Positions 1 to 64,000 of a stretch of DNA of 64,000 bases are shown here, one piece after another. The stretch is taken from positions 4,371 to 68,370 of the forward strand of contig JAOAIX010000010.1 of assembly GCA_026414485.1 (NCBI GenBank). Reading direction: 5' to 3'. Numbering within the stretch: position 1 is the first letter of the stretch; each line of letters opens with the position of its first letter. The notes beneath the pieces were generated by a model, which was not told the DNA's origin, did not search any database, and saw only the letters and a program-made list of their open reading frames with translations. The stretch comes from Candidatus Bathyarchaeota archaeon (GTDB taxonomy: Archaea; Thermoproteota; Bathyarchaeia; Bathyarchaeales; Bathycorpusculaceae). The translations under genes and the position numbers were made by a program.

Positions 1-22
1 AGGTTTGCTCTAATTATATTGG

Positions 23-547
23 GTGCCAAACGTGAAAGCGTACATGGGTTTAACTTGTAAGCCAGGCGCCTACAACGAGGTACTGAAGAAGCTGCTTTTC
101 AACTTCAACATTGACCAGCAAAATGTCTTCTTGCTTTTTGGTCCAGTGGACATATTGGTGCGATTTCAAAATTTGACAACTGTTGAAGAATTTATAGAAA
201 AATGGGTTAACCCCATCCGGATGATAGGTGCAGATGAAGATTTGATCACTAAAACGATGAGCCTTATTGTGGCTGCCGAAGGTCCTGTATGTGCAGAGAA
301 ACCTTTTGCTTTCCTCTTTTTGAATACAAAACCGCAAAATGTAGAAGATGTTAGAACTAAACTGCTCAGAATACCTGAAGTTTTGTCTGCAGACAGTGTG
401 CTTGGACCTTACGACGTGATTTGCTCTGTGAAAGCAGAAGATTATGATGATTTGGAAACTTCGGTCTTGCTGATTCAGCAGATTGATGGGTTAGAAAGTT
501 CAATTACATCAGTTGTTTCGCCCATAAAAGTTCTGCCTGACTGGTAA
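23..547 (+). CDS. Stand-alone Lrp/AsnC-type ligand-binding (RAM) domain protein, two tandem RAM-like halves, no HTH
   Basis: 174-aa ORF. Both halves show the RAM-like pattern: VKAYMGLTCKPG..NEV...L......VFLLFGPVDILVRF and FAFLFLNTKP..VEDV...L..IPEV.SADSVLGPYDVICSVKA. No N-terminal helix-turn-helix. GTG starts possible at 23 or 32. TATA-like TAATTATATT at 11-20. Confidence 0.45.
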   Translation: MPNVKAYMGLTCKPGAYNEVLKKLLFNFNIDQQNVFLLFGPVDILVRFQNLTTVEEFIEKWVNPIRMIGADEDLITKTMSLIVAAEGPVCAEKPFAFLFLNTKPQNVEDVRTKLLRIPEVLSADSVLGPYDVICSVKAEDYDDLETSVLLIQQIDGLESSITSVVSPIKVLPDW

Positions 548-702
548 ACCTCAGTCAAGGGCTCTTAGTTCAAAGAGAGCAGTCAAACACTTCACCCACT
601 TTTTTTATACTAAAAGTTGCCTCCAGAAGCGTTATTTTGTAGGACAAAAAAGAGATAGGCATTTAGGTGTGAAATAAGTATTTAGTCCGAAACAGTTGAT
701 GC

Positions 703-1989
703 TTGATGACACTGGTAAAAATTCGAGAAGTCTTGAGTGGGAGCTATGAAAACCAAAAAGTTACCATACGAGGCTGGATTTACCGTAGACGTGAAGGAAA
801 AGAACTTATCTTCCTTCTGGTTCGAGACTCCACAGGCGTCATCCAATGTACTGTAAAGAAAGACACCCCGGCGTGGAGTGAAGCGAAGAAGTTAACCATA
901 GAGTCCTCCCTTACACTGGAAGGCACCGCGAAAAAGGATAAACGCGCACCTGGTGGTTATGAAGTCGCAGCAGAAGCCGTTTCAATCATTGGCTTAGCTG
1001 AACTTTTCCCTATAACTAAAGATAAAAGCGAAGAATTCATCAGGGATATGCGGCATTTGTGGCTACGAAGCCGCAAAATGAATTTGATAATGAAAGTCCG
1101 CGCAAAAGTGCTATCGTATGCTCGTGAATATTTTGAGAAAGAAAATTTCACAGAGATTTCTCCGCCGATGTTTATAAGCGCTGCAGTTGAAGGCGGGAGC
1201 ACTCTTTTTGGGCTAAAGTATTTTGATCAGAACCTCTATTTAACTCAAAGTAGCCAGCTTTACCTTGAAATTCTAATTTACTCTTTAGAGAAGGTTTACT
1301 GTATTGCGCCTTCTTTCCGCGCAGAGAAAAGCCGTACCATTAGGCACCTTACGGAGTACTGGCATATGGAAGGCGAGTGGCCGTTTGCTGACATGAACGA
1401 ACTGATGATGTTTGAAGAAGGACTTATGGAGTACATATGCCAAAAAGTTGCTCAGAACTGCCAAAAAGAATTCTCAGAACTTGGCGCTGACATTAACAAA
1501 CTGGCTCAGGTTAAAGCTCCGTTTCCACGAATAACCTACGCTGAAGCCATTGAACGGCTCAAGGTGAAAAATCCAGATTTGAAGTGGGGCGACGACTTGG
1601 GCTATGAAGACGAAAAAGCCTTAGCGGAAGAGTTTGGGAAACCCTTCTTTGTTTATGATTATCCCACAGCCATCAAGGCGTTTTACTGTAAAACTTATCG
1701 TGATCAACCTGAAGTTGCGTTGTCAGTGGACATGATGGTCCCTAAAATTGGCGAAATCTCGACAGGGGGACAAAGAGAGGACGACAAAGAGAAGCTTATT
1801 GAACGCATGAAAGAGCAAGGTTTGAACCCTGAAGATTACGAGTGGTATTTGGATTTACGGAGATACGGTACAGTACCCCATGTTGGCTTTGGAATGGGTA
1901 TAGAACGTTTACTAACATGGATGCTAGATCTAGACAACATAATAGATGCGATCCCATTCCCGAGGACTACACGGCGATTCTACCCATAA
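703..1989 (+). CDS. asnS: Asparagine--tRNA ligase (class IIb aminoacyl-tRNA synthetase)
   Basis: 428 aa. N-terminal OB-fold segment VTIRGWIYRRR. Motif FRAEKSRTIRHLTEYWHMEGE is the AEKS.T.RHL Asn type rather than the Asp type. C-terminal GFGMGIERLL...IPFPRT. First ATG at 706 (the track start at 703 is TTG). Confidence 0.8.
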   Translation: MMTLVKIREVLSGSYENQKVTIRGWIYRRREGKELIFLLVRDSTGVIQCTVKKDTPAWSEAKKLTIESSLTLEGTAKKDKRAPGGYEVAAEAVSIIGLAELFPITKDKSEEFIRDMRHLWLRSRKMNLIMKVRAKVLSYAREYFEKENFTEISPPMFISAAVEGGSTLFGLKYFDQNLYLTQSSQLYLEILIYSLEKVYCIAPSFRAEKSRTIRHLTEYWHMEGEWPFADMNELMMFEEGLMEYICQKVAQNCQKEFSELGADINKLAQVKAPFPRITYAEAIERLKVKNPDLKWGDDLGYEDEKALAEEFGKPFFVYDYPTAIKAFYCKTYRDQPEVALSVDMMVPKIGEISTGGQREDDKEKLIERMKEQGLNPEDYEWYLDLRRYGTVPHVGFGMGIERLLTWMLDLDNIIDAIPFPRTTRRFYP

Positions 1990-2165
1990 AAGCCACTTCT
2001 TTACAGTTGGTCTGCTGGGGCTCTGGGCAGGTTCAGTTCTGTGAGGTTTTCGGAGAGAAAACAGAAAATCCTGTGTTACAAGGTTGAAATGATACTGCCA
2101 GAGCCCACTCAGCGTTTTCATTTCTCTGTAACATAATGAAATAAAAGGGGTGTGAAGTTTTGTTT

Positions 2166-4769
2166 TTATTTGAGCTTTTTGAGGATAAATGCAGCGGTAA
2201 CTATTACTACGATTATAACTGCTACAGCGACTATTATGTAGATGTCAACACTGTCGGGCGTGGTGGCTTCAGGTTCAGGAACAACAGAAGGCGAAACCAA
2301 CGGAGTCGTAGTTGGTGTAGCTGGTAGTATAGCTGTCGGTGTTGGTGCAGTTGGAACTGCTGAGGGCGCTGCACCGACTATGAAGTAGGTTGTGTCTTCA
2401 GAGCGATAGTATGAATTACTGCCTTCAAATGTTGCTTTGACATGGTAGACACCTTCAACTGGAGGAACCCATGTAATGCCGTATTTCCCGTTTTCGTCAG
2501 CAACAGTTGTGCCTATGTCTTGGAAGTTGCCGTTCGGATCGATCGCAGTTAGTTTAACCGTCACACCTTTGATGTCTGCGGGCTTAGGCTTTTGCATGTA
2601 TATGTATTCCATAAAAGAGCTCATACTTTCATCAGATACCGCAGGCACAGTACTGAACTTTCCACTTTGAACAAGCTGTTTGGCTCCAGCGGACTGGTCT
2701 GTGACAGTACCTGTTAAGAGAACTTTTGTTCCTTTAGGAACTTCAGTTTGCGGTGCAGATACGGTTATAGCGCTTGGACCTTTGCCAAAGCAATAGATCT
2801 GGTTGTCATAAGAGTTGAGCGTAACAAGATAGCCGTCGGCGATAGCGGGATCGCGCATCCAACCGGATATGTTCCAAAGACTCCTCCCTGTTTCTACGTC
2901 TATTGCAACTATTTTTCCGCCGCGGTAGAGGGGCTGACTAGGCGAGTGTTCAGCAGTGGAGACGTAGACCTTGCCATCTGCAACAACTAGGGCGTATGTC
3001 GAGATGTACTCGGGAGAACGAGCACCGGCAGTTCCCCAGATGGGCCAAGAACCGTAGGCTGTCTCGAATCCACTGCTTCCTAAGTAGTAATCCCACAGTT
3101 GTACACCAGTATTTATGTCAAAGGCAGTTACATGTCCAGCCATGTCGCCTCGAATAAATTTACCATAGGCAATTGCACCTTCCACGTAGAAAGTATTCCA
3201 GCCACTTGATGCAGGCTCCGTGACCCATATTTGTTGTCCAGTGTAGAGGTTATATGCGGAATCTTGCAGCGTTTCTTTTCGGTGGAAAGTGTAAACGCCA
3301 TTGCCTATCGGACCAAAATCATAGCTGGGTGCGCTACTAGCAGTTGTATAGTTGTACATCCACATTTGACTTCCAGTTTTAGCATTGTAGCCAATATGTA
3401 CTAAGGTTTGTTCGCCGGTGGCTGATGTTGTAGTTGCTGAAACAAGCACTACCTCACCGTTAGTACCTGCGATTGATTGCCCAGCCAAGTTGGCAATGGT
3501 GGTGTTCCAGTCAATGCCTTTAAGCCAGTCGTAGGTTCCTTGCTGAAGTCTTAGCTGCCCGCCGTAAACACCAAGGGCATCTCTGATGCTTGTGCTTTGA
3601 TATGTAATTAACCCGTTTTTGTCAAAGCAGGTAGTTGAATTCCACAGTGCCAACCATTGTCGAGCGGAGTTGATAACATACACAAGTAATTCTCCTGAAG
3701 GCCCAAACATAATTTGCCCTGTTGTCGCATTAGCCAAAGTTAAAATTTGGTCTCCTGTAAACGCATCAAAAAGACGATAGGTAGTGGTATTTGCTACGCC
3801 AATATCCCATAGATACGCTATGCCACCGTGTTGGTTGATGGAGTCGTAATTAAATATTTGTCCGATTGATATGATGGTGTTGTTTTTCCACCACAATTGT
3901 TCGCCTGTGCGTAAATCAACACAAGCTACGCCTTGCCATAGACACGAACTTAAACGTGTATTATAGTAAAGCCTTCCCTGGATTATTACGACAGGACTCC
4001 ATTTGTCTTCATACGAAAGTCCTTCATAGTAGCTATGCGATTCATATTCTCCGCCGATGAGTCCTCCGAAATCTATTGGTTTTGTCCACATAATGTGGGC
4101 AGAGTTGGGTGCTTTAGTGTAAGGGTTATATGGATTTGCCATTATGCCTGTAGTGTTGTAAAGTCCTGTTAGCCAGTTTCCCGATATAGTGTACCATTCT
4201 CTGTATTGTGCATCTATGGGGCGTGTCCAATAATTCGATGGCAGGTCAGCTGCGGGCCATTCCTGGACAGGTTGCTCTTGAACTGTGATTGTTAAAACTT
4301 GACTTTGACTTGGTTTGTAGTAGTTGTTTCCAATTGTTTGCCCTGGAAAAAGCACCTGCATTTGGTATGTGCCAACTTTTGTTGGGATATATGTAAACCA
4401 GTTGGCTCCAACCGAATCTGAACGGTATGGTCCCTTGGTTTCAACGCTGCCGTCAGGAGCAGTTATCCTAATTGTAACGTTCTCCCATCGAGCACCTGTA
4501 GTTCCCGGAGGAGGCATATGAAACAGGAAAGTCACTAGTAAACTTTGACCAACACCAACTGGGTTAGGGCGAGCAACAATAAAAGTATAGGTGTTGATAT
4601 CTGCAGCTTTAACTGGTGAGGCAAAGAGAGGCAAAGTAGCAACACTCAAAATTAGAATAAAGAGAAAGCTCTTTGTTAGGTAGCGGTTTACCTTAATGGA
4701 TCCACGCGTAATCAACGTAATAAATGCAAACGAGACGGCAGCACATGGTTTTTGCTTTTTTTGAATCAT
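2166..4769 (-). CDS. Cell-surface protein with PQQ-like (BamB-type) beta-propeller repeats, Ig-like end domains and C-terminal membrane anchor
   Basis: 867 aa. N-terminal signal/TM segment LFILILSVATLPLFASPVKA. Long W/Y/G-rich repeat region (e.g. GRLYYN, GEQLWW, GKVYVST, NQIYCFGKG). Thr/Pro linker PTAPTPTAILPATPTTTP, then a hydrophobic C-terminal helix plus KKLK. Clear paralog of 62019..64000. Confidence 0.6.
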   Translation of the reverse strand: MIQKKQKPCAAVSFAFITLITRGSIKVNRYLTKSFLFILILSVATLPLFASPVKAADINTYTFIVARPNPVGVGQSLLVTFLFHMPPPGTTGARWENVTIRITAPDGSVETKGPYRSDSVGANWFTYIPTKVGTYQMQVLFPGQTIGNNYYKPSQSQVLTITVQEQPVQEWPAADLPSNYWTRPIDAQYREWYTISGNWLTGLYNTTGIMANPYNPYTKAPNSAHIMWTKPIDFGGLIGGEYESHSYYEGLSYEDKWSPVVIIQGRLYYNTRLSSCLWQGVACVDLRTGEQLWWKNNTIISIGQIFNYDSINQHGGIAYLWDIGVANTTTYRLFDAFTGDQILTLANATTGQIMFGPSGELLVYVINSARQWLALWNSTTCFDKNGLITYQSTSIRDALGVYGGQLRLQQGTYDWLKGIDWNTTIANLAGQSIAGTNGEVVLVSATTTSATGEQTLVHIGYNAKTGSQMWMYNYTTASSAPSYDFGPIGNGVYTFHRKETLQDSAYNLYTGQQIWVTEPASSGWNTFYVEGAIAYGKFIRGDMAGHVTAFDINTGVQLWDYYLGSSGFETAYGSWPIWGTAGARSPEYISTYALVVADGKVYVSTAEHSPSQPLYRGGKIVAIDVETGRSLWNISGWMRDPAIADGYLVTLNSYDNQIYCFGKGPSAITVSAPQTEVPKGTKVLLTGTVTDQSAGAKQLVQSGKFSTVPAVSDESMSSFMEYIYMQKPKPADIKGVTVKLTAIDPNGNFQDIGTTVADENGKYGITWVPPVEGVYHVKATFEGSNSYYRSEDTTYFIVGAAPSAVPTAPTPTAILPATPTTTPLVSPSVVPEPEATTPDSVDIYIIVAVAVIIVVIVTAAFILKKLK

Positions 4770-4827
4770 TTTTAATTTACACCTTTCATTTTTTATAGTT
4801 TTTTTTATTCTGTAAAAAGAAATATTA

Positions 4828-5607
4828 ATGTGCCTCCCTGAGGGGGAGTTTATATTATATCCACGACAAGGTCAAAATCTATTTAATGTTACACTTAAAG
4901 TTCAGCTGAATTGCTGGGATATTATGCTCGAAAAAAGCGAGAATTCAATAACTGAAGAAAAAGTTATAGCTAAAGTTAGAGAGCTAATGGAAACTCTTGA
5001 CGAAGTTAAAAAATACGAAGTTCTAGCTAACCATTTCAATAAATTTGCGTTAATAATCACCAGTTCCATAGTCGTTGTTATTCTAACAAGTACCCTATTA
5101 CCCTACACGGGCCTTTTAGCACCATTTGAGCCCGCGCACAGGTTTTTTTTGACTTTTCTTCTTGTCCTTATTCCAATAGTCGGCGTTGTGATAGGAGTAG
5201 TTTTTGTCAAAAAGCAAATAAACTCTGTTAAGACAGGTGAGTGGAAATATGAACTTTCACGTGGGTTTCCTTCGGCATTAAAAATGCTATCGGAGATGAA
5301 TTTTGAGTCCTATTTCAACACAATTTCAGCGGGGGGACTTAATTATGTTATGTACGGTCTAGTAAAAGGAGTGGCTTACTGGATTATAACCTATTTTGTA
5401 GCAGGTCTCATGTTTAATCTCACAACCTACATGATTTTGCATCAAACGCAAATACTTGGCGGAGCTTCAATGTGGACGGCTCTACTTATCACGTTTGGAT
5501 ACTTGAAAAAGGAACTTTCAAAAAGGTTCAATGAAATCCGAGCAATAGAAAAACTACAGTGTGAATTACGGAGATTAAGTCATGAACTCAGAAATACAGA
5601 GCTCTAA
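4828..5607 (+). CDS. Hypothetical multi-pass membrane protein
   Basis: 259-aa ORF with several hydrophobic helices. The more likely start is ATG 4924 (MLEKSENS...). Its end overlaps the downstream small wHTH gene. No family recognised. Confidence 0.4.
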   Translation: MCLPEGEFILYPRQGQNLFNVTLKVQLNCWDIMLEKSENSITEEKVIAKVRELMETLDEVKKYEVLANHFNKFALIITSSIVVVILTSTLLPYTGLLAPFEPAHRFFLTFLLVLIPIVGVVIGVVFVKKQINSVKTGEWKYELSRGFPSALKMLSEMNFESYFNTISAGGLNYVMYGLVKGVAYWIITYFVAGLMFNLTTYMILHQTQILGGASMWTALLITFGYLKKELSKRFNEIRAIEKLQCELRRLSHELRNTEL

Positions 5608-5878
5608 ACCTGACCTGTACGTAGTTGCCAGAATTATCAAATCATTGAAGGAAAAGAATAAAGTAAATAAAACAACATTAGCAATTTCTACCGGTTTAGC
5701 ATATGATAAATTAGTTAGGTATTTGGATTGGATGGAAAATAAAAGTTTCATCATAATTGATGAAAACGGCTTAGTAGTTTTGACGAAGACAGGGCTAGAA
5801 GTTTATGATGAGCTTGTGCAATGGATACTGAAACATGTAGGTCAACTTAAATTTCCACGCCTCAGGCCAAGAACATAG
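5582..5878 (+). CDS. Small winged-helix DNA-binding protein (archaeal HTH_45-like)
   Basis: 98 aa. The pattern TLAISTGLAYDKLVRYLDWMENKSFI...VLTKTGLEVYDEL is typical of small archaeal wHTH regulators. Translationally coupled to the upstream membrane protein. Confidence 0.5.
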   Translation: MNSEIQSSKPDLYVVARIIKSLKEKNKVNKTTLAISTGLAYDKLVRYLDWMENKSFIIIDENGLVVLTKTGLEVYDELVQWILKHVGQLKFPRLRPRT

Positions 5879-5883
5879 GTACA

Positions 5884-6585
5884 TTATATATGTCCTGTAA
5901 ATGATTCTAGTTTTAACTGTTTTTTAGGTAGACCTAACTCAGCAACAATTTTACTCATAGCTACGACCATTGCAGGTGGACCGCACGCAAAAAATGTACG
6001 CTCTTTGTAGTCAGGCACCTCTTCTTTTATAAGGTCGGCTGTTATTAAGCCAACTTTACCATGCCAGCTGTTACTTGCCTCGTTAAGTACAAAGATAACT
6101 TTCAGTTTTGGATTCTGCTGCTGCATTAATTCAAGTTCTGCTCCAAAGGAGACGTCGTTTTCAGTTCGGCAACCATATAAAAGAACAATCTCACTGGGAA
6201 GTTGTAAATCAGTGGAGTACCGACATATACTTCTAAAAGGGGTAATTCCAATGCCGCCTGCTAAAAGCAAAATCTTCTTATGCTCACCCATAAAAGTAAA
6301 GGAGCCATATGGGGCATCAATTTTTACGCTATCTCCAAGCTTTAGAGCTTTTAGTGCAACTGAATATTCGCTGCTGGTAAATTTTTTTGTGAATTCAACG
6401 AAGTCTTTCTCAGTGGGGCTACTAGAAAAACTGAAAGGGTGTGTGAGTTGTTTTTCACCTGCGCTTATTGTGACAAACATGTACTGCCCAGGAGAATACC
6501 TCAACTCTACAGGTTTTGTAAATCTAAAACTTGTCACGTCTCTAGTACGAGGTAGAATGGCTTTGACATAAGTTTCAAACATCAT
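5884..6585 (-). CDS. FAD/NAD(P)-binding oxidoreductase, ferredoxin-NADP reductase family (no Fe-S domain)
   Basis: 233 aa. FAD-site-like HPFSFSS, NAD(P)-site LLLAGGIGITPF, C-terminal FFACGPPAM. No Cys cluster. Confidence 0.65.
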   Translation of the reverse strand: MMFETYVKAILPRTRDVTSFRFTKPVELRYSPGQYMFVTISAGEKQLTHPFSFSSSPTEKDFVEFTKKFTSSEYSVALKALKLGDSVKIDAPYGSFTFMGEHKKILLLAGGIGITPFRSICRYSTDLQLPSEIVLLYGCRTENDVSFGAELELMQQQNPKLKVIFVLNEASNSWHGKVGLITADLIKEEVPDYKERTFFACGPPAMVVAMSKIVAELGLPKKQLKLESFTGHI

Positions 6586-6694
6586 TAAAAAACACCCAAA
6601 CTAACTGGAAGTTAACCAATTAAATAATTAAAATTTTTCTGTAAAACTTCACAGACGAAAATTTTTATCTCAACAACCCAAAAATAAAAATACA

Positions 6695-6738
6695 ACTAAA
6701 AAACGGGGAGACCGTTGTCGAGTACCAAACTCGACAAC
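6695..6738 (-). terminator. Hairpin plus T-tract terminator candidate after rplP0
   Basis: Perfect 9-bp stem GTTGTCGAG (6714-6722) / CTCGACAAC (6730-6738) with a 7-nt loop. It lies immediately 3' of the P0 stop on the minus strand and is followed by CCCCGTTTTTT and further T runs. Confidence 0.4.
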
Positions 6739-6741
6739 CGA

Positions 6742-7608
6742 TTAGGCTGCTTTGGGTTTGACTTTCTCCACTGCAACGCTGAGACTCTGCATTTCTGCGT
6801 GCGCTTTGCGGATTAAATCGCTAATTGTTTCTTTGGTGGGTATCGCTGCACCTAAAGATAATGCGACTGCCTTTTGATGAGCCACTTGCAACAGTGATTT
6901 GATTGTTTCACTTGTAGGATAAGCTATTCCTAACGCCAGTGCAAACGCTTCAGTTTGGCTTTGTTGCAAACTCTGTTTGGTGGCTTCAAGATCGATTTTC
7001 AGCTGGTTATCTAAGATCACAAAACCATTATCATAAACGGCGCGCATAGAAAGGCCAGCCTCCACAGCTTTTATGCCAAGCTTGGAAAGTACACCTGCAA
7101 GCCGCTCATTGATAACTTCGCCTTTGCGCACCACTAAGGTGTCTTTAGCAACCCAAACGCTCCCAGATTCGATGCGTGTAGGTAAACCTACACTGTTCAA
7201 CTGGCTGATTATTGGACCTGGAGGCTGCCCCGTACTTCCTTCAGGAACAATAACGTCCATTGCGGCGATGTCACCTGATTTAGCAATGGTCTTTACTTTT
7301 CCACGTTCCAGTAAAAGTGCAAGCTTGAAGGGGTTAATTTCCGTGAAAAGTAGAACGTTGGAGCCTTCTAAGAAGGGCTCAAGCTTTTTGAGTTTCTCGT
7401 CGCCTAACTCTCGGATTGCGATTTTCATAAGCGTGTTCTTCAAGACACGCATGTAAACTTTGCCTGCTAGACTCTTTTTGAGTTCTTGCAGTTGAGTTGC
7501 GCGCACTTTTTGTAAGCTGGCGATTCCAATGGATTTATATTCTTTAAGTAATGCTTTGATTTCTTCAACTTCACCAGATTTTTCTTGTAATACTAGTTGA
7601 GACGGCAT
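6742..7608 (-). CDS. rplP0: Large-subunit ribosomal stalk protein uL10 (archaeal P0), short form lacking the acidic C-terminal tail
   Basis: 288 aa. Sits in the conserved order L11-L1-L10. C-terminal repeated spine helices ALALGIAYPTSETIKSLL and ALSLGAAIPTKETISDLI. Ends ...AVEKVKPKAA with no E-rich linker or LFG-type terminus. Confidence 0.85.
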   Translation of the reverse strand: MPSQLVLQEKSGEVEEIKALLKEYKSIGIASLQKVRATQLQELKKSLAGKVYMRVLKNTLMKIAIRELGDEKLKKLEPFLEGSNVLLFTEINPFKLALLLERGKVKTIAKSGDIAAMDVIVPEGSTGQPPGPIISQLNSVGLPTRIESGSVWVAKDTLVVRKGEVINERLAGVLSKLGIKAVEAGLSMRAVYDNGFVILDNQLKIDLEATKQSLQQSQTEAFALALGIAYPTSETIKSLLQVAHQKAVALSLGAAIPTKETISDLIRKAHAEMQSLSVAVEKVKPKAA

Positions 7609-7620
7609 GGCAGTTTCCTC

Positions 7621-8289
7621 TTAAGCCTTAATCTTTACAGGTTCACCCATCGACGTTTTGATGAATATGACGTCGATGTTTTTGAAACCGCGTTTAAGTT
7701 TACCCTCTAAAACACGGAGAACAGCTTGAATATTTTCCACTAAATCTTCATCTGACTGATCTTCTGTGCCTATGGAAGTTTGAATAATGGGCTGGTTACG
7801 CATACGAACAACAATGGTTTTACGGTTCCGTTCAATAATTGGCGCTATATCAGCAGCTGGTGGAACAGGGATAGGCATCTTTCCTCTTGGACCCAAAACA
7901 GGACCTAGGATTCTACCCACTAGAGGCATCAAAGGAACCTCAGAGATGAACACGTCATAAGCGGCAGCTATTTTACGGAGTTCTTTCTTTTTGCCCGCTA
8001 ACGCTTCAAGGTCAGCACGTTCAATCACGTTATCTGCGTTTGCTCTTTTTGCTTTCAGGGCGAACTCGCCAGAAGCGACAACGCACACCTTGTTCAGCTT
8101 AGAGGGGGGACGCGGAAGTTCAACAACTTCTTGAATTTTGCCTTCAGGGGCTTTCATATCAATTTCTTTGATATTTATAATCATGTCTACAGTCTGGGTG
8201 AACTTCTTTTTGCCAGACTCCGCTTTTGCCGTTTTCACCGCGTCTAACAGAGTTTTCTTGTCTAAGGGCATTTTTAAGCCTCGTGTCAA
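7621..8289 (-). CDS. rpl1: 50S ribosomal protein uL1
   Basis: 222 aa with a typical uL1 sequence (e.g. GPRGKMP) between L11 and L10. Alternative start at ATG 8271 (MPLDKKTLL). Confidence 0.9.
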   Translation of the reverse strand: MTRGLKMPLDKKTLLDAVKTAKAESGKKKFTQTVDMIINIKEIDMKAPEGKIQEVVELPRPPSKLNKVCVVASGEFALKAKRANADNVIERADLEALAGKKKELRKIAAAYDVFISEVPLMPLVGRILGPVLGPRGKMPIPVPPAADIAPIIERNRKTIVVRMRNQPIIQTSIGTEDQSDEDLVENIQAVLRVLEGKLKRGFKNIDVIFIKTSMGEPVKIKA

Positions 8290-8329
8290 TCAGGATTGGG
8301 TTGCAGTTATAAAAATATTCGCTTGGTAA

Positions 8330-8815
8330 TCACTCTTTGAACATGGCGTCATATTGACCGTTATCAATTTCTTTTTGGACTTCACGTGGGTCTTTGCCTT
8401 CAACAGTTACGCCCATGCTTACGCAGGTGCCCATTAACTCTTTAGCTGCACCTTTAAGGGTTTTTGCGAGTAGTTCAGGGCGCTTGATTTTGGCTATACG
8501 TATTATTTGCTCTACTGATAAATCGCCTATTTTAGCAGAGTTTGGTGTACCTGAGCCTTTTTCAACTTTAAGTTCAGCAACCAGCAGCGCAGACGACGTT
8601 GGAGTTCCCACAGTAACCTCGAAGGTTTTGTCTTCAGGGTTAACTGAAATCTTCACTGGAACTTTCATGCCAGCGTAGTCTTTGGTGAGTTCGTTGATTT
8701 TGTTTACCACTGCCATTATGTTTAAGCCTAATGGACCAAGCGCAGGACCCAACGGTGGCCCTGCTGTAGCTTGTCCACCTGCTACTAGCAGTTCTACTGT
8801 TTTCATTTCAACCAT
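8330..8815 (-). CDS. rpl11: 50S ribosomal protein uL11
   Basis: 161 aa with the uL11 signature GGQATAGPPLGPALGPLGLNI. Overlaps the spt5 stop by 1 nt. Confidence 0.9.
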   Translation of the reverse strand: MVEMKTVELLVAGGQATAGPPLGPALGPLGLNIMAVVNKINELTKDYAGMKVPVKISVNPEDKTFEVTVGTPTSSALLVAELKVEKGSGTPNSAKIGDLSVEQIIRIAKIKRPELLAKTLKGAAKELMGTCVSMGVTVEGKDPREVQKEIDNGQYDAMFKE

Positions 8816-9297
8816 TATTCTTCACTTCGGTTTCCTTTTTCTATTAACTTCACATAGTCTGAGTGAACTGTGATGGGCAAAGTAAAGGTCGCTTCAAGCA
8901 ACTCCAAAGTTACTTCACCTTTAGACTTGTCAATACGGGTAATTTTTGCTCGCATACCCTTGAAAGGCCCACCTGTAATTTCCACAACATCATCCTCGCC
9001 TAGATCTTCAATGACGGGCTTTCTGACAATGTAACGTTCGATCTCGTTGAAGCTCACCAAACCAGGAATTCTTGAGCGCACATGGCGAACTCCAGCTATG
9101 GCTTCCTCGACGAGGTGTGGTCCATCTGCTTCTATGAACACGTAGCCTTTCAAAGTGTCTGGAACCAATAGGGATTTAATTGGAATTTTTTCCATTTCAA
9201 CTTTTGCGGCTATCAAGCGAGCTACATTGCGTTCTTGACCTGTGGTTGTTTTGACAGCGAAAATCTTTGTTTGGAACTGGTCGTCTTTTTTATCCAT
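8815..9297 (-). CDS. spt5: Transcription elongation factor Spt5 (archaeal NusG)
   Basis: 160 aa. NGN domain (IFAVKTTTGQERNVA) plus KOW motif (VVEITGGPFKGMRAKI). Conserved position between secE and rpl11. Confidence 0.9.
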   Translation of the reverse strand: MDKKDDQFQTKIFAVKTTTGQERNVARLIAAKVEMEKIPIKSLLVPDTLKGYVFIEADGPHLVEEAIAGVRHVRSRIPGLVSFNEIERYIVRKPVIEDLGEDDVVEITGGPFKGMRAKITRIDKSKGEVTLELLEATFTLPITVHSDYVKLIEKGNRSEE

Positions 9298-9309
9298 GAA
9301 AGTTTCCTT

Positions 9310-9477
9310 CTACGCGGGAATTGAAGTTGCAATTAGCTTAATTATGAAACCTACGAGTCCGATTACACCTATGCCCAGCAAGGAGATTTTTATTGAGAGC
9401 CATAGCTCCTCTTTATCAGGTTTTGAGGCGAGTTTCAGAGTTCTCGCTGCCTGCTGTAGCCATGAACGCATTCCCAT
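9310..9477 (-). CDS. secE: Protein translocase subunit SecE (Sec61-gamma); below the ORF-track length cutoff
   Basis: Hand translation of the minus strand gives 55 aa: MGMRSWLQQAARTLKLASKPDKEELWLSIKISLLGIGVIGLVGFIIKLIATSIPA. It has a basic N-terminus and a single C-terminal TM helix, in the canonical position immediately upstream of spt5. ATG at 9477-9475, TAG at 9312-9310. Confidence 0.75.
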   Translation of the reverse strand: MGMRSWLQQAARTLKLASKPDKEELWLSIKISLLGIGVIGLVGFIIKLIATSIPA

Positions 9478-9567
9478 ATTAACCGCACACTGAAGATTTC
9501 AGTTAGATATAATAAACGTTACTGTAATCTTTGCGTTTTAGCAGATAACTTTTGCCCTATTTGGAGT

Positions 9568-10431
9568 TTAAACTTTTTTTACAAAAAGATCTGTTTCCTT
9601 TAAGAGGGAGAGGAGGCCAGGTTTGTCTTGGCTTTTGATGCCTTTCCAGTCCAGTATGACACAGCTTGTTTTTTCCGCAGTTTTTTGGATGCATTGGCTT
9701 AGAAGTTCAATGTTTAGCAGTGAGACAGCGTGTTTTGGAACAATATGACCAAAGGCTGCTTCATTATTGAGGGCCATCTTTGTAAATTTTTGGTTGTAAT
9801 GTGGTCCGCCTATACCCACCACAGCTGGAACCGAAGATTCGTTGAGGCTTCCAATCATTTCCAGCACAGCTTGGGCAACAGCGTCTGACGCGTGTAAGTC
9901 TCTCCACTGGGTTGGTGTGCTACCAAGTTCGACAAACATTGTGGGCACATTCAGTGAAGGCCCATGGTGTGTACATTCGTAGGATACTTCGTAGCATAGA
10001 TTCCTTTGCTGCTTTTGCTGATTTAGGGCTTTGAGGGCAATATGCATGGCGTTGGCTGGAGAAACAGAAAGGGTATCTGCTAACCCACCCAGTTTGGCTT
10101 CCGCGAAATTTCCTGGTGTGTGCACGGAGAGTGTAGGTTTACCACTTTGGCTACTGTGACGGGAGAGAAATATAATGAGACTAGAATTTGGAAAGGATTC
10201 AGGCAAATTTTGTGCGTTAACTGCTTCATCTGTTATAGCGACAAGGGTAACGAGCTGTTGGTTGATGTTAGTTGTGTAGACGGTTCTACTGTGGCAGGTT
10301 TGGTTACTTGCAGTGAAAACTTGGCGTTTAAGTATACACCGTGCGATGTTTGTGCCTGCTGTATCTTGGTTAGAGTAGACGAGCAGAATCATATTTGTGA
10401 AGTGGAGTTGTTTAGAGAAAAAGGTTTCCAT
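9568..10431 (-). CDS. dtdA: D-aminoacyl-tRNA deacylase, archaeal DtdA type
   Basis: Motifs LSRHSSQSGKPTLSVHTPGN, ECTHHGPS, FVELGST..W, GIGGPHY and FGHI.PK match my recollection of the Pyrococcus DtdA family. Likely start is ATG 10392 (MILLVYSNQD). Confidence 0.8.
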   Translation of the reverse strand: METFFSKQLHFTNMILLVYSNQDTAGTNIARCILKRQVFTASNQTCHSRTVYTTNINQQLVTLVAITDEAVNAQNLPESFPNSSLIIFLSRHSSQSGKPTLSVHTPGNFAEAKLGGLADTLSVSPANAMHIALKALNQQKQQRNLCYEVSYECTHHGPSLNVPTMFVELGSTPTQWRDLHASDAVAQAVLEMIGSLNESSVPAVVGIGGPHYNQKFTKMALNNEAAFGHIVPKHAVSLLNIELLSQCIQKTAEKTSCVILDWKGIKSQDKPGLLSLLKETDLFVKKV

Positions 10432-10484
10432 AAAGCTTAATTGTCAAAACGGCTCACCATGCTTTTGGTGGAAGGCTTAAAATC

Positions 10485-11393
10485 ATGCACTTGATGAATT
10501 TCAGGGAGCTGTCATGTAAGGAACTTACAGAACTTGTTGATTTAGGTATCGAGGTTAAACGTGACCCAAAAAAATTTGCTAGAGCATTAAATGGTAAATC
10601 GATAGCTCTGATTTTCCAGAAAACCAGTACACGCACGCGAGTTTCATTTGAGGTTGCCATGACGCAGCTTGGTGGTCATGCATTGTATATCGATTGGCGA
10701 ACCACAAATTTTGAATTGGCAGACATTGGAGACGAGTTACAGTATTTATCGCGTAACGTTGACGGCGTGATGGCAAGAATGTTGTACAATTCAGATCTGC
10801 AGAAAATGATGCAGGCTTCGCGTGTACCAATTATTAATGGTTGTGACGAACGCTATCACCCTAGCCAAGCGTTGGCTGATTTGATTACAATCAAAGAAAG
10901 ACAACACAAGCTAGAAGGCGTAAAGTTGGTTTATATTGGTATCCACAATAACGTATGTAACTCTCTAATTGAAGCCTGCACCAAGACTGGCATAGAGTTG
11001 ACTACGATCACGCCTATTTTTAATGAGCCATCACGTGATGAAGAACTACTCAGAGAAGCTAAGAAGACTGGGTTGTGGAAGAGCACTCTAGACGTAAAAA
11101 GCGCCTTGAAAGACGCGGATTTTGTTTACACAGACACATGGATAGACATGGAGTTCTTCACCGATCCAAAATTTGCCCAAGAAAAAGAGAAGCGCCTCAA
11201 GCAGATGATGGCCTACCAGATAAACAAAGAAATGCTAAAAGACAGCAAAGCCTACATAATGCATGATATGCCTATTCACCGTGGCTACGAAATCACTGCA
11301 GACGTCATCGAGAGTCCAAAGTCGATAATTTATAAACAAGCCGAGAATAGATTATACTCCGCTAAAGCCATATTACTAAAACTACTGCAATAG
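10485..11393 (+). CDS. Ornithine-carbamoyltransferase-family protein with altered substrate-binding motifs
   Basis: 302 aa. Carries STRTRVSFE (carbamoyl-phosphate site), HPSQALADL and NNVCNSL. The OTC motifs DxxxSMG and HCLP are replaced by DTWIDMEF and HDMP. Confidence 0.65.
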   Translation: MHLMNFRELSCKELTELVDLGIEVKRDPKKFARALNGKSIALIFQKTSTRTRVSFEVAMTQLGGHALYIDWRTTNFELADIGDELQYLSRNVDGVMARMLYNSDLQKMMQASRVPIINGCDERYHPSQALADLITIKERQHKLEGVKLVYIGIHNNVCNSLIEACTKTGIELTTITPIFNEPSRDEELLREAKKTGLWKSTLDVKSALKDADFVYTDTWIDMEFFTDPKFAQEKEKRLKQMMAYQINKEMLKDSKAYIMHDMPIHRGYEITADVIESPKSIIYKQAENRLYSAKAILLKLLQ

Positions 11394-11409
11394 ATATCAA
11401 AACACCGTT

Positions 11410-12315
11410 TTATCGCAAAATCATATTGACGAAAGCCTCAGGATTAAATACTTCAAGGTCTTTGTAGGTCTGCCCTACACCGATAAATAAGATTGGCTTT
11501 TGCGTCACGTATGTGACGCTGAGAGCTGCGCCGCCCTTGACGTCAGCATCTACTTTAGTTAAAATCGTCGCGTCGATTCCTATGCACCTATTGAACTCTT
11601 CTGCTTGTACAACAGCATCGTTTCCCGCTAGCGAATCTACTGTCAAAATAGTCAAGTCGGGAGTAACAACACGCTTAATTTTAGCAAGTTCGTTCATAAG
11701 ATTCTGGTTAGTTTGCATTCTACCTGCTGAATCTATAAGAACTACGTTTATGCCATGTGCTTTCGCGTGGTCGATGGCGTCGTAGGCTACAGCGGCAGGA
11801 TCAGCGCCATACTGGTGCTTTATCACGCGTAGGTTGAGGCGCTTTGCGTGTTCCTCCAACTGTTCAATGCTACCTGCGCGGTAAGTGTCGCTGCCAGCGA
11901 AAACCACGGAGTATTTTTTGTCCTTAAAGAACTGTGCTACCTTGGCCATAGTTGTGGTTTTTCCTGTACCGTTAATGCCTACAAAAAGCAAAATTAGAGG
12001 CTCTTTCTTTTTCCTCTTCTCCTCAGCCAAATCCATGATGTCTATTTTTTTATTAGTACGCATAACTTCCAGAAGTACTTGACGGAGATTATCCTGGATG
12101 ATTTTTTTGCGATCCTCTAGCCTCTTCACTTGCAGACCGTCTAAGCGTTTAGCCAACTCATCGCAGACTTTGTCTGCTACAGGAAATGCAACGTCATTAT
12201 CTGCAAAGGAAATTTTAAAATCAGCAAGTAAAGGACGTAAAGTTTCAGCTTTAAGCTCAGTTGTGGTGACTTTGGTAACAAGACCTTTAAGTCCCGACTT
12301 GAGCTTATCAAACAT
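11410..12315 (-). CDS. ftsY: Signal recognition particle receptor FtsY
   Basis: 301 aa. SRP-GTPase motifs GINGTGKTTT, DTYRAGSIEQL, DSAGR and TKVDADVKGG. Confidence 0.9.
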   Translation of the reverse strand: MFDKLKSGLKGLVTKVTTTELKAETLRPLLADFKISFADNDVAFPVADKVCDELAKRLDGLQVKRLEDRKKIIQDNLRQVLLEVMRTNKKIDIMDLAEEKRKKKEPLILLFVGINGTGKTTTMAKVAQFFKDKKYSVVFAGSDTYRAGSIEQLEEHAKRLNLRVIKHQYGADPAAVAYDAIDHAKAHGINVVLIDSAGRMQTNQNLMNELAKIKRVVTPDLTILTVDSLAGNDAVVQAEEFNRCIGIDATILTKVDADVKGGAALSVTYVTQKPILFIGVGQTYKDLEVFNPEAFVNMILR

Positions 12316-12319
12316 ATTT

Positions 12320-12757
12320 CTACGGCTTTCCTTGTCTTAATTCGGCAACTAACCCTTCAATACGGGCTCTGCCTTGGTTTATCCGCTCAATAATCTGAGA
12401 GAGTTGCTGTTGAGCTGCAATACGGGCTTTCTCCAATTCTTCAATACGTTCTTTAACTATTTCCTTAGCTTCGGGCAGCGTTTTTTCCACTGAAACTCCA
12501 GCGCCTAAACCCACTACAACTTTGTTGCTGTCTGCAAGTTTAACTTTCACGTAGCTACTGCCTCCTATAGGTACGAGAAGTTCAGTATTTTCTTTTTCCT
12601 TTTCTACACTTTCCAGAGTCATATTGGCATAGGTCAAATCTGTCACTGCAGCGTTCATCATAGTGAGACGTTGTTGGAGAGTTTCAGCTGCTTGCTCGTA
12701 GTACTGAAGCTCCAAACTGAGCTTACGCAGTTCTTCTTCCTTGATCACATTAGCCAA
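12320..12757 (-). CDS. pfdA: Prefoldin alpha subunit
   Basis: 145-aa coiled-coil/beta-hairpin/coiled-coil layout (LVPIGGSSYVKVKL in the centre). Conserved position between rplX and ftsY. Confidence 0.8.
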   Translation of the reverse strand: MANVIKEEELRKLSLELQYYEQAAETLQQRLTMMNAAVTDLTYANMTLESVEKEKENTELLVPIGGSSYVKVKLADSNKVVVGLGAGVSVEKTLPEAKEIVKERIEELEKARIAAQQQLSQIIERINQGRARIEGLVAELRQGKP

Positions 12758-12762
12758 ACTAT

Positions 12763-12990
12763 TTATTCCCCAGCAACAAGTTTCTTCAAAACGGGGTTAT
12801 CAATATCTTCAGGCGAAACTTCTGTGACCTGAAGGATCTTTATGTGGCACCGTTTCACGCGATGCTTGCTGCCGATTTCAGCGTATATTTTTTCTTCTGC
12901 ATGCTCTGCTTTGTCAGCTAGGACTTCTTGAACAAACGTGGTGTTCAATTTAGGTTTCTTGATTTCGCCGGTTATTCTGAAAACCTTCAT
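12763..12990 (-). CDS. rplX: 50S ribosomal protein LX (eL20/L18Ae family)
   Basis: 75 aa: MKVFRITGEIKK...F.QEV.A.....A.EKIYAEIGSKHRVKR..I.I. Conserved eif6-rplX-pfdA order. Confidence 0.75.
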   Translation of the reverse strand: MKVFRITGEIKKPKLNTTFVQEVLADKAEHAEEKIYAEIGSKHRVKRCHIKILQVTEVSPEDIDNPVLKKLVAGE

Positions 12991-13671
12991 TTACTCAACT
13001 TCCTGCACAACATCCAATGCATTCCCTATTATAAACATCTCGGGTCCTGTTGTCAAAGAACCAGCAACTGCGGCATGACTATTCGCAATCAAACCTGTAC
13101 CCACGTAGGGTATACCACAATTGACGGTGCCTACATCAACAGGCACCTTCAAAACTGACTCCAACAGCTTCTTTTCATCTTCTTTGAGCTGCGGATGGGC
13201 CAAAACACCTTTATTAGTTGCTACAGCCAACGAACCCACGTATGTTAAACCGGCAATTGTGCCTGAAACCACTTCTACATCTAACGTATCAGATACCTGT
13301 TTGCGAACAAAATCCTTCATGCGGGGGTCAACTATTGCACCTTTATCGTTAGCTAAAATCAAATTGCCAAAAGCAGTTTTACGACTTTCCATGACTGTCA
13401 CGACACCATCGAAAGAGGCTTTGATTGTATCAAGTTCTTCTTGGCGCACAAACGGCGAAAGCACAATTCCATGCGAGTTGGCGCAGGCTAGGGCTCCCCC
13501 TAATAGCGAGCCACCGATGGTGGTGTGAACAAGTTTAGTATTGAGCCACTCGGCTGTTTTCTGAGCCTTAGCTTCTGGTACCATCTTTGGAATCAGAACA
13601 AACTTATCAGTGGCAAGTGTGTAGACACCTATGCTTGCGCTACCGATTATGCTGGTTAAATAAACCGTCAA
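12991..13671 (-). CDS. eif6: Translation initiation factor 6 (aIF6)
   Basis: 226 aa with the five-fold pseudo-repeat typical of eIF6 (IGVY, HTTIGGS, NSHGIVL, ANDKGAIV, TNKGVLAHP, ANSHAAV). Confidence 0.9.
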   Translation of the reverse strand: MTVYLTSIIGSASIGVYTLATDKFVLIPKMVPEAKAQKTAEWLNTKLVHTTIGGSLLGGALACANSHGIVLSPFVRQEELDTIKASFDGVVTVMESRKTAFGNLILANDKGAIVDPRMKDFVRKQVSDTLDVEVVSGTIAGLTYVGSLAVATNKGVLAHPQLKEDEKKLLESVLKVPVDVGTVNCGIPYVGTGLIANSHAAVAGSLTTGPEMFIIGNALDVVQEVE

Positions 13672-13766
13672 GAATAATGCGCCTCAAGTAATTGTCATTT
13701 GGCGATATCTCTGCAACCTACCTTTTCTGTGTTGCGGTATCATCTGACACTTTGTAACCAACTTAA

Positions 13767-14726
13767 CTACTCGGTTTTGGCGGGCTCCAACCAGTTCCGG
13801 GACTTAAACAAGGTTTTACCCGCTAGGTTCACTTTTAGACAGCTCTCGTATGGGCACATCTCAACACAACGGAAACAATTAAGACACATAGAAGTGTTAA
13901 TTTTTCCGCCTTTCTGCTCGTATACCTCTGTCACCTGCACAGGACAAACCCTCTCACAGATGCCACATTTCGTGCATTTTTCTTCCACTTTATAGAGGTA
14001 AACAAAAGGCAACCACTTAAAGCCTTTGAAACGGTTTACAACTGCAAGGGATATTCCTGTGGGGCAGAAGCGGCACCAAAAGCGCCGCACAAACAAGGAG
14101 GCAATGATTGTCAAAATGATAAACGTGAAGATAGCGATCAATTCTAAATTTTCCCCCAAGTAGAATGCAAAGTCTGAGGCGTATGGATAACTTATGTTCA
14201 CGCCGCTAACCGAGATAGGGCTTGCCCAAGGTATAATTAAAGGTTCGAGAGGGCTCAATAGAACTAGCAGTGGTCTAAAAGGACCTGAGAGGGTTAAAGC
14301 GTAAGGCCACAACCATGTGTTTGTAGAACTAAAAATGAGTGGCGCTAAAAGGAAAAAAACCAAAAAGCCATACCTAAGTCTATTTAGAACACCGTTGATT
14401 TTAACAGGAAGTTTTCGATAACGCCTCTTGAATACTCTACGGACTTGGGTTATTAAATCCATGTAAAAACCAAAGGGGCAAAACCAACCGCAGAAGAATC
14501 TGCCCAGAAAAATGGTCATAATAAAAACGCCTGCCAACAAAAACAGGAGTTGATTAAGCACACTGTATATGTAAAAAATCGTGATCACTGATGTTATCTG
14601 GATCCAGAAGCGTAGATAAGTTACTCTTGCCGTTAAGTTTTTCTTCCATATCAGAACTGCAAGTATTCCTGCTATTGCTACTCCTGCTAGAATAGTCAAT
14701 TTTAATAGTTCAGCTATGATTGGCAC
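13767..14726 (-). CDS. Membrane-bound polyferredoxin, NapH/MauN-like (COG0348-type)
   Basis: 319 aa with multiple TM helices. Membrane-edge Cys motifs CGWFCPFG and RFWCRFCPTG, plus a C-terminal 2x[4Fe-4S] domain (CTKCGICERVCP, CLNCFRCVEMCP). Confidence 0.7.
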   Translation of the reverse strand: MPIIAELLKLTILAGVAIAGILAVLIWKKNLTARVTYLRFWIQITSVITIFYIYSVLNQLLFLLAGVFIMTIFLGRFFCGWFCPFGFYMDLITQVRRVFKRRYRKLPVKINGVLNRLRYGFLVFFLLAPLIFSSTNTWLWPYALTLSGPFRPLLVLLSPLEPLIIPWASPISVSGVNISYPYASDFAFYLGENLELIAIFTFIILTIIASLFVRRFWCRFCPTGISLAVVNRFKGFKWLPFVYLYKVEEKCTKCGICERVCPVQVTEVYEQKGGKINTSMCLNCFRCVEMCPYESCLKVNLAGKTLFKSRNWLEPAKTE

Positions 14727-14752
14727 AGCTTCAGCTCCTTATCTAAATTTTG

Positions 14753-17647
14753 CTATTTTACATGTTTTTTGAAGTACAGCAGAACTCCTACGTTGGTTAA
14801 GGATAACACGGAGATTACCGCGGCAACCCACACCACCAAAGGCGACAAGACCAATTGAGGTTGTGGGCGAGGCGCCTCTACGACGCGAGTGTTCCATTCG
14901 CGTAGATACTGTATGTAAGCTTCGTCTTGTGGGTAACTCTCGGAGGGCGGATAAGGAAAGCCACTCATCGCTCGGAACGGCAAAGGCTCAACTGTGAAGT
15001 CAAAGCCGTAGCCCCAGTTGTTGGGTGGATCCTTAAACCAACATGCCGCAAACATGAAATAGTCGCGTTCCATGCCTTCAGCTAAAGGTTGAAGAGCACC
15101 CGTTGGGAATAGCAGTAAAACTTCATCACCTTGTCTACCAATTACAAACATGTCATCCGCAGTAAGCAACAAAGGTGTAACATTGCCATACCGCGTGAAG
15201 TTCCCTGAAGCAAGCGACGGACTAGTGAATGCTTGAGTGAGAGTAGCAGAGGAAAGATCAAGACGCTGAACAGAAATTGGTTTTTGCGGAGAAGTATCTA
15301 TGCCTATGTAATCAAAGGTTACATTCCAAAAGTTGCTAATCCGTATTTTGTATTCTGTAACATTGGGGGGGAAAATACCTGTTATGTCAACAATATAGGT
15401 TCGGGCAACATAATCAGCAGGAAGAGGCAACTGGAAACTGTCTGAAACACGAACCCACTTTCCTGTTGAATCTTGAATTTCTATGTATGGTGGCGGGGTT
15501 ATCTGCGTACCATTGGGTAGGATTCCTTGGGCAGCTGCTGCCTTAAACTGTGCAATCCAATCGTAGTACATCGCAGCTAGACCCCAATCCACCATGCCGT
15601 TAATTATCAGTTTAATTTTAGATGCATTGGATAAATCACCCAAGTTCAAAGTTAACTGATTCCAACTAATGTTATTCCATGAAGGACTAAGTAAACCGTT
15701 AATGCCAGGGGTGAAAACCTTGTCCAATTGGCTTATGTGAGGCAAAACGTTTTGTCCTTTTTCGTTTACAGCCGAAACAGGTGTTTTGATGTTACTTTTA
15801 TCAACGGTGTATATCTGATCATTAAACAGGGGGTTAAGATAGCTCATCAAAGTTGCATAGACATCTGTATCTGCAGGGTGGTCAACCACCACCATATAAG
15901 CTGCATCTAGATAGAACAGTTCATTCCACTGCTGAAGGAGCTTTAAAGAATAATAGCTGTTATTACCTATTAGAATAGGTTGTAATTTGGTTTTGTCGAG
16001 TTTAGCGTGGTCCCAAGGGTTACCGCCCAAGTATACTATGGAACCGTTTGGAGTCATGTATCCCGTATAGCCTAACCACCCGTCATTGGATATGTCGGCG
16101 ACATAAACATAGTCTGAGCCATTCCAGAAGTACACCGAAGGACAGGATGAACCAGGGTTATAATTGGCTGTAATTGAAGTCCTAGTTGTCAAGTTGATGG
16201 TTCTAGAGAGACTAGTGCTGTTGTCGTCCCACCCAATCCAAACAGCTACTCCCTCAGGATCGGTAGATGGCATGGTTACTGTATAGATTCCTTCAGGTAA
16301 AAGAGCAGACCAGAAAGTTTTATGTTTTTCAACCTGCCCGTTTGGCAAAGTCAAATTAAAATCTGCGTTTCCGTAAGGTGATATTGAAACGGAGAGCGTA
16401 TGGTAACCTGTTTTAACTACTAAGATGCCTCCTGACAAGTTATTAACTGTGACACTATGCATTTGCGAGTCTCCGCCTTCAAGTGGAGGAGCCGTGAAAG
16501 TAAATTCTACAGTGCCCACTTCACCCGCAGCCAATGTAAGGGTCTTTGTTTGAACAGTCACGCCGTCAACTTTTAGTTTCAGAGAAAGGCTGCTGGCATC
16601 GCCAGTATTATTCCCTCTAACTATAACAGTAACGGTATCTCCAGCCCAAACTTCATAGGGTTTAACAATCATGTTAATAAGCTGAATTTTAGATGGATCT
16701 TGCACTTTAAGGGTAGCGGTTGCGTCACCGATTTTAATATTATAGGTACCTTTTGCAATTTGGGTTAAAGTGAAAGCTACGTCTACTGTTTCTCCACCTC
16801 TGAGTTGGAGGGTTTTTGTTCCTTTTGTTTCGCCGTTCACAGTTAATTCGGCGGTGTATGAACCGCTGAGTTCACCGACGTTAGTCACCTTAGCAGTTAT
16901 GTCAACAGGAGAACCGAAGTCCGCTACTTCAGGGTCAACTGTAAGGTTGTCAACTTTGAACTCGGCAGGTTTAGGGGGTAATGCGGCAGAAACAACCTTG
17001 AAGGTGCCATTTAAACTGCCGACTCGGAATTGATAGGTTCCTTCGGTTTGCTCAACAACTTCAAACAAAACGTTTGTGCTTGCACCAGCTTCAAGCTGCC
17101 CAGTTTTGGTTTGGAATAGGGCACCGTTGATGGTAAGCGGTATTGAGTATTCTCCGGTCTCTTGTCCCCGGTTGGTGACTTTAACGGTTATCCCTATAGC
17201 TTCGCCCACACTAGCCTCGGTTCGGTTGACCGCCAAATTGGATAATTCAAATATATTAAGAACTATAAAACTGCCTTCTAGAGGACCGATCTTAACAACA
17301 TGTGTGCCTTCCGTTGCGTGAGAAATGGTAAACATTATGGTCTTAGTTTCAATTCCAGCAAAATTAATTGTACTTGTCTGATGCAACACCCCGTCAAGGA
17401 ACAGTTCGGCGGTATAGACTCCTTCCTCGCTTATCTTGCTGGTAGCGTTAACTGAAATCACAACTGCTTGGCCAAGCATAACCCTGTTTGGAACTACTTG
17501 TAAATCTACGAACTGTATTTGGTCAGTAGAAAGCGTCACGCCGGGCAATGCATCAACATACAGGTAGGCTGATGCAGCTAAAGCAACAATAATTATGTCG
17601 ATTATAAGTATAGCTTTCAATTTAGTTATCGCAAATTTGGAGTGCAT
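14753..17647 (-). CDS. Large surface protein: N-terminal anchor/signal, four CARDB-like Ig repeats, large uncharacterised domain, C-terminal TM anchor
   Basis: 964 aa. Has four ~90-aa repeats (see repeat feature). The C-terminal half is rich in N-x-S/T sequons. The terminal helix LVVWVAAVISVLSLTNVGVLLYF is followed by KKHVK. Confidence 0.65.
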   Translation of the reverse strand: MHSKFAITKLKAILIIDIIIVALAASAYLYVDALPGVTLSTDQIQFVDLQVVPNRVMLGQAVVISVNATSKISEEGVYTAELFLDGVLHQTSTINFAGIETKTIMFTISHATEGTHVVKIGPLEGSFIVLNIFELSNLAVNRTEASVGEAIGITVKVTNRGQETGEYSIPLTINGALFQTKTGQLEAGASTNVLFEVVEQTEGTYQFRVGSLNGTFKVVSAALPPKPAEFKVDNLTVDPEVADFGSPVDITAKVTNVGELSGSYTAELTVNGETKGTKTLQLRGGETVDVAFTLTQIAKGTYNIKIGDATATLKVQDPSKIQLINMIVKPYEVWAGDTVTVIVRGNNTGDASSLSLKLKVDGVTVQTKTLTLAAGEVGTVEFTFTAPPLEGGDSQMHSVTVNNLSGGILVVKTGYHTLSVSISPYGNADFNLTLPNGQVEKHKTFWSALLPEGIYTVTMPSTDPEGVAVWIGWDDNSTSLSRTINLTTRTSITANYNPGSSCPSVYFWNGSDYVYVADISNDGWLGYTGYMTPNGSIVYLGGNPWDHAKLDKTKLQPILIGNNSYYSLKLLQQWNELFYLDAAYMVVVDHPADTDVYATLMSYLNPLFNDQIYTVDKSNIKTPVSAVNEKGQNVLPHISQLDKVFTPGINGLLSPSWNNISWNQLTLNLGDLSNASKIKLIINGMVDWGLAAMYYDWIAQFKAAAAQGILPNGTQITPPPYIEIQDSTGKWVRVSDSFQLPLPADYVARTYIVDITGIFPPNVTEYKIRISNFWNVTFDYIGIDTSPQKPISVQRLDLSSATLTQAFTSPSLASGNFTRYGNVTPLLLTADDMFVIGRQGDEVLLLFPTGALQPLAEGMERDYFMFAACWFKDPPNNWGYGFDFTVEPLPFRAMSGFPYPPSESYPQDEAYIQYLREWNTRVVEAPRPQPQLVLSPLVVWVAAVISVLSLTNVGVLLYFKKHVK
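16412..17512 (-). repeat. Four tandem CARDB-like domain repeats (protein level) within the 964-aa surface protein
   Basis: Residues ~46-412. Each unit follows V.P..V..G..V.I.V.V.N.G...G.Y...L.VNG......T..L..G....V.F......EGTY...IG...G.F.V. Confidence 0.5.
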
Positions 17648-17840
17648 GGCAATTTTATAGCACTCTGTTGCTTTTATAACTATTGAAATTAAATCCGTCA
17701 GAACTTCTCAAAGGATATTCCAAAAAATTGATTGGTTAAACAATGTAAAAAGAATTTTTAGATAAGGTGACTTTCAAACTGCTTTGACGCTTTGACAGAG
17801 GTAAACATAGAAAGATATTAAAAAACAGTTGAAAGGAATT

Positions 17841-18326
17841 TCAGCTGACTTCAGCGAGGTGAACAGTAACGTTACCGTCTTTGTCTTTAGTGGCACGTAC
17901 TCTAATTTTTCGCGGAGGTTTCTCGATGCCCCTGCCCCAGATGCACTCATTTAGCTGATTGGTTAACATAATTTTTGGAGCTTCTTCATCTTCTTCCTCA
18001 GCCCGGAGTGGTACCTTCATGTGTTTCCGTATGTAGGCCTTAATCATGCGGATAGCACGAGGAGCACGTTTACGTGGAGGCATAATCAAAGCTTTGGCTA
18101 GCGGAATTGTATAAGTTTTCTCTTCCACTATGTCTTCGTCTTTTTCTTTTTTCTTACGGGATGTTGCTTCTTCCTTTTCCGCAGAAGTGTCGCTTTCAGT
18201 TTTGGTTTCTTCCTCAACTTCTATTTCTTTCTCAATTGTTTCTAGTAGAGGCTCATTTTCCTTAATAGAAGTTGTCTCCGCTGAATCTTCTTTTGGAAGC
18301 TTTTCCTCTTTAGCTTGAGTTTCCAT
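17841..18326 (-). CDS. rpl31e: 50S ribosomal protein eL31 with a ~66-aa acidic/lysine-rich N-terminal extension
   Basis: The C-terminal ~95 aa (EEKTYTIPLAKAL..PPRKRAPRAIRMIKAYIRKHMK...IWGRGIEKPPRKIRVRA) form a canonical eL31. The ORF stays open upstream to ATG 18326, only 12 nt after the rpl39e stop. An internal GTG at 18128 would give a canonical-length protein. Confidence 0.8.
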   Translation of the reverse strand: METQAKEEKLPKEDSAETTSIKENEPLLETIEKEIEVEEETKTESDTSAEKEEATSRKKKEKDEDIVEEKTYTIPLAKALIMPPRKRAPRAIRMIKAYIRKHMKVPLRAEEEDEEAPKIMLTNQLNECIWGRGIEKPPRKIRVRATKDKDGNVTVHLAEVS

Positions 18327-18338
18327 AATCTAAGTCTC

Positions 18339-18497
18339 CTATGGTTTTATTTTTCTGGTTCGCCAGTTCCTTCGACGTTTAGGGTTAGTTCTGACTTTGC
18401 CATCTGTTCTTGCAATGACCCATGTAGGAACAGACGATGTCTCTTTTCCTGCTTTAGCTAAACGACGTTTTTTGGCTGCTGGTTTAACTCGCGCCAT
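18339..18497 (-). CDS. rpl39e: 50S ribosomal protein eL39; below the ORF-track length cutoff
   Basis: Hand translation of the minus strand gives 52 aa: [52 protein letters not shown]. Highly basic, with the canonical eL39 pattern and the canonical position upstream of rpl31e. Confidence 0.8.
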
Positions 18498-18502
18498 ACA
18501 TT

Positions 18503-18832
18503 TCATATCCTTGTTATTTTTGTTTCCCGCTTTCGAGATTGAAGCTGGATTAATATCTGTTTCAGTTGCGCATCTGATAATGGAATGGGAATTTTACCTA
18601 GTTGCGCCAACTGGATTAGCTGAAGCTCTAATTGATCTGTGAACTCAGGCTTGATTAACTTTAGATTTGTTAGCCGCTGTCGAGCTTCAGGGGAAAGTAT
18701 CTGTTTCAGTAAAGCCTGCTTTTGAGCTTCAAGTTGCTGCTCAACTTGCATTTGCCTCTGCTCATCAGAAGCACGCTGCTGTAAAGCCGCAAGTTTCCTC
18801 TTGCGAATGGAGTCCAACTCTTCATCGGACAT
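18503..18832 (-). CDS. DNA-binding protein, PDCD5/TFAR19 (MTH1615) family
   Basis: 109 aa: [14 protein letters not shown]..., [20 protein letters not shown]...[14 protein letters not shown]. Conserved position between rps19e and rpl39e. Confidence 0.75.
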
Positions 18833-18834
18833 TA

Positions 18835-19395
18835 CTATTCGCCTTGATACTTCTTAAGATCTGGAATTGTTTTAACCAGTTCTTTATGTAAGGTTTCACT
18901 TATTTCTTGAAGAATTTTACGCCCCTTAGGGGTCATATGCCGCCCCGTCGACCTAACGGTCTGAATTAAACCTGCAGCTTCAAGTTGCTGCAAGAGTTTC
19001 CTGATATTGCTACCACCTGCTTTAGCTGCATGGTTAGGTTTTACACTAAAACCTTTTCGTCCACCGTATTCTGCACGGAGTTTTTCCAAGCCTATGGGAC
19101 CGTGAACATAAATTTTACGCAGCAAAGAAGCGCCCCTAGTGTACCACCAGTCAGGGTCTTGAGGCTGCTTTTCAACATGACTACCTGTCTTGGCAAATGC
19201 TGCCCACGATGGAGGATGCACTTCCTCAACATTCTCTTTTAAGTACTTAGCTAGTTTTTCGATGAACTTGGATGCTGGAACATCATGAGGAGTCGTCAAG
19301 ATTATATCCCTTTCAACTATTCCTTGCAGTAAGACAATGAAGCCCAATATAAATATTCTCTGGGCACACAATTTTTTTCTATTCTGTAGTACCAA
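18835..19395 (-). CDS. rps19e: 30S ribosomal protein eS19
   Basis: The body (HDVPASKFIEKLAKYLK...PDWWYTRGASLLRKIYVHGPIG...GGSNIRKLLQQLE) is a canonical eS19. The first ~32 codons of the track ORF look non-native. A TTG at 19299 would give MTTPHDVPA..., which is the more likely true start. Confidence 0.85.
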   Translation of the reverse strand: MVLQNRKKLCAQRIFILGFIVLLQGIVERDIILTTPHDVPASKFIEKLAKYLKENVEEVHPPSWAAFAKTGSHVEKQPQDPDWWYTRGASLLRKIYVHGPIGLEKLRAEYGGRKGFSVKPNHAAKAGGSNIRKLLQQLEAAGLIQTVRSTGRHMTPKGRKILQEISETLHKELVKTIPDLKKYQGE

Positions 19396-19490
19396 GGCTT
19401 TTGCAACTACATAAGGAGACAGAGTTTAAAATGTCGCATAATTTACCCTACACTATAATGATGGAAAATGAAGGCAACTGACAAAAACTA

Positions 19491-19781
19491 CTAAGAAGGC
19501 TGTGTCTTACGCCGTCTGTAAATTATGAAAACATGCCCGCGAACTTCCACTAAAGCAGCACCTGTTTCCGCAGCGGTTTTTTCACCTATGGATTTTGCAG
19601 TGGTATTCTCCAGTGCGCTGGGCAGAATTCTAATCTTCACCATCTTTGCTTTTTGTAGTTGCTTTTCAACTTCAGTTAAAACCTGTGGAGTTAACCCTCC
19701 TTTACCAATCCAGATTGTTGGTTTTTCCTCTTTCAGTACATGTCGTACATGTCGCTTCATGTTTGTTGTTATTTTACTCAA
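19491..19781 (-). CDS. YhbY/CRM-domain RNA-binding protein
   Basis: 96 aa: KPTIWIGKGGLTPQVLTEVEKQLQKAKMVKIRIL....GAALVEVRGHVFIIYR. Confidence 0.7.
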   Translation of the reverse strand: MSKITTNMKRHVRHVLKEEKPTIWIGKGGLTPQVLTEVEKQLQKAKMVKIRILPSALENTTAKSIGEKTAAETGAALVEVRGHVFIIYRRRKTQPS

Positions 19782-20097
19782 TTTGTTTTCTCCTTTTTGT
19801 CTTCACGATATAACGTGTTTTAGCACCACAGCCCAAACAGGTCACTACAACGTGTTTTTCTCGTCTGGATTTTATACGAACACGGCAATTTCGACCGTAA
19901 AGCAGTACCAAATGGCAATTCTTGCAAATTCTACGTTTGTAGTTAGTTGGCAAACGTATTCTTGCAGCCATAGCTATTTTTCTAGCGGTTACAACGTAGT
20001 GCTGAGCAAGTTCAGGGTTATACTTGCTGATGTTTAGCGCTTGCTGAAAGAGAACATCTATACGTTGTCGGGTTACTTGTCTGGCGACAAGGTTCAT
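19774..20097 (-). CDS. rnp4: RNase P protein component 4 (Rpp21/RPR2)
   Basis: 107 aa. Helical N-terminus (RIDVLFQQA...A..YV..ARKIAM) and a zinc ribbon (CKNCHLVLLYG...VVVTCLGCGAKTRY). Confidence 0.8.
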   Translation of the reverse strand: MNLVARQVTRQRIDVLFQQALNISKYNPELAQHYVVTARKIAMAARIRLPTNYKRRICKNCHLVLLYGRNCRVRIKSRREKHVVVTCLGCGAKTRYIVKTKRRKQIE

Positions 20098-20196
20098 TGC
20101 TTTTTAAGTACCCCGCTGTGCACGTGGCTTTATAGTAAATATGGAGTAGTAAAAGGTAGGCTAATAAACATTTGTTGTTTAAAATGAAAACTTGAC

Positions 20197-20559
20197 TTAC
20201 TGTTTATAGGCTAACCCCGTAAAAATCGCCACTGTTTTTTCTTCTTTGCGGACTGTAATTTGATATAGACCAAAAGTTTTACCTTCAGAAAGCCTCACAG
20301 CTTCAGCTGTTAATATATCACCCTCCTTAGTAGGCTTCAGGAAGTTTATGCTTACTTGTACGGCAACTGCTACTTTGTCGCCCGAGTTTGCTGCTTCTGC
20401 AAAAGCGCAGTCAGCAAGAGAGAAAACTACGCCGCCATGGGTAACACCTACAAAGTTTAGGTGTTGTTTGGAGACTTTCATGGTCACTTTGGCGTAGCCA
20501 TCGTTGACCGCCACTACTTGAATATCAAGTAACTCTCTGAAGTTATCTGTGCCTTTCAT
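20197..20559 (-). CDS. Hotdog-fold acyl-CoA thioesterase, PaaI family
   Basis: 120 aa. GVTHGGVVFSLADCAFAEAANS is the PaaI-type catalytic region. Last gene of the liv-ior-paaK operon, with a 4-nt overlap with livM. Confidence 0.7.
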   Translation of the reverse strand: MKGTDNFRELLDIQVVAVNDGYAKVTMKVSKQHLNFVGVTHGGVVFSLADCAFAEAANSGDKVAVAVQVSINFLKPTKEGDILTAEAVRLSEGKTFGLYQITVRKEEKTVAIFTGLAYKQ

Positions 20560-21605
20560 TGTTTACCAGCTGCTCTTTTGTTTAACAAATGAGCGTAGGC
20601 TTTGTCAATAACTGAGTAAATGCCTTTTGGCGCAAAAATAACAACTACTAATAAGATTATGCCAAGAAGCATCATGCGTATTGGTGGACCCACATTACTC
20701 ACTGCTGGAAACAACGAACCCAATAACCCTTGTAACAGATGGTCAATCCGAGGCAGATAAGCATCGATAGAGACAATTATCGCTGAGCCTATAAGAGGAC
20801 CGCTTAGGGTTCCTAGTCCACCTATGACAGCCATCATGAGGGGTAAAAAAGAAAAGTGAGGACTAAAAATTGAGACATCGATGTAACGAATGTATTGGGC
20901 ATACAATCCACCGGCTAACCCTGCAAAAAAGGTGCTGAGGATAAAAGCTACTAGTCTATATCTAGCAGTGTTTATACCTGTCATTTTTGCTTCAAGCTCG
21001 TTTTCACGTATAGCTTTAAAAGCTAATCCTAATTTTGACTTCATTATCAAATAGATTATGAAAATTGAGGCTGCTGCTACAGCAAAAGTGAAGTAGTAAA
21101 ACAGAACGCCACGAGGAACAATTAAGGGAGTACGAAAACCCATTATGCCGCCTATCACAGAATCAAATTGGCTGACAAGTGTTAGAGAAATTACTGAGAA
21201 GCCGAAAGTAACCATTCCTAAAAACCAAGCCTTTAACCTCACGCAAGTGAGACCAATAAGAAAACCTATTGCCGCCGAAAATAGTCCACCTAAAAAAAGC
21301 CCAAGTAGAGGAGGTACACCTAGCTTTATGGCGAGTAGTGCTGAAGTGAAACCGCCAATACCTAAGAAGGCGGCGTGCCCAAGGGAGCCTTGTCCTGAGA
21401 AGGCTAGCAAATTCCAACTTGACGCGTAAATAGCAAAGATTAGCATGGGTGCTAAGACTTCACTAATCACGTACTCACTGCCAATTATAAGAGGAAGAGC
21501 AGCTATAATCACAAGACCAGCGATGACAAAAATAAACCGCCTTGAGTATAGGCGACTTAAGTTAAATAATTTTATAAATCTTGTCATGTTATTCACCTTT
21601 TCCAC
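20556..21605 (-). CDS. livM: Branched-chain/aromatic amino acid ABC transporter permease, LivM-type
   Basis: 349-aa multi-pass membrane protein with the LivM-like segments SLGHAAFLGIGGF and GINTARYRLVAFILS. Confidence 0.8.
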   Translation of the reverse strand: MEKVNNMTRFIKLFNLSRLYSRRFIFVIAGLVIIAALPLIIGSEYVISEVLAPMLIFAIYASSWNLLAFSGQGSLGHAAFLGIGGFTSALLAIKLGVPPLLGLFLGGLFSAAIGFLIGLTCVRLKAWFLGMVTFGFSVISLTLVSQFDSVIGGIMGFRTPLIVPRGVLFYYFTFAVAAASIFIIYLIMKSKLGLAFKAIRENELEAKMTGINTARYRLVAFILSTFFAGLAGGLYAQYIRYIDVSIFSPHFSFLPLMMAVIGGLGTLSGPLIGSAIIVSIDAYLPRIDHLLQGLLGSLFPAVSNVGPPIRMMLLGIILLVVVIFAPKGIYSVIDKAYAHLLNKRAAGKQ

Positions 21606-22461
21606 CGAATAGACCCGTGGGTTTAATTATCAACACAGCGATGAGAAGCACAAAAGCGATCGCATCGGGCCAAATTCCACCTAGCAAGTAGCCAGCAGTA
21701 GTTTCAGCTATTCCATAAAGCAGGCCACCTATCACTGCTCCAGGTATGCTACCCAGTCCACCCAGTATTATTATGGCAAATGCCTTGATTGTTGGTAATG
21801 CGCCCAACGTTGGGCTAAATGGGAAAATTATTCCGTAAAGGGCACCGGCAGCGCCCGCCAAAGCTGCACCTAACGCAAAAGTGAAAACATAGACTTTTTC
21901 GATGTTTATCCCCATAAGTTTGGCGGCATCGCTTTTTTGGCTGGTTGCCTGCATAGCTAAACCAATCTTGGTTCTTTTCATCAAAAACACAATTGATAAA
22001 AGAATAACAACAACTATGCCGATGGCGGCTAATCTGTCGTAACTTATGGAAATTCCAGCTAACGAAAGAATACCATTTATGGAACTTGGAATTTGAGCGG
22101 ACTTGTTACCCCACAAAAGCACAGCTGCATTTTCAAAAATGTAAATTAAACCTAAACTGACAAAAATTTCGTTCAGTTTTTCAGTTCCCAGAACCTTACG
22201 GAATGTTAACCTTTCAACAGCGACGCCAATAATCGCCACACCGACCATTGCAACGAGAATAGCAAGGTAAGAATTTACACCTAAAATAACAGAAGTTGTG
22301 AAGGCTAAGTAGGCGCCAATCATAAGGAGTTGCCCATGAGCAAAATTGACGAGTTTCATTACACCAAAGATTATACTCAGGCCTGTTGCCAATAGTATGT
22401 AAATACAACCGTTTGCTACACCCCAAAGCAAGGTTTCAGCGAGTCCAGAGGGGGTAATCAT
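21589..22461 (-). CDS. livH: Branched-chain/aromatic amino acid ABC transporter permease, LivH-type
   Basis: 290 aa. LivH-like segments VNFAHGQLLMIGAY and LMGINIEKVYVFTFALGAALAG. Confidence 0.85.
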   Translation of the reverse strand: MITPSGLAETLLWGVANGCIYILLATGLSIIFGVMKLVNFAHGQLLMIGAYLAFTTSVILGVNSYLAILVAMVGVAIIGVAVERLTFRKVLGTEKLNEIFVSLGLIYIFENAAVLLWGNKSAQIPSSINGILSLAGISISYDRLAAIGIVVVILLSIVFLMKRTKIGLAMQATSQKSDAAKLMGINIEKVYVFTFALGAALAGAAGALYGIIFPFSPTLGALPTIKAFAIIILGGLGSIPGAVIGGLLYGIAETTAGYLLGGIWPDAIAFVLLIAVLIIKPTGLFGGKGE

Positions 22462-22551
22462 GTAGGTTCAACCTCACCTATTTTCTCATATTGAGTATTT
22501 AAAACATATCGAGAAAAATAAAAAACTAAAAGAAAAGATGGAATTGGAAGT

Positions 22552-24009
22552 CTATGGGCTTCCAGGTTGGTAGCCAGGCGGCAAAACGAATTCGGCTTGT
22601 TTAATTGACCCAACAACTGGTACAGCCGACGGATACACAATTTTTGGTCGTGCTTCCTGTAGAGTTGCGTTGTAGGTTAATTGTTCAACAAAGGTTACTG
22701 GCGAAATTTCGTGATAATTTACGCCTGTGCTGAACTGTATTGTGCCTGTTTTAGTCATGATTAGCATTTGAGGCATGTTTATCTGCTCGATAGCATCTCG
22801 GATAGCAGCTTTATCTAAAGTTCCTGCACGCTCAATCGCCTCCTTGGCTATGTAAAAAGCGTCATATGTATCAGCACCCATCATACCTGGCAAGGTGTTA
22901 TATTTTGCTTTGTAGTTTGCAACATAAGTTTCTATTGCAGGCAAGTAGAATGGTGGACCAGCATATGAAGCAAATTTTGATTCTAGTAGTACACCGTCAC
23001 CGTATTCTCCCAATAACGTGTAAAATTGTGGGTCTTCACAACATTCAACCGCTATGTAAACTGTATTTAATCCAACATCTTTCCGACCTTCTTTGATTAT
23101 TTCAGCAGTGTTAGCGATAAAGTCAACTACATAAACAGCGTCAGGTTTAGCATCTTTAATTACTGTGAGGTCAGTTTGGAAGGTGGTTGCAGTTGTCTGG
23201 TATGACCGCTCTGCAACTATTTCTATCGGAAGGTTGTTGGTTATTATAAGGTTTTTGGTGTCAGCTACAACGCCTTTACCAAAGGCGTCATTGCGGTAGA
23301 TAAGAGCCAACCGAAGAGGTCGTGAGGCTGCAAAATGGTAGGTGCTGTCAATCAAGGGTTTCATAGTTTCAGCGAAGAAATTAACTACTGTTGTGCTGTA
23401 GTCGGAAGTAGTTGTGCAGTAATGGAACATGTAGCTCATTCCTTCGGCATCGTTGATTCTTCTTGCGTCGTCTTCAGCTAATCCACCGAAGTTACCTTGT
23501 GGACCTCTGCGAGTAACCAGATTTGAAGAAGCTCCTGTTATTATGAACGGAACACGATTCTCAATTGCTACAACCTGCCCTGCGAGGGTGCCTGCACTTG
23601 TGTAACCACCTATTAAAAGATCGACTTTATCTTCAACTACTGCACGTGTAATTGGACCCACAGTCTCGCCTGCTGTATCTTTACCTGTGTCAGCGATTAT
23701 AAGCTCTATAGGAACTTTTGTGTTCCATTCAGCGACGTAGACGCCTCCAGCGGCGTTAATTTCTTCGACAGCAAGTTTAGCGGCTCTATCCATGTCTTGA
23801 CCTTCGGCTAGCTGGTAACCTGCAACTAAACCTATTCGAACAGGTCTTGCATCGGGTGATGGCGTAGTAGAAGCTAGTGGTGTAGCTGTTTGGGTTGGTG
23901 TAGGCGACGGCGATGAAGCTGGCTGCTGTGTTATTTGCCATACGCCAGCACTTGTGATAGCAACAATTACCACTATAGCGGTGATAACAACTAAAATTTT
24001 CTTTTGCAC
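22552..24009 (-). CDS. ABC transporter substrate-binding protein (LivK/type-I PBP) with N-terminal anchor and Thr/Pro linker
   Basis: 485 aa. N-terminal TM helix, linker SSPSPTPTQTATPLASTTPSP, then a type-I periplasmic-binding-protein-like body (VRIGLVAGYQLAEGQD...). Confidence 0.8.
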   Translation of the reverse strand: MQKKILVVITAIVVIVAITSAGVWQITQQPASSPSPTPTQTATPLASTTPSPDARPVRIGLVAGYQLAEGQDMDRAAKLAVEEINAAGGVYVAEWNTKVPIELIIADTGKDTAGETVGPITRAVVEDKVDLLIGGYTSAGTLAGQVVAIENRVPFIITGASSNLVTRRGPQGNFGGLAEDDARRINDAEGMSYMFHYCTTTSDYSTTVVNFFAETMKPLIDSTYHFAASRPLRLALIYRNDAFGKGVVADTKNLIITNNLPIEIVAERSYQTTATTFQTDLTVIKDAKPDAVYVVDFIANTAEIIKEGRKDVGLNTVYIAVECCEDPQFYTLLGEYGDGVLLESKFASYAGPPFYLPAIETYVANYKAKYNTLPGMMGADTYDAFYIAKEAIERAGTLDKAAIRDAIEQINMPQMLIMTKTGTIQFSTGVNYHEISPVTFVEQLTYNATLQEARPKIVYPSAVPVVGSIKQAEFVLPPGYQPGSP

Positions 24010-24061
24010 TACAATTTCTCCTCTTTTTTTCCTTTGTATATCGAAGGTACGCTTAATAAAA

Positions 24062-24655
24062 CTAACTCAAAGATACGCTTTGGCGTCCCAGTTCGAAAGC
24101 TTCAAGGTTTAGCGTTACATATTTTTCTTTAAGACGAGAGGTTATTGCCTGTTTGAAAGAGTCCTGCTTGACAGGATTCTCAGGTAAAGCGGAAACTGCG
24201 CCTAAAAGAACCGTGTTTACTACTAAGAGGTTCCCAAGTTTTTGAGCTATTCCTATGCCGTCTACCTCGTGTACCCGTCGCGCATAGCTCCGGATGAGGG
24301 CAAGTAGTTCTTCAGGTTTCACAGGTTTAGCGTTTCCCTGTGTAATACTGTTAGGCGGGATGTATTTTGTGTTAACTAAAACTGTACCTTTGGGTCTAAG
24401 CATAGAAAGGGAGCGAGCAGTTTCGAGAATTTCAAAACCAATAATTAAGTCAGCCTTACCAGTTTCAATCAACGGAGACAAAACTTTGTCGCCCACTCTT
24501 ACGTGAGCACTAATTGAACCACCACGTTGCGCCATGCCATGGATTTCAGCTTTTGCCACATCAAAACCGTCCAACATTGCGGCTTCGCAAAAAATGTCAC
24601 TTAAAACAACTACACCTTGCCCACCTACACCAGTGAAAATAAGGTCTAACGCCAT
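24062..24655 (-). CDS. iorB: Indolepyruvate:ferredoxin oxidoreductase subunit beta
   Basis: 197 aa. GVGGQGVV....I...A....G..V...E.HGMAQRGGS is the gamma-type POR domain. Immediately downstream of iorA. Confidence 0.85.
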   Translation of the reverse strand: MALDLIFTGVGGQGVVVLSDIFCEAAMLDGFDVAKAEIHGMAQRGGSISAHVRVGDKVLSPLIETGKADLIIGFEILETARSLSMLRPKGTVLVNTKYIPPNSITQGNAKPVKPEELLALIRSYARRVHEVDGIGIAQKLGNLLVVNTVLLGAVSALPENPVKQDSFKQAITSRLKEKYVTLNLEAFELGRQSVSLS

Positions 24656-24657
24656 TT

Positions 24658-26868
24658 TTATTCAATGCTCCTTATAGCGTTGAACGGACATAAAGCTTGG
24701 CACACACCACACCCCCAGCAGAGTGTTACGTCAATTTCCGCGCGTTCAGATTTCAAAGAAATTGCTGGGCATCCGAAAGCAGTTACACATATGCCGCAGG
24801 AGTTGCATTTTTCTGTAACTTCACGGGCAGAATTCTTGGGAATCTTAAGAGGACAAGGGCGCTCAGAAATTACCACGGAAGGACCATCATAATCCAAAAT
24901 TTCCTGTAGGACTTTTCGTGTTCCATCCACATCATAAGGATCTATATTTTTCACTTTTTCGACGCCGAGACTACGGCAGATTTCGTCAAGCTTCATAATT
25001 TTGGCGTCCTCGCCCATGGCGTTTTTTCCTGATCCAGGTGTAGGTTGATGCCCAGTCATGGCAACTACACGGTTATCGAGAATAACGACGCATACGTCAG
25101 CTTTGTTATAGGTTATATTCAAAAGACCTGGCATGCCGCCGTGAAAAAAAGTGGAGTCACCTATTACCGCGAAAACTTTTTCCTTGACTCCTGCATGAAA
25201 CATTCCTGCCGCTTGGGAAATTCCGGCGCCCATACACAGACAGGTTTGCACTGAGTTGAGAGGTTGCAAATAACCCAAAGTATAGCAACCAATATCGCCG
25301 GTGACAATTTTATCTTCAGTTCTACCTGAGAAACTGAGAGCTCCTTCGGGGCAAGTTTCCACACATTTTGGTTTGCCTTCGCAGGTATCACAGACTATTG
25401 CTTTTCTTGTTTGTGGATGCAAAGTAACGGCGCCATATTTACATGCAGTTATACACCAGCCGCAGCCGTCACATTTGCTTTCCTCCACATGGATAACCCC
25501 AGTTGTTGACAACTGAGATAACGCCTCTTTTGGGCAAGCAGTAACGCAAGGTGCATCTTTGCAGAGACGACAAGACAGGGCCATATTTGAAAGTGGATCA
25601 AGACGTACAGCTCGGATTCGTGATTTGTATGGATTGAAAACCTGCTCTTTTTCCCAAGAGCACTCAAGCTCACAAATGTCGCAACTAATGCATTTTTGAG
25701 GATTACATTGCACAAACTGGTTCACAGTATTTAAGGCATAATAGAAAGCCCGATGCGGACAGCCTGGACATAAAACTGGAGGGCGAGGGGGTAAAGTTAA
25801 GTCGATATTTCGCGATGGCAGTTTATCACATAAACCTATCTTAGAGAAAGCTTCACGAAGAAGATCAGGGTTGAATTCCCCAATTTCGTCGAGCTGTAGT
25901 TCCTTTTTTCCTAAAATTTCAACGTCTAAACCACGTAAATTCTCCTCGATGTAGGGACGCAGCTCTTCTACAACTATGATTTTTTCCAATTTAGATGCAA
26001 ATTGCCGCACTAACTCATATGGGAAAGGATACATGAAACCTAGTTTCAGCCAAGAAAACTTTTTTGAAGATAACAAAGATTTGGCGTAGTAGTATCCTAC
26101 ACCGCTACCTATTATGCCAATTTTTTTGTGGTTATTTTCGAAAACATTATAGTTGGATTTGTTGGCAATTTTTTCTGCTTCGGCCAAACGGCTTTTCAAC
26201 ACATGGTGTTGGCGCATAGCGTTTAAAGGCACCATGACCCATTTGGATTGGTCTTTGTCAAACTCGGCTTTGCGAGTAAGCTTAAGGAACTCTCCTATTT
26301 TTACGCGGGCTTTACTGTGGGCAACTCGGGTGGTTAAGCGGACGATGACAGGCAAACTAAGCTTTTCGCTTATCTCAAACGCTTCCCTAGTCATATCATA
26401 AGCTTCTTGAGGACTGCCGGCGTCAAGTAGGGGTATATTTGAGTGAACCGCAAAATAGCGGCTGTCCTGTTCGTTTTGGCTACTATGCATAGCTGGATCA
26501 TCGCAAACCACAATAACTAATCCGCCAACAACACCTGTGTAAGCCAGGGTCATTGCGGCGTCTGCAGCAACATTTAACCCAACATGTTTCATGGAAACAA
26601 TGGATCGAACTCCAGTCATAGAAGCGCCAGCAGCAACTTCTACTGCAACTATCTCGTTGACACTCCACTCTGCGTAGATTCCTAGGGGTTTAGCGACTTC
26701 AGCAATTGCTTCCAAAATTTCAGTTGAAGGCGTGCCAGGGTATGCTGCGGCAACTTTTATGCCAGACTCTATGGCTCCTCTAGCGACTGCTTCATCGCCG
26801 TTTAGTAGCATAAAACTACCGGGTTTGTTAATTGCAAGTTTTGAAGCCATGTTGATTGAGACCTTCAC
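24658..26868 (-). CDS. iorA: Indolepyruvate:ferredoxin oxidoreductase subunit alpha carrying an extra inserted four-cluster ferredoxin module
   Basis: 736 aa. Contains LLNGDEAVARGAIESG, LCPGCPHR, GDIGCYTLG, GDSTFFHGG and the C-terminal CNSCGICVTAFGCP / CWGCGVCQALCP. A ~140-aa Cys-rich insert occupies residues ~384-520. The start overlaps the paaK stop by 4 nt. Confidence 0.85.
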   Translation of the reverse strand: MKVSINMASKLAINKPGSFMLLNGDEAVARGAIESGIKVAAAYPGTPSTEILEAIAEVAKPLGIYAEWSVNEIVAVEVAAGASMTGVRSIVSMKHVGLNVAADAAMTLAYTGVVGGLVIVVCDDPAMHSSQNEQDSRYFAVHSNIPLLDAGSPQEAYDMTREAFEISEKLSLPVIVRLTTRVAHSKARVKIGEFLKLTRKAEFDKDQSKWVMVPLNAMRQHHVLKSRLAEAEKIANKSNYNVFENNHKKIGIIGSGVGYYYAKSLLSSKKFSWLKLGFMYPFPYELVRQFASKLEKIIVVEELRPYIEENLRGLDVEILGKKELQLDEIGEFNPDLLREAFSKIGLCDKLPSRNIDLTLPPRPPVLCPGCPHRAFYYALNTVNQFVQCNPQKCISCDICELECSWEKEQVFNPYKSRIRAVRLDPLSNMALSCRLCKDAPCVTACPKEALSQLSTTGVIHVEESKCDGCGWCITACKYGAVTLHPQTRKAIVCDTCEGKPKCVETCPEGALSFSGRTEDKIVTGDIGCYTLGYLQPLNSVQTCLCMGAGISQAAGMFHAGVKEKVFAVIGDSTFFHGGMPGLLNITYNKADVCVVILDNRVVAMTGHQPTPGSGKNAMGEDAKIMKLDEICRSLGVEKVKNIDPYDVDGTRKVLQEILDYDGPSVVISERPCPLKIPKNSAREVTEKCNSCGICVTAFGCPAISLKSERAEIDVTLCWGCGVCQALCPFNAIRSIE

Positions 26869-28184
26869 ATTTTGCCTTTCCGATTATCAAAAACGTGTTT
26901 GGCTTTTCCTTCTGTTCTAGGGATTTCTCCGTACTTTACAATTTCAATTTCAGGATGAAGCCCTGTGACGCTACAGATCTTACTTTGTATTTTAACTGCG
27001 AGAGCCTTCAAGTCGAGTTGTTTGTTTTTGGAGGCTTCCTCGTTTAATTCCACTTTTACCAGGAATGTATCTAAAGCATCTGGGCGATCTACAATTATGT
27101 GGTACTGCGAGGCCAATTCTGGAAATCCCATAACTACATATTCGATTTGTGATGGAAAGACGTTGACACCTCTAATGATAAGCATGTCATCTGATCTACC
27201 GCTGACCCGCATCATGCGGGCGTGTGTACGGCCACAAGGGCAATTATCTGTTTGAATAACAGAAATGTCACGTGTGCGATACCTTAGAAGAGGCAAAGCA
27301 GTTTTGGAGAGAGGGGTAAAAACCAGTTCACCTTCTTCGCCGTCAGAAAGAACTTCACCTGTTTCAGAGTTTATAGTTTCAACTATGAAGTGATCTTCCC
27401 AAACGTGTAAACCATGATGCTCTGAACATTCTATTGAAACCCCAGGACCACACAATTCAGTTAAACCGTAAACGTCAAAGGCGTTAATGCCTAATGTAGT
27501 TTGGATGCGGTCACGAATTCTTTCCGACCACGGTTCAGCGCCGAAAAGACCAAGTTTTAGAACTAGATCTCTTTTTGGGTCAACACCTTCAGCCGCCATG
27601 GTTTCTGCGAGGTAAACGGCAAAGCTAGGAGTACAGCATAGTACTGTGGCTTTTAGGTCTTTCATAAGTTTTATCTGGCGTTGAGTCATACCCCCGCTGG
27701 CGGGTATTATGGCGGCGCCAAGTTTCTGGGCGCCGTAGTGGAAACCTAAGCCACCCGTAAATAAGCCGTAGCCGTAGGCTATGTGGATGACGTCGTCGTT
27801 TCTGCCGCCTGCGGTGTATATAGATCGGGCCATTAACTCTTGCCATGTGTCCATGTCGGTTTTGGTGTACGCCCCAATAATAGGGTTACCTGTGGTACCG
27901 CTTGAAGCGTGGATTTCGACAATTTCGGCAGGAGGAACCGCCAACAGCCCAAGCGGATAATTATCTCTCAGATCATTTTTTACAGTGAAGGGAATTTTTT
28001 GCAGATCTACGAGAGTCTTTATGTTATCAGGGGTCAACTTTGCCTCCTTGAGTTTCCTTTTATAAAAAGGAGAGTTGTTGTAGCAATGTTTGACTTGCGC
28101 TTTAAGTTTTTTTAGTTGAAGTTCTTGGAGTTTTTTTCTTGGCATCGTTTCTATAGTTTTATTCCAGTACACACTATTGCTCAT
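26865..28184 (-). CDS. paaK: Phenylacetate--CoA ligase (PaaK / F390-synthetase family adenylate-forming enzyme)
   Basis: 439 aa. SSGTTGNPI AMP-binding motif, YGLTE, and a typical PaaK N-terminus (YWNK.IETMPR..L..LQL.KL). Confidence 0.85.
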   Translation of the reverse strand: MSNSVYWNKTIETMPRKKLQELQLKKLKAQVKHCYNNSPFYKRKLKEAKLTPDNIKTLVDLQKIPFTVKNDLRDNYPLGLLAVPPAEIVEIHASSGTTGNPIIGAYTKTDMDTWQELMARSIYTAGGRNDDVIHIAYGYGLFTGGLGFHYGAQKLGAAIIPASGGMTQRQIKLMKDLKATVLCCTPSFAVYLAETMAAEGVDPKRDLVLKLGLFGAEPWSERIRDRIQTTLGINAFDVYGLTELCGPGVSIECSEHHGLHVWEDHFIVETINSETGEVLSDGEEGELVFTPLSKTALPLLRYRTRDISVIQTDNCPCGRTHARMMRVSGRSDDMLIIRGVNVFPSQIEYVVMGFPELASQYHIIVDRPDALDTFLVKVELNEEASKNKQLDLKALAVKIQSKICSVTGLHPEIEIVKYGEIPRTEGKAKHVFDNRKGKM

Positions 28185-28199
28185 AGACGTTTCCTCCAG

Positions 28200-28937
28200 T
28201 TAAAGTCCCAGATATACTTCCTTGATGTGACTATTAGACAGCAGTTCTCTGCTTTTGCCATCTATAATAATCTTGCCTTCTTCGAGAACATATCCACGGT
28301 TAGATATGTTAAGTGAGTCTCGAATATTTTGCTCAACAAGGAGGACAGTTACGCCATCTTCATTTATTTTTGTTATAGTGTCAAGAACTTTTTCTACTAT
28401 TATTGGAGCTAACCCCAGTGAGGGTTCGTCTAATATGAGAAGCTGTGGATTGGACATTAAGCTACGGCAGATTACAAGCATTTGTTGTTCCCCACCGCTG
28501 AGAGTCTGAGCAAGGGCTTTTTGTTTCTTTTTGAGAACAGGGAAGATTTGATAGAGTTTTTCTTGAGTATCCTTTATTTTTTCTTTATTTTTGACACTGT
28601 AGGCACCCAGCTGCAGGTTCTCTTCAACAGTCAATTTGGGAAAAATCTCTCTTCCTTCAGGAATCATCGTTACGCCTTTTTTGACAATTTCATAGGTGGG
28701 GAGGTTTTGAATTTCTTCACCTTTAAATTGTATTGTTCCATCTTTTGCGGGCAACAGAGCCATTATAGTTTTTACGAGAGTGGTTTTACCTGCCCCGTTT
28801 GGTCCAATAATACTAACTATTTCTTTCTCTTTAATATGGAAAGATACATCCCAGAGAATTTGAACCATACCGTAGCCAGCTGATAAATTTTTGACTTCCA
28901 GCATGTTAGTCCTCTCCGAACGCAAATTTCTTGCCAA
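28200..28937 (-). CDS. livF: ABC transporter ATP-binding protein, LivF-type
   Basis: 245 aa. Walker A GPNGAGKTT, signature LSGGEQQ, Walker B LLILDEPS. Confidence 0.85.
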   Translation of the reverse strand: MARNLRSERTNMLEVKNLSAGYGMVQILWDVSFHIKEKEIVSIIGPNGAGKTTLVKTIMALLPAKDGTIQFKGEEIQNLPTYEIVKKGVTMIPEGREIFPKLTVEENLQLGAYSVKNKEKIKDTQEKLYQIFPVLKKKQKALAQTLSGGEQQMLVICRSLMSNPQLLILDEPSLGLAPIIVEKVLDTITKINEDGVTVLLVEQNIRDSLNISNRGYVLEEGKIIIDGKSRELLSNSHIKEVYLGL

Positions 28938-29658
28938 GGTAAACTTTTACGACTTCTTCGTTGTTGCAGACTTTTTCAGGTGTACCCTCGCAAAGTTTTT
29001 CGCCATGATGTAACACAATGACACGATTGCATAAACCCATTATCACACGCATTACATGCTCAACAATGAGTACAGTTATGCCCTGTTTGTTAATGAGTTT
29101 AACGAGTTCTACAGCTTGGTCACTTTCTTTTGGCGTTAACCCTGTGAGAAGCTCGTCAAGAAGGAGCAGGTGAGGTTTTGTTGCTAGAGCACGGGCAAGT
29201 TGAACACGACGCAGCTCAATAACGTTGAGGTTCTGAGCAGGCAGAGTAAATTTTTCTTTTGGTAAACCAACAAAGTCCAAAAGCTCAGAGGCTTTTGTGG
29301 CAGCATTAATTTTTTCACCGTATTTTTTTGCAGCAAAAAGAACAGCAGTAAGAACATTTTCAAAGGTGGTCATGTCAGGAAAGGATTGGACTGTCTGAGA
29401 AGTTTTAGCTATACCTTTTGAGCAGATAGTGTAAGGGGGTAGCTTTGTTATGTCTTCATTTTGGAAAAGAATTTTGCCGCTATCAGGTTTGTAAACACCG
29501 CTAATAATATTCAGTATTGTGGATTTACCTGAACCGTTTGGTCCAACAAGTCCTACGATTTCGTTCTTGTTAACTGATAAGTCTACCCTTTTTAGTGCTT
29601 GCACACCACCAAATGTTTTAGAAACTTCAAGGCATTGCAGCAACAGATGTTTCTCCAA
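28906..29658 (-). CDS. livG: ABC transporter ATP-binding protein, LivG-type
   Basis: 250 aa. KTFGGVQAL, Walker A GPNGSGKST, LLLLDE. First gene of the operon. Confidence 0.85.
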   Translation of the reverse strand: MEKHLLLQCLEVSKTFGGVQALKRVDLSVNKNEIVGLVGPNGSGKSTILNIISGVYKPDSGKILFQNEDITKLPPYTICSKGIAKTSQTVQSFPDMTTFENVLTAVLFAAKKYGEKINAATKASELLDFVGLPKEKFTLPAQNLNVIELRRVQLARALATKPHLLLLDELLTGLTPKESDQAVELVKLINKQGITVLIVEHVMRVIMGLCNRVIVLHHGEKLCEGTPEKVCNNEEVVKVYLGKKFAFGED

Positions 29659-29940
29659 GTGAACTTTTGGAATATACTGGTTGTAGAGATATATAATTTT
29701 ACGCTAAAACGGCATTTGATGTCCACTCTAACTTTGAAAAACATAATAAAAATGAAAAGACAGATAACACATTATTGAAGAAAAAAGGTTGTATCAGCAA
29801 CAGGTAACAGTAACTCTGGTTGCTGGCATAATTTTCTCAAACCTTATAAACGAGTTTCACGTCAAATCAGTCAACCTTTCCAAAGACAGCAGATCTTAGG
29901 AACAGGTAATATATCCATTCACACATTACGTGGTAAAAAA

Positions 29941-31350
29941 ATGTCGAGCCCAAAAAAACCAAAAATTGCTCTTGTAACTTCACCTCATCTTGAAAGGGCA
30001 TACCATCACCCGCTTTTTCCACCAATAGGTTTGAGTTATCTAGCTGCGGTTTTAGATCAACACGAATATGAAGTGAAAGTTATAGATTGCCCAGCTTGCA
30101 ATTTTACACAGCAGAACTTAAAATCTGAGCTTGCTTCGTTTTCACCTGACCTTATAGGTATAGCATCGATGACTGCAACAATACCATCAGCTTTGGAGTC
30201 TGCGCGAGTAGCAAAAGAAACATGCCCAGACAGCAAGGTCATAATGGGTGGTCCACACGCCACCTTCGCAGATGAGCAGATTCTAAGTGAAGAAGAAGCA
30301 GTGGATATCGTGGTGCGAGGCGAGGGTGAAATAACCATGTTAGAGTTGGCACAGAATAATGCTGACCAAAAAAGTTTGCCCAAAACCAAAGGTATAACCT
30401 TTAGAAATAAAGGGCAAATTGTTAGAACAGAAAGCCGTGACTTCATTGAGGATTTGGATGCACTTCCCAGACCCGCCTACAAATTCTTACCTATGGATAG
30501 GTACAAGATCACAGGTAAAACATTCCTTCCAATAATGACCAGCAGAGGCTGCCCATTCCAATGCAGTTTCTGTGTAGCTAGCCAAATTTTTGGTGCAAAA
30601 TTTCGTGCACGCAGCCCAAAAAACGTGGTTGATGAATTGGAGTGGCTCAAAACAGAGTATGGTGCTGACGGCATCAGTTTCCATGACGACACTTTAACGT
30701 TGGACAAGAAACGCATTATTGACATATGTGACGAAATGATTAATCGTAAAATTAATTTACCTTGGGGCTGCCAAACCCGTGTGGACACGGTTTCTGAAGA
30801 AGTTTTAGCCAAAATGCGCAAGGCAGGTTGTAACGAAGTTTCATTCGGCATCGAATCAGGCTGCCAACGAATCCTTGACGCCGTGCACAAAAAATTTGAG
30901 TTATCACAGGCTGAAAAAGCCATCAAGTGGGCAAAAAAAGAAGGACTGTTCGTAGCGGTTTCCACAATCATCGGTTATCCAGGAGAAACCAAAGAGACGA
31001 TGCAGCAAACCATGGATTTAATGCGGCGGATTGAACCAGATGACGCATGGTTATGCATAGCTACGCCATATCCAGGAACGGAGTTACGAGCTTTGGTGGA
31101 AAAGAACGGTTGGAAAATGACCAATGATTGGACAAAATATAACACTATGAACCCCATCTTTGAGAATCCAGATTTGCCTTCGGAAGAATACAGCAAAATG
31201 CGGACAAAATTCTACAATAGTTTTTACACGCCCAAATATGTTCTCCGACAATTCTCTAAAGGCTACTTGAAGGGTAACTTTTACAGCAAAATCATGGCAA
31301 GAACTGCTGTGAACTACATGCTGTGGCGGATCTTATCAAAGTTCCACTGA
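29941..31350 (+). CDS. B12-binding-domain radical SAM protein (class B)
   Basis: 469 aa. N-terminal Rossmann-like cobalamin-binding domain (KIALVTSP...PPIGLSYLAAVL...IGIASMT...IMGGPHAT) and radical SAM motif CPFQCSFC. Confidence 0.8.
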   Translation: MSSPKKPKIALVTSPHLERAYHHPLFPPIGLSYLAAVLDQHEYEVKVIDCPACNFTQQNLKSELASFSPDLIGIASMTATIPSALESARVAKETCPDSKVIMGGPHATFADEQILSEEEAVDIVVRGEGEITMLELAQNNADQKSLPKTKGITFRNKGQIVRTESRDFIEDLDALPRPAYKFLPMDRYKITGKTFLPIMTSRGCPFQCSFCVASQIFGAKFRARSPKNVVDELEWLKTEYGADGISFHDDTLTLDKKRIIDICDEMINRKINLPWGCQTRVDTVSEEVLAKMRKAGCNEVSFGIESGCQRILDAVHKKFELSQAEKAIKWAKKEGLFVAVSTIIGYPGETKETMQQTMDLMRRIEPDDAWLCIATPYPGTELRALVEKNGWKMTNDWTKYNTMNPIFENPDLPSEEYSKMRTKFYNSFYTPKYVLRQFSKGYLKGNFYSKIMARTAVNYMLWRILSKFH

Positions 31351-31353
31351 ACT

Positions 31354-32235
31354 TCAAATTCTGATTTGCCTCTTTTTTGTAAAAAATAACAGTATACCAA
31401 TTAAAGGCAAAGTTGCCATCCACAAGTCTACGTTGTGCAACACCGCAAACGTCGGCCAAACGGTTAAAACCGCAGATCTACCAAACATAAACCACAGAAC
31501 TAAGATAACATCAAAGTATAGTCCCAATACCACCAAAATTAATCCTACTTTTTTAGGATTAAAATCGTCTAACGATTTTGTTTTAAAAAAGTTTTTTGCA
31601 TAGACCGCTGAGTAAACCGCAACCAAAAAGAGTCCTACGACGGTTAGGGAGAATTCAAAGGCATACCTAGCTGAAGACAGAAGAAAGGCGGTACCTTGTA
31701 GGTAAATTTCGCTCCACCATTGTGAAGTATAGTTGAACCAGAAAACAAACATGTAAGCAGCAAGGACAACTAGAGCCCATCGCAGGGCATTTATGGATGA
31801 TTTTGCGGGGCTCAACTTGAAAAACAAAATCCCTAATACTGTGGGCATCACGATAGCTTGTAAGAGACAGGGCAACCCCGCTTCTATTATGAAGAATTCT
31901 CTAGAGTACAGAACACTCTGGAAGTTAAAACCCCAGAAACCCACAGGAAGAAACAACAACCAGTAGGCAGCTTCAAGTAGAACAATCCACCTAAGCGAAG
32001 TAATCAATTCGGCTTTGGATAATTCTCTCCCAACCAAGTAGAACAAGGAAACTATGAGGGCTATGAAGCTAGCAGCTGCTCTGAAACCAAAACCAACAGA
32101 TCCAGGCATGTCAGTAACGGGCACGTCGGTCAAATTGAGAACAGTAAGACCAAATTTATACATTGTAAAAGAAAACCATGCTAACGCAACCGTGAACAAG
32201 CCTGTCTTGAACACCCATGCCGATCTGTTTTCCAC
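31354..32235 (-). CDS. Hypothetical integral membrane protein (~8 TM)
   Basis: 293 aa, strongly hydrophobic and W/F/Y-rich, no recognisable motif. Convergent with the B12-radical SAM gene across a 3-nt gap. Confidence 0.4.
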   Translation of the reverse strand: MENRSAWVFKTGLFTVALAWFSFTMYKFGLTVLNLTDVPVTDMPGSVGFGFRAAASFIALIVSLFYLVGRELSKAELITSLRWIVLLEAAYWLLFLPVGFWGFNFQSVLYSREFFIIEAGLPCLLQAIVMPTVLGILFFKLSPAKSSINALRWALVVLAAYMFVFWFNYTSQWWSEIYLQGTAFLLSSARYAFEFSLTVVGLFLVAVYSAVYAKNFFKTKSLDDFNPKKVGLILVVLGLYFDVILVLWFMFGRSAVLTVWPTFAVLHNVDLWMATLPLIGILLFFTKKRQIRI

Positions 32236-32468
32236 CCTTAACTTGCTCCTTGCCCCACTCAGGCTGGTTCTTTTTTATCCTCAATTTCATACAACAAAAC
32301 ACTTATACTTTATCATTTTACTAAAAAAGAGACGGAAAAAATAACTTAAACATCATTGAATTACTTGTAATTTACATGTTTTGTCATTATCTATTTTACT
32401 AATCATCAACTGTAATACATCAAAAACGAGAACAACTGTATTTCACAAGAAACCCAAACAGCAATATG

Positions 32469-32520
32469 TTCCGCTTAAAAACTTACAAATACAAAAGTAC
32501 AAACCGATTAACAGAAACTT
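32469..32520 (+). promoter_or_regulatory. Conserved upstream element (copy A) shared with 36429..36468
   Basis: TTCCGCT ... AAACTTACAAATACAAAAGTACAA ... AACAGAAACTT, 50-100 nt upstream of the HemN-like radical SAM start. Copy B has TTCCGCT ... AACAGAAACTTACAAAAAAAGTACAA. Confidence 0.25.
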
Positions 32521-32570
32521 TATTACACATCCAGACCTTTCATGAAGGCTGAAAGTTTGAGGGTTTAAGC

Positions 32571-33872
32571 ATGACAACATCTGCAGGCTCACAGAACAAA
32601 CAGGAAGCTTATGAACAAAGAACTAACTGGCCTCCCTACACATATAGGGACTACCCAGATATTAAACCTGAAACTTACAAAGCCTTCCTCGAATTTTTAA
32701 ATACAGAAAACACCACAGGCAGACTTATGGAGTTACAACCTTGGATTTCGGTTTGCGACTCCCGATGTGCCTTCTGCTATTTCCCAACAACCGCATCAAG
32801 CAAAGTTAAACTAGAGCCTTACCTTGAACTGCTCAAAAAAGAGTTAGACATGTATTCAAAAACTAAATATGTGAAAACCAGCTTGTTTGACGAGATAGTT
32901 TTAGGTGGTGGAACACCAAGTGTTCTTTCAGCTGAGCAGATTATTGATCTTATCGACTTCTGTAAAAAACGCTTCACCACAAGCAAAGAATACTTCATCA
33001 AAGTCACAGGTTCTTCCAAAACGTTGGCACTGAGCAAAATTGACAAACTTGCTGCCTATGGGGTGTACCAAATGGATATGGGAGCCCAGACCTTCGATGA
33101 CAAACTCCGAAAAATGCTTTGCTTACCCGACAGCGCCGCGGAAGTTGAGAAAGCTATTAAGCATGCTAGAAAATTAGGTTTGTGCGTTTGCGTAGATTTA
33201 ATGTATAATCTACCCGGGCAAACCATGGAAAGTTGGATAAACACACTAAAGAAAGCTATAGAACTGGACGTAGAAATTGATGCCTACTCACTACACGTTG
33301 ATCCAGGCACACCGCTGGAGACCATGATTAAAAAAGGCATTTCACCACCCCAAGGAGACGCAGAATATGAAAAGCAAATGTACCTTACTGCCTACAACAT
33401 GCTCACCCAGGCAGGCTACAAAGCCGTTGGACATGACCGCTTTTCACGTGTCGAATGGCATATGCGGGAGAACTGCCTTAACGGCTGGCCATGGGGGGGA
33501 ATATTAACTACAGGTGCAGGTTGCTTTATGGGTTACTTACAGCGATTCTCGTACAGCAACCTTGAAGACATAAATGCATATATGGAAGCAGTAAAAGCTG
33601 GGAAACTGCCTATTCAGAAATTGTCTGAATCCACGGACGAAGAAATGATGAGTCGTGAAATGAGTAGACTCTATTTGCGTTTACCAGTGAGCAAAACAGA
33701 GTTCATGGAAAAATTTGGTAAACTACCTGAAGAAGTCTTCCCACAGCAGTTGAAAAACCTCCAGAAAAGAGGTTTAATTGAAATTGACGATAAAGAAATT
33801 CGCATAACAAAAGAAGGCGAAGTATGGAAGGGCAACATAGCATGGGAGTTCGCTCAAAAACCCTCCTCCTAA
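32571..33872 (+). CDS. Radical SAM protein, HemN/HemW (oxygen-independent coproporphyrinogen oxidase-like) family
   Basis: 433 aa. Motif CDSRCAFCYF (CxxxCxxC), GGGTPS, and a HemN-like C-terminal helical domain. Confidence 0.7.
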   Translation: MTTSAGSQNKQEAYEQRTNWPPYTYRDYPDIKPETYKAFLEFLNTENTTGRLMELQPWISVCDSRCAFCYFPTTASSKVKLEPYLELLKKELDMYSKTKYVKTSLFDEIVLGGGTPSVLSAEQIIDLIDFCKKRFTTSKEYFIKVTGSSKTLALSKIDKLAAYGVYQMDMGAQTFDDKLRKMLCLPDSAAEVEKAIKHARKLGLCVCVDLMYNLPGQTMESWINTLKKAIELDVEIDAYSLHVDPGTPLETMIKKGISPPQGDAEYEKQMYLTAYNMLTQAGYKAVGHDRFSRVEWHMRENCLNGWPWGGILTTGAGCFMGYLQRFSYSNLEDINAYMEAVKAGKLPIQKLSESTDEEMMSREMSRLYLRLPVSKTEFMEKFGKLPEEVFPQQLKNLQKRGLIEIDDKEIRITKEGEVWKGNIAWEFAQKPSS

Positions 33873-33876
33873 ATCT

Positions 33877-33912
33877 TTTTTGAGTTACTCTTTTTTAGTT
33901 TGAACTCAAAAA
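33877..33912 (+). terminator. Weak A/T-rich hairpin plus T-tract after the HemN-like gene
   Basis: TTTTTGAGTT (33877-33886) pairs with AACTCAAAAA (33903-33912). A T6 run follows directly after the stop codon. Confidence 0.3.
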
Positions 33913-34004
33913 CAATTTTATAACTGAGCTGAAGAAACTATCGACAGGAAAGTTCTGCAGAATATTTAAAAAATAGTTAAGAAGTAAAAAAGGGAAAAGA
34001 TTGT

Positions 34005-34685
34005 TTAATGCCTCATCGGGGCTATTCCATACCAAGTCATGACCTTGGCCACTATGGGAGCGATGATGCCTAAGATTATCATTGGAAGCATTGTCAAGAA
34101 AGCTGCATTCAATGGGTCACCGGCAGTCATCCAAGCGCTGAATGCGACAGTTATGTTGAAGATGAATTGAAGTACACCCACCAATATAGCAGCGGTTAAG
34201 CCTGCGCCTAACATACGTTTGAAGCTGTATGAACCGTTGTTTAATGCGCCTGCAACGTATCCAACGAGGATTCCGCCGACAATATAGTTGCCAATAAAGC
34301 TAGGATCAGCATACAAATTATATGTGTACTCGACACCAAAGGATTTGAGGCTAGTCATTATGTTATAGCCTGCCATGCCCATATAGTACAATGTACCCAT
34401 GATGAAACCTGCGCAACCGCCAGCCCATTTATTCCACAGTAAACCTAAGATGAGTGGTACAGCAAACATAACCATCTGAGCAAAGCCATGTGTGAATATC
34501 ACAGTGAGAAACGCGTAGGGTGATCCTGGGTCACCAGTCATCATGTTTGGCGGTGGGAACCAGCTGTCAAGAGCAGGGCGAAGAATAGCAGGGAAAGCAA
34601 CGATTATTAAACCGACAATTACTGGTACAACTAAGCCAAATCCTATGTCTTTTAACTTGAATTTTTCTGTTTCCATCTTTCTCAT
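34005..34685 (-). CDS. Hypothetical integral membrane protein (~6 TM)
   Basis: 226 aa, G/A/M-rich helices, no motif recognised. Has its own TATA-like box (TTTATAA at ~34710-34725 on the minus strand). Lies downstream of the RnfD-like gene. Confidence 0.4.
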   Translation of the reverse strand: MRKMETEKFKLKDIGFGLVVPVIVGLIIVAFPAILRPALDSWFPPPNMMTGDPGSPYAFLTVIFTHGFAQMVMFAVPLILGLLWNKWAGGCAGFIMGTLYYMGMAGYNIMTSLKSFGVEYTYNLYADPSFIGNYIVGGILVGYVAGALNNGSYSFKRMLGAGLTAAILVGVLQFIFNITVAFSAWMTAGDPLNAAFLTMLPMIILGIIAPIVAKVMTWYGIAPMRH

Positions 34686-34848
34686 CCTTTAAGTGTCTAT
34701 ACGTTTGGGCGCGTTTATAAATTTAATGTTTTAAATCGACAAAAGGTGCCTCCTTAAAACTCTAAGGTTAGGTCGAACTTGTTGTGAAGAGGAGACAAGA
34801 AAAAGTACGAAAAAAAATTAACGAAAAAAGAAAATTAAGGGTGTGTGT

Positions 34849-36207
34849 TTATTGCTGGCGCATCATGCCTTTGGCAGTAAGCACCGACTTTCGAAGGTCT
34901 ATTCTTGCAGGGCAAATGAATGTGCAATGGCCGCACCCAGTGCAGTAGTCTGCGTGTAGTTTTGCCAGAGCGTCAAAGTCTTGTTTATCATAGGCTTGCT
35001 TAATCAGTATCGGACTGAGCGCGTGACAGCAGACCCGCATGCAGGCACCACATTTGATGCAAGCGTATTCCTTGACTTTTTCTGCGGCAAATTGTTTAGC
35101 TTTAGGCAGTTTAGGCTCTTTTTTCTCTTGGCGAGGAGTAAGCTTACCAATTTGATCTAGCTTTGAAACGGTCAAGTTCATAATTAACAACGCAAGGATG
35201 GAGCCACCGAAGAAGTTCATGTAGGTCTGGATTAGGATTGTCAACACGCCTAAGCCCACACCGAAAATTAACTGACCAGTATAAGTAAGCGGTGTTGTTG
35301 CAGGATCAGTTGCCATGAAGAAGCCCATGAAAATTGAGCTACCAATGAATATAGAGAAAATCAATCGATAAGTCATGTCGGTATCGGCATACGCAACTGA
35401 CAGGATAACTGACATTAGTGCAACCGTAACAAAGTAGGCGAGGGTGATTCTCCATTTTATGAATCGGTGTGCAACAGCGAACAGGGCGATACCTGCTATT
35501 ATGACGGCTATACTTGAAGCTCCCCCTACCCAACCATGGAATTTCTCAAAGATCATTATGTAGGGTACGTCGGGTGGAGTTGCAACAGCCGGATTTGCAA
35601 AGCAGCCTTGAAGGTAACTGGCAAAAGAAGCCATACCGTTGTCGCCTACGGGCGCTATTCCTCCGCCAAGTGGACCTGCTAAGGCGGGTACACCAAGCCA
35701 ACCAGTTTTGAGGTGGTCAACAGCGATGAATATTGAGTTGAAGAGAGGAAGTAGAACAAGGAATTTAGCAGCTGCAGCGGGGTTAAGTTTGTGTGGCAGA
35801 ACTTTTTTGAACAGAACCATGCCAACGAGGGATATTAATCCGACGTAAACGAAGGCTCCTGGAGCGTCGACTGGTAACCCTACTTCAGTGTTCATTGAAG
35901 GTAAACCCAAGCTGTAGGAAAGAGTAACTATGAGACCATAGACTGCAGCAGACATCAAATTGAGAGGACTATCTGATACAAGTTTGTAGAAAAGAACATC
36001 AATTCCTACCGCAACGCCCACAGAGATGAGAGCACATATGATGACGGTAAGGCCGAGGTTTAGGCTTGTAGTGCCAGTCATAAGGTTTGTGGGTGTAACT
36101 TGTGACCATAGAGCAGCTGAGACAATTGTGATGGCAAGGAGTGCTATGAACGTGTAAAGCATTAGACGGTCTTTTGTCATTGCAGAATATTCTTTTGGTT
36201 TTGACAT
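34849..36207 (-). CDS. RnfD/NqrB-family membrane protein fused to a C-terminal RnfC-type 2x[4Fe-4S] ferredoxin domain
   Basis: 452 aa. RnfD-like blocks LNPAAAAKF, IKWRITLAYFVTVAL and FFMATDPATTPLTYTGQLIFGVGLGVLTILIQ. C-terminal CIKCGACMRVC...CTGCGHCTFICP. SD-like AAAGGAG 8 nt upstream of the ATG. Confidence 0.65.
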   Translation of the reverse strand: MSKPKEYSAMTKDRLMLYTFIALLAITIVSAALWSQVTPTNLMTGTTSLNLGLTVIICALISVGVAVGIDVLFYKLVSDSPLNLMSAAVYGLIVTLSYSLGLPSMNTEVGLPVDAPGAFVYVGLISLVGMVLFKKVLPHKLNPAAAAKFLVLLPLFNSIFIAVDHLKTGWLGVPALAGPLGGGIAPVGDNGMASFASYLQGCFANPAVATPPDVPYIMIFEKFHGWVGGASSIAVIIAGIALFAVAHRFIKWRITLAYFVTVALMSVILSVAYADTDMTYRLIFSIFIGSSIFMGFFMATDPATTPLTYTGQLIFGVGLGVLTILIQTYMNFFGGSILALLIMNLTVSKLDQIGKLTPRQEKKEPKLPKAKQFAAEKVKEYACIKCGACMRVCCHALSPILIKQAYDKQDFDALAKLHADYCTGCGHCTFICPARIDLRKSVLTAKGMMRQQ

Positions 36208-36428
36208 ATTTGCATAATCTCCTTTTTAATGAAATCTGTCAAAAACGTTAGGTTGTTAAGTTTATAAGATTTTCTAGTTAAGGTATAGAAAACACCAAAA
36301 ACGGTGTGATTCCACGTTTTTTAGATTTTTTGAGTGCGCAAAAAGAATAAAAAGTACTTTCTGCGGGAAAAAATTTTATTTTTCACTTGAATTAGAGAAA
36401 CTAATGGTTCTCACTTAAGAACAAAACA

Positions 36429-36468
36429 TTCCGCTATAGGAACAGAAACTTACAAAAAAAGTACAAGA
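36429..36468 (+). promoter_or_regulatory. Conserved upstream element (copy B) shared with 32469..32520
   Basis: TTCCGCT-N5-AACAGAAACTTACAAAAAAAGTACAA, about 60-100 nt upstream of the SPASM radical SAM start. Confidence 0.25.
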
Positions 36469-36525
36469 AGAACAGAGACGAATAATAGATAATTTTATAT
36501 CGTAAAGAATCGTCTAACTCATGCT

Positions 36526-37641
36526 GTGAGTTTGATGGCAAACGCAATGCCTAATTCAAAAGCACCTTTATATATGGTAACTTGGAGATGTACCCGACGA
36601 TGTGTTGGCAGCTGCCTCTATTGCAGCTACACTCCTGAATACGCCAAAGATACAGAGTTAGACACAGAAGCTGCCAAAAGAATGGTGGACGAAATTCACG
36701 ATTTTGGTTCTCCGTGGTTCGGCATAAGCGGCGGCGAACCACTGGTTAGAAAAGACATTTTTGAGGTCATTGACTACGCGAAAAAGACGTACGGTATGGA
36801 AGTAAGCCTCATCACTAGCGGTTTTGCTTTTGATCAAGAAAGGCTTGATAAACTTGTAAGGCATGAAGTTCACACGGCGGTCAGCGTTGATGGTAACCGA
36901 GAGTCAAATGATATAATTCGCCGGAAAGGTAGCTATGACAAAGCGCTTTTCGCCATGAAGAAACTTTCAGAAAACGGCATTTTAGACTGCATAGTTACAA
37001 CCATGACTAAATACAATATCAATGACATGGCACATCCAGCGGCTTTAGGTGAAGAATACAAAGCACGCATGGTTGTTTACCATAATCTTGTGCCCGTGGG
37101 TAGGGCAGGCAGCAACATGCCTGATTTGGCACCGACGCCTGAACAATACGAAGCTGCATTTAACGAGATTTATGATTTGCAGCGTAAACTTATGGGTAAA
37201 GTCAAAATTAACGTTTATGCCCCGTTCTACGCCCGTATTGTCCGCCAGAAGAATCCAGTAGATTTCTGGGAATGGTATCAGAACGGTTATTTAGGCAGAT
37301 GCACTATAGGCGGAAACTACGTCAGCGTCACCGAAAACGGTGATTACCGCTCCTGCGGCTTTCATGAAGGCTACAGGCTAGGCAATGTAAAAGAGAAAAA
37401 ACTGACAAAAGTTTGGGAAGAACTCCAACAGAGCCCACTACATTTAAAACTACGCGATAAAAGCAATATAAAAGGTAGATGCGGAGTTTGTGAATACCGA
37501 GAAATTTGCGGTGGATGCCGAACACGTGCAGAGTACTACACAGGAGACCTCTTTGAGTCCGACCCTGCTTGCAATTACATCCCCAAAGTTCTCCGAGAAG
37601 ATCCACAACTAGCCAAAAAATACGGCGTAAAAATCCAGTAA
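36526..37641 (+). CDS. Radical SAM/SPASM-domain protein, AhbC/AhbD/NirJ-like
   Basis: 371 aa. Radical SAM motif CVGSCLYC, GGEPL, and a C-terminal SPASM region CGVCEYREICGGCRTRAEYYTGDLFESDPACNY. Confidence 0.75.
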   Translation: MSLMANAMPNSKAPLYMVTWRCTRRCVGSCLYCSYTPEYAKDTELDTEAAKRMVDEIHDFGSPWFGISGGEPLVRKDIFEVIDYAKKTYGMEVSLITSGFAFDQERLDKLVRHEVHTAVSVDGNRESNDIIRRKGSYDKALFAMKKLSENGILDCIVTTMTKYNINDMAHPAALGEEYKARMVVYHNLVPVGRAGSNMPDLAPTPEQYEAAFNEIYDLQRKLMGKVKINVYAPFYARIVRQKNPVDFWEWYQNGYLGRCTIGGNYVSVTENGDYRSCGFHEGYRLGNVKEKKLTKVWEELQQSPLHLKLRDKSNIKGRCGVCEYREICGGCRTRAEYYTGDLFESDPACNYIPKVLREDPQLAKKYGVKIQ

Positions 37642-37830
37642 ACATTTCTCTCTTTTGTTTTCTTTTTAGTTCAGTTTATTATAGAAAGTATTTTGTAGTC
37701 TTTGCCAAACATGTACGTAGGTTACGTGCCACTTTGAATTGGATACATACATAGCGAAAAAGAGGTACAAAAAAGTAAAAACCGTTTTATAGGAGGTTTT
37801 AGGCGTCTTTAACAAAAAGTCGCTCTTTTT

Positions 37831-38445
37831 TTATGTCCTATTTTTACTGAACTGCTTCTGTGCGATATGCAACTCCTCTACAGTGTTTATGTTCAAAGCA
37901 ACTTCAATTTTGTCTAAGACATAAATTTCTTGTTCCAGTTCAGCATCAGTGATTCTTCGGCCATCGTTTACGTTTATTCCTGCGTAAACTAACCGCCTAT
38001 TATGCCAGTTAAATGTGTAACCAGCCCCTAACCCAAGTTTTTCGCGCAGTTCAAAAGGAACTGCAACTGCCAAAGCCGTTTTCCCACAACGTGCATACTC
38101 ATCTACAATGTCATCGATTATGGAACTGGTGATAAGAGGCAAATCAGCTGCTATAGTCAAAACGGTGTTTAACTTCAATGCTTTAACTGCAAAACCCATG
38201 TCTGAAACGTACTCTCGCCCAGGCGTTTTAATGACTTGAACTGGAAAACGGCTAAGGAAGGCAGCGGTTTTGGGGGTATGATCGGTAATCGTCACCACAA
38301 TATCTTGGATTTTAGTAGCATTCTGCAATGCTACCAAAACATGCTCGATAACAGCTTTTCCTCCAACCTGCAAAAGTGGTTTCTCCTCGTTTAACATCAT
38401 GCGCTTGCCTTTGCCGCCAGCCATAACTAACGCTGTAACTTTCAT
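37831..38445 (-). CDS. cobY: Adenosylcobinamide-phosphate guanylyltransferase, archaeal CobY type (NTP-transferase fold)
   Basis: 204 aa. LVMAGGKGKRM nucleotide-binding loop. 4-nt overlap with cobS. Confidence 0.7.
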   Translation of the reverse strand: MKVTALVMAGGKGKRMMLNEEKPLLQVGGKAVIEHVLVALQNATKIQDIVVTITDHTPKTAAFLSRFPVQVIKTPGREYVSDMGFAVKALKLNTVLTIAADLPLITSSIIDDIVDEYARCGKTALAVAVPFELREKLGLGAGYTFNWHNRRLVYAGINVNDGRRITDAELEQEIYVLDKIEVALNINTVEELHIAQKQFSKNRT

Positions 38446-39203
38446 TGAAACATCGCCAACAGAACAACAACAGCAACCATACGCACTAACTCATTAGTAG
38501 CTCCGAATACGTCCCCCGTAACGCCGCCAAAATGACGATGGGCAATTGTTACTATTACGCCACTAGCTAAAACTGAAATAGAAACTACTACTAAACCCAC
38601 AAACCAGCCTGCAAACCATAAAAGCGGCACAGCAACCAATAAAGATAAAAACAAAGCGGCAACCAACCGTAGAGTCCCATATTTACCGTGCATAACTTCC
38701 ATAAAAGGCGAATTCATTCCTTTATGAACAGATCTGCCAGCCCAGCAACTCACAACCATAGCTAATTTTGCACACAACTCGACCACAATTAAACTCTGAA
38801 TAATTACAGCAGCACCCAAGCCTGCAAACGCAAAAGCAGAAACCACATAAGTCATCAACCCCAACCCAATTGCGCCTGCGCCTGTAAACTGGTCATGCAT
38901 GACTTCAATTTTTCGTTCAGGAGTGCCGTGACACATAAGGGCGTCTCCAAAATCCAGTAAGCCATCTGTATGATGTAAACCTGACAGCAACAACAAAACG
39001 CTCAAAGTTAAAGCGCCTACCACCAACGTGGGAAGAAAAAAAGAAATGGCCCAACCGAAAACGCCTGCCAATAAACCTAACAAGGCGCCCACAAGTGGGA
39101 AGATAAACATGAAACGCGCAGAATCTACTAGGCAGTTCATGTCCATATGCACAGGCAGAATCGTCAAGAAAGCCAACAGGTTCTTAATCGCCTTCAACAT
39201 CAA
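38442..39203 (-). CDS. cobS: Adenosylcobinamide-GDP ribazoletransferase (cobalamin synthase)
   Basis: 253-aa membrane protein. AFLTILPV, HTDGLLDFGDAL, GGVTGDVFGATNE. Confidence 0.85.
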   Translation of the reverse strand: MMLKAIKNLLAFLTILPVHMDMNCLVDSARFMFIFPLVGALLGLLAGVFGWAISFFLPTLVVGALTLSVLLLLSGLHHTDGLLDFGDALMCHGTPERKIEVMHDQFTGAGAIGLGLMTYVVSAFAFAGLGAAVIIQSLIVVELCAKLAMVVSCWAGRSVHKGMNSPFMEVMHGKYGTLRLVAALFLSLLVAVPLLWFAGWFVGLVVVSISVLASGVIVTIAHRHFGGVTGDVFGATNELVRMVAVVVLLAMFQ

Positions 39204-39207
39204 AACA

Positions 39208-40320
39208 TCACAACTTCAGACCCATTAACGTGGCGTAGTTACGTTCAACCTCAGAGAGCAATAAATCTTTAGTTAAAGCACCTTCAAACTTCGTCATCGC
39301 AGCTATAGAAGAACCACCAGCGCCAACACCCTCCTTAACTACACCTTGCTCATAAGCCTTTAAGCCATCAAACCGTGAGTTACCAAAATTCAAATTTGCA
39401 GCCAAAATAGGCACATCCGCGATCTGATCTACAATACCGCATATATCGGAAGAACAATCTTTCGCAACCCAACGTGTCGTGCCGATTGCAACGTTACATA
39501 AAACATCGGCATTCAAAGCTTTAACGACAGCCAAGACAGCAGTCATTTGAGTACCTCCAGCCATCAAAACAGGAACTTGCTCAGCAGCTCCCAAAACTAA
39601 GCCAGCAAAAGCTGCCATCATAGGATCGCCAACGCAAGAGACAGCTTTAATTGGGTCACTCGCAAAACTTCCAAAAACAGCGCCGGCTGCAGTCAAACCA
39701 GCTTGTACTGCTTTAATTTTTAAATCATGAGGGTTAATAGGCATGCTACTACTAACTTTGCCTTCTGCTTTTACACCCATAGCAGAAAGAACACCTAGAG
39801 CTGTCGTGGTTCCACCTGGAATACTCTCTCCAATAACTAAATAATCAGAGGTTTTCGCCAAATGTGCCCCTGCAACTTTAGCTCTCTCGATGACTTCCTT
39901 CACATTATCAACGGCGTTGCCTGTTCGAATATCCCGACCTGGGCTTCCGCCAAAATCTAAAAACGGTGCATGAGGCTTTACCCTCAAGCCGCCGCTTGCT
40001 ACCAAAACAGGAAAATCGGCTAAACGCAAAGCCGACATCGAAATCAACGCAGGCGTAGGAATGCCATCAGGGGTTACAGGAACACCATTGAAGCATTTAC
40101 ATTTTCCGAACAAAAGCAGTTCTGCGTCTGCAGGTGGTGTATAATCTGTAATTTCAGGCATTTTACCTGCTGCGGATATACCGGCAATTTTGCCAGTTTC
40201 TGATGTGGCTATCGTCAAAACGAATATGGGTGTTTTGCCGCTAATTTGCTCTAAGAAGGCTTCGCCTTTAGACGGATTTCGAATAGTCAATACATCAAAG
40301 ATTTTGGTCATTTTATGCAC
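39208..40320 (-). CDS. cobT: Archaeal-type nicotinate-nucleotide--dimethylbenzimidazole phosphoribosyltransferase (CobT, MJ1598/UPF0284 family)
   Basis: 370 aa. FVLTIATSETGKIAGISAAGK...YTPPADAELL matches my recollection of the archaeal CobT family. Lies in the cobS/cobY operon. Confidence 0.7.
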   Translation of the reverse strand: MHKMTKIFDVLTIRNPSKGEAFLEQISGKTPIFVLTIATSETGKIAGISAAGKMPEITDYTPPADAELLLFGKCKCFNGVPVTPDGIPTPALISMSALRLADFPVLVASGGLRVKPHAPFLDFGGSPGRDIRTGNAVDNVKEVIERAKVAGAHLAKTSDYLVIGESIPGGTTTALGVLSAMGVKAEGKVSSSMPINPHDLKIKAVQAGLTAAGAVFGSFASDPIKAVSCVGDPMMAAFAGLVLGAAEQVPVLMAGGTQMTAVLAVVKALNADVLCNVAIGTTRWVAKDCSSDICGIVDQIADVPILAANLNFGNSRFDGLKAYEQGVVKEGVGAGGSSIAAMTKFEGALTKDLLLSEVERNYATLMGLKL

Positions 40321-40993
40321 CTTTAGTTTTTGGGGTAACTGTGAAATTTACAATCTCCAAATGTCCATACCCATTACTTGTTTGTCGTTTGGTTTCTGTG
40401 ATAATGAGGCGGTTCTTGAAAATAGGCCCGTCAGTTACGACGGTATGGTATTCTCCACCCTCTCCACATGGATCCACATTTTTTAGTTTAAGTATGTCCT
40501 GTAGAAAGTGCTGGTTCAGTTGCCTTCCAAGCCATGCTTCGCCAATTACACTGTTTTTGGTTCTGACAACTGTCGCTTCAAAGCCTGCATTGATGAAATC
40601 TTGTAAAATCTGTTTGGTATCACCCATCCACAATGGGCGTATAGGCTGCAAACCGACTTCCTTGCAAACGCGTTCCAACCAACGTTCCTCATGGCCAGCA
40701 ACTTCGTAAATGTCGCCTGTCAGTAAACCTTCGACGCCTTGAACTTTAAACTGATGTAGCACTGCTTTGAATTGTTGTTCATAAGTTTCAGGTTTTGTTA
40801 AAGTTTTCACAAGAGAGATTCCTAGAGCTTGCGCTTGCGCATCTAAGATTTTTACGTTCAGTCCATGAAAGTTGGTTTTTGTTTCAGTACACATAAAAGT
40901 CAACAAGCTCATAACTTGGTAGTTTTCTTTGAGTGCTTTGTACAGTGCAAAGCAACTATCTTTTCCGCCACTCCAAGAAGCAACAATTTTCAT
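40313..40993 (-). CDS. PP-loop ATP pyrophosphatase, MJ0570/Dph6 (diphthine--ammonia ligase) family
   Basis: 226 aa. N-terminal SWSGGKDSCFALYKA PP-loop motif. Embedded between btuD and cobT with an 8-nt overlap with cobT. Confidence 0.7.
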   Translation of the reverse strand: MKIVASWSGGKDSCFALYKALKENYQVMSLLTFMCTETKTNFHGLNVKILDAQAQALGISLVKTLTKPETYEQQFKAVLHQFKVQGVEGLLTGDIYEVAGHEERWLERVCKEVGLQPIRPLWMGDTKQILQDFINAGFEATVVRTKNSVIGEAWLGRQLNQHFLQDILKLKNVDPCGEGGEYHTVVTDGPIFKNRLIITETKRQTSNGYGHLEIVNFTVTPKTKGA

Positions 40994-41000
40994 GCTACAT

Positions 41001-42293
41001 TCAGTCCCCTTTTTTGTCTTGAATAGTTTTTTCTTCTATACTGTTAAGGAAAACTAGGAGTTCGGTAAGGCTCTTAATGGTTATGGCACCCTCATTTTTG
41101 AGTTTCAGCAAATATTTTTTTGCTTGACCCTTGCTGAAATCTCTTTCTTCTATAGGTCCATCTTCTAAAATAACAGTAGGAACACCTTTTTCTAACGCTG
41201 CTTGAGCAACTTCAAGATTACGAAGATTCCCAGCTCCAAACTGAGTTGGTGCAATAACGAGAACATTAGCTTTTTTTGCTAGCTTCAAATTGGCTTCATG
41301 AGCTTCATCAGTTATTGGAGAAAAAGGAGCTTCGTTAACTGTGGTAATGCTTAACAATTGAGCGGTTTCTTGATCTGTGTCTAGCAGGTGGAGAACCCCC
41401 GCAGTTACGGTAAAGCCTTCATCTGCAAGAAGCTTCATCACAGAACTTCCGCTACCACCACCACAGATGATATGTACTACAGTGCGTCTACTCTTCTGGT
41501 TCTGAGGCTTAGATATAGGAGTTACGTAAAGTGAACCGGTAAGCGGATGCTTTTTAACTACAGCGTCAACACGAAAAACTTTTTTGACGTTTTCGCTAGT
41601 GAGAGTTTGGCTTGCCTCGCCAACCGCTACGATTTTACCATCTTTCAACAGAATCAACGAGTCACAGTAACGAGCGGCAAGGTTGAAGTCGTGGAAGACG
41701 CCCACTATAAGCAAATTTTTGGTTTTGCATAATTGCTTGAGCAAATCCATTATTTCCAGTTGGTTACAAATATCTAGATGATTTGTTGGTTCATCAAGCA
41801 GAAGGATTTTAGGTTCTTGGGTTAAAGCACGCGCAATAATTACACGCTGCCGCTCCCCACCGCTAAGTTCAGTTATAGGGCGGTCAGCAAAATGCCAAGT
41901 ATCAGTAAGCTGCATAGATTTTTTAGCTATAGCTAAATCTTCTTTACTTTCCATCCCAAATTTTGACAAATGAGGATTACGACCCATAAGCACAACTTCG
42001 AGAGCAGTAAAATCAAAAGTCATCGGCGAATCCTGTGGAACTACTGCTAGACTTTTGGCAACTTCCAATGTTTTAAGCTTGTAGATATCAGACTCATTGA
42101 TAAAAATTGTACCTTTGATGGGTCTGAGTACACGACTTATACTTTTAATTAAGGTAGATTTTCCAGAACCATTAGGTCCAAGGATACCTAAGAATTGACC
42201 GCTTTCAACCTTGAATCTAACATTGTCTAAAATCTTTGCAGATCCATAAGAACAATCGATGCCGTCAATGTTCAAAATTACCATTATATCCAC
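41001..42293 (-). CDS. Iron-siderophore/cobalamin-type ABC transporter ATP-binding protein (BtuD/FepC-like) with ~170-aa C-terminal extra domain
   Basis: 430 aa. Walker A GPNGSGKST, LSGGERQR, LLLDEPTNHLD. Residues ~262-430 form an additional alpha/beta-looking domain (VVHIICGGGSGSSVMKLL...). Confidence 0.8.
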   Translation of the reverse strand: MDIMVILNIDGIDCSYGSAKILDNVRFKVESGQFLGILGPNGSGKSTLIKSISRVLRPIKGTIFINESDIYKLKTLEVAKSLAVVPQDSPMTFDFTALEVVLMGRNPHLSKFGMESKEDLAIAKKSMQLTDTWHFADRPITELSGGERQRVIIARALTQEPKILLLDEPTNHLDICNQLEIMDLLKQLCKTKNLLIVGVFHDFNLAARYCDSLILLKDGKIVAVGEASQTLTSENVKKVFRVDAVVKKHPLTGSLYVTPISKPQNQKSRRTVVHIICGGGSGSSVMKLLADEGFTVTAGVLHLLDTDQETAQLLSITTVNEAPFSPITDEAHEANLKLAKKANVLVIAPTQFGAGNLRNLEVAQAALEKGVPTVILEDGPIEERDFSKGQAKKYLLKLKNEGAITIKSLTELLVFLNSIEEKTIQDKKGD

Positions 42294-42295
42294 CT

Positions 42296-43369
42296 TTATA
42301 CGCTATATCCTTTCTTTTTTCTACGCAGTAAGTACACAAAGAATGGGGCACCAGACAACGCGGTAATTATGCCCACAGGAGCCTCACCCGAACCCATAAC
42401 AACCCGTGAAAGAGCATCACAAAACATCAGAAAAGAGGCGCCTACAATTGCCGCTGTAGGCAAGAGAATTCGATGATCTGGACCGATCAGTACACGAGTT
42501 AAGTGAGGTATAATTAGCCCAACGAAACCAATTAAGCCACTAATTGAGACAGCGGCGGCTGTCAGAAGAGCACCTGTCACTATAAGGATCATTTTAACTT
42601 TCTCTGTTTCGACTCCTAAATGCTGAGCTTGCTCTTCACCTAAAGCAAGAATATTGAGGTTTCGAGAATATAAATAAGAGACAATAAACCCTGTCACTAT
42701 AAAAGGCAAAATAGACCAGACTTTATCCCAGTTCTCTGTGGGCGCAAGGCTACCAATAATCCAAAATGTTAATCCGTGAAGAATTCGATCACTTGCAATT
42801 GTTTGTAGATAGGTAACTATGGCATTGAGGAAAAGACTCACCGCAATTCCTACTAGGAGCAAAGTGGTGACCGGAACCCTTGAGCCCACTCTGGAAATGT
42901 TGTAGACAAAAATAACAGTTATTAATGAACCAACAAAAGCAAAAATTTGTAGAGTGTTTACGCCAAAGAATGAAAGACCCACACCTAAAACCAAAACCAA
43001 TGCGGAGCCTACTGTGGCACCAGTAGAGGCTCCTATAACGTATGGATCAGCCATTGGATTCCTAAAGATACCTTGATAGATGACACCTGCTGTGGCTAGT
43101 GCTGAGCCAACTAAAGCGCCACATAGTACACGAGGTAATCTAATCTGGGTTATTATTATCTCAGCAGTTTTTGAGATCTCGACGTTTTCCACAAATGTAT
43201 TCAAGAGTGGTATGTGTTTGAGTAATGTGGTTAAGATATCATCATAAGGAATAGGAGAATAACCTAGGTTAAGAGATAAAAAGAGGATTACGACAAACGA
43301 AAGCAAAAGCCCAATTATATAAAATTTCCAGTGTGAAACACGCTTTAAATGTTCAGTGTCGGTTTTCAA
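42296..43369 (-). CDS. FecCD/BtuC-family ABC transporter permease
   Basis: 357 aa. RLPRVLCGALVGSALATAG, NPMADPYVIG, GEEQAQHLG. Confidence 0.85.
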   Translation of the reverse strand: MKTDTEHLKRVSHWKFYIIGLLLSFVVILFLSLNLGYSPIPYDDILTTLLKHIPLLNTFVENVEISKTAEIIITQIRLPRVLCGALVGSALATAGVIYQGIFRNPMADPYVIGASTGATVGSALVLVLGVGLSFFGVNTLQIFAFVGSLITVIFVYNISRVGSRVPVTTLLLVGIAVSLFLNAIVTYLQTIASDRILHGLTFWIIGSLAPTENWDKVWSILPFIVTGFIVSYLYSRNLNILALGEEQAQHLGVETEKVKMILIVTGALLTAAAVSISGLIGFVGLIIPHLTRVLIGPDHRILLPTAAIVGASFLMFCDALSRVVMGSGEAPVGIITALSGAPFFVYLLRRKKKGYSV

Positions 43370-43411
43370 ATATTTTTCACTAACACGCGTTTTATATAAA
43401 AAAGAAGGTAA

Positions 43412-44476
43412 TTAGGGTTGCCCAAAGATTTCTGGGTGAATCATCTTGGACAACTCTTCTAGTGCATCAACTAGGCGTGGTCCTGAACGGGAAATTATGT
43501 CAGCGTTGATTTCGTAGATTGCATCGTTTTTGACAGCGTTTATTATGCTCCAGCCAGGTCGCTGCTTCACAGCCTCAATAGTTTGATAGAAATTCTGTAC
43601 ACCCATGTACATGTCAGGAAACACCATAACATCAGGATTCTTTGCAATAATTGCTTCGGAACTTACTGTTGGCCAACTTGTTGTGGCGTCATGGAAAATG
43701 TTTTCACCACCCGCAAGAGTTATCAGCTCATCAATGAATGTTCCTGGTCCTACACTCATAAGTGGGTCATTCCAAACTTCATGATACACTTTCGGTATAG
43801 TAGTTGCAGTTGCAGCTCGACTGGCTACATTATCGATTCTTTGCCGCATAGACGACACCAGTGCACTCGCTTGTGCATTGTTGCCGGTGGCGCGCCCAAT
43901 CATCAAGATATCTTGTAAAACGCCATCCAAAGTTTTGGATTCCACGACTAAAACGTTAATGCCTAAATTGCGCAAGTTCTTGGCAGCATCCAAACTGCCT
44001 GAGGAAGCGAGTACTAGATCAGGATTTAATGCAACAATTGGCTCTGTAGATGGACCATAGTAGCTACCGATGCTGGTCATGTTGCCTGCTTCAATCCAAG
44101 CGGTAAAATTGTAAGGGTAATTACAGAAATCGGTTACACCTACTACTCTATCTCCTGCTCCGATAGCAAAGAGTATCTCCGTATTGCTGGGAGCCAAAGA
44201 AACGATACGTTGAGGAGGCGAGTTTAAAGTCACCACATTCCCCATGGAATCCACAAGTGTCACTTGTTGATACTCAGCTATCGCCTCCTGATATTCATTG
44301 ATTTGTTGCTGAATTGCAGTTAGAGATTGCTGAACGCTACAGAAAGAACTTGCTAACGCGTCATTTGAAGCTTTAAGGTCGGCGATTTGTCCCTGAAAAG
44401 TTACAAAGCCATAAGTTGCAACAATCAGTGAAACAACAGCTAGGACAGCCACGATATACATGAGGGGTTTATCCAT
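43412..44476 (-). CDS. Class III (BtuF/FhuD-like) ABC substrate-binding protein with N-terminal anchor and coiled-coil segment
   Basis: 354 aa. RIVSLAPSNTEILFAIGAGDRVVGV, PDLVLAS, and a C-terminal GPRLV motif. Confidence 0.75.
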   Translation of the reverse strand: MDKPLMYIVAVLAVVSLIVATYGFVTFQGQIADLKASNDALASSFCSVQQSLTAIQQQINEYQEAIAEYQQVTLVDSMGNVVTLNSPPQRIVSLAPSNTEILFAIGAGDRVVGVTDFCNYPYNFTAWIEAGNMTSIGSYYGPSTEPIVALNPDLVLASSGSLDAAKNLRNLGINVLVVESKTLDGVLQDILMIGRATGNNAQASALVSSMRQRIDNVASRAATATTIPKVYHEVWNDPLMSVGPGTFIDELITLAGGENIFHDATTSWPTVSSEAIIAKNPDVMVFPDMYMGVQNFYQTIEAVKQRPGWSIINAVKNDAIYEINADIISRSGPRLVDALEELSKMIHPEIFGQP

Positions 44477-44488
44477 TTTTTACACCTT

Positions 44489-44507
44489 GTTGGATAGATT
44501 ATCCAAC
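44489..44507. promoter_or_regulatory. Perfect 8-3-8 palindrome GTTGGATAgatTATCCAAC between TATA box and btuF-like start (operator candidate)
   Basis: Lies 13-31 nt upstream of the ATG at 44476 and directly downstream of a TATA-like AAAGTTTATATCT (minus-strand reading). A related copy sits at 45845..45863. Confidence 0.4.
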
Positions 44508-44678
44508 CTCATCAGATATAAACTTTATTCAACATAATTTAACCACAGGTTGAGCTGAAAAATAAGACAACAACACCCCGGCAACTATACAATAAAAGCG
44601 AGCAGTGAAAAACAGATTGTTGATTTGGCTCACGTAAAACTTAAGAGGGTCTCTTTATATGGAATGCGTTGAAAGAAA

Positions 44679-45158
44679 ATGAAGTCTGAGACACCGCCGT
44701 TGCTGAAGTTTTTAGAGAAAAAAGGTATAACTCTACAAGATCTTGTTGACACAGCTTTGGAGTTCTATGTGCCGCATCCAGGTGTCGAAACTAAAGAGAA
44801 AGCAGAAGAGTTGTTGAGGGAAGAATTTTTAGATGTACTGTCTGATGTAAACATTGCCACGTTGGAGGTTATGTGTTTCAGGGCACAGGAAGACGCGGAA
44901 GCAGGACTAATCCCAGGATTAACTGTAGAAAGATTTAAAGGGCGACCGGGCTTAGTGGCAGATGAGTTAATGGGACTTGCTATAGCCAACTACATAGCAG
45001 GAGTAAAGGGCGTCTTTGAGTTCACGCGGTTCGACCAAGCAAAACCAGGCATCCTAAAAAAGTTAGGAGCCATAACCAATGATGGCATCGGTGGACTCGT
45101 GGCGGGCGTTTCTTCAAACATGTATACACGTGCTTTTAGAAGTGTGTCCCAGAAATAA
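44679..45158 (+). CDS. PgpA-fold phosphatase, candidate alpha-ribazole-5'-phosphate phosphatase CobZ
   Basis: 159 aa. PgpA-like LVADELMGLAI and NDGIGGLVAG segments. Divergent from the corrinoid transport/assembly operon. Confidence 0.45.
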   Translation: MKSETPPLLKFLEKKGITLQDLVDTALEFYVPHPGVETKEKAEELLREEFLDVLSDVNIATLEVMCFRAQEDAEAGLIPGLTVERFKGRPGLVADELMGLAIANYIAGVKGVFEFTRFDQAKPGILKKLGAITNDGIGGLVAGVSSNMYTRAFRSVSQK

Positions 45159-45164
45159 TTCTTT

Positions 45165-45827
45165 TTAATGATTGACTTTTTTGAACGCAGAAAAGACACC
45201 GTGACAGTCACATGATGTGCCCACTACAAACTTGTCTTTTGTTTTTGCCCAACTAAAGAAAGATTGGAGCTCCGCTCCCTTGAGTGCACCCATGCCTGGA
45301 GCCATGGAGTGACTCAGCAGGATGAACGCCTCTGGACTTGCATACTGCATCAATTTTGTCATAGTGCAGGGTTTTTTTATTCCGGAAGAAGGACAAGTTT
45401 CAGGCATAGAACAGTTGTCGACACATTCATGGTCTCGATTAAAGCTGAGAATAATTTTGCCTTTTCCCGCTATTAAAATTACGGAGTGTGGAAGTCGAGG
45501 CAGTATAGTGTTTATGGCTTCCCGCCACGGCACGAGTTGAAATTTAATTTGTGCCATATCTGCAGCTATGTGAACAGGCGCTGTAGGAAAAATATATTCA
45601 GGTTTTAATTTTTCTACAAGTTCAACAACCGTAGATAGATCACCGTGAAGAAAATATTCTCCTCGTTCGTCAAAGTTAACACTACTTTTAAGGTTAAACC
45701 TTTTAACCGCTTGACAGTTAGGGTCGGTATCGATGACCACGAAGTCTTCGTGGTTTTTTCTTAGGAGCTCTACGGCTTTGCAGCCGTATTTTCCGCCTCC
45801 GATGATTATATTCATTTTCCCACACAA
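45165..45827 (-). CDS. Rossmann-fold (GxGxxG) protein with Cys-rich C-terminal half, unknown function
   Basis: Likely start is ATG 45815 (MNIIIGGGKYGCKAVELL...VVIDTD). C-terminal Cys groups CVDNCSMPETCPSSGIKKPC and SCDCHG. Confidence 0.4.
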   Translation of the reverse strand: MCGKMNIIIGGGKYGCKAVELLRKNHEDFVVIDTDPNCQAVKRFNLKSSVNFDERGEYFLHGDLSTVVELVEKLKPEYIFPTAPVHIAADMAQIKFQLVPWREAINTILPRLPHSVILIAGKGKIILSFNRDHECVDNCSMPETCPSSGIKKPCTMTKLMQYASPEAFILLSHSMAPGMGALKGAELQSFFSWAKTKDKFVVGTSCDCHGVFSAFKKVNH

Positions 45828-45844
45828 GCGCAGCTTTTGCTGTC

Positions 45845-45863
45845 ATTGGATAGTTCGTCCAAC
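45845..45863. promoter_or_regulatory. Second copy of the TTGGATAG-N4-TCCAAC operator-like motif
   Basis: ATTGGATAGTTCGTCCAAC matches 15 of 19 positions of the btuF-proximal palindrome. Same placement just downstream of a TATA-like AAACTTTATCTT in the minus-strand promoter of ORF 45165..45827. Confidence 0.35.
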
Positions 45864-46015
45864 ATAGAAGATAAAGTTTCCGTAAAAGGTTTACAAGGAA
45901 AATTATTGGATGCGTTTTAGATTAGAAGTCGTTATATTCTTGATTAAATGAATTAGTAGCATTTGGATTGTCCTAGCATCTATAACAATAAATCGTCCCT
46001 TGCTTAACTACAGGT

Positions 46016-47233
46016 TTGTTTTACCCTAAAATTATAATAGTTTCTTTGCGGAGGAGATTAAGCAAGCTGAGCCCCATGACTCAAACAAAGCTCTGCATCG
46101 TTACACATACGTTTCTACCTCATGTTGGAGGTATAGAACGCGTTGTGTACGAACAAAGTAAAAGGCTTCTTAAACGGCAGTTTGAGCTCATGGTGCTAAC
46201 GCATAGGAATTATACTACTAAAAGTTACAACTACGATCATATACCAGTTCAATGTTACGAAGCTCTGAACATTGGTTTTAGACTTGGAATCCCCTATCCC
46301 ATTCCTAAAGTTTCCAGTTTTAGAACTTTTTTACAAGCAGTCAAATTAAACGATCTTGTTCACGCCCATGGACATCCTTATTTGTCATCTCTTGCCGCGG
46401 CCAAGCTGGCTAAGCGATACCGTAAGCCGTTTGTTCTAACACAACATAATACATTTATAGATTATAAGGGAATGTGGAACACGGTTGAGTGGTTAAACGA
46501 TGCTTTTGTAGGAAAAAAGGTTCTGAAAAGTGCAGATAAAATTGTTGCCGTGAGTAACGCAACCAAAAACTATGTTTTGAGTCTAGGAGCTGAAGCTGAA
46601 AAGATAGAAGTTGTTTACAACGGAGTTGATTTAGATCGCTTCAAGCTTTCCCCCGCTGCAAAAGAGAAAATCAGAAAAAAACACAACATACCATTCGAAG
46701 CCATTGTCGCGGTTACAGTGCGGCGTCTGGTTTACAAAAATGGAATTGACACTTTAATAGAAGCGGCAAAAACTGCATTAAGAATAAATAAAGACCTAGT
46801 TTTCTTGGTAATTGGGAAAGGCCCAGATTTTGTTGATATAAAAGCGAAAATTGAACAATTGGGGATTAGCCACAGATTTATACTTGCGGGTTTTGTACCT
46901 GATGAGGATTTACCAGATTATTATAACGCGGCAGATTTTTTTGTGCTACCATCCAAATCAGGGGAGGGTTTGCCGTTGGTAGCCCTAGAAGCCATGGCTT
47001 GTGGTTTACCACTACTAACTACAGATGTAGGGGGTATAAAAGAAATCATAATCAATGGTTACGGAAAACTGGTGCCGCCTAATATGCCCAAAAGTTTAGC
47101 GGAAGCAATCTTGGAATTTTCGACGTCTGTTACCACAATAGCTAAAGAAAAACTGAGAAATGAAGTTAAGAAGAGCTACGGTTGGGATGCAAACGTGGAC
47201 AAAATGGTTAAAATATACGAAGAATTTATTTAA
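46016..47233 (+). CDS. Glycosyltransferase family 4 (GT-B)
   Basis: Probable start is ATG 46076 (MTQTKLCIVTHTF...GGIERVV). C-terminal E..G.P..EAMACG.P motif. Confidence 0.8.
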   Translation: MFYPKIIIVSLRRRLSKLSPMTQTKLCIVTHTFLPHVGGIERVVYEQSKRLLKRQFELMVLTHRNYTTKSYNYDHIPVQCYEALNIGFRLGIPYPIPKVSSFRTFLQAVKLNDLVHAHGHPYLSSLAAAKLAKRYRKPFVLTQHNTFIDYKGMWNTVEWLNDAFVGKKVLKSADKIVAVSNATKNYVLSLGAEAEKIEVVYNGVDLDRFKLSPAAKEKIRKKHNIPFEAIVAVTVRRLVYKNGIDTLIEAAKTALRINKDLVFLVIGKGPDFVDIKAKIEQLGISHRFILAGFVPDEDLPDYYNAADFFVLPSKSGEGLPLVALEAMACGLPLLTTDVGGIKEIIINGYGKLVPPNMPKSLAEAILEFSTSVTTIAKEKLRNEVKKSYGWDANVDKMVKIYEEFI

Positions 47234-47282
47234 GGTTACATAAACTATATGTCCCTTCAATAAAAAACGGAAGCTGCAACGG

Positions 47283-47969
47283 TTGACGACGAAAGTAAAT
47301 ATGGTGTCGGTTGTAATTCCAACACTTAACGAAGCTGGGAACATCCGTGAAACTTTGGAAACTCTTGAAAAAGAGTTAAAGTACCCAAAAGAAATTATTG
47401 TTGTTGACGGCAACTCAACCGACGGCACGTTAGAAATTGCAAAGGACTCTAATTGTAGACTTATAGTCGAGCCGAGACGGGGTTATGGTCTTGCTCTTAG
47501 AGTAGGTATGAAACACGCCAAAGGCGACGTTGTAGTTATGGTCGACGGAGACGGAACCTATGAACTGAAGCACGTAAACCGTTTGCTTGAACGCATGATG
47601 GAAACCGACGCGGAGATGTGTTTGGCAACACGGATGTATGATCCAAACAAGGCTATGGGTTTGATGAATTTCATAGGTAACAAAATAATAACATTCTGTT
47701 TTAACATGCTTTACAAGCAGAACTTTAGTGATACTCAATCAGGATTTAGAGCTATATCGCGGGCAGCTTTAGAAAAATCAGAGTTCATTGAAACTGACAT
47801 GGCTTTTGCAACTGAGATGCTCATTAAATTCGCTAAGAAAGGCTTCCGTATGGTGGAAGTGCCGTCGTCTTACAAAGTCAGAAAATATGGTAAGCCCAAG
47901 CTTAGACCTTTTAAGTCAGGAATCGAGATTTTTGCGACTATGCTGAAGGGATTGAGAGTGAGAGCATAG
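47283..47969 (+). CDS. Glycosyltransferase family 2, dolichyl-phosphate hexose synthase-like
   Basis: VSVVIPTLNE, VVDGNSTDGT, MVDGDGT (DxD). Probable start is ATG 47301. Confidence 0.8.
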   Translation: MTTKVNMVSVVIPTLNEAGNIRETLETLEKELKYPKEIIVVDGNSTDGTLEIAKDSNCRLIVEPRRGYGLALRVGMKHAKGDVVVMVDGDGTYELKHVNRLLERMMETDAEMCLATRMYDPNKAMGLMNFIGNKIITFCFNMLYKQNFSDTQSGFRAISRAALEKSEFIETDMAFATEMLIKFAKKGFRMVEVPSSYKVRKYGKPKLRPFKSGIEIFATMLKGLRVRA

Positions 47970-48037
47970 GAAAAATAATTAAGAGGATAGCTCAAACACT
48001 CAGTTTAAAGGATGATAAAGACAGTTACGTAATTGCC

Positions 48038-48493
48038 GTGGCAGTTGCACTTCTGCTCTCTGCAGTTCTTTTGGGATATTACTACATCGCTGTTAGAACT
48101 CCAACGAAGGAGTATCTAACACTGTATTTGTTGAATACTCAGCGACGTGCTGAAGGGTACCCTGAATTGCTAGTTTTAGGCGAGAACAACACAATTAGCG
48201 TCTATGTCAATGTGGAGAACCACATGAACACATCTCATTTGTGTGAAGTTCAAATTAAAGTAACCAGAGATGTCAGCCCAATGTTTCCACTTAATACAAC
48301 TGCAATTCAAACATTTAGGGAAACTCTTCAAGTTGGAGCTAAATTAGAAAAGCTTACTACTGTTTCTTTGGATCAGATTGGGAATTTTTCCGTGGTTTTT
48401 GAGCTGTGGGTTCTCAACGAGTTGGGAGTCTTGGAGTTCAGCGGCGAATTTTGCGTTTTAAATGTCCGAGTTATAAATAGCACAGGCAACTAA
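48038..48493 (+). CDS. DUF1616-like membrane-anchored protein (short form)
   Basis: 151 aa. One TM helix, then EYLTLYLLN....AEGYPE.L..GENNTISVYVNVENHM, which resembles the DUF1616 extracellular part. It lacks the usual multi-TM N-terminus and may be truncated. Confidence 0.35.
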   Translation: MAVALLLSAVLLGYYYIAVRTPTKEYLTLYLLNTQRRAEGYPELLVLGENNTISVYVNVENHMNTSHLCEVQIKVTRDVSPMFPLNTTAIQTFRETLQVGAKLEKLTTVSLDQIGNFSVVFELWVLNELGVLEFSGEFCVLNVRVINSTGN

Positions 48494-49956
48494 GATTTCT
48501 GGTTTTTCTGTACATAGTTTTCTTCTGTGCTTATGCGGTGCACATTGTTGTAGGCACAGAATGGTATAATTTTCTTGTTTGGAGTCACGTAGTGAATTAC
48601 GCAACGGCGAACACGATTCACATCAAACGTGTAGGGATCCATGAATGCCATGCAACCCAGCAGGAAGATTCTTCTTCGTATTGGACCAAGGGATTGATAA
48701 GCTGGAGAGGCGAACATTTTCAGAATTGCTTTCATCAGTGTAAATATTCCAACTTCTTTAGTCACCAATAACATGTTCATTGCAAGTGTTGAAGAAATAA
48801 AAAGTGTTGCAAGCAAAGAAAATTTGCTTTGCTCATCCACGTTCTGAGCTGTTTTTAAGATTCCTCTGAAGAATTTGTCAAACCTGACAAAGTGGTTAAT
48901 TGGAATTATTTTTCCACTTCTGGACACGTACATCCAGTTGACAATTCCACAGTGAGGACTACAGGAGAAGAGAGGCCAAGGTTTTTTCATGAATTTGCGC
49001 ATTATCTTTATAGGAGAAGTCATCACGGAAAGAGGAAAGAAATCGGTAGCCTTTATTTCACCGTTTAATTGGCTTTCTACCTCTTCAGCGAAACGCCAAT
49101 CACGCCACGCCTCTTTGAAGGGGTTGTCAGTAGCCCTGCCTGTAAAAGCTATAGGCTGAAAAATTAATCCTCGAATTATATCTGAGTTTTTGGCGGCGAA
49201 TTTTATGATTTTCCCAACTTCTTGGTCGTTGAAACCTCGCATAAGTGTGGTGACAAGAATTATTTCCATGTCAAGTTGGCGGCAGACATCTATCGCTTGA
49301 TACTTGTATTTGAGAAGTTTTTTGCCACGTATTTTCTCATAGAAACTGTCATCAAAGCTGTCAAATTGAAGGTAAACTATGTTCAGACCACTCTGTTTGA
49401 GTTTAGCTGCCAAATTGGGATCTTGGGCTATGTGAATACCGTTAGTTGCAAGAATCGTCATAAATTTTAGTTTATGCGCAGCCGCAATAATTTCAGGCAT
49501 ATCTTCGCGTTCTAGAGGTTCTCCGCCCGAGAAGAGGATGGCAGGGGGCTTAGGGTTTCGCTGACTAAGGAAAGTCAACATCTCTACTAGTTCTTCTTTG
49601 GTGGGTTCATAGTCTACCATGTGATCGGAGAAAGTTGAGAAGCAGACGGCACATTTCAGGTCGCATTTTTTGGTGACGTCTATTACGCCGATGACTGTGC
49701 TTGAGACGTGACTGTTGCAGCTTTCGCAACTGGCAGGGCAGTCTTTGGGGCTGGCAGAGAAGTCTGATTCAGGGAAATATTTGAAGAAGTCATAATTTTC
49801 AGTAAAGTTGTAGATTGGTTGACTCTGCCAATGGGTAGCCACGAAATTACCATGCTCTTTGCATTGTTTGATAAGTACAATTTTGCCTTCTTTGGTGGTT
49901 AGTTGAGCATCGATTATTTTGTTGCATTCAGGGCAGATGCTTTGAGTTTTTTTCAA
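48490..49956 (-). CDS. Radical SAM protein of the MJ0619 / tetraether lipid synthase (Tes, GDGT-MAS) family
   Basis: 488 aa. N-terminal metal knuckle SICPECNKIIDAQL...GKIVLIKQCKEHGNF, radical SAM CDLKCAVC, GGEPL, and C-terminal FMDPYTFDVNRVRRCVIHYVTPNKKIIPFCAYN. From memory these features characterise the MJ0619 family. Confidence 0.6.
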   Translation of the reverse strand: MKKTQSICPECNKIIDAQLTTKEGKIVLIKQCKEHGNFVATHWQSQPIYNFTENYDFFKYFPESDFSASPKDCPASCESCNSHVSSTVIGVIDVTKKCDLKCAVCFSTFSDHMVDYEPTKEELVEMLTFLSQRNPKPPAILFSGGEPLEREDMPEIIAAAHKLKFMTILATNGIHIAQDPNLAAKLKQSGLNIVYLQFDSFDDSFYEKIRGKKLLKYKYQAIDVCRQLDMEIILVTTLMRGFNDQEVGKIIKFAAKNSDIIRGLIFQPIAFTGRATDNPFKEAWRDWRFAEEVESQLNGEIKATDFFPLSVMTSPIKIMRKFMKKPWPLFSCSPHCGIVNWMYVSRSGKIIPINHFVRFDKFFRGILKTAQNVDEQSKFSLLATLFISSTLAMNMLLVTKEVGIFTLMKAILKMFASPAYQSLGPIRRRIFLLGCMAFMDPYTFDVNRVRRCVIHYVTPNKKIIPFCAYNNVHRISTEENYVQKNQKS

Positions 49957-50831
49957 AGCAACCCCCCAATTGTAGTGGAGAGCGCTTCAATGATAAGCGA
50001 TAAAATCAGAAGCATCATAGACATGGTGACGAGGCGCTCATATTTTCGAACGTTAGCTATAATTGGTTCCAAAGTTACAAGGCGAAATGAGGAATAGAGG
50101 AGAAGTACACTCCAGCAAAGGATTAGGGGCAAATAGAATATTGAGAAGTTACCTATCAAATAGGGTAGGGGTGCCAAGACGCCGCAAAGTGTAAAGAAAA
50201 AGGCCGCTATTTTGACGGCGGCTTTGTCTCCTACTTTTAGGGGGAGGGTTGGATAACCGACTTTGGCGTCGCCCTCACGGCTGAGGATATCCCTCACGAC
50301 ATTACCGCCGATTGTTCCAAAAGCTATGGGGTATAAACTAAGAGAAATAAGTGTGATTGTGTTGAAAATTGTGGCTTCGCCATAAAGGAAAGCTGTGCCT
50401 GTGAGAAGCCCGACGAGTATATTGGCTACGAAACCTGATTTTTTCTTCACTATAGCAGAGTAAATGATAAGCAGTATAGAATCGATGAGGAGAATTATGA
50501 AGCTTAAGGTATTTATTAAAGCTGCAAGTACCAAACCGACAACGAAGAGGGTTACTGATATTGTGATGACTTGTTTTAGGGTCAGTACTCCCGAAGGTAA
50601 AGGACGCCGGGGTTTTATTATTGAGTCGCTTTCTCTGTCAAAATAGTCGTTAATGGAGAAGCCTCCTGATGTTATGAAAGACAGAGAAAGAAAAGATAAG
50701 AGCGCGGTTTGAATGTCTACTGAGCCTTTGGTTATAGCAAGAGATGTAAGCAGAGCGAGACCACCTGTCATCATCCAGTATGGCAATCTCAAAAGTGCAA
50801 TGAGACCTTTTAGTCGATGGTTGTTACTCAT
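49953..50831 (-). CDS. UbiA-family prenyltransferase, digeranylgeranylglyceryl-phosphate synthase-like
   Basis: 292 aa, ~8 TM. First Asp-rich motif NDYFDRESDSIIKPRRPLPSG. 4-nt overlaps with both neighbours. Confidence 0.75.
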   Translation of the reverse strand: MSNNHRLKGLIALLRLPYWMMTGGLALLTSLAITKGSVDIQTALLSFLSLSFITSGGFSINDYFDRESDSIIKPRRPLPSGVLTLKQVITISVTLFVVGLVLAALINTLSFIILLIDSILLIIYSAIVKKKSGFVANILVGLLTGTAFLYGEATIFNTITLISLSLYPIAFGTIGGNVVRDILSREGDAKVGYPTLPLKVGDKAAVKIAAFFFTLCGVLAPLPYLIGNFSIFYLPLILCWSVLLLYSSFRLVTLEPIIANVRKYERLVTMSMMLLILSLIIEALSTTIGGLL

Positions 50832-51757
50832 ATCAATTTCCTCTCTTTAACAAGAGTTTTTAAATGGTCTTCAAGCCTGATTTTTGGGGTCCATTTGAGC
50901 TCTGTTTTTGCTTTAGTTATGTCAAACCAAATGGTGTGGATGTCACCTTGCCATGAAACATTTGTTGTCGTGATTTTTGTTTTGCCCGTGAGCTTGAGGA
51001 TATCTAGTATAATATGTGCAAGCTCTATGATTTTGATTGTTTTTCCAAACCCCAAGTTGTAGACCTTGCCGATTGCGGTTTCATCTGTAGCTAACAGAAG
51101 GGCATCAACTATGTCGGCGACGTGCACGAAGTCGCGAGCCTGTTGACCTGTACCTATAATTTCAAGTTTGCTTGGATCTCTTTGAAGTTTTTCTAAAAAG
51201 TCGTTTATTACACCATGACAACGTGAGCCGTAGACGTTGGCAAACCTAAGAATTGTTATATTTAAGCCGTATTGCATGGCGTAGATTTGGCTGTATTGTT
51301 CCCCAACGACTTTGCTTAGACCATAGCAGCTGAAGGGATGAAAACCATATTCCTCCTGTGTGGGAAGTTGAGTCGGGTTGCCATATACTGCAGCACTAGA
51401 GGCAAATATGAAACGTGCTTTGTCTTTTCGGGCTTTTTCAAGCACGTTGAGAGTGCCATGGGCGTTGGTTTCGAAGTCTTCAGAAGGGTTTTCCATGCTA
51501 TAGGGAACTACAACTTGGGCTGCTAGGTGATAAATTATGTCAAATTGTGGCAGGTTAAGGAGAGTTTTTGTATCGAGGATGTCGCCTTTGACGAATTGGG
51601 CTTGGGGATTATCTTCCACGTTTTCGATTTTGCCGCTGGAAAGATTGTCATATATTGTTACGTTAGCACCCGCTTCGAGGAGTTTCTTGGTGAGGTGGTA
51701 ACCTATGAACCCGGCTCCGCCTGTAACTAGAATGTTTTTTTGTTTAAGTTGTGGCAT
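50828..51757 (-). CDS. NAD-dependent epimerase/dehydratase (extended SDR, GalE-like)
   Basis: 309 aa. VTGGAGFIGYHL, YGLSK (YxxxK) catalytic motif. Confidence 0.8.
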   Translation of the reverse strand: MPQLKQKNILVTGGAGFIGYHLTKKLLEAGANVTIYDNLSSGKIENVEDNPQAQFVKGDILDTKTLLNLPQFDIIYHLAAQVVVPYSMENPSEDFETNAHGTLNVLEKARKDKARFIFASSAAVYGNPTQLPTQEEYGFHPFSCYGLSKVVGEQYSQIYAMQYGLNITILRFANVYGSRCHGVINDFLEKLQRDPSKLEIIGTGQQARDFVHVADIVDALLLATDETAIGKVYNLGFGKTIKIIELAHIILDILKLTGKTKITTTNVSWQGDIHTIWFDITKAKTELKWTPKIRLEDHLKTLVKERKLI

Positions 51758-51789
51758 GGGCTTGAACTCACGATAAAGCCTATATCTTA

Positions 51790-52653
51790 TTGGATACAGT
51801 TTTAGTGTATATGTCGAAGGCGGATGCTATAAAAACTTTTAGGGATTTATTGTCTTTCTTAACTGTGGTGCCGTTGGCAAAGACGGACGAGTTCGTTTTC
51901 ACTTCGGCGCGAAATATGTGGCTGTTCCCTTTAATGGGAGGATTTATTGGAATTTGCAGTGCTGGTTATTTTTTAGGTGCCAGGTTCATCTTGAATTTTT
52001 TGGTTGACCTGCTCAATTTTATGGTTGTTTTGCATAATGAGTTATTAATTGGAATTTTAGGTGCAGTAATGACAATGGCATTTTTATTGGTGTTCACGGG
52101 GTTTCAGCATTTTGATGGATTAGTAGATTTAGGTAATGCCCTTGGTATTAAGCAACTTGAAGATAGAAAGGAGATAGCACACAGGTGGATCGTAACGACT
52201 AAAGGTGCATTTTTAGCGATCTTTGTAGAGTTGACTGCAGTGGTCGGCTTGTTTGTACTAAGCGGAGACGTGGGCATTGCGGTGCGGGCGTTAGTAGTAG
52301 CTGAAGTGGCGGCAAAGTTAGCTATGGTGACTATTGTTTGGCGTGGCAGGGCAGCTCACGAAGGGCTAGGGTCGCGGTTTATTAGTTACGCGAAGCGGAA
52401 ACTGAATTTTGTAGCCTACGGTACTGCCGTAGTTTTGGGGTTCATCTTGATGGGTATTGCAGGTGTACTTGCAATATTGGTATCGGCATTGTTTGGGTTT
52501 TTCATGATGCATGTTGGAAATCGTGTTTTTGGTGGTGTTTCAGGCGACATTATCGGCGCAACTAATGAAGGGACAAGAGCGCTAATTTTGGTTTTCGTTG
52601 CGTTGACTTGGGGTTTTTTTGCAGGGTTGTTTTGGGGAGGGATGGGAATTTGA
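51790..52653 (+). CDS. Second CobS-family protein (adenosylcobinamide-GDP ribazoletransferase paralog)
   Basis: SFLTVVPL, HFDGLVDLGNAL, GGVSGDIIGATNE. Probable start is ATG 51811 (the track start at 51790 is TTG). Confidence 0.7.
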   Translation: MDTVLVYMSKADAIKTFRDLLSFLTVVPLAKTDEFVFTSARNMWLFPLMGGFIGICSAGYFLGARFILNFLVDLLNFMVVLHNELLIGILGAVMTMAFLLVFTGFQHFDGLVDLGNALGIKQLEDRKEIAHRWIVTTKGAFLAIFVELTAVVGLFVLSGDVGIAVRALVVAEVAAKLAMVTIVWRGRAAHEGLGSRFISYAKRKLNFVAYGTAVVLGFILMGIAGVLAILVSALFGFFMMHVGNRVFGGVSGDIIGATNEGTRALILVFVALTWGFFAGLFWGGMGI

Positions 52654-53279
52654 AGATACCAGTTTTAGTCATGGCAGGCGGTAAAGGTAAACGGATAGGG
52701 TTACCTGTGGAAAAGCCTCTGTTACCGTTTCTAGGTAAACCGCTTGTGGACTGGGTGGTTGAAGCTGCCAAGTCAGCCAGCAAAGTTTCTGAAGTTTATG
52801 TGGTTACTAGCCCAAATACACCTGAAACGGAGAAGCGGTGCTACGTTAAAGGTTGGAAAATCCTGAGAACTGACGCTAAAGGTTACCATGCAGATTTGAA
52901 ACAGGCAACTTTAGAAGCAGGGTTGTTGAGCGCAGTGTTGACGGTCCCCGCGGATTTGCCTGCTGTAACTGGGGAATTTTTGGATAAGGTTGTTGGTACG
53001 TTTGAGACTTGCGGGATGGAATTTTTGGCGGTTTTTGTACCTATAGAGAAACGTGAAAAGTTAGGATTGTCTGTTTCCAGCATAGATGAATACAAAGGCG
53101 TTTGGTATTCAGTTTCAGGGGTTAATATCGTTAATGGAGCGAAAATTCAGGGGGAAGGCAAAATTGAAACTAGCGCAATTATAACAGATGAGGTGGAAGT
53201 TTTGCTTAATATTAATACTCTGAAGGATTTAGAAATTGCAGAGAAAATAATGAAGAGCGCAAATATAATTAGACTTTGA
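52608..53279 (+). CDS. Second CobY-like NTP-transferase-fold protein (guanylyltransferase paralog)
   Basis: LVMAGGKGKRIG loop and the same overall layout as cobY at 37831..38445 (LNINT..DL.IAEK at the C-terminus). Probable start is TTG 52650, overlapping the upstream TGA (TTGA overlap), or ATG 52671. Confidence 0.6.
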   Translation: MGFFCRVVLGRDGNLKIPVLVMAGGKGKRIGLPVEKPLLPFLGKPLVDWVVEAAKSASKVSEVYVVTSPNTPETEKRCYVKGWKILRTDAKGYHADLKQATLEAGLLSAVLTVPADLPAVTGEFLDKVVGTFETCGMEFLAVFVPIEKREKLGLSVSSIDEYKGVWYSVSGVNIVNGAKIQGEGKIETSAIITDEVEVLLNINTLKDLEIAEKIMKSANIIRL

Positions 53280-53446
53280 TTTGTTTGCATCCTTAACGTG
53301 AAGCGTCTCCCTTTGAAGTTATGTCTTGTAAAATATATAACAAACCTGTTCAGAATAGAATTTTTTATTTTCTTTTCAGGGAAATCTTTAACACTTTGCC
53401 ACAGCCATTTTAATACGATGTTTCGTTGCTTCAGGGGTAGCTACAA

Positions 53447-54871
53447 ATGAGTATACTGAGTCATGATAAGTTGTGGAACACCATAATTAGTATGCCCACT
53501 ACCAAAAAGATGCTTCAGCTCTCCCTGAAGAAGTGTATCAATTGCAACCGAACGGTACTTGAAGCTGCGCTGGACAGCTATGTTGACAAAGCGGATCCAA
53601 AATGCGAAAGGTGCAGCAAAACGTACTCTAAAATAATTGGGTTCTGGATAGAATTTTTGCGGAAAAGCCTCAACATCAAAAAAGAAAAAGTTGATAAACT
53701 CCTCTCTGATCCTTACGCACGGCGGGCTGTTCTCAACATCGCCCGCTCTTTTTACTATTACGGCATAAAAAAACCGATTTGCCTCCACGCACCTTTTCTT
53801 GTAGTATGGGACTTTACCCACAAATGTAACCTCCGTTGCAAACATTGCTACAGTAAAAGTGGAGCTGTACAAGAAGAAGAGCTAAAAACTCAAGAGGCAA
53901 AAAGAGTTGTTGATCAACTGGCAGACGCTGGAGTGACAGCGCTGGCGTTTTCAGGTGGTGAACCACTCACTCGTAACGACTTTTTTGAAGTTGCAAAACA
54001 CGCCGTAAAACGTGGTCTTTACGTTTCCGTCGCTACTAACGGCACTCTTCTAACCAAAGAAATGGCTCAAAAACTCAAAGAAGCCAAAATTCATTATGTA
54101 GAAATAAGCATTGACGGGGCAACAGCCAAAACCCATGACTCCTTCCGCGGCGTAATTGGTGCTTTTGACAAAGCTGTAGAGGGCTTAAAAAACTGCGTTG
54201 AAGCTGATTTGTGTGCTTGTATTGCAACTACTGCTACCAAGAATAATCTTGAAGAATTCCCTGCAATAATCGACTTGGCAGAGGAAATTGGAGCAGAGCG
54301 CTTCACCTACTTCAATTTCATACCCACGGGAAGAGCTAAAGAACATTTCGAGCAGGACCTCTCTCCTGAAGAACGTGAAAAATTAATGCGGTATTTGCTA
54401 AACAGAATGTCAAAAGGTTGTAAAACAACTATTCTAACTACTGCTCCACAGCTGGCACGTGTAGCTCTGCAATGTCAAGGTCCTACGGGTACAGGTGAAG
54501 TCACCATGAGCATGGCACATATGCAAACGGTCAAGGTCAGCAAAAAAGCTATTCCACTCGCAGATTTTATCGGAGGATGTGGAGCAGGTAGACTCTACTG
54601 TTCACTGAACCCACAAGGCGACGTATACCCATGTGTCTTCTTCCCTTTAACAGTCGGCAACCTTAAAACACAAAACTTCCAAGACATATGGCTCAACTCC
54701 ACAATGTTCAAAGATCTACGGAACAGAAAGAAACTCAAAGGTACATGTGGAACCTGTAACTACAAATACATCTGCGGTGGATGCAGAGCACGAGCCAACG
54801 CTTACTACGGCGATTTTCTTATGTCTGACCCTGGTTGTGCCTACGGCAAGAAGCGAAAAGGAACCAAGTAA
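53447..54871 (+). CDS. Radical SAM/SPASM-domain protein (AhbC/AhbD/NirJ-like) with ~110-aa N-terminal Cys-containing extension
   Basis: 474 aa. N-terminal CINCN...CERC, radical SAM motif CNLRCKHCY, GGEPL, and SPASM region CGTCNYKYICGGCRARANAYYGDFLMSDPGCAY. Confidence 0.75.
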   Translation: MSILSHDKLWNTIISMPTTKKMLQLSLKKCINCNRTVLEAALDSYVDKADPKCERCSKTYSKIIGFWIEFLRKSLNIKKEKVDKLLSDPYARRAVLNIARSFYYYGIKKPICLHAPFLVVWDFTHKCNLRCKHCYSKSGAVQEEELKTQEAKRVVDQLADAGVTALAFSGGEPLTRNDFFEVAKHAVKRGLYVSVATNGTLLTKEMAQKLKEAKIHYVEISIDGATAKTHDSFRGVIGAFDKAVEGLKNCVEADLCACIATTATKNNLEEFPAIIDLAEEIGAERFTYFNFIPTGRAKEHFEQDLSPEEREKLMRYLLNRMSKGCKTTILTTAPQLARVALQCQGPTGTGEVTMSMAHMQTVKVSKKAIPLADFIGGCGAGRLYCSLNPQGDVYPCVFFPLTVGNLKTQNFQDIWLNSTMFKDLRNRKKLKGTCGTCNYKYICGGCRARANAYYGDFLMSDPGCAYGKKRKGTK

Positions 54872-54872
54872 G

Positions 54873-55832
54873 ATGCCACCCACCAAAATCGTGAAAATTT
54901 GTCAAGCAAAACAAGATATATCAGACATCTTGAAAGAGGCAGTAAAAAATTCAGATCTAAAAGGTAAAAACCGAATCTTCATAAAACCCAACTTAAGTCA
55001 CCCTGAATATCTGCCAGGCGTTGTTACTGACCCTTACCTTACTTATTTACTCGTCAGTTTACTACGTAATAATGCCCAAGAAGTCATCGTAGGAGAATCT
55101 GACGGGTTCAACTATCCATGCCGAGTTGCCTTCCAAAAAACAGGTATGGAAGCAGCTGTAAAAAAAGCGGGCGGCACAATCATAAACCTCTCAGAAGACC
55201 AAATCATCAAAGTTAAATTTCCAGAAAGCAATACCCCCATCAAACACTTGTTTCTACCTAAAACCATACTTGATGCTGACGCTAGAATAGATTTACCCCT
55301 GATGAAAACACACGAGTTCATGCTTTATAGTGGAGCCATCAAAAACCTCTTCGGCTGCATACCCAGCAACCGAAGAATCTACCTACACCCTTATCTACCC
55401 GCCGTATTCTTCTATCTCTACCAGCTTTTCAAGCCACAGCTCACAATCATGGACGCCCGTACAGGTATTGAAGGTAACGGACCCACTAAAGGTAAACCTG
55501 TAAAGCTTAATCTCATAATTACAGGAACCGATGCCCTTGCCGTTGACATTGTCTCGACTCAGGTTATGGGTTTAAAATGGAAAGAGACCTACCTCAACTA
55601 CATAGCTAAAAAAACAAGTTTCCAAGAAGAAGACATTCAAATTCAAGGACCACAAATCTCAGAGGTTAAACGTGAATTTGAACTTCCACGTATAGACTTA
55701 CCTGTTAAAGCCCAGATGGAAATCTATAAGCACGAATATCTAACAAAGTTTTTCTTCTGCTCTCTTGATGTGGTTAAACTGTTCCAAAAGGTAACCTTAG
55801 CTTACAGAGGTAAAACAGTTCAATTTGTCTAA
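54873..55832 (+). CDS. DUF362-domain protein
   Basis: The track ORF begins at 54747, inside the upstream gene. ATG 54873 (MPPTKIVKIC...), 1 nt after the upstream stop, is the plausible start. IFIKPNL..., GESDG and LKTHE-like (MKTHEF) segments are typical of DUF362. Confidence 0.6.
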   Translation: MPPTKIVKICQAKQDISDILKEAVKNSDLKGKNRIFIKPNLSHPEYLPGVVTDPYLTYLLVSLLRNNAQEVIVGESDGFNYPCRVAFQKTGMEAAVKKAGGTIINLSEDQIIKVKFPESNTPIKHLFLPKTILDADARIDLPLMKTHEFMLYSGAIKNLFGCIPSNRRIYLHPYLPAVFFYLYQLFKPQLTIMDARTGIEGNGPTKGKPVKLNLIITGTDALAVDIVSTQVMGLKWKETYLNYIAKKTSFQEEDIQIQGPQISEVKREFELPRIDLPVKAQMEIYKHEYLTKFFFCSLDVVKLFQKVTLAYRGKTVQFV

Positions 55833-57022
55833 CCAAGAACCTCTTCGTAAACAGCCATAGTTTTCTTAACTAGTATACGCCAGTCAAATCTTTCCTCTAT
55901 CGTTTTCCGTGCAGAATTCCCCATCTCTTGAGCCTCAGTCGGATGCTCCAAAAAATACAAAATACGCTCAGAAAACTGTTCAGCATTAAATGCTTCGCAT
56001 AGGAAACCATTCTTACCATCAGTTATCGTCTCAGGTATTCCGCCTACACGATTAGTTACCACAGGTAACCCTGTAGCCAACGCTTCCAACACTGCAAACG
56101 GGTGATGTTCATAAAAAGTGGAGAAGGCGAAAATATCCGCTGCTTGATACAAGCGAGGCAACTGGCGGTCAGGGTAGTAACCCGTGAATACTATGTGTTC
56201 TTTCACACCGAGTCTTTGGGCATACGCCAACAGTTTTTGCATTTCGCCGCTCTGTCCTTTTCCAGAGATTATAAACTTAGTATTTTTGAATCTACGAACC
56301 ACTTCAGGTATACTTTCTATGAGAGTAAATAAGCCCTTACGTGCATACAAACGACCCACAGACAATACGGCGATGTCAGAGGGATTGAAACCCAACTCCG
56401 CTTTAACTTTCTGCTTATCAAGTGTAGGTCTAAACTTGACCGTGTCTACACCGTTGTGTATGACACGGATTTTATTCTCTTTAACGCCGTAGTATTTTAC
56501 AAGTTCGCGGCGGGTAAACTCGCTCACCGCAATGAGTTTACGTGATCGCTCCATCATCTTTATCTCAAAAAGTCTCAAAAACCAATTGAAACTTACCATG
56601 AACTTCTCGTTTGCGTTTAACCGACTGTATGGTTCTCTACGGATGGCGTCGGCTTCCCCTTTCCACGTTGAATGTACTGTCGAAACTAGGGCTCGCCCAA
56701 AATCTACAGGTACTGCAAAATTTGGAACTAAAGGCAAATTCACATGAGCCACGTCAACACAGGCAACGTCACGAACGCGGCGCAATTTGTGCATGCTGGA
56801 AGACGCAAACATAAACGATTTTATTATGGGAGTCTTTGGAACCTTCAGGAAGTAAATGCTGCATTGTCGGTTAACTTTAACATCGCCAGTCTGCATGTAT
56901 CCAGTTACAATACAAACATCATAACGATTCTTCATGAGCTCCTTAGACAAATAGTAAACGTAGGCACCTGTACCACCTGACAAGGGCAAATACTCAGGAG
57001 AAATAAAACAAACTTTTGTCAC
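55829..57022 (-). CDS. Glycosyltransferase family 4 (GT-B)
   Basis: 397 aa. VCFISPEYLPLSGGTGAYV and a C-terminal E..PFAVLEALATGLPVV motif. Confidence 0.8.
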   Translation of the reverse strand: MTKVCFISPEYLPLSGGTGAYVYYLSKELMKNRYDVCIVTGYMQTGDVKVNRQCSIYFLKVPKTPIIKSFMFASSSMHKLRRVRDVACVDVAHVNLPLVPNFAVPVDFGRALVSTVHSTWKGEADAIRREPYSRLNANEKFMVSFNWFLRLFEIKMMERSRKLIAVSEFTRRELVKYYGVKENKIRVIHNGVDTVKFRPTLDKQKVKAELGFNPSDIAVLSVGRLYARKGLFTLIESIPEVVRRFKNTKFIISGKGQSGEMQKLLAYAQRLGVKEHIVFTGYYPDRQLPRLYQAADIFAFSTFYEHHPFAVLEALATGLPVVTNRVGGIPETITDGKNGFLCEAFNAEQFSERILYFLEHPTEAQEMGNSARKTIEERFDWRILVKKTMAVYEEVLG

Positions 57023-58020
57023 TGCTTTTTCAGCCTCCTTTTGTGGCGCAAAAAGCTAAGCGCAGCAAGAGCAGCACCTGAAAGCCAAGCAAAGGCCCGC
57101 ACAAAATACAAAACTACCAACCGCATCGCCGACCAATCTCTAAACTTCAAAGATACACGGACCGCAGAAACCACAAAATAAACAAAAGTAATCACAAACA
57201 GACCGCCTGCAACTAACCACAAAAAGCGTAACATATCCCAAATACCCAAAAATGCAAAACTAAAAATAACCAAAAATACCAAGGGTTGGATATTCATACC
57301 GAAATCTGTGATTTCATCTCCACGTGCCAACCGCCCATGTTTAAAGTATAATCTTAAGGTATTCTTGCCATACTGGAGCTGCTGGCGCCAGTACGCACCT
57401 AAAGTTCCACGGTGAAGATGAAAACATTTAGCCTCAGGCACATAAGCAATCTTGTAACCTCTCTGGCTTAAACGAAAACCAAAATCTGTATCATATTGAC
57501 TGGGAAAAGTCTCATCCCAACCACCAACCTCTTCAATCACACTTCTTTTGAGCAGCAGATTCATAGTAGCGATGCGACCTGTGTAAGCGCCTAGCCGACG
57601 GTAACGCACCTTAAGCTCGTAGCCTATGCTACGTGCCCACAGATTCTCAAAATTCCACGTCTCGATTCCACCGCTCACCCCCGCTACAGTAGGTTCACCT
57701 AAATGTACCACTAGTTTAAGCAACCAGTTGCGTTCCACTTTGGCATCTGCATCCACAAAACCCACCACAGGAAAACGAGCAAATTTTAAGGCGTAATTGT
57801 AAGCTGCCGGCGCATTAAAAGGCAACGAAAAAACTTGTGCAGGAAAACACTCGGCAATTTTAACCGTGTCGTCTGTAGAGCAGCCATCCATAACTAAAAC
57901 TTCAAAATGCTTCAGAGGGTAATTCTGTTCAAAAAGAGACCGCAAACATTCTCCTATAGTGTCTGCGCTGTTTCGTGCAGCAACAATTATTGAAACTTTG
58001 GGTAACTCTTCACTAGCCAT
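57019..58020 (-). CDS. Glycosyltransferase family 2 with C-terminal TM helices
   Basis: 333 aa. VSIIVAARNSA, FVDADA (DxD), QRGYKI, and a QxxRW-like RQQLQYG region. Confidence 0.8.
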   Translation of the reverse strand: MASEELPKVSIIVAARNSADTIGECLRSLFEQNYPLKHFEVLVMDGCSTDDTVKIAECFPAQVFSLPFNAPAAYNYALKFARFPVVGFVDADAKVERNWLLKLVVHLGEPTVAGVSGGIETWNFENLWARSIGYELKVRYRRLGAYTGRIATMNLLLKRSVIEEVGGWDETFPSQYDTDFGFRLSQRGYKIAYVPEAKCFHLHRGTLGAYWRQQLQYGKNTLRLYFKHGRLARGDEITDFGMNIQPLVFLVIFSFAFLGIWDMLRFLWLVAGGLFVITFVYFVVSAVRVSLKFRDWSAMRLVVLYFVRAFAWLSGAALAALSFLRHKRRLKKQ

Positions 58021-58022
58021 CT

Positions 58023-58787
58023 CTAACTCCTCAGATATGCTGAAATAATGGATATCAAAATTTTGAGTCCATCAACTAACGGATCCACGTGTGACCTGCC
58101 ATAGGTACGTTGCACGAAACTTATAGGTACCTCCTTGATTCGAAAGTGGTTTTTAGCAGTTTTCACTAGCATCTCAGACTCAATCTCATACTCCACAGAC
58201 CACAACTTCATACACCGCAACACTTGCCGTGTCATAACGCGGTAACCTGACTGAGAATCCGTAATTGGACTTCGAATGAGAAAATGAATGAGAAAATTAA
58301 AAAGTCGGTTGCCAGCAGCGTTAATTCGCTTCGCATAAAAAGTATGTGCATTCATAAACCTGGAACCGATAACCAAATCTGCTTCATCCGCCAACAGTGG
58401 CTTGAGTAATCTTGACAGTTCTTCAGGTCTGTGAGAACCATCAGAATCAATCGTAGCCACTATGTCACCGTTAGCCTTGGCAAACCCTACACGTAAAGCA
58501 TATCCTTTACCTCTGTGCTGCTTTAACCTGTAAACCAAAATATTATGCCGTTTGGCAACCTCCACTGAGTTATCGTGAGAAAAATCATCAACTACAATAA
58601 TTTCATGATTTAAACCTGTCTTTTGCAGAACTACTTTCAAACGTTCGATAACATTGCCTACCGTCGGTTCCTCATTAAACACGGGAATAACAACTGAAAT
58701 CATTTTACAGTTTGTTCGCATCTTGCTAAGAAGCTGAATGCAACACTTTATAAACTTTGGCTGTGGCTTTTTATCAAGCCGCCACAC
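58023..58787 (-). CDS. Glycosyltransferase family 2, dolichyl-phosphate mannose/glucose synthase-like
   Basis: Probable start is ATG 58703 (MISVVIPVFNE). VVDDFSHDNS, TIDSDGS. Confidence 0.8.
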   Translation of the reverse strand: MWRLDKKPQPKFIKCCIQLLSKMRTNCKMISVVIPVFNEEPTVGNVIERLKVVLQKTGLNHEIIVVDDFSHDNSVEVAKRHNILVYRLKQHRGKGYALRVGFAKANGDIVATIDSDGSHRPEELSRLLKPLLADEADLVIGSRFMNAHTFYAKRINAAGNRLFNFLIHFLIRSPITDSQSGYRVMTRQVLRCMKLWSVEYEIESEMLVKTAKNHFRIKEVPISFVQRTYGRSHVDPLVDGLKILISIISAYLRS

Positions 58788-58820
58788 AAGAAAAATTAAC
58801 GGAGTACGGAAAAGAGGAAC

Positions 58821-59363
58821 ATGCTGGAAAACAGACCAACAGAGAAAGTCATCTGGTTTTCTATGTGGTTTTTAACTTCAATCGCAACTTTCGGCATCGG
58901 GTTTTTTCCGATGTTCTATAGTCTTATAGAAAGTCGAAATAGGCATTTCCAACGTGAGGCTGCACTTGAAAAACAAATTACGACAACCCTCGAAGCTCAG
59001 GGCAAAAAAATCCCAAAAAACATGGTAGAACCACCTGACAGAAACGCCATAGCATGGACAATATTCATAGTCCTCATTGTACCTGTGTTCATACTTCTCT
59101 ATCTTTTATCCAAAGATCTACTTACACATGAAAAACATCAAGACGAATTTTTTACAGAATTGTTTCCAGAAAGAGTGTTCATGCCTCAGACAATACCGAT
59201 AAAAAAATATGTCCTCATAACGATAGTTACGTTTGGAATAGGTGGCATTTACTGGCTCTACAAAATCATAAATAACTACAATGCCCACTTCAAAGCACAA
59301 TGGAAATTAGAAAAAGAAATTTTACGCTTGATGGAGGAAAACAAACTTGGAAAATCCCTGTAA
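58821..59363 (+). CDS. Hypothetical membrane protein with internally duplicated DUF4234-like motif
   Basis: 180 aa. TFGIGFFPMFYSLIESRNRHF and TFGIGGIYWLYKIINNYNAHF repeat each other. Confidence 0.4.
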   Translation: MLENRPTEKVIWFSMWFLTSIATFGIGFFPMFYSLIESRNRHFQREAALEKQITTTLEAQGKKIPKNMVEPPDRNAIAWTIFIVLIVPVFILLYLLSKDLLTHEKHQDEFFTELFPERVFMPQTIPIKKYVLITIVTFGIGGIYWLYKIINNYNAHFKAQWKLEKEILRLMEENKLGKSL

Positions 59364-60465
59364 ACAGAAACGATTCGTAAGTCACGGGGGTGACGTGTGG
59401 GGTTTTAGTAGAAAATACAATATTCCCCTCGAAAACGTTCTGGACTTCAGTGGTCCCATTAATTTTCTTGGACCATCTCGAAAAGCTGTTGAAGCGGTAA
59501 AGGAGTACGCTAAACTTATAAGGTTTTATCCTGACCCAAACCCAGTTGCACTACGCGAGGAAATCGCCACATATGTGGGTCACGGAGTATGTACCGACAA
59601 CGTCATTTTGGGCAATGGCTCCATAGAACTAATCTACATGATTACTGAGATTTTTCCGCCGAAATTTAAAGCTGTAATTCCTGTGCCTTCATTTACTGAA
59701 TATGAAAAAGCCACATTACGCGTAGGCGGAGAAGTAAGATATGTACAATTGCCAGAAAGCTTTGACCTAATAATTGAGGACGTAAAGAAGGCAGTAACCG
59801 AAGATACCCGTATCGTCTGCATCTGTAACCCTCATAGTCCTTCAGGGCGACTCTATCAAAAAGAGGAATTATTAGAGTTGTTGGAGTTCTGCGAGAAAAG
59901 AGACATCATATTTAGCATTGATGAAAACTATATAGAATTTGCCGCAGAAGGAGAAGAAAATACACTTGCAGGCTACGTAAAGAAGTACGAAAACTTGTTT
60001 GTCATCAGATCAGTAACTAAATTCTATGGAATGCCTGGCATACGTTTTGGCTATGGCATAGCAGCTGAAAATCTCATAGAGAAGCTACAAATTGTGAGAC
60101 AGCCGTGGAGTATTAACGGTTTAGCAGGATTTGCCACTTTGGCGGCTTTCAGAGACTCCGACTTTATCCAAAACGCCAAACATACAATAGCAAAGGAGAG
60201 GGCAACCTTTAGCAAAATGCTAAGTAACATTGAAGGATTGAAAGTTTTCCCTTCTGAAACCAACTTCTTGCTTGTGAAAATTCTGAATCCTAAATTAACC
60301 GCCACTAAACTGAAGGAAGAGCTGGCTAGTGAGGGCTTTCTTATTAGAGATTGCAGCACCTTTGTTGGCTTAGACAGTAGCTATTTTAGGTTGACAGTAC
60401 GTTCAGCGGCGGATAATGTGAGACTTGTGGAAGCTTTGAAGGAAAAAATCCGAAAACTATCATAA
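59347..60465 (+). CDS. cobD: Threonine-phosphate decarboxylase CobD-like, class I/II aminotransferase fold
   Basis: 372 aa. N-terminal HGGDVWGF......VLDFSGPINFLGP is typical of CobD rather than HisC. Followed by NPHSPSG and SVTKFYGMPGIRFGY (PLP lysine region). Confidence 0.65.
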   Translation: MENPCKQKRFVSHGGDVWGFSRKYNIPLENVLDFSGPINFLGPSRKAVEAVKEYAKLIRFYPDPNPVALREEIATYVGHGVCTDNVILGNGSIELIYMITEIFPPKFKAVIPVPSFTEYEKATLRVGGEVRYVQLPESFDLIIEDVKKAVTEDTRIVCICNPHSPSGRLYQKEELLELLEFCEKRDIIFSIDENYIEFAAEGEENTLAGYVKKYENLFVIRSVTKFYGMPGIRFGYGIAAENLIEKLQIVRQPWSINGLAGFATLAAFRDSDFIQNAKHTIAKERATFSKMLSNIEGLKVFPSETNFLLVKILNPKLTATKLKEELASEGFLIRDCSTFVGLDSSYFRLTVRSAADNVRLVEALKEKIRKLS

Positions 60466-60555
60466 TACACAATTCGTCAACTCAAATTTTTATTTGTTGA
60501 GAAACCTCAAAGAAACACGTTTATATTTTGGTGAAGATGAGTATCACTGACTCTA

Positions 60556-61959
60556 TTGAAAATGGGAAAACAATCACAGCAGGAGAAGTACAACTTGATT
60601 TTATTGATGACTACTGCGCCGTCTGAAAATGCGCCATGGTATCTTGGCAGAAAATTTCCGCCCTTAGGTTTATCCTATGTTGCCGCGTCGTTGGAAAAGG
60701 CAGGTTTCCAAGTTCAGGTACTTGACAATTACTTGCTCAAAAAACCCATAAATGAAGTTAAACGTTTGGTTAAACAGATTAACCCTGAAATCGTTGGCAT
60801 AACTTGCAGCTCTTCCACTTACAACAAATGTGTTGAAACCGCTACCGCTATTAAAGAAGTTGCACCTGCCTGCAAGATTGTGGTAGGTGGCTGGCATCCT
60901 AGCTACGTGCCTGACAGCATGCTTCAGCACGCTCAAATCGACTATGCCATCATGGGTGAAGGTGAACGTGCAATGGTGGAACTTGCGATGTACCTTTTCA
61001 AAGGCGAGAAAAAAGTTGCACTTGACTCAATCGCAGGAGTTGCCTACAAAAGAGACGGAAAAATATTGAAAAATACACCGCAATTCATCGACAATTTGGA
61101 CGAGATACCGTTTCCTGCACGGCATCTTCTGCCCATGGAATTGTACGAGAGAAAAATGGAGTTTCTCGACGTAGAACCTGTAGACATAATGAGCATTATT
61201 CGCGGCTGCCCCTTTAACTGTGCTTTCTGTGAAACGCGGAAAATGTGGGGACCAATCTGCCGCTTCTTTAGTCCAAAACGGGTTATAGATGAAATCAAAC
61301 ATCTCAAAGACAACTATGCCTCTAAGGGCATCTATTTCATAAACGACAACTTTACTATCCGAAAAAAAGAAACATTGGAACTCTGCGAACTTATGAAGCA
61401 AGAGAAACTTGATATCCAGTGGATTTGCGATACACGCGCTGATATGGTACAGCGTGAACTTTTGGTAAAAATGCGAGAGGCAGGTTGCAAGACTATCTGG
61501 TTTGGTGTAGAGTCAGGTTCTCCACGTATCTTACAAAAAATCAATAAGAATATCAGTTTAGAGCAGACCGAATACGCGTTTAAACTCTGCCGCAAAGAAG
61601 GAATACAAATCGCCTGCAGTTTCATTTTGGGAGTTCCAGGCGAAACCATACAAGATATGGAAGCGACACTTAAATTTGCCAAGAAACTTAACCCTGACCT
61701 TTGCCAATTTAACATTTTTATTGCGTACCCCGACAGTAGCCTTTATGAGGAAATTCTGCAAAGTGGCAACTACGATAAACTAGACGATTTCTTGCTGGCT
61801 ACCAAAACAGACGAGTTTGACTTCAAAAAACTAATTGAAATTCAACGTCGCTTTCACAAGGAATTCACGAGGTCACCTAGACGAATTCTGTGGAAAACCA
61901 AACGTGATGGCCCAGTAAAGGTTCTTAAGCAAGGTTTTAAAATTTTAACTTCAAAATAG
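60556..61959 (+). CDS. B12-binding-domain radical SAM protein (class B), paralog of 29941..31350
   Basis: 467 aa. FPPLGLSYVAASL, VGITCSS, VVGGWHPS, and radical SAM motif CPFNCAFC. Probable start is ATG 60562. Confidence 0.8.
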   Translation: MKMGKQSQQEKYNLILLMTTAPSENAPWYLGRKFPPLGLSYVAASLEKAGFQVQVLDNYLLKKPINEVKRLVKQINPEIVGITCSSSTYNKCVETATAIKEVAPACKIVVGGWHPSYVPDSMLQHAQIDYAIMGEGERAMVELAMYLFKGEKKVALDSIAGVAYKRDGKILKNTPQFIDNLDEIPFPARHLLPMELYERKMEFLDVEPVDIMSIIRGCPFNCAFCETRKMWGPICRFFSPKRVIDEIKHLKDNYASKGIYFINDNFTIRKKETLELCELMKQEKLDIQWICDTRADMVQRELLVKMREAGCKTIWFGVESGSPRILQKINKNISLEQTEYAFKLCRKEGIQIACSFILGVPGETIQDMEATLKFAKKLNPDLCQFNIFIAYPDSSLYEEILQSGNYDKLDDFLLATKTDEFDFKKLIEIQRRFHKEFTRSPRRILWKTKRDGPVKVLKQGFKILTSK

Positions 61960-62018
61960 TTTGGCTTTTTGCTCTAATAGAAATTCAATAAAAAAAGGAA
62001 AAGAGAAGGAATATATAG

Positions 62019-64000
62019 TTATTTCTTTATTCGCTTAATGAAGACTAAGTTTACGACACCTATCAGAATAGCGATGATAACTGCCAAAATTATGACTGCG
62101 TCTACCATACTAAAAACTGCCGCCGGTTCTTCTGCAGTAGCACTTGCTTCAGCGACGCCTAAAGTTGTTGATGCAAATGATGACCAGTAGGATTTTGTGC
62201 CTTCAAACGCTGCAACTATTTTGAACTGCCCAGCTGAAGGCGGAGTCCAAGTGATGGCATAATTTCCGTAGATATCGCTTGTTGTGGTGCCAATGTTGAT
62301 GGTGTTGCCGTTGGCGTCAATTGCACTGAGTTTTACGGGAACTCCCTTCGCGTCTTTGGGGCATGGCTGTTGAAGGTAGAGATACTGCATCCACTCACTC
62401 ATGTCTTCGTCTGCAATTGCCGGTGTGCCCTTGGCGCCTGCAGATTGATCAGTGACTGTACCCGTAATTAGTATTGCTGTGCCTGCTGGCACCACAGTTT
62501 GCGGTGCAGAAACAGTTGTAGCTGATTGACCTTTTCCGAAGGCGTAGATACGGTTGTCGTAAGCATTAAAGTGCACTAGTATGCCGTCTGCAATCGCAGG
62601 GTTTGTTGCCCAGCTTGGGTCATAGAATGGAAAAGTCCATAGTTCTTGTCCAGTCTGTGCATCGACACAACGCACTAGGGAGCCACGCTCTTTTGGATCA
62701 TCGGGGGAGTGTTCACCTGAGAACAGGTAAACTTTACCGTCAGCAAAGAGCATATTGGCAACATTGTAGTTTCCACCCCATTTTGCTTCGAGGTAGTATT
62801 GATCAGCCAGTCTGTAAGTCCACAGTAGACGACCTGTTTGAACATCGTAGCAGTAAAGTATACCGCCGTAGCCACCAGTGTACAGTTTACCGTAAGCAAT
62901 GTAGCCCTGGGTGCCGACGAGGCTGTCCCATGCAACTTGAGGCTCAGTTGGACCCCATATATAGCGTCCATCATTGAGACTAAAGCCCCACCATTGCATA
63001 GTCTGTGAAGAACGTATGGTAAATACACCGTCTTCTTCACTTGCAGGCCCCATGTTTAAGGTTACACCTTCTGGCGCTCCTGGAGGTAAAGTGTAGGTTT
63101 GTTTCCACAACAGTTTACCTTGTTCACCTGGTTTTATGCTTAAAGCCCATATAGTATAGTTCATCGTTTCAACAAAGGTAAAACCTGTACCGCCCATGCC
63201 TAAGCCAGAGGAAACTATAACTTTGTCGGGGAAGACAAAGCTTATGCTGCCTGTTACATCCGCGGGAATTGAGACGTTCCACGAGTAACCTGTTTTGCCG
63301 TCGACTACTTTGTTGTAGGGTCGCCATGTCCAATAGTTAGAACCTGTGGCACCGCCTAATAATGCAGGTATAGCAGAGGAATTCCATAGAGCCAAACGGT
63401 GATTTACCGTGTCAAGTTGTGGAATCAAGATACTGCCATCGGCGCCGTAGGTTATCTGTGGTGTGGAGACAAATGAGAATGGAGCAGGAGGAGCATCGGT
63501 GATTGTGTACCATTTGTCGCCTGAGAAGGCGTCGTAGCAAACCCACGTTGTGGTTGGTGGCCCAAAGAAGCCGCCGCCTATAACAGTCCACAGATAGGCA
63601 AATGCTCCATGTTGGTTAGGCGTGTTATAGTAGTATATTTGACCAAAGTTTATTCGGGTGTCATTGTTGTAATATATTTCTTCGCCAGTCCGCAAGTCAA
63701 CTGCGTAGTATCCAGGGATGTTGAAGTTTGATGGATATTTATCGTAGAAGAGCACGCCGTTAATTATCACTGGTGGGAACCATTTGCCTTCGTAAGCATC
63801 TCCGTCATGATATGAAGCATCTCCAAATTCGCCTCCGACAAGGCCGCCGAATGTTAAGGGTTTTGTCCAGAGTATATGCGCTGTTTCTGGACCTTCCGTG
63901 TAGGCGGCAAGATGGTTCATGGGAGTTGCAAGCCAGTTGCCTGTAAACGAGTGCCACTCGCGGTTTTCTGGGTTGACTGGCCTATCCCAGTAGCCTGAGG
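62019..64000 (-). CDS. PQQ-like beta-propeller surface protein, paralog of 2166..4769; N-terminus runs off the window
   Basis: The reading frame stays open upstream of the track ATG (63920) to the window end: ...GYWDRPVNPENREWHSFTGNWLATP, which parallels NYWTRPIDAQYREWYTISGNWLTG of the paralog. C-terminal TM anchor ends in KRIKK. Confidence 0.6.
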   Translation of the reverse strand, partial: SGYWDRPVNPENREWHSFTGNWLATPMNHLAAYTEGPETAHILWTKPLTFGGLVGGEFGDASYHDGDAYEGKWFPPVIINGVLFYDKYPSNFNIPGYYAVDLRTGEEIYYNNDTRINFGQIYYYNTPNQHGAFAYLWTVIGGGFFGPPTTTWVCYDAFSGDKWYTITDAPPAPFSFVSTPQITYGADGSILIPQLDTVNHRLALWNSSAIPALLGGATGSNYWTWRPYNKVVDGKTGYSWNVSIPADVTGSISFVFPDKVIVSSGLGMGGTGFTFVETMNYTIWALSIKPGEQGKLLWKQTYTLPPGAPEGVTLNMGPASEEDGVFTIRSSQTMQWWGFSLNDGRYIWGPTEPQVAWDSLVGTQGYIAYGKLYTGGYGGILYCYDVQTGRLLWTYRLADQYYLEAKWGGNYNVANMLFADGKVYLFSGEHSPDDPKERGSLVRCVDAQTGQELWTFPFYDPSWATNPAIADGILVHFNAYDNRIYAFGKGQSATTVSAPQTVVPAGTAILITGTVTDQSAGAKGTPAIADEDMSEWMQYLYLQQPCPKDAKGVPVKLSAIDANGNTINIGTTTSDIYGNYAITWTPPSAGQFKIVAAFEGTKSYWSSFASTTLGVAEASATAEEPAAVFSMVDAVIILAVIIAILIGVVNLVFIKRIKK

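Follow-up and report, generated by a model that had tools for sequence, protein, structure and literature searches.

The usual picture of the 2-oxoacid:ferredoxin oxidoreductases is that of three clusters in a fixed wire ending at soluble ferredoxin; within this family, the IorA enzyme interconverts aromatic keto-acids and aryl-acetyl-CoA. In the canonical IorAB systems (TIGR03336/TIGR03334) of Pyrococcus, Thermococcus, Methanothermobacter and Methanococcus, the alpha subunit is composed, in this order, of a POR_N domain, a TPP-binding domain that provides the four Cys of the proximal cluster and, at the C-terminus, a 2x[4Fe-4S] domain, and IorB is a separate protein. A different arrangement of clusters is found in the WorS/AorA small subunits of tungsten aldehyde:ferredoxin oxidoreductases (AFOR), which are stand-alone proteins with four Cys motifs. 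In A. mobile WorABCSL (PMC12318220), WorS turns its N-terminal domain, which holds clusters S1 and S2, towards the catalytic subunit, S3 and S4 contact other proteins, the C-terminal helix mediates WorS/AorA nanowire assembly, and the WorS-type modules studied are through-wires from a catalytic subunit to another protein. The NAD-dependent phenylglyoxylate dehydrogenase PadEFGHI, an OFOR-family enzyme, also passes its electrons out through a HydN/WorS-like four-motif Fe-S module; in that enzyme the module forms the N-terminal part of a flavoprotein subunit of its own, which reduces NAD+. End-to-end WorL-WorS fusions and HdrA-type polyferredoxins also join a WorS-type module to other oxidoreductases (P0163, AFOR-WorS; P0225, WorS-AFOR; P0123, with Pyr_redox_2), in a terminal position.

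In anoxic sediments, peat and soil, Bathyarchaeia rank with the most abundant archaea. The window analysed here, a stretch of 64,000 nucleotides from a Bathyarchaeia contig, encodes an IorA in which a four-cluster module of this kind is nested inside a domain, between the ligands of an existing cluster. Compared with canonical IorA, this form has about 127 additional residues with 16 Cys, a length of 730 aa instead of ~590-650, and a predicted capacity of up to seven clusters instead of three. No description of such an insert variant was found in the literature on IorA, on Bathyarchaeota (including Bathyarchaeum tardum) or on PFOR diversity (a 2026 review), and the insert-type IorA is a conserved and apparently undescribed variant of a known enzyme.

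The iorA gene and its operon

The gene iorA (24658..26868, minus strand, as are all features below) encodes the insert-bearing IOR alpha subunit, with POR_N, TPP_enzyme_C and Fer4 domains. The ORF counted from its GTG is 736 aa; since the homologues (728-731 aa) begin at the equivalent of M7, translation probably starts at the ATG at 26850 and yields 730 aa. The product scores 720.9 bits against the NCBIfam equivalog TIGR03336 (IorA, 595 positions; cut-off 650.9), combines PF01855 (POR_N, residues 31-195) and PF02775 (TPP-binding, residues 525-666) in one chain, and has the gamma-type subunit IorB encoded next to it (24062..24655; PF01558 at 4.7e-39, NCBIfam IOR-beta models), which together identify it as IorA. 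On the other side, a paaK-like aryl-acetate-CoA ligase gene (26865..28184; TIGR02155 at 1.7e-165, AMP-binding domains) overlaps the iorA GTG by 4 nt; its score of 550.7 bits lies under the equivalog cut-off of 646.3. Gene order in relatives delimits a nine-gene operon livG-livF-paaK-iorA-iorB-SBP-livH-livM-4HBT/paaI-like (20197..29658), which recurs in about 70 of the 80 relatives' loci and also surrounds IorA forms that have no module. Several relatives have an aminotransferase gene and an ACT-domain gene alongside the operon. Given the paaK-like ligase, the 4HBT thioesterase and these neighbours in relatives, the enzyme is predicted to act on indolepyruvate or aryl-pyruvates. The operon contains no candidate redox-partner gene.

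The cofactor sites of a canonical IorA are all retained. Of the ligands of the TPP-proximal [4Fe-4S] cluster, the first two, C367 and C370 of the CPGC motif (25759..25770), are invariant in insert-type and standard IorA, the third, C528 of GDIGC (25285..25287), is invariant in all IorA aligned, and the presumed fourth, C672 of ERPCPL (24853..24855), is 99-100% conserved in both types. We infer the role of these four residues from homology to PFOR, where C812, C815, C840 and C1071 are the proximal-cluster ligands in the enzyme of D. africanus. The C-terminal 2x[4Fe-4S] ferredoxin domain, equivalent to PFOR domain V (24670..24819; two Fer4 matches, Fer4_7 at 687-731), has its 8 Cys 96-100% conserved. 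Both sets of Cys are kept in the alignment of 80 insert-type and 25 standard IorA sequences, and binding of the proximal and C-terminal clusters is predicted from this conservation. An AF2 model of the full-length protein (pLDDT 86.4, pTM 0.82) has a PFOR-like fold, with PFOR structures as the top Foldseek matches; PDB searches by sequence and by Foldseek matched no IOR structure.

A four-cluster block between the proximal-cluster ligands

The extra segment is an in-frame block of ~135 residues between CPGCPH and GDIGC (25318..25725, residues ~382-517), recognizable from a profile split, an alignment gap and PDB matches. The TIGR03336 match is divided into profile positions 4-375 and 377-595, so the extra segment falls at a single profile position, and alignment to standard IorA opens a clean gap of about 127 aa. 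From CPGC to GDIGC the spacing is 157 residues here but 21-30 in the standard IorA proteins of Bathyarchaeia and of bacteria, and among relatives it ranges from 21 to 52 residues. Within the TPP-binding domain, the site is the loop that joins the first helix to the first strand, with the second Cys ligand of the proximal cluster before it and the third after it: the block begins one short helix after CPGC, and C528 follows directly after the block and strand beta1. A first-pass annotation made from the sequence of the window had placed LCPGCPHR at 366-373 and GDIGCYTLG at 524-532 and had proposed an insertion between them relative to canonical IorA; both motifs are where it put them and the insertion stands, with its boundaries moved from 25309-25719 (residues 384-520) to those given above. 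That biochemically characterised IorA enzymes are without the block is read from the curated profile and from published subunit sizes.

The four Cys groups that had been noted in the block are present, and each is 100% conserved in 80 insert-type IorA. Motif I, CxxCxxCxxxC (C393, C396, C399, C403), is CISCDICELEC at 393-403 (25660..25692); motif II, CxxCx4CxxxCP (C433, C436, C441, C445), is CRLCKDAPCVTACP at 433-446 (25531..25572); motif III, CxxCxxCxxxC (C466, C469, C472, C476), is CDGCGWCITAC at 466-476 (25441..25473); and motif IV, CxxCx5CxxxCP (C493, C496, C502, C506), is CDTCEGKPKCVETCP at 493-507 (25348..25392). With C388, an extra invariant Cys just upstream of motif I, this makes 16 motif Cys plus one that do not vary across 80 species with ~35% sequence divergence. 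The median dN/dS over 109 pairs is 0.089 for the insert and 0.071 for the rest of IorA, and the insert is under strong purifying selection. In a domain scan, Pfam Fer4_11 matches residues 431-514 with 37.9 bits (cut-off 26.2).

Six clusters had been suggested for this subunit, counting the C-terminal domain, which is indeed still present, and the four inserted ones. Since all canonical IOR cofactor sites are kept, including the four Cys of the TPP-proximal cluster, the number is better put at seven, and the alpha subunit could hold one proximal, two C-terminal and four inserted clusters. An eighth, bridging cluster formed by the clade-specific C122, C543 and C593 was considered and rejected; these residues are not tied to the module, because they also occur in two module-less proteins, the deletion-type P0273 and the basal-type P0292. 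The insert is modelled within the full-length AF2 prediction as alternating strands and helices at pLDDT 65-82, below the confidence of the core, and the insert modelled with its flanks alone reaches a pLDDT of 35.

Identity and origin of the block

The closest solved structures place the block among four-cluster subunits of tungsten enzymes. By sequence, it matches 9mqx_E at E = 4e-27 and 6x6u_B and 6x1o_B at E = 1e-25, values far beyond chance, and further matches are 8c0z_C, the Fe-S subunit of an aldehyde oxidoreductase, and 4z3w_E, a putative benzoyl-CoA reductase electron-transfer subunit. The chains 6x6u_B/6x1o_B and 8c0z_C are from P. furiosus WOR5 and A. aromaticum AorABC, respectively. 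All 16 insert Cys align to 9mqx_E and likewise to WorS homologues; 9mqx_E is a chain of A. mobile WorABCSL (PMC12318220). The same genome has three stand-alone paralogs with 58, 55 and 53% identity to the insert, two of them encoded directly downstream of AFOR genes, and the best match among 1.84 billion representatives has 56% identity, as close as these paralogs. Among the best 150 matches to the insert alone in a 50%-identity representative library there is no full-length insert-type IorA; they are polyferredoxins, either stand-alone or fused to AFOR, together with a few short proteins resembling truncated copies. The likeness starts at the WorS N-terminus (RKFVxxDPEKC versus NQFVQCNPQKC) and ends before the WorS C-terminal helix: the stand-alone paralogs continue with a tail of ~30 residues (SDVLAQKARISAIKKLFQE...), and in the insert, strand beta1 of IorA resumes ~12 residues beyond motif IV.

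Judged by its sequence, the insert is a core from a WorS/AorA-type small subunit of a tungsten aldehyde:ferredoxin oxidoreductase. It has the four Cys motifs with their 16 Cys, a core of ~130 residues and its nearest likeness in WorS/AorA, and it differs from these proteins in being an internal domain of a TPP enzyme, with no AFOR gene in its operon, instead of a separate subunit beside an AFOR gene, and in lacking the C-terminal alpha-helix used for nanowire oligomerisation. The first-pass annotation had called it a CooF/DmsB/HybA-type module. The superfamily part of that assignment holds: Fer4_11, a model of the superfamily that also includes CooF, DmsB and HybA, is the only one that the insert passes, and the four-motif, 16-Cys arrangement belongs there. 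Membership of the individual families does not, with scores of 70.2 bits for DmsB (cut-off 214.1), 59.1 for NrfC (377.6), 51.3 for HydN (260) and 42.2 for HybA (263), and with no CooF model among the 25 families listed in the profile matches. PadI (NF045766) is matched at positions 6-139 only (E = 1e-23; 83.9 bits against a cut-off of 700), and an identity with PadI was rejected: in contrast to the Pad flavoprotein, no flavin or NAD domain is attached to IorA or adjacent to it.

Distribution and evolutionary history

Of the 332 species genomes of one Bathyarchaeia family, 128 have an insert-type IorA, always within a liv-paaK-iorAB operon, and Bathyarchaeum sp. CP070820 also carries one; for high-quality genomes of this family the count is 82 of 169, it extends to 12 of the 70 genera, and across the class Bathyarchaeia the figure is 11/151. 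Forms with a minimal spacer sit at the base of the tree, and forms lacking the module branch from within the insert clade; an AU test rejects monophyly of the insert-type IorA (p = 1.3e-5). In the nested forms, residues left from the insert junctions, such as KQY...S(L/K)KG(K/Q) and VVKLDP, are still present, as is the same operon, and the basal IorA lineages, also in this operon, are without the module. The tree and the leftover junction residues indicate a single gain followed by deletion in at least two sub-lineages; the gain occurred in an IorA lineage already within the liv-paaK-iorAB operon of one Bathyarchaeia family. Since the deletion lineages keep the operon unchanged, the enzyme does not depend on the module.

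Every genome of the genus has AFOR and WorS genes, irrespective of whether its IorA is of the insert type, of the deletion type or absent. Genomes with a deletion-type IorA mostly have one or two AFOR genes, compared with about three, which is probably an effect of a single lineage.

Proposed electron path and alternatives

We propose that the inserted WorS core binds four low-potential clusters and thereby gives the enzyme an extra electron path to a protein partner, a reading to which we assign a probability of roughly 0.6. A built-in wire to something other than free ferredoxin had already been suggested in the first-pass annotation and is a reasonable hypothesis. Both ends of the module are anchored in the IorA body, with the half built from motifs I and IV sitting at those ends. 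If motifs I and IV form the WorS N-terminal domain, an assignment that is our own and follows other 16-Cys polyferredoxins, this half would lie proximal to the core, and the half built from motifs II and III, corresponding to S3 and S4, would project outwards. IOR would then exchange electrons with a polyferredoxin-type protein or an oxidoreductase, besides or instead of soluble ferredoxin. Such an exchange could support the enzyme in oxidatively decarboxylating aryl-pyruvates or, in view of the neighbouring paaK and transporter genes, in reductively carboxylating aryl-acetyl-CoA. By secondary structure, a helix of ~10 residues and a strand of ~4-5 residues separate the insertion point from the ligands of the proximal cluster, so direct transfer from the proximal cluster to the module is not assured. 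Self-assembly of insert-type IorA into a WorS-like nanowire was rejected: because the WorS C-terminal helix is absent, the module cannot extend a nanowire by the known mechanism, and it could at most receive the C-terminal helix of a WorS protein.

An unlikely alternative is that the module is a built-in reservoir, in effect a fused ferredoxin, whose clusters buffer low-potential electrons near the active site with no dedicated partner. Such a store would aid the two one-electron steps of an OFOR, especially in the reductive carboxylation suggested by paaK and the uptake system. It would suit an operon that encodes an aryl-acetate-CoA ligase, a 4HBT thioesterase and an ABC importer with its Peripla_BP_6 binding protein and has no gene for a redox partner, the aminotransferase and ACT-domain genes of several relatives, and the retention of the canonical ferredoxin-facing domain V. 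However, it fits poorly with the through-wire function of the WorS-type modules that have been studied, and basal IorA works in the same operon without any such store.

Somewhat more doubtful is a coupling to the tungsten aldehyde oxidoreductase itself, in which the module would have kept the WorL-binding face or the helix-accepting groove and would join IOR and WorL/WorS in one network that bypasses ferredoxin. In its fullest form, to which we give only a small chance, the nested WorS core would be a docking and wiring module to WorL/WorS or to a conserved orphan WorS-like protein, coupling aldehyde or other low-potential oxidations directly, with no soluble ferredoxin in between, to the reductive carboxylation of aryl-acetates taken up by the cell, or the other way round; if true, this would be a new way to wire a 2-oxoacid oxidoreductase. 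This genome has a WorL, a WorS on contig 28 and an orphan WorS-like protein on contig 27. Its own WorS proteins, which keep the C-terminal helix that the insert lacks, are paralogs of the module, and the hydrophobic groove residues Y40, F42, V48, M50 and F96 of A. mobile WorS align with V421, L423, M429, L431 and Y478 in a mapping made by hand from the 9mqx_E alignment. A WorL-WorS pair lies immediately next to iorB in three relatives, but these are only 3 of the 80 loci; WorL-WorS pairs and the orphan WorS-like protein occur across the genomes of the genus whatever the IorA type, with no signal of co-variation, and co-occurrence therefore lends no support to a specific partner.

Tolerated accretion, with a fragment of a neighbouring-type gene captured in a permissive loop and its clusters bound but dispensable, would agree with the variable length of this loop among relatives and with repeated loss from an unaltered operon, but is very improbable, as a dN/dS of 0.09, the 17 invariant Cys and retention in 128 species genomes are unexpected for a neutral passenger.

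Significance

The insert-type IorA is a natural, strongly conserved and widespread variant in which the nanowire-type four-cluster module of another enzyme family is nested between the ligands of a catalytic cluster. To protein engineers, the insert shows a place where a TPP domain naturally tolerates an insertion. The repeated natural deletions supply ready-made control enzymes in an otherwise identical operon, which makes the function of the module directly testable. The module probably changes the electron exchange of the enzyme, and if it is a working wire, an enzyme central to how Bathyarchaeia metabolise aromatic amino acids and aryl acids would have a changed electron partner.

The iorA gene and its insertion

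The iorA gene occupies 24658-26868 on the minus strand, with a paaK-like CoA ligase gene before it and iorB after it. By every testable criterion its product is an IorA: with the NCBIfam equivalog TIGR03336 it reaches 720.9 bits (cut-off 650.9), and a domain search recovers POR_N (residues 31-195), TPP_enzyme_C (525-666) and two C-terminal Fer4 motifs. The gene start is ambiguous, the GTG at 26868 sharing 4 nt with the paaK stop; since every homologue starts at the position that corresponds to the ATG at 26850 (M7), this ATG is probably the true start, giving a protein of 730 aa.

The TIGR03336 match is broken into profile positions 4-375 and 377-595, and about 135 residues (382-517) therefore fall at one canonical profile position. 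Alignment leaves a clean gap opposite this segment in 25 standard, module-less IorA of the same class, and the CPGC-to-GDIGC spacing is 157 residues versus 21-30 in the standard forms. The insertion described in the first-pass annotation is thus real, with its motifs and residue numbers matching exactly. The cysteines of CPGC (C367, C370), GDIGC (C528) and ERPC (C672) are unchanged in all IorA compared and, by homology with PFOR, would ligate the TPP-proximal cluster; for the Desulfovibrio africanus enzyme we take the corresponding ligands to be C812, C815, C840 and C1071, and on these assumed positions its C2-to-C3 spacing of 25 residues is matched by 24 in minimal IorA. Because CPGC and GDIGC flank it, the insert would separate two ligands of a cluster that IorA already has; by secondary structure, the AF2 model puts it in the loop joining the first helix of the TPP domain to its first strand. 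The di-cluster domain at the C-terminus is intact, as had been noted; since this domain and the TPP-proximal cysteines are kept beside the insert, the alpha subunit could, judged from its sequence, bind seven clusters instead of the six originally counted.

The same loop (residues ~380-385, window ~25715-25730; relatives' proteins P0273-P0302) is a hot spot of length change, with CPGC-to-GDIGC spacings of 21, 23, 25, 26, 31, 35, 37, 40, 52 and 157 residues among close relatives. IorA-like proteins of 657-670 aa from a separate bathyarchaeial clade (genomes G042, G100, G129, G135 and G076; loci L128-L132) carry another, Cys-free insertion of ~21 residues right behind GIGCYE, which splits the TIGR03336 match at ~390/393.

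Identity of the inserted module

The insert has four complete Cys motifs (I-IV) and passes Pfam Fer4_11, in keeping with the CooF/DmsB/HybA-type label first given to it; the label does not extend to those families proper, as the insert scores far under the cut-offs of the DmsB, NrfC, HydN and HybA equivalogs. The solved proteins closest to it are four-cluster Fe-S subunits, namely 9mqx_E (E = 4e-27), 6x6u_B/6x1o_B and 8c0z_C (by its annotation a potential aldehyde oxidoreductase subunit), and 4z3w_E, putatively the electron-transfer subunit of a benzoyl-CoA reductase, is a more distant match. We take 6x6u to be Pyrococcus furiosus WOR5 and 8c0z to be Aromatoleum aromaticum AorABC. The 9MQX entry corresponds to the A. 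mobile WorABCSL complex (PMC12318220).

Three stand-alone paralogs of the insert are encoded in the same genome (58, 55 and 53% identity), two directly 3' of genes for tungsten aldehyde:ferredoxin oxidoreductase (AFOR) on contig 28 and the third an orphan on contig 27; a library search over 1.84 billion representatives gave nothing closer, its best match being 56% identical. Homology with WorS, the polyferredoxin small subunit of tungsten aldehyde oxidoreductase, starts at the extreme WorS N-terminus (RKFVxxDPEKC vs NQFVQCNPQKC) and stops ~12 residues past motif IV, and the ~30-residue C-terminal helix of the stand-alone paralogs is absent. This helix mediates nanowire assembly in WorS and AorA (PMC12318220). 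The N-terminal match and the missing helix identify the insert, at the level of sequence, as a WorS-type polyferredoxin reduced to the core that binds the clusters, the helix for oligomerisation being absent.

The two AFOR-WorS pairs of contig 28 (L095, 3233-5612 and 7719-10069) lie on the same strand ~2 kb apart, separated by a PMT_2 glycosyltransferase-family gene. A third AFOR gene is found on contig 11 (211870-212982), and no WorS-type match occurs anywhere on that contig. The orphan, a four-motif protein of 205 aa (L096, 6156-6773, minus strand), has a long Lys/Glu-rich C-terminal tail and no adjacent AFOR gene, its neighbours being a histone-deacetylase-like gene, ArgRS and GCS2; within the genus, each of the eight genomes checked has orphan WorS-like copies, of 207-283 aa.

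Conservation and distribution

Scanning 185,579 species genomes yielded 242 relatives, and the best 80 of these all carry the module; they belong to Bathyarchaeia, including Candidatus Bathyarchaeum sp., bar a few oddly labelled metagenome bins. The 16 motif cysteines, whose conservation among orthologs the first-pass annotation had left to be checked, and the additional C388 are invariant in 80 full-length sequences, each from a different species. Between pairs of these sequences, identity averages 66% in the insert versus 75% elsewhere, and median dN/dS is 0.089 versus 0.071 for the rest (109 pairs). Within the family, the module occurs in 128 of 332 species genomes, in 82 of 169 high-quality genomes and in 12 of 70 genera; an even sample of the class gave 11 of 151, with standard IorA in most others. 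In a metagenome protein collection, more than 120 clusters of ~729 aa reach at least 70% identity over the iorA region.

Public MAG records assign contigs with this Bathyarchaeia-type iorA operon (loci L042 and L043, protein P0112) to Nanoarchaeia, Sulfotelmatobacter and Chloroflexota; the position of L042 within the Bathyarchaeia insert clade suggests mis-binning rather than transfer. In eight MAG loci (L045, L053, L058, L062, L070, L072, L077, L087) iorA, at times with its neighbours, is broken into two or three ORFs in a row, which are probably assembly frameshift errors and not pseudogenes.

Gain and loss of the module

With the N-terminal 376 residues as query, a search whose length limit left out full-length insert forms uncovered close module-less relatives at 66-75% identity. 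In a tree computed without the insert columns, the basal branches of the lineage are minimal forms with a spacing of 23 residues. A single clade (support 99%) contains every insert-type sequence, and module-less forms with spacings of 25-52 residues are nested in it at two or three places. Constraining the insert type to a single clade was rejected (AU p = 1.3e-5, for a group defined after inspection of the tree). The nested module-less forms retain residues from both junctions that the basal forms do not have: for example, NSVKQY...SSKKGQPVNKIVTGD corresponds to NTVNQF...SLKGKTKDKIVTGD in insert forms, and VVKLDP in the module-less P0297 to AVRLDP in the insert. Tree and junctions are most economically read as a single gain of the module with two or more deletions afterwards. 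Having been lost repeatedly, the module is accessory rather than essential.

Basal, insert-type and deletion-type iorA share one operon, livG-livF-paaK-iorA-iorB-binding protein-livH-livM-4HBT thioesterase, preceded by a divergent ACT-domain gene, so the operon is older than the module and outlasts its loss; standard IorA of the same family have a different gene context. The ACT-domain gene (148-159 aa) lies upstream of livG in most relatives; the 29658-29941 region of the window has none, and a 469-aa plus-strand ORF (29941-31350) stands at that position. Three relatives' loci (L073, L081, L082) are missing the liv transporter genes and have a convergent 167-aa WorS-like gene 0.2-4 kb 3' of iorB, preceded by a complete, Pfam-checked AFOR gene in L073 and by unchecked ORFs cut by the locus end in L081 and L082; L073 and L081 have MetRS and a PHP-domain gene upstream of paaK.

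Proposed role in electron transfer

We assume the ligation usual in 16-Cys polyferredoxins, with the S1/S2 domain made from motifs I plus IV and the S3/S4 domain from motifs II plus III. In WorSL, clusters S1 and S2 sit in the WorS N-terminal domain, which packs against the catalytic subunit (WorL), and S3 and S4 in a C-terminal domain that touches other proteins (PMC12318220). Both module ends are tied to the IorA body, so the motif I/IV half should be proximal and the II/III half should project outwards; the polarity would be that of WorSL. We infer all electron flow through the module. The polarity would fit an additional route for electrons from the IOR core to a partner protein, either as a branch at the proximal cluster or as an extension of the canonical chain. 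A short helix and a strand separate the insertion point from the cluster ligands, so the module may or may not come within transfer distance of either cluster chain. We put at roughly 60% the probability that the module works as a four-cluster domain through which electrons are exchanged with a partner.

Our confidence in any specific partner is low: none is encoded in the operon, a WorL-WorS pair adjoins iorB in 3 of 80 loci, and within the genus WorL/WorS genes are present whatever the IorA type. AFOR genes number one or two in the four deletion-type genomes of the genus and three or four in most insert-type genomes, a difference that probably stems from one lineage.

The insert descends from WorS/AorA and would work like them in electron transfer; of that family's defining features it lacks two, being no separate subunit beside AFOR and having no C-terminal helix. 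Among OFOR enzymes the nearest functional analogy is phenylglyoxylate dehydrogenase, in which a similar four-motif module, the PadI N-terminus (matched by the insert at E = 1e-23), passes electrons from the OFOR core to flavin. The WorS-type module also occurs fused terminally to some AFOR and HdrA-like proteins; an insertion nested in a TPP domain was not found in the literature searched, and the PDB copy searched gave no match to an IOR structure. The module-bearing IorA is a genuine and conserved form of a known enzyme, and one that has apparently not been described before. What the module is, where it sits, how well it is conserved and how it was gained and lost are established; its evolutionary history is clear, and the module-less forms provide natural controls.

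Follow-up and report, generated by a model that had tools for sequence, protein, structure and literature searches.

Bathyarchaeia encode a conserved protein in which an RnfD/NqrB-type membrane domain is followed by the di-[4Fe-4S] ferredoxin domain of RnfC in a single polypeptide, and we propose, with a probability of about 0.6, that it is a stand-alone "RnfCD-type" electron-transfer module rather than a component of the Rnf or Nqr ion pumps. Such a module would probably connect electron carriers of the cytoplasm to the membrane in compact form. The gene was found in a 64-kb stretch of DNA, referred to here as the window, and the features discussed below are listed in Table 1. Conservation was counted in 121 family members, and gene neighbourhoods were compared at 83 related species-level loci.

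Table 1. Coordinates of the fusion gene, its domains and sites, and its neighbours in the window.
Feature	Coordinates	Strand	Description or basis
Fusion gene	34849..36207	(-)	Complete ORF, 452 aa + stop; RnfD-like membrane domain, basic linker, RnfC-type di-[4Fe-4S] domain
RnfD/NqrB-type membrane domain	35149..36207	(-)	Residues 1-353, ~10 helices; Pfam, AF2, Foldseek
Lys/Arg-rich linker GKLTPRQEKKEPKLPKAKQFAAEK	35077..35148	(-)	Residues 354-377, predicted cytoplasmic; K/R distribution across loops
RnfC-type di-[4Fe-4S] ferredoxin domain	34852..35076	(-)	Residues 378-452; TIGR01945, PDB, Foldseek
N142, NPA motif	35782..35784	(-)	Equivalent of NqrB N203, riboflavin pocket; conserved in 121/121
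T300-D301 of FFMATDP	35305..35310	(-)	Equivalents of NqrB T345/D346, riboflavin pocket; conserved in 121/121
S194	35626..35628	(-)	Aligned to flavinylated RsxD Thr187, motif context missing; alignment
IGSS, residues 288-291	35335..35346	(-)	Aligned to intramembrane RsxD SGAT 276-279; alignment
Predicted outer-face loop region	35536..35715	(-)	H165, C202, H224, W226 (HGW motif); conservation
Six-helix membrane protein	34005..34685	(-)	Downstream on the same strand; without Pfam family
Radical SAM/SPASM enzyme	36526..37641	(+)	Divergent, conserved upstream neighbour; AhbD/NirJ/PqqE-like below all curated cutoffs
HemN-like radical SAM enzyme	32571..33872	(+)	Convergent, conserved neighbour; best matches ChuW/HutW, HemW, HemN below cutoffs
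B12-binding radical SAM enzyme	29941..31350	(+)	Frequent cluster member; BchE/HpnJ-like below cutoffs
293-aa membrane protein	31354..32235	(-)	Occasional cluster member; without known family

The N-terminal part of the protein was matched over residues 3-353 by the Pfam family PF03116 (NQR2_RnfD_RnfE) with an E value of 3.7e-30 (105.7 bits, cutoff 27.7), and the alignment spanned profile positions 5-289 of 296, that is, the whole membrane domain. The AF2 model of the fusion protein had a mean pLDDT of 92.5 and a pTM of 0.92. When this model was searched with Foldseek, the top 15 matches were RnfD or NqrB chains only (E 1e-11 to 1e-8), with target-normalised TM values of 0.58-0.75; the membrane domain matched 9eri_D at 1.3e-11, as well as 8ahx_D, 7zc6_D and NqrB chains. 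Beyond RnfD and NqrB, the search returned urea and Amt channels at E 1e-4 to 1e-2. The RnfD/NqrB assignment made in a preliminary description of this DNA was thereby borne out, and the three blocks which it quoted from E. coli RsxD are truly present in that protein and align as claimed. The fusion protein missed the curated cutoffs of NCBIfam for RnfD (TIGR01946, 75.5 vs 207; rnfD_Methano, 70.8 vs 400; RsxD, 68.4 vs 415) and for NqrB (61.5 vs 414).

The added C-terminal domain was of the RnfC type. Fer4 dicluster families of Pfam matched residues 378-436, and the best NCBIfam match to residues 376-451, outranking every other ferredoxin family, was the C-terminal end of TIGR01945 rnfC (positions 358-433 of 435, E 4.9e-14). 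The PDB RnfC chain 7zc6_C was matched with an E value of 7.4e-7, and Foldseek aligned the domain to 9eri_C over 79 columns (rmsd 1.6 Å, 33% identity). The domain was 31% identical to E. coli RsxC, compared with 38-42% to the C-terminal part of RnfC from archaea in which the RnfC gene adjoins an orphan RnfD-like gene. Neither RnfC_N nor Complex1_51K had a Pfam match in the fusion ORF. Cys383, 386, 389, 393, 394, 422, 425, 428 and 432 were invariant or nearly so in the 121 family members, and the eight cluster-ligand cysteines were invariant. The di-cluster assignment of the preliminary description was thus upheld by both sequence and structure; its spacer of 31 residues between the two cysteine motifs is actually 28 (residues 394-421).

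In the Rnf complex, the small di-[4Fe-4S] domain of RnfC is seated on RnfD from the cytoplasmic side, where it bridges the riboflavin inside RnfD, with which it exchanges electrons, and the FMN of RnfC (PMC12174285). The distribution of Lys and Arg in the fusion protein followed the positive-inside pattern, with 19 such residues in the C-terminal part and 0-1 in the predicted outer loops. This pattern, together with the fusion of related membrane domains to the cytoplasmic-type modules FrhB and FdhA, supports a cytoplasmic location of the Fe-S domain. From the pTM of 0.92 and topology arguments only, we infer that the domain is docked on the cytoplasmic face. The AF2 model placed a linker strand (371-374) alongside an N-terminal strand (5-8), and the two may be paired.

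The fusion gene is real and conserved and does not stem from an artefact. Full-length homologues numbered over 1,500, with relatives in 306 species genomes; the best 80 were essentially all from Bathyarchaeia. Public assemblies contained no record of the exact protein of the window, and the nearest one (P0001; loci L008 and L009) was 96% identical. A frameshift or assembly artefact was ruled out, since every one of the best 120 homologues was full-length and 82 of the 83 related loci carried one continuous fusion ORF. The sole split locus, L086, encodes a full RnfC beside the RnfD-like gene and is not a broken gene. The purifying selection on the fusion gene and its wide spread were counted toward a stand-alone module.

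We also found the gene to be an orphan with respect to rnfA/B/E/G and nqr, both in the window and at the 83 loci. Searching all six-frame ORFs of the window by phmmer with E. coli RsxA/B/C/D/E/G and ApbE recovered the fusion ORF only, and a Pfam sweep of about 50 larger window ORFs contained no Rnf-Nqr, FMN_bind or ApbE families, in line with what had originally been noted for the 64 kb. Homologues of rnfA/B/E/G, nqr and ApbE were lacking within 8 kb at each of the 83 loci, and cytochrome, ApbE and FMN_bind genes were found neither in the window nor at these loci. No Rnf complex has been reported in studies of Bathyarchaeia (PMC7886697; PMC9534799). Published Bathyarchaeia genome surveys report only stray "RnfD" hits. 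The literature searched contained no description of an archaeal RnfD-ferredoxin fusion or RnfCD-only complex, which agrees with the earlier remark that no characterised example was known.

Mutation of N203, T345 or D346 of NqrB removes riboflavin (PMC9293633). The equivalents of these residues, N142, T300 and D301, were conserved throughout the family and suggest that a riboflavin-type flavin may be bound at the inner site. The position of NqrB N200 was occupied by His in the fusion protein and by Arg in most of the 121 members. The outer FMN site was not conserved. The preliminary description had read IGSS as the altered form of the FMN-attachment motif SGAT, but in the alignment with the real RsxD this tetrapeptide falls on S276-G-A-T279, which sits in the helix just before FFILTDP. 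The flavinylated Thr of RsxD belongs to SQAT187P, about 90 residues before that motif, and T187 aligns to S194; IGSS was therefore rejected as the FMN site. In the family, the acceptor position was Ser in 73 members, Gly in 40, and Thr, Pro or Ala in the other 8, and the flavinylation motifs [ST]GA[ST] and D[AG]x[ST]xA[ST] occurred in 0 of 121. Judging from these sequences, the family can probably do without the covalent FMN that canonical RnfD receives in ApbE-type fashion, while this one protein may carry a covalent FMN on S194. H165, H224 and W226 were invariant in the family and C202 was present in 120 of 121 members; these are clade-specific residues at the place where canonical RnfD holds FMN. 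The signature motifs HGWxGG and KWRI likewise set the clade apart from canonical RnfD in the alignment.

Around the fusion gene, a cluster comprising the six-helix membrane protein and two to four radical SAM enzymes was conserved. The six-helix protein, whose start is probably at 34676 (METEKFKLK), was the conserved partner at about 60 of the 83 loci. The SPASM gene was present at 72-75 loci (upstream and divergent at 61; median identity 82%), the HemN-like gene at 66-68 (median identity 83%), the B12 radical SAM gene at 47 and the 293-aa membrane protein at 11. The preliminary description had asked whether the neighbours are conserved along with the fusion; the six-helix protein and the radical SAM genes were conserved at most loci, and two loci had none of the cluster genes within 8 kb. 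Because the window contains seven radical SAM genes, their proximity to the fusion gene is less surprising, and a gene order shared by members of a single archaeal class may simply have been inherited. The best NCBIfam matches of the radical SAM neighbours were tetrapyrrole enzymes (BchE; ChuW/HemW/HemN; AhbD/NirJ), far below the cutoffs, and a tetrapyrrole or lipid theme for these genes is a guess. Their PDB matches (PqqE, HemN) were uninformative. In the sub-clade of the window, the cluster borders genes for cobamide salvage and for a corrinoid ABC importer of the Btu type; cob and btu genes were adjacent at only about 8 of the 83 loci.

The model of the six-helix partner had a pLDDT of 86. 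Its 12 best Foldseek matches were all S-components of ECF transporters (ThiT, RibU, PanT, BioY), although these matches were weak (E about 0.1-0.7; TM 0.35-0.6; probability 0.87-0.99, and 0.99 for the first nine), and the sequence support for an S-component consisted of noise in the Pfam search at E up to 10 and in the PDB profile search. EcfT/A genes were not seen among the genes identified around the cluster. The possibility that the partner is a divergent RnfA or RnfE was rejected, as it had no Pfam Rnf-Nqr match and no RnfA/E or NqrD/E was among its 50 Foldseek matches. Its single cysteine was not conserved.

Relatives with separate genes or other modules explain the origin of the fusion. 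Four orphan loci were examined (Promethearchaeia, Thermoplasmata and two MAG or metagenome contigs); in each, the RnfD-like gene was directly followed by RnfC, and these pairs outside Bathyarchaeia had no radical SAM neighbours. Within Bathyarchaeia, L086 combines an RnfD-like gene and a full RnfC (RnfC_N + Complex1_51K + Fer4) in the same gene context as the fusion. The separate RnfC proteins of L086, L004, L005, L089 and L090 all carried both RnfC_N and Complex1_51K. Other input modules were also found: an FrhB-fused form at 10 of the 83 loci (about 12%), and, at L088, an RnfD-like domain fused to FdhA and followed by NuoE/F/G-like genes. The ancestral state of the fusion would thus be a pair of separate genes, RnfD-like and RnfC. 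Most Bathyarchaeia would then have lost the NADH/FMN part of RnfC, with the leftover ferredoxin domain becoming joined to RnfD, and about 12% of the loci would later have gained the FrhB-type flavo-iron-sulfur module.

Compared to the RnfC-RnfD interface of Rnf complexes (e.g. A. woodii 9eri, C. tetanomorphum 7zc6, A. vinelandii 8ahx), the fusion protein has the same membrane fold, the same small di-[4Fe-4S] domain and conserved riboflavin-pocket residues. It differs in being one polypeptide, with D followed by the C-terminal piece of C and without the NADH/FMN body of RnfC, in lacking RnfA/B/E/G within the window or 8 kb of the loci, in the non-conserved ApbE motif, in the clade-specific His/His/Cys of the outer face, and in scoring far below the curated RnfD and RnfC cutoffs. 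The archaeal RnfD-like + RnfC pairs of Promethearchaeia, Thermoplasmata and L086 are direct relatives that share the signatures HGWxGG, KWRI and FFMAT[DE]P. They are unfused and have a complete RnfC, implying NADH as the substrate; the pairs outside Bathyarchaeia lack the six-helix partner and the radical SAM neighbours, whereas L086 shares the whole context. No characterised member of these pairs was found in the literature searched.

Bacterial parallels exist, although the preliminary description cited none. The "NQR/RNF-like systems" of Actinobacteria and the candidate phyla radiation, which join an NqrB/RnfD domain to a C-terminal electron-input domain and have been proposed to carry electrons one way, were described earlier from bioinformatic work (Meheust et al. 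2021, PMC8238504). They share with the archaeal fusion the cytoplasmic input domain at the C-terminus and the occurrence without the remaining Nqr/Rnf subunits, and are known from bioinformatics only. They carry the NAD-binding domain of NqrF (PF00175) as the fused part and cluster with ApbE and FMN-binding proteins, whereas the fusion described here has Fer4 instead of PF00175, with or without FrhB, occurs in archaeal hosts and has no ApbE, FMN_bind or RsxG-like genes nearby. Bacterial RnfC-RnfD (e.g. P0315, P0371) and RnfD-RnfG (e.g. P0296, P0322, P0354) fusions indicate that touching Rnf subunits are sometimes fused. The bacterial RnfC-RnfD fusions place a full-length RnfC before RnfD, opposite to the order found here, and the bacterial fusions retain a flavinylation motif of the canonical kind (e.g. 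VDGVSKATPL) and look like canonical RnfD by sequence. NqrB of Na+-NQR is alike in fold and riboflavin pocket, and it passes electrons to a membrane acceptor, ubiquinone, and not back to a soluble one. Its quinone site is built from extra N-terminal amphipathic helices that the fusion protein does not have, its FMN is covalent, and NqrA contains no cofactors (PMC12174285).

In the stand-alone module that we favor, a cytoplasmic reductant would give electrons to the two [4Fe-4S] clusters. The short form would use reduced ferredoxin as this donor, the FrhB forms F420H2 and the RnfC-partnered forms NADH. The clusters would pass the electrons to a non-covalent flavin in the riboflavin pocket (N142, T300, D301), from which they would leave for an acceptor in or at the membrane. 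We tentatively suggest, at somewhat less than even odds, that the module works for reactions which its conserved neighbours carry out at the membrane, these neighbours being the six-helix partner and the HemN-like, SPASM and B12 radical SAM enzymes, as a donor or a sink of electrons. In a rival reading, possible but rather doubtful, the protein is the dedicated redox partner of the radical SAM enzymes. It would supply the low-potential electron that starts their catalysis, or accept electrons set free by oxidation, and would do so at the membrane during modification of a hydrophobic substrate (lipid, tetrapyrrole or quinone-like cofactor). Most of the 83 loci have the order SPASM radical SAM, RnfD-Fd, membrane protein, HemN-like (B12 radical SAM, second SPASM), and this core order survives rearrangements (L019, L032, L083, L084, L087) while the outer flanks vary. 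The high median identity of the radical SAM neighbours (82-83%) is in keeping with such a partnership, and archaeal B12 radical SAM enzymes, one of them from a Bathyarchaeon, modify membrane tetraether lipids (bioRxiv 10.1101/2025.10.20.683597). However, the synteny is confined to one class, the RnfD+RnfC relatives outside it have no radical SAM neighbours, two loci (L030, L048) carry no cluster genes within 8 kb, and the radical SAM enzymes miss all curated cutoffs. A soluble ferredoxin would moreover be enough for radical SAM clusters, which leaves the membrane domain unexplained.

A true transmembrane conduit, running from the Fe-S clusters through the inner flavin to an outer-face cofactor and on to extracellular acceptors such as humics, Fe(III) or a syntrophic partner, is unlikely on the present evidence. 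The preliminary description had proposed a minimal conduit of this kind. Electron entry into the membrane domain is plausible, as the inner pocket is invariant; the claim of passage across the membrane was not supported as stated because a conduit needs an outer-face cofactor and the canonical outer FMN site is not conserved. The outer cofactor would sit on H165/H224/W226 and C202 and not on an ApbE-type threonine, and the S-component-like neighbour might supply flavin. The canonical RnfD fold does hold an inner and an outer flavin about 8 Å apart (PMC12174285), the invariant His, His, Trp and Cys lie in a predicted outer loop at the location of the RnfD FMN, and Ser is kept at the acceptor position in 60% of the family, including this ORF. 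The best fold matches of the partner include the riboflavin-binding RibU, the ECF-S-like EetB of Listeria exports FAD for extracytosolic flavoproteins (PMC9973259), and a role as one-way conduits has been proposed for the bacterial fusions of NqrB/RnfD to the NqrF domain (PMC8238504). Set against these points are the flavinylation motif missing from every family member, Gly as the acceptor in a third of them, the lack of ApbE, FMN_bind and cytochrome genes in the window and at the 83 loci, and the weak S-component similarity (E about 0.1), which has no sequence support. Less likely again is that the family provides an ApbE-independent, Rnf-derived conduit across the membrane of Bathyarchaeia, and likewise of Asgard archaea and Thermoplasmata through the unfused RnfD+RnfC. 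Ferredoxin, F420H2 or NADH would then feed the RnfC-type clusters, the inner flavin and finally an outer cofactor on His165/His224/Trp226/Cys202, e.g. a His- or Cys-linked flavin, a metal or a haem, which the partner would load or hold. A channel or transporter paired with an S-component-like binder, in which the Fe-S domain acts as a redox sensor or gate, is very unlikely. The urea and Amt channels that follow RnfD/NqrB among the Foldseek matches, a relationship noted before (PMC12174285), the resemblance of the partner to vitamin-binding S-components and the abutting Btu-type importer and cobamide salvage genes would fit it, but the latter are rarely adjacent, the flavin-pocket residues and nine cysteines are invariant, and the swapping of input modules among dehydrogenase types (RnfC, FrhB, FdhA + NuoEFG-like) points to electron transfer. 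Homologues are labelled "RnfABCDGE type electron transport complex subunit D" in databases, and the protein could in principle be a degenerate or misassembled rnf remnant, or could belong to a normal Rnf complex encoded for the rest at another place in the genome. This reading is already largely refuted, and we give it almost no weight, given the intact one-ORF fusion and its wide distribution, the dozens of invariant residues that include all cluster cysteines, the lack of rnfA/B/E/G within 8 kb at every locus, the Bathyarchaeia surveys without an Rnf complex and signature motifs of the clade that canonical RnfD does not share.

In anoxic sediments, few archaea are as abundant as the Bathyarchaeia. 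The stray "RnfD" hits of genome surveys resolve here into one coherent, conserved, fused and widespread family, an RnfC-RnfD half-complex with interchangeable inputs, which may be a ferredoxin domain only, FrhB, a full RnfC or a formate dehydrogenase. The RnfCD half can evidently exist on its own, and the family therefore bears on the evolution of Rnf and Nqr. The conserved radical SAM cluster is flagged as a set of genes that may act on a membrane compound. If the ApbE-independent conduit proved true, archaea lacking quinones and cytochromes would be able to shed electrons to the outside or into a process bound to the membrane. As a stand-alone module with a possible bearing on ferredoxin re-oxidation and energy conservation in Bathyarchaeia, the fusion protein is a candidate for the site of redox entry at their membrane, and by extension so is the unfused pair of Asgard archaea and Thermoplasmata.

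RnfD-Fd has the fold of RnfD and NqrB in its membrane part and ends in a domain derived from RnfC. The Pfam family NQR2_RnfD_RnfE covers residues 3–353 (E = 3.7e-30, 105.7 bits, cutoff 27.7) and several 4Fe-4S dicluster families match residues 378–436, in agreement with the RnfD–ferredoxin fusion proposed in the preliminary description; the E. coli RsxD blocks quoted there are truly present in RsxD and align as was claimed. The NCBIfam models rnfD, RsxD, and nqrB matched the membrane part far under their curated cutoffs (75.5 for TIGR01946, cutoff 207). For the last 76 residues, the top model was TIGR01945, matched over the final 76 positions of RnfC (358–433 of 435, E = 4.9e-14), followed by RsxC and archaeal RnfC models, with other ferredoxin families all ranking lower. 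Matches of a PDB sequence search were confined to RnfD, NqrB, and RnfC chains. The AlphaFold2 model, computed with 93 homologues as input, had a mean pLDDT of 92.5 and a pTM of 0.92. Its top 15 Foldseek matches in the PDB were RnfD and NqrB chains (E = 1e-11 to 1e-8), with urea and ammonium channels ranking next, and its C-terminal domain superposed on A. woodii RnfC over 79 columns at 1.6 Å (33% identity).

Features of the window and of related contigs.
Feature	Contig	Coordinates	Strand	Remarks
Membrane polyferredoxin	window	13767..14726	minus	319 aa; two Fer4_5 repeats, 4Fe-4S dicluster domain
CARDB-domain protein	window	14753..17647	minus	964 aa
Branched-chain-type ABC importer region	window	20556..29658		Liv-like binding protein, two permeases, two ATPases
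Indolepyruvate:ferredoxin oxidoreductase-like genes	window	24658..26868; 24062..24655
Phenylacetate-CoA-ligase-like gene	window	26865..28184
Partner protein	window	34005..34685	minus	six helices
Region between RnfD-Fd and the partner gene	window	34686..34848		terminator-like T-runs, TTTATAAA box
RnfD-Fd	window	34849..36207	minus	single ORF, 452 aa
Upstream region of RnfD-Fd	window	36208..36525		CTTATAAA box, GGAG
Putative cobamide salvage genes	window	39208..40993		370-aa protein; Diphthami_syn_2-type ATP-binding protein
Second cofactor- or lipid-type group	window	48490..54871; 60556..61959		also epimerase, DUF362 protein
Radical SAM with HMPTM zinc ribbon	window	48490..49956
UbiA prenyltransferase	window	49953..50831
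Second CobS-family gene	window	51790..52653
NTP-transferase	window	52608..53279
Radical SAM/SPASM	window	53447..54871		474 aa
B12 radical SAM	window	60556..61959
RnfD-like gene, then full RnfC	L086	7869..10396		unfused
RnfD-like/formate-dehydrogenase-type fusion and Nuo-like genes	L088	6370..12925		fusion of 1131 aa
Tandem RnfC genes	L089	7089..9806		full length
RnfD-like paralogue	L024	6623..7759		379 aa

The fusion is not a frameshift or assembly artefact. The same single ORF was found at 72 of 83 related loci and a longer form at 10, and the best 120 database homologues were all full-length (58–96% identity) with both domains kept. Among 121 aligned members, the Fe-S domain has retained its nine cysteines with few or no exceptions, and the same holds for N142, H165, H224, W226, T300, and D301; C202 is kept in 120. 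Judged by this sequence conservation, RnfD-Fd is a genuine gene under selection. When one genome per species was scanned, 306 genomes contained a relative; the best 80 were Bathyarchaeia, except for a few MAGs with odd labels. Clustering at 50% left a handful of representatives and then ordinary RnfD/NqrB proteins at E ~1e-14, so the family is a tight lineage-specific clade. Five contigs with a typical Bathyarchaeia-type gene and cluster (L024, L035, L058, L066, L077) are recorded as Nanoarchaeia, Limnocylindrales, Sulfotelmatobacter, Acidoferrum, or ‘uncultured bacterium’; mistakes in binning or labelling are the probable cause.

A search from the distant member P0270 recovered, from Asgard and Thermoplasmata archaea, RnfD-like proteins of ~340 aa that lack a ferredoxin domain. 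At all four loci examined, the next gene, only a few bases away, encodes a complete RnfC (RnfC_N, NuoF-like FMN domain, two clusters); at one of the four (L089), two tandem full-length RnfC genes come after the single orphan RnfD-like gene. These loci contain no rnf genes of other kinds. The Fe-S domain of RnfD-Fd was 38–42% identical to the C-terminal ends of these RnfC proteins, compared with 31% for E. coli RsxC. The orthologous locus of one Bathyarchaeia MAG (L086) is unfused: an RnfD-like ORF (65% identity to the RnfD-Fd membrane domain) precedes a full RnfC (RnfC_N, Complex1_51K, and Fer4), and the SPASM, membrane-protein, HemN-like, and B12 radical SAM neighbours are conserved on both flanks. 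The longer form (~720 aa) carries an FrhB/FdhB-type module C-terminal to the ferredoxin domain. In a distant relative (L088), the RnfD-like domain is fused to an Fe-S/molybdopterin catalytic subunit of formate-dehydrogenase type, followed by NuoE-like, NuoF-like, and NuoG-N-terminal-like genes, which would form a hitherto undescribed type of membrane-anchored formate/NADH module. These variants indicate that the constant part is the RnfD-like membrane domain with the RnfC-type cluster domain and that what varies is a cytoplasmic module of the classic dehydrogenase kind. In the Rnf complex, it is this RnfC cluster domain that links the RnfD-bound riboflavin with the RnfC FMN (PMC12174285). One further arrangement was observed: a tandem paralogue without a ferredoxin domain (52% identity) adjoining a full-length fusion gene on its upstream side (L024).

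The preliminary description took IGSS (residues 288–291) for the FMN-attachment motif, which is incorrect. It aligns instead to RsxD SGAT 276–279, which lies inside the helix preceding FFILTDP and is unrelated to the flavinylation site, SQAT187P in an outer loop. The canonical motif D[AG]x[ST]xA[TS]P, seen in the ordinary RnfD/NqrB sequences retrieved, aligns to G-D-N-G-M-A-S194-F of RnfD-Fd. Neither this motif nor [ST]GA[ST] occurred in any of the 121 aligned members, and position 194 was Ser in 73 and Gly in 40, indicating that covalent FMN is no conserved requirement of the family; this individual protein might still carry it. In NqrB, N203, T345, and D346 hold a non-covalent riboflavin that is lost in double mutants (PMC9293633). 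Their equivalents N142, T300, and D301 are invariant across the family, and the equivalent of NqrB N200 is Arg or His. Based on Lys/Arg distribution, the loop normally bearing FMN was predicted to face outward (0–1 Lys/Arg), and the N-terminus, two short loops, and the C-terminal part (19 Lys/Arg) to face the cytoplasm. The predicted outer region holds the clade-specific invariant residues H165, C202, H224, and W226.

Homologues of RsxA, RsxB, RsxE, RsxG, and ApbE were found neither in the window nor within 8 kb of the gene in the 83 loci, and Pfam searches with the larger ORFs of the window gave no Rnf-Nqr, FMN_bind, or ApbE family, so the earlier statement that the 64 kb lack rnfA/B/E/G holds. 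The neighbours are kept at most loci. The SPASM radical SAM gene is upstream and divergent at 61 of 83 (median gap 324 bp, median 82% identity), the partner gene is downstream on the same strand at ~60, and the HemN-like gene is convergent at 64 (median 83% identity). The B12-binding radical SAM gene is found at 44 loci; a further SPASM gene is also common. This core persists through local rearrangements and the outer flanks vary. In the window's sub-clade, the core adjoins an ABC importer of corrinoid type and genes for the cobamide nucleotide loop, an arrangement found at only ~8 of 83 loci. NCBIfam and PDB comparisons gave the radical SAM neighbours no named enzyme identity.

The partner protein has more than 1,600 homologues on the same contigs as RnfD-Fd homologues, with no Pfam family and no conserved Cys or His ligand set. 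The 12 best Foldseek matches of its AlphaFold2 model (pLDDT 86) were ECF-transporter S-components including riboflavin-binding RibU, all weak (E ~0.1–0.7), and an RnfA/E-like identity was rejected. Long archaeal terminator-like T-runs follow the RnfD-Fd stop and a TTTATAAA box lies ~35–40 nt before ATG 34676, where the partner homologues start (METEKFKLK), so the two genes may be separate transcripts.

The window as a whole contains seven radical SAM genes in 64 kb. The 319-aa protein has a NapH/NosR-type architecture and adjoins the extracellular-looking CARDB-domain protein; together they are possibly a second membrane-to-outside redox pair. The importer and oxidoreductase-like gene order recurs in contig L008, and the cassette would make reduced ferredoxin beside the cluster. 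The 370-aa protein matched only DBI_PRT (CobT-type phosphoribosyltransferase), and weakly. It and its neighbour are flanked by CobS/CobY-like genes on one side and by a Btu-like ABC importer (ATPase, FecCD permease, Peripla_BP_2) on the other. This layout, which recurs in L001, L008, L057, L085, and L086, looks like a cobamide salvage cassette.

We infer that the Fe-S domain lies at the cytoplasmic face and that a flavin occupies the riboflavin pocket, and electrons would enter the membrane domain from a carrier in the cytoplasm. That RnfD-Fd is a remnant of a normal rnf operon can in practice be ruled out. For the electron acceptor, we considered a cofactor at the outer face passing electrons to extracellular acceptors, the minimal conduit first suggested, and, on the model of NqrB, a lipophilic carrier. 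The quinone site of NqrB uses N-terminal helices, and these are absent from RnfD-Fd. Our preferred guess is the membrane-associated process of the conserved neighbours.

Among described systems, the closest in concept is the ‘NQR/RNF-like system’ found in Actinobacteria and the candidate phyla radiation, known from genomes alone, in which an NqrB/RnfD membrane domain is fused to the NqrF NAD-binding domain and clusters with ApbE and FMN-binding proteins (PMC8238504). RnfD-Fd differs in fused domain and host and has no flavinylation machinery or motif. Bacterial RnfC–RnfD fusions start with a full RnfC and continue into an RnfD that bears the canonical motif, whereas in RnfD-Fd the RnfD part comes first and only the RnfC end follows. 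A 2025 review of Rnf and Nqr makes no mention of such forms (PMC12174285), and papers on Bathyarchaeia state that Rnf is absent or give isolated RnfB/C/D BLAST matches without comment. RnfD-Fd is of interest for its spread in Bathyarchaeia and for the parallel RnfD and RnfC pairs in Asgard and Thermoplasmata archaea.

Follow-up and report, generated by a model that had tools for sequence, protein, structure and literature searches.

A second, diverged CobS/CobY pair in Bathyarchaeia, in most species head-to-head with a tetraether-lipid operon

Why would an archaeon that carries one CobS/CobY pair keep a second pair next to a lipid operon? This question arises from a 64,000-nucleotide stretch of DNA from a Candidatus Bathyarchaeota archaeon (contig JAOAIX010000010.1, hereafter the window), for which a sequence-only reading had proposed that the second pair might either act on a non-corrinoid, membrane-associated substrate or build a cobamide with a different lower ligand. 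CobY and CobS are the final two enzymes in building the nucleotide loop of vitamin B12. The step of CobS is the only membrane-bound one in the synthesis of cobamides, and the reason for its location there has been acknowledged as an open question (PMC8092220).

Two CobS/CobY pairs in one window

The presence of two pairs was confirmed. Their genes, together with the CobT gene beside the first pair, are as follows:

37831 to 38445, minus strand: cobY1, sharing an ATGA overlap with cobS1
38442 to 39203, minus strand: cobS1, canonical cobamide synthase with the motif HTDGLLDFGDA
39208 to 40320, minus strand: archaeal-type CobT (TIGR00303 390.4, cutoff 240)
51811 to 52653, plus strand: cobS2, polytopic membrane CobS-family paralog with the motifs HFDGLVDLGNA and GGVSGDIIGATNE
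52650 to 53279, plus strand: cobY2, homolog of MobA-like GTP:phosphomonoester guanylyltransferases (TTG start; profile and structure-sequence matches)

The first pair adjoins, besides CobT, FecCD, Peripla_BP_2 and ABC transport genes, in line with the corrinoid transport and loop-assembly setting that had been claimed for it. For the second pair, the open reading frame of cobS2 spans 51790 to 52653, and 51790 had been given as the beginning of the region of interest. This position is an upstream in-frame TTG and an unlikely start codon; according to the alignment, the conserved start is the ATG at 51811 (MSKADAIK...).

Both CobS signatures ascribed to copy 2, HFDGLVDLGNAL and GGVSGDIIGATNE, are present. 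CobS2 exceeded the curated CobS cutoffs, with 98.9 bits for PF02654 (cutoff 23.2) and 116.7 for TIGR00317 (cutoff 110), while CobS1 reached 138.5 and 143.6 bits on the same profiles; the two proteins are 29% identical. Like the canonical CobS proteins of Salmonella enterica and archaea, CobS2 is a polytopic membrane protein of this family and, like cobS1, its gene is translationally coupled to a CobY gene. An AF2 model of CobS2 was all-helical (pLDDT 78.5). As this model matched no PDB entry by Foldseek at E ≤ 0.001, and a PDB sequence search with the CobS2 family profile gave 0 matches, there being no solved structure of a CobS, structure yields no functional lead for CobS2. Further, neither CobS2 nor CobY2 had a Pfam or NCBIfam match to CDP-alcohol phosphatidyltransferases or CarS, or to TagD/TagF-type and LicC/LicD-type enzymes.

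CobY2 matched the MobA-like NTP-transferase family PF12804 at 64.4 bits, and its G-rich CobY loop is found as VLVMAGGKGKRIG. Over residues 5–203 it aligned with the Methanocaldococcus jannaschii CobY structures 2MZB and 3RSB at 71.8 and 69.1 bits, compared to 62.6 bits for CobY1. Judged by these alignments, CobY2 is at least as similar to the characterised enzyme as CobY1, with which it shares 37% identity. It resembles archaeal CobY in full-length similarity, MAGGKGxR loop and size, and differs in scoring under the NCBIfam equivalog cutoffs (TIGR00454 122.4 vs. 174.7; NF045495 93.7 vs. 250). CobY1 also scored below them (124.0 and 105.8, respectively), and therefore these cutoffs do not tell the two apart. 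The TTGA overlap described for the second pair was confirmed as well, the TTG start of cobY2 lying at 52650 and the TGA stop of cobS2 at 52651–52653. An NTGA stop/start overlap of this kind is kept in at least 58 loci, across clades.

Altered residues in the CobS2 family

The cobS2-cobY2 module is carried by more than 100 related Bathyarchaeia species. CobS2 proteins form a monophyletic family with members only in Bathyarchaeia-type records, separate from 138–139 canonical CobS proteins, a group into which cobS1 falls. Copy 2 is therefore placed as a distinct, diverged paralog and, by its sequence, not as a bona fide CobS of the single-copy type.

In order to compare residues, 29 members of the family were set against the 138 canonical CobS proteins most similar to the CobS2 profile. 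The HxDxxxDxxD motif has been reported in all CobS homologues, and each of the substitutions D82A, D86A and D89A abolishes the function of Salmonella CobS (PMC8092220). The sequence-only reading had observed that the last Asp of this motif is Asn in copy 2 (HFDGLVDLGN), so that CobS2 departs from the motif at Salmonella position D89, and this change turned out to be invariant: Asn in 29/29 family members, Asp in 138/138 canonical proteins. The second stretch of loop 2 (E-I/V-M-x-D ... G; Salmonella M104, D106 and G110) is also lost from CobS2. Canonical proteins carry M in 116/138, D in 134/138 and G in 138/138 cases at these positions, whereas the CobS2 family has A in 29/29, no conserved D, and T in 27/29. 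In contrast, loop 6 (GxxGDxxG followed by N-E ... R) is present as GGVSGDIIGATNE..R, with G228, D229 and G232 retained in 27–29 of the 29 members. Overall, CobS2 retains H80, D82, D86, GxxGDxxG, N235, E236 and R239 (Salmonella numbering), and differs from canonical CobS by Asn at D89, Ala at M104, the missing Asp at D106 and Thr at G110. It also has a 17-residue insertion between helices.

These changes bear on the proposal that the second pair builds a cobamide with a different lower ligand, which proved weak as stated. Cytoplasmic loop 2 of CobS is implicated in binding of the donor, adenosylcobinamide-GDP, and not of the acceptor (PMC8092220). Since all 138 canonical proteins keep D89 and G110, which CobS2 has lost, and the changed residues fall in the donor loop, a different lower ligand was set aside as a sufficient explanation.

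Given its rebuilt loop 2, CobS2 is probably more than a second catalyst of the reaction of CobS1. That CobS2/CobY2 would be plain isozymes, joining AdoCbi-GDP and alpha-ribazole phosphate as CobS1/CobY1 do, with one pair for de novo synthesis and the transport-linked pair for salvage, is improbable. Such a division would agree with the scores of CobS2 above the curated CobS cutoffs, and with the location of the canonical pair beside BtuFCD-type genes and of cobS2 in a region with CobD-like and CobZ-like genes. It is at odds with an invariant Asn at the very Asp whose change to Ala kills Salmonella CobS, and with the loss of three further canonical invariants. Moreover, both CobS forms coexist across the deep divergence of Bathyarchaeia at 29% identity, which argues against redundancy.

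The lipid operon and the neighbourhoods of the three clades

Upstream of cobS2, on the opposite strand, lies an operon with lipid genes:

48490 to 49956, minus strand: tetraether lipid synthase Tes (NF045702 454.8, cutoff 450; GDGT-MAS 7TOL, 355 bits)
49953 to 50831, minus strand: UbiA-family prenyltransferase, DGGGP-synthase-like (PRK12884 180.8 and PRK12882 167.1, both under cutoff)
50828 to 51757, minus strand: NAD-dependent SDR epimerase/dehydratase, first gene of the divergent operon (PF01370, 199 bits)
51758 to 51810, no strand assigned: divergent spacer of 53 bp with the conserved, BRE/TATA-like core TCACGAYAAAGYCTATAT, some 27 nt before the ATG of cobS2

The gene that had been labelled Tes-like exceeds the curated Tes cutoff. 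The epimerase scored 183 bits against the GalE model, under its cutoff of 262, and its gene overlaps that of UbiA by 4 nt. UbiA missed the DGGGP synthase equivalog cutoffs (167.1 vs. 296; 127.1 vs. 353), and its best solved relative is the M. jannaschii DGGGP synthase 6M31, at 127 bits. It is best described from these scores as DGGGP-synthase-like, orthology aside. Readings of UbiA as a tetrapyrrole prenyltransferase (ChlG/heme O synthase type) or a DPPR-synthase-type enzyme reached 49–89 bits; they were rejected because DGGGPS-type models scored higher (167–181 bits) and the top solved relative is the M. jannaschii enzyme.

The head-to-head layout was as described, with 53 nt between the epimerase start at 51757 and the cobS2 start at 51811. 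The CobS2 family splits into three clades, and the window belongs with the clade-1 layout. The head-to-head linkage to the lipid operon proposed from the window, with its putative shared promoter, recurs in each of the 79 clade-1 species loci spanning the junction, and does not extend to clades 2 and 3. In these 79 loci and the window the spacer measures 46–54 bp and its TATA-like core is conserved; this TATA/BRE-like core is the sole basis on which the spacer is called a putative promoter. As copy 2 is diverged and the linkage recurs in 79 clade-1 loci, neither of the two findings that had been named in advance as refuting the proposal, namely tight clustering of copy 2 with bona fide CobS/CobY or a linkage unique to this genome, was obtained.

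CobY is the only universal partner of cobS2: it is adjacent in 74/77 assessable clade-1 loci and in 4/4 loci of clade 2, as well as in all clade-3 loci whose sequence continues beyond cobS2. In clades 2 and 3, CobY falls in the Y2 lineage, and in four loci (L029, L038, L055 and L071) a CobY1-type gene takes the place of CobY2 behind cobS2. In clade 2, cobS2-cobY lies behind a HemN-like radical-SAM gene and has the CobD-like gene as its convergent neighbour. Tes is encoded on the same strand as cobS2 there, at a distance of 3.5 kb, and the clade-1 gene set is found within 20 kb despite block inversions. Clade 3 shows the order cobS2-cobY-canonical cobS (HHMDGLLDVGDG) beside Btu-type transport genes and a Dph6-like gene. 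A lipid operon is absent near cobS2 in this clade, and DUF1616 and GT4 genes are found directly upstream in three of its loci.

Individual genomes depart from these layouts. L029-type genomes lack the canonical cluster in its usual place and keep cobS2 and a CobY, which would suit isozymes. Across the region, L049 (2.35 Mb) and L052 share 95% identity, but the CobY1-CobS1-CobT cluster next to it is missing from L049; among the 15 of 33 cluster members listed in a search with the L052 CobS1, none lay on the L049 contig (2,354,843 bp). In L020, an 869-kb chromosome record, GT4-GT2-DUF1616, Tes-UbiA-Epim and cobS2-cobY2 form a compact block among housekeeping genes, and the other cobamide-type genes are not near it.

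The tandem order of clade 3, the tight translational coupling to CobY and the loss of a conserved acidic residue could also be explained if CobS2 were a catalytically altered subunit, either a non-catalytic partner of canonical CobS or a membrane scaffold for CobY. We regard this as very improbable, as all other catalytic-motif residues of CobS2 are invariant, the cobS2 and cobS1 genes of clades 1 and 2 are separated, and cobS2 persists where the local canonical cluster is missing.

Five further genes of the window, all on the plus strand, enter the argument:

32571 to 33872, plus strand: HemN/HutW-like radical SAM protein, whose clade-2 ortholog (49–50% identity) lies directly upstream of cobS2
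44679 to 45158, plus strand: CobZ-like alpha-ribazole phosphatase of PgpA fold (TIGR03161 129.7, cutoff 152.5)
53447 to 54871, plus strand: AhbD/NirJ-like radical SAM/SPASM protein (AhbD 319, cutoff 500)
54873 to 55832, plus strand: DUF362 protein (ATG start), paired with the SPASM gene in all cases
59347 to 60465, plus strand: CobD-like PLP enzyme of the threonine-phosphate decarboxylase family (TIGR01140 285.6, cutoff 290.55; HisC 242.5; S. enterica CobD 1LC5, 174.6 bits)

The SPASM gene and then the DUF362 gene follow cobS2-cobY2 in the order claimed. An AhbD/NirJ-like SPASM gene adjoins both cobY1 and cobY2; the two proteins are 34% identical, and the one beside cobY2 bears an N-terminal Cys-rich extension of about 110 residues. 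The gene of the latter and cobY2 are loosely linked, and many loci carry insertions. The CobZ-like gene, present in 41 loci, is co-directional with the first GT4 gene, and the CobD-like enzyme is a candidate supplier of an amino-alcohol phosphate.

Candidate substrates of the second pair

We tentatively favour the view that cobS2-cobY2 is an ancient, Bathyarchaeia-specific module for loop assembly that has undergone neofunctionalisation and whose donor site has changed, and that it is most likely still related to corrinoids. Going by family membership, CobY2 would use GTP to convert a phosphomonoester into a GDP-activated diester, and membrane-bound CobS2 would move the phosphoryl-linked group onto a hydroxyl acceptor, releasing GMP. 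The two proteins would be made together via their 4-nt stop/start overlap. With loop 2 rebuilt (D89N, M104A, D106 lost, G110T) and the catalytic core kept, the donor of CobS2 would differ from standard AdoCbi-GDP and yet lie within corrinoid loop metabolism. In one version, a GDP-activated amino-alcohol phosphate, derived from the CobD-like product, would first be coupled to the lower-ligand nucleotide, and the product would then be attached to the corrin ring. The head-to-head lipid operon would then reflect shared expression in a conserved cobamide-plus-envelope region and not a shared substrate.

A corrinoid-related role is consistent with the CobS family membership and motifs of CobS2, the CobY adjacency and NTGA overlap across the clades, the clade-3 order beside Btu-type transport, the replacement of CobY2 by CobY1-type genes and the closeness of CobY2 to M. 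jannaschii CobY, equal to that of CobY1 or greater. The CobD-like and CobZ-like genes of the region, the HemN-like gene before clade-2 cobS2 and the SPASM genes next to both cobY genes point the same way. However, CobS2 has lost D89 and G110, invariant in the 138 canonical proteins, and M104 and D106, nearly so, a loss that speaks for a substrate beyond the known chemistry of cobamides. Also against it are the lipid operon, adjacent at a conserved spacing in clade 1 and within 4 kb in clade 2, the L020 block that stands without other cobamide-type genes nearby, and the window itself, in which no CbiB or corrin-ring gene was seen.

A serious, if less probable, rival is the reading in which CobY2/CobS2 were recruited to form a phosphodiester on a membrane lipid or glycolipid. 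In one form, CobY2 would guanylylate DGGGP or archaetidic acid and CobS2 would pass the archaetidyl group to a head-group alcohol, filling the steps of CarS and the CDP-alcohol transferase. These steps fall between DGGGP synthase and Tes, and no CarS or other head-group gene was found within the 64-kb window. In another, the CobD-like enzyme would produce an amino-alcohol phosphate that CobY2 activates; CobS2 would then add it to a glycolipid, itself assembled by the neighbouring GT4/GT2 enzymes, at a hydroxyl of its sugar or glycerol. The Epim-UbiA-Tes adjacency in 79/79 clade-1 junction loci with its conserved spacer, the same gene set near clade-2 cobS2, the DUF1616 and GT4 genes of clade 3, the compact L020 block, the rebuilt corrinoid-binding loop and the integral membrane nature of CobS all agree with such a role. 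So does the substrate of Tes in vitro, archaetidylglycerol, a lipid bearing a head group (PMC9433317).

On the other side, clade 3 is without a lipid operon near cobS2 and has a single CobY between cobS2 and canonical cobS, a CobY1-type gene can replace CobY2, and CobY is soluble. Cobamide genes (CobZ-like, CobD-like) are interleaved in the same conserved region, and therefore the lipid adjacency may be inherited regional synteny. To our knowledge, no CobS or CobY homolog acts on lipids. The more specific claim, that CobY2/CobS2 form a GTP-dependent route, placed between DGGGP synthase and Tes, by which archaeal ether lipids or glycolipids receive a phosphodiester-linked head group, we consider rather unlikely; the group moved would be archaetidyl (via GDP-archaeol) or a phospho-amino-alcohol originating with the CobD-like enzyme.

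Precedents exist for the two-step logic proposed. In coenzyme F420 synthesis, the MobA-like guanylyltransferase CofC makes a GDP-activated phospho-compound, and CofD transfers it to a hydroxyl with release of GMP; CofD, however, is soluble, belongs to an unrelated family and has no sequence relation to CobS2. CarS with CDP-alcohol phosphatidyltransferases, and the TagD/TagF-type and LicC/LicD-type systems, likewise couple nucleotide activation to membrane phosphodiester formation with release of NMP. They use CTP instead of GTP, and the likeness is mechanistic only.

The literature searched contained no description of a second CobS or of a CobS paralog, nor of cobS/cobY in Bathyarchaeia, and the second pair of Bathyarchaeia appears not to have been described previously. 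Here, a whole archaeal class has retained a second CobS with systematic changes, which affect an essential Asp and the loop that putatively binds corrinoids; this CobS stays tied to CobY and, in most species, to a tetraether-lipid operon. Were its substrate a corrinoid, the module would represent an undescribed variant of nucleotide-loop assembly in Bathyarchaeia, which are among the most abundant archaeal groups in sediments. A lipid or glycan substrate would mean a novel pathway for head groups and a novel role for both enzyme families, and would bear on the polar lipids of uncultured Bathyarchaeia; the head-group route in particular would give CobS and CobY proteins their first function outside corrinoids and would supply lipid head groups without CarS or CDP-alcohol transferases. 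Under either reading, automated annotation labels CobS2 proteins 'adenosylcobinamide-GDP ribazoletransferase', and metagenomic surveys that count cobS to find B12 producers will therefore include a gene that may not make B12.

The second CobS/CobY pair and its surroundings

The sequence-only reading had described a second CobS/CobY pair (cobS2–cobY2), lying head-to-head with a lipid operon at starts about 50 nt apart and sharing its promoter. On re-checking, its genes, motifs, TTGA overlap and neighbours were all correct, and the distance was measured as 53 bp. The cobS2 gene stands, while the start given for it (51790) is an upstream in-frame TTG, the likely start being ATG 51811.

48490..49956, − strand: Tes (NF045702 454.8, cutoff 450; GDGT-MAS 355 bits)
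49953..50831, − strand: DGGGP-synthase-like UbiA, middle gene of the divergent operon
50828..51757, − strand: SDR epimerase/dehydratase (Epim), first gene of that operon
51811..52653, + strand: cobS2, TGA stop 52651–52653
from TTG 52650, + strand: cobY2, TTGA overlap with the cobS2 stop
53447..54871, + strand: AhbD/NirJ-like SPASM radical-SAM gene downstream of cobY2, ~110-aa N-terminal Cys-rich extension
54873..55832, + strand: DUF362 gene, downstream of the SPASM gene

The three lipid genes, on the opposite strand to cobS2, run into one another with 4-nt overlaps. CobS2 scored 98.9 bits with PF02654 and 116.7 bits with TIGR00317 (cutoff 110), and CobY2 scored 64.4 bits with PF12804, 122.4 bits with TIGR00454 and 71.8 bits with the solved M. 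jannaschii CobY. This SPASM gene invariably has DUF362 as its partner.

37831..38445, − strand: cobY1, ATGA overlap with cobS1
38442..39203, − strand: cobS1, canonical
40313..40993, − strand: Dph6-like ATP pyrophosphatase (PF01902; TIGR03679 154 bits, below cutoff 197)
41001..42293, − strand: Btu-type ABC ATPase, extended at its C terminus by ~170 residues that match no Pfam family

The canonical pair does sit in a corrinoid operon, as had been claimed, adjoined by archaeal CobT, the Dph6-like gene and FecCD, Peripla_BP_2 and ABC transport genes. The Dph6-like gene, located between CobT and the Btu ATPase, also adjoins the clade-3 cobS2-cobY-cobS operon (loci L086 and L087); its product may form amides in corrinoid metabolism. 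Identity is 29% between CobS2 and CobS1 and 37% between CobY2 and CobY1. A literature search found no description of a second CobS or of a CobS2–CobY2 pair, and public annotation lists CobS2 proteins as ordinary adenosylcobinamide-GDP ribazoletransferase. That cobS2–cobY2 is a plain isozyme of cobS1–cobY1 appears unlikely.

CobS2 as a distinct paralog family

Relatives of CobS2 (n = 20) were built into a profile, and a search of 1.84 billion representative proteins with it separated two tiers. All full-length matches of at least 200 bits, and all motif-containing top-scoring fragments, carried H[FT]DGL[VI]D[LV]GN, whereas all full-length matches that had a recognisable motif and scored no more than 155 bits were acidic at the Asn position (Glu in P0244, otherwise Asp). 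In a neighbour-joining tree, the 29 Asn-variants were monophyletic and the midpoint root separated them from 139 canonical sequences.

The family and 138 canonical CobS were aligned to what we take to be the Salmonella CobS sequence, whose numbering matches every residue named in PMC8092220, and four differing positions were scored.

Residues at four Salmonella CobS positions
D89: canonical D 138/138; Asn-variants N 29/29
M104: canonical M 116/138; Asn-variants A 29/29
D106: canonical D 134/138; Asn-variants, no conserved Asp
G110: canonical G 138/138; Asn-variants T 27/29

The Asn noted for the last Asp of the motif in copy 2 is thus a property of the whole family. Retained are H80, D82, D86, G228, D229, G232, N235, E236 and R239. 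HxDxxxDxxD has been reported for all CobS homologues, D82A, D86A and D89A each kill function in vivo, and the cytoplasmic loop carrying the motif has been proposed to bind AdoCbi-GDP (PMC8092220). Taken together, these data indicate that CobS2 keeps its apparent catalytic core, while its putative donor loop is rebuilt; judged by sequence, it scores as a CobS member yet fails a family-defining feature. A non-catalytic partner role for CobS2 seems very improbable.

Genomic context in three clades

All named records with CobS2 are Bathyarchaeia/Bathyarchaeota or bear labels probably of the same lineage; L005, titled Nanoarchaeia, carries the Bathyarchaeia cluster and is probably mis-binned. These named homologues also place the window itself in the Bathyarchaeia. 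Clade 1, which includes the window (48–79% identity), occurs in at least 121 GTDB species genomes. The linkage to the lipid operon proved general here: Tes–UbiA–Epim diverges from cobS2 in every sufficiently long locus (Tes and UbiA, n = 75; Epim junction, 79/79). The Epim/cobS2 spacer is 46–54 bp throughout, with the conserved core TCACGAYAAAGYCTATAT, and its TATA-like element precedes the cobS2 ATG by ~27 nt, a position that would fit a leaderless archaeal cobS2 transcript. Only ~21 nt separate this element from the Epim ATG. Flanking blocks (upstream GT4-GT2-DUF1616; downstream SPASM-DUF362, GT4-GT2-GT2 and DUF6693-CobD-like) are usually present but may be shifted or inverted around the unbroken core.

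Clade 2 (Bathyarchaeum-type; 35–38% identity; HTDGLVDVGNA) packs this gene set into 20 kb but rearranges it: GT4>GT2>DUF1616>Epim>UbiA>Tes> <Pyr_redox <small ORF, HemN-like radical SAM>cobS2>cobY> <CobD-like <DUF6693, GT2>GT2>GT4> <DUF362 <SPASM. Epim, UbiA and Tes thus remain linked in clades 1 and 2, but clade 2 has no promoter common to cobS2 and the lipid operon, so that the proposed bidirectional arrangement holds for clade 1 only. Clade 3 comprises 16 sediment metagenome loci ordered cobS2>cobY>canonical cobS (HHMDGLLDVGDG), with a Dph6-like gene, Btu-type transport genes or DUF1616-GT4 alongside; Tes, UbiA and Epim were not found within the locus flanks.

That an envelope lipid or glycan is the target of cobS2–cobY2 is possible, if somewhat doubtful. 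It is favoured by the Epim-UbiA-Tes linkage with a putative common promoter, unbroken in 79 species, by the retention of all these genes together in clade 2, by GT4/DUF1616 neighbours in all three clades, by the compact block kept in L020 (a record titled 869-kb chromosome) and by the loss from CobS2 of residues kept by every canonical CobS compared. Moreover, the substrate of Tes, archaetidylglycerol, already bears a head group (PMC9433317), so that activation and head-group transfer fall precisely between DGGGPS and Tes.

Of 77 clade-1 loci that could be assessed, 74 have a CobY gene behind cobS2 (CobY2-type 69, frameshifted 1, CobY1-type 4); it is missing in L008, L010 and L014. The CobY1-type partners (ATGA overlap; ~10843..11440 in L029, L038 and L071, ~4328..4939 in L055) belong to termite-gut Bathycorpusculum-like genomes; genomes of the L029 type lack the canonical CobY1-CobS1-CobT-Dph6 cluster at the upstream position where relatives carry it. 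The NTGA stop/start overlap is kept in at least 58 loci, including clade 3 and the CobY1-type replacements. Since clade-2 and clade-3 CobYs, the latter single and between cobS2 and canonical cobS, belong to the Y2 lineage, and CobY2 is no more distant from M. jannaschii CobY than CobY1 is, the cobS2-coupled CobY looks like the main Bathyarchaeal CobY.

Regarding individual loci, the CobY2 spread across three reading frames in L035 (10830..11440) and the SPASM gene split in two in L083 (17526..18939) reflect either pseudogenes or frameshift errors in long reads. L049 and L052 are 95% identical over 14.4 kb, with the upstream CobY1-CobS1-CobT cluster in L052 only, meaning that it was gained, lost or moved recently.

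Possible role of the pair and neighbouring genes

The comparison establishes the CobS2 family, its motif changes, phyletic range, invariant CobY coupling and clade-specific contexts. Both the substrates and the chemistry, which would be GTP activation of a phosphomonoester and then membrane-bound phosphodiester formation with GMP release, we infer.

29941..31350 and 60556..61959, + strand: B12-binding radical-SAM genes, BchE/HpnJ-like, flanking the region
32571..33872, + strand: HemN/HutW-like radical SAM; its clade-2 ortholog lies immediately before cobS2
36526..37641, + strand: AhbD/NirJ-like SPASM gene near cobY1
44679..45158, + strand: CobZ-like alpha-ribazole phosphatase (TIGR03161 129.7, cutoff 152.5; weak PgpA Pfam match)
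59347..60465, + strand: CobD-like (TIGR01140 285.6, cutoff 290.55; HisC 242.5; Salmonella CobD 174.6 bits)

We tentatively lean, at less than even odds, towards a role that is corrinoid-related but non-canonical. Corrinoid metabolism is the only known function of the CobS and CobY families, and the operon that cobS2 forms with canonical cobS in clade 3, the CobY1-type replacements behind cobS2 and the CobD-like, CobZ-like, HemN-like and SPASM neighbours point the same way. A small share of probability falls to none of the four readings considered. Speculatively, much of the corrinoid and envelope evidence could be reconciled by a corrin-free GDP-activated amino-alcohol phosphate as donor, derived from what the CobD-like enzyme makes; it might be joined to the lower-ligand nucleotide (loop pre-assembly, with the Dph6-like enzyme perhaps ligating the loop later) or to a glycolipid.

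Late cobamide genes are intermingled in the region with envelope genes (glycosyltransferases, DGGGPS-like, Tes), so that adjacency by itself is weaker evidence. The CobZ-like fold is common to the lipid phosphatase PgpA, leaving its substrate as ambiguous as that of CobS2; the gene runs in the same direction as the first GT4 glycosyltransferase and keeps this place in 41 related loci. The SPASM neighbours of cobY1 and cobY2 are 34% identical to each other. The B12-binding radical-SAM proteins, matching the 'lipid biosynthesis B12-rSAM' model TIGR04072 at 153–156 bits with every match below cutoff, may be cobamide-requiring lipid-modifying enzymes. Finally, an RnfD-like membrane protein fused to a 2x[4Fe-4S] domain, beside a family-less membrane protein (34005..36207, − strand), recurs as a pair near the clade-3 cob operon (L087, 213..3200).
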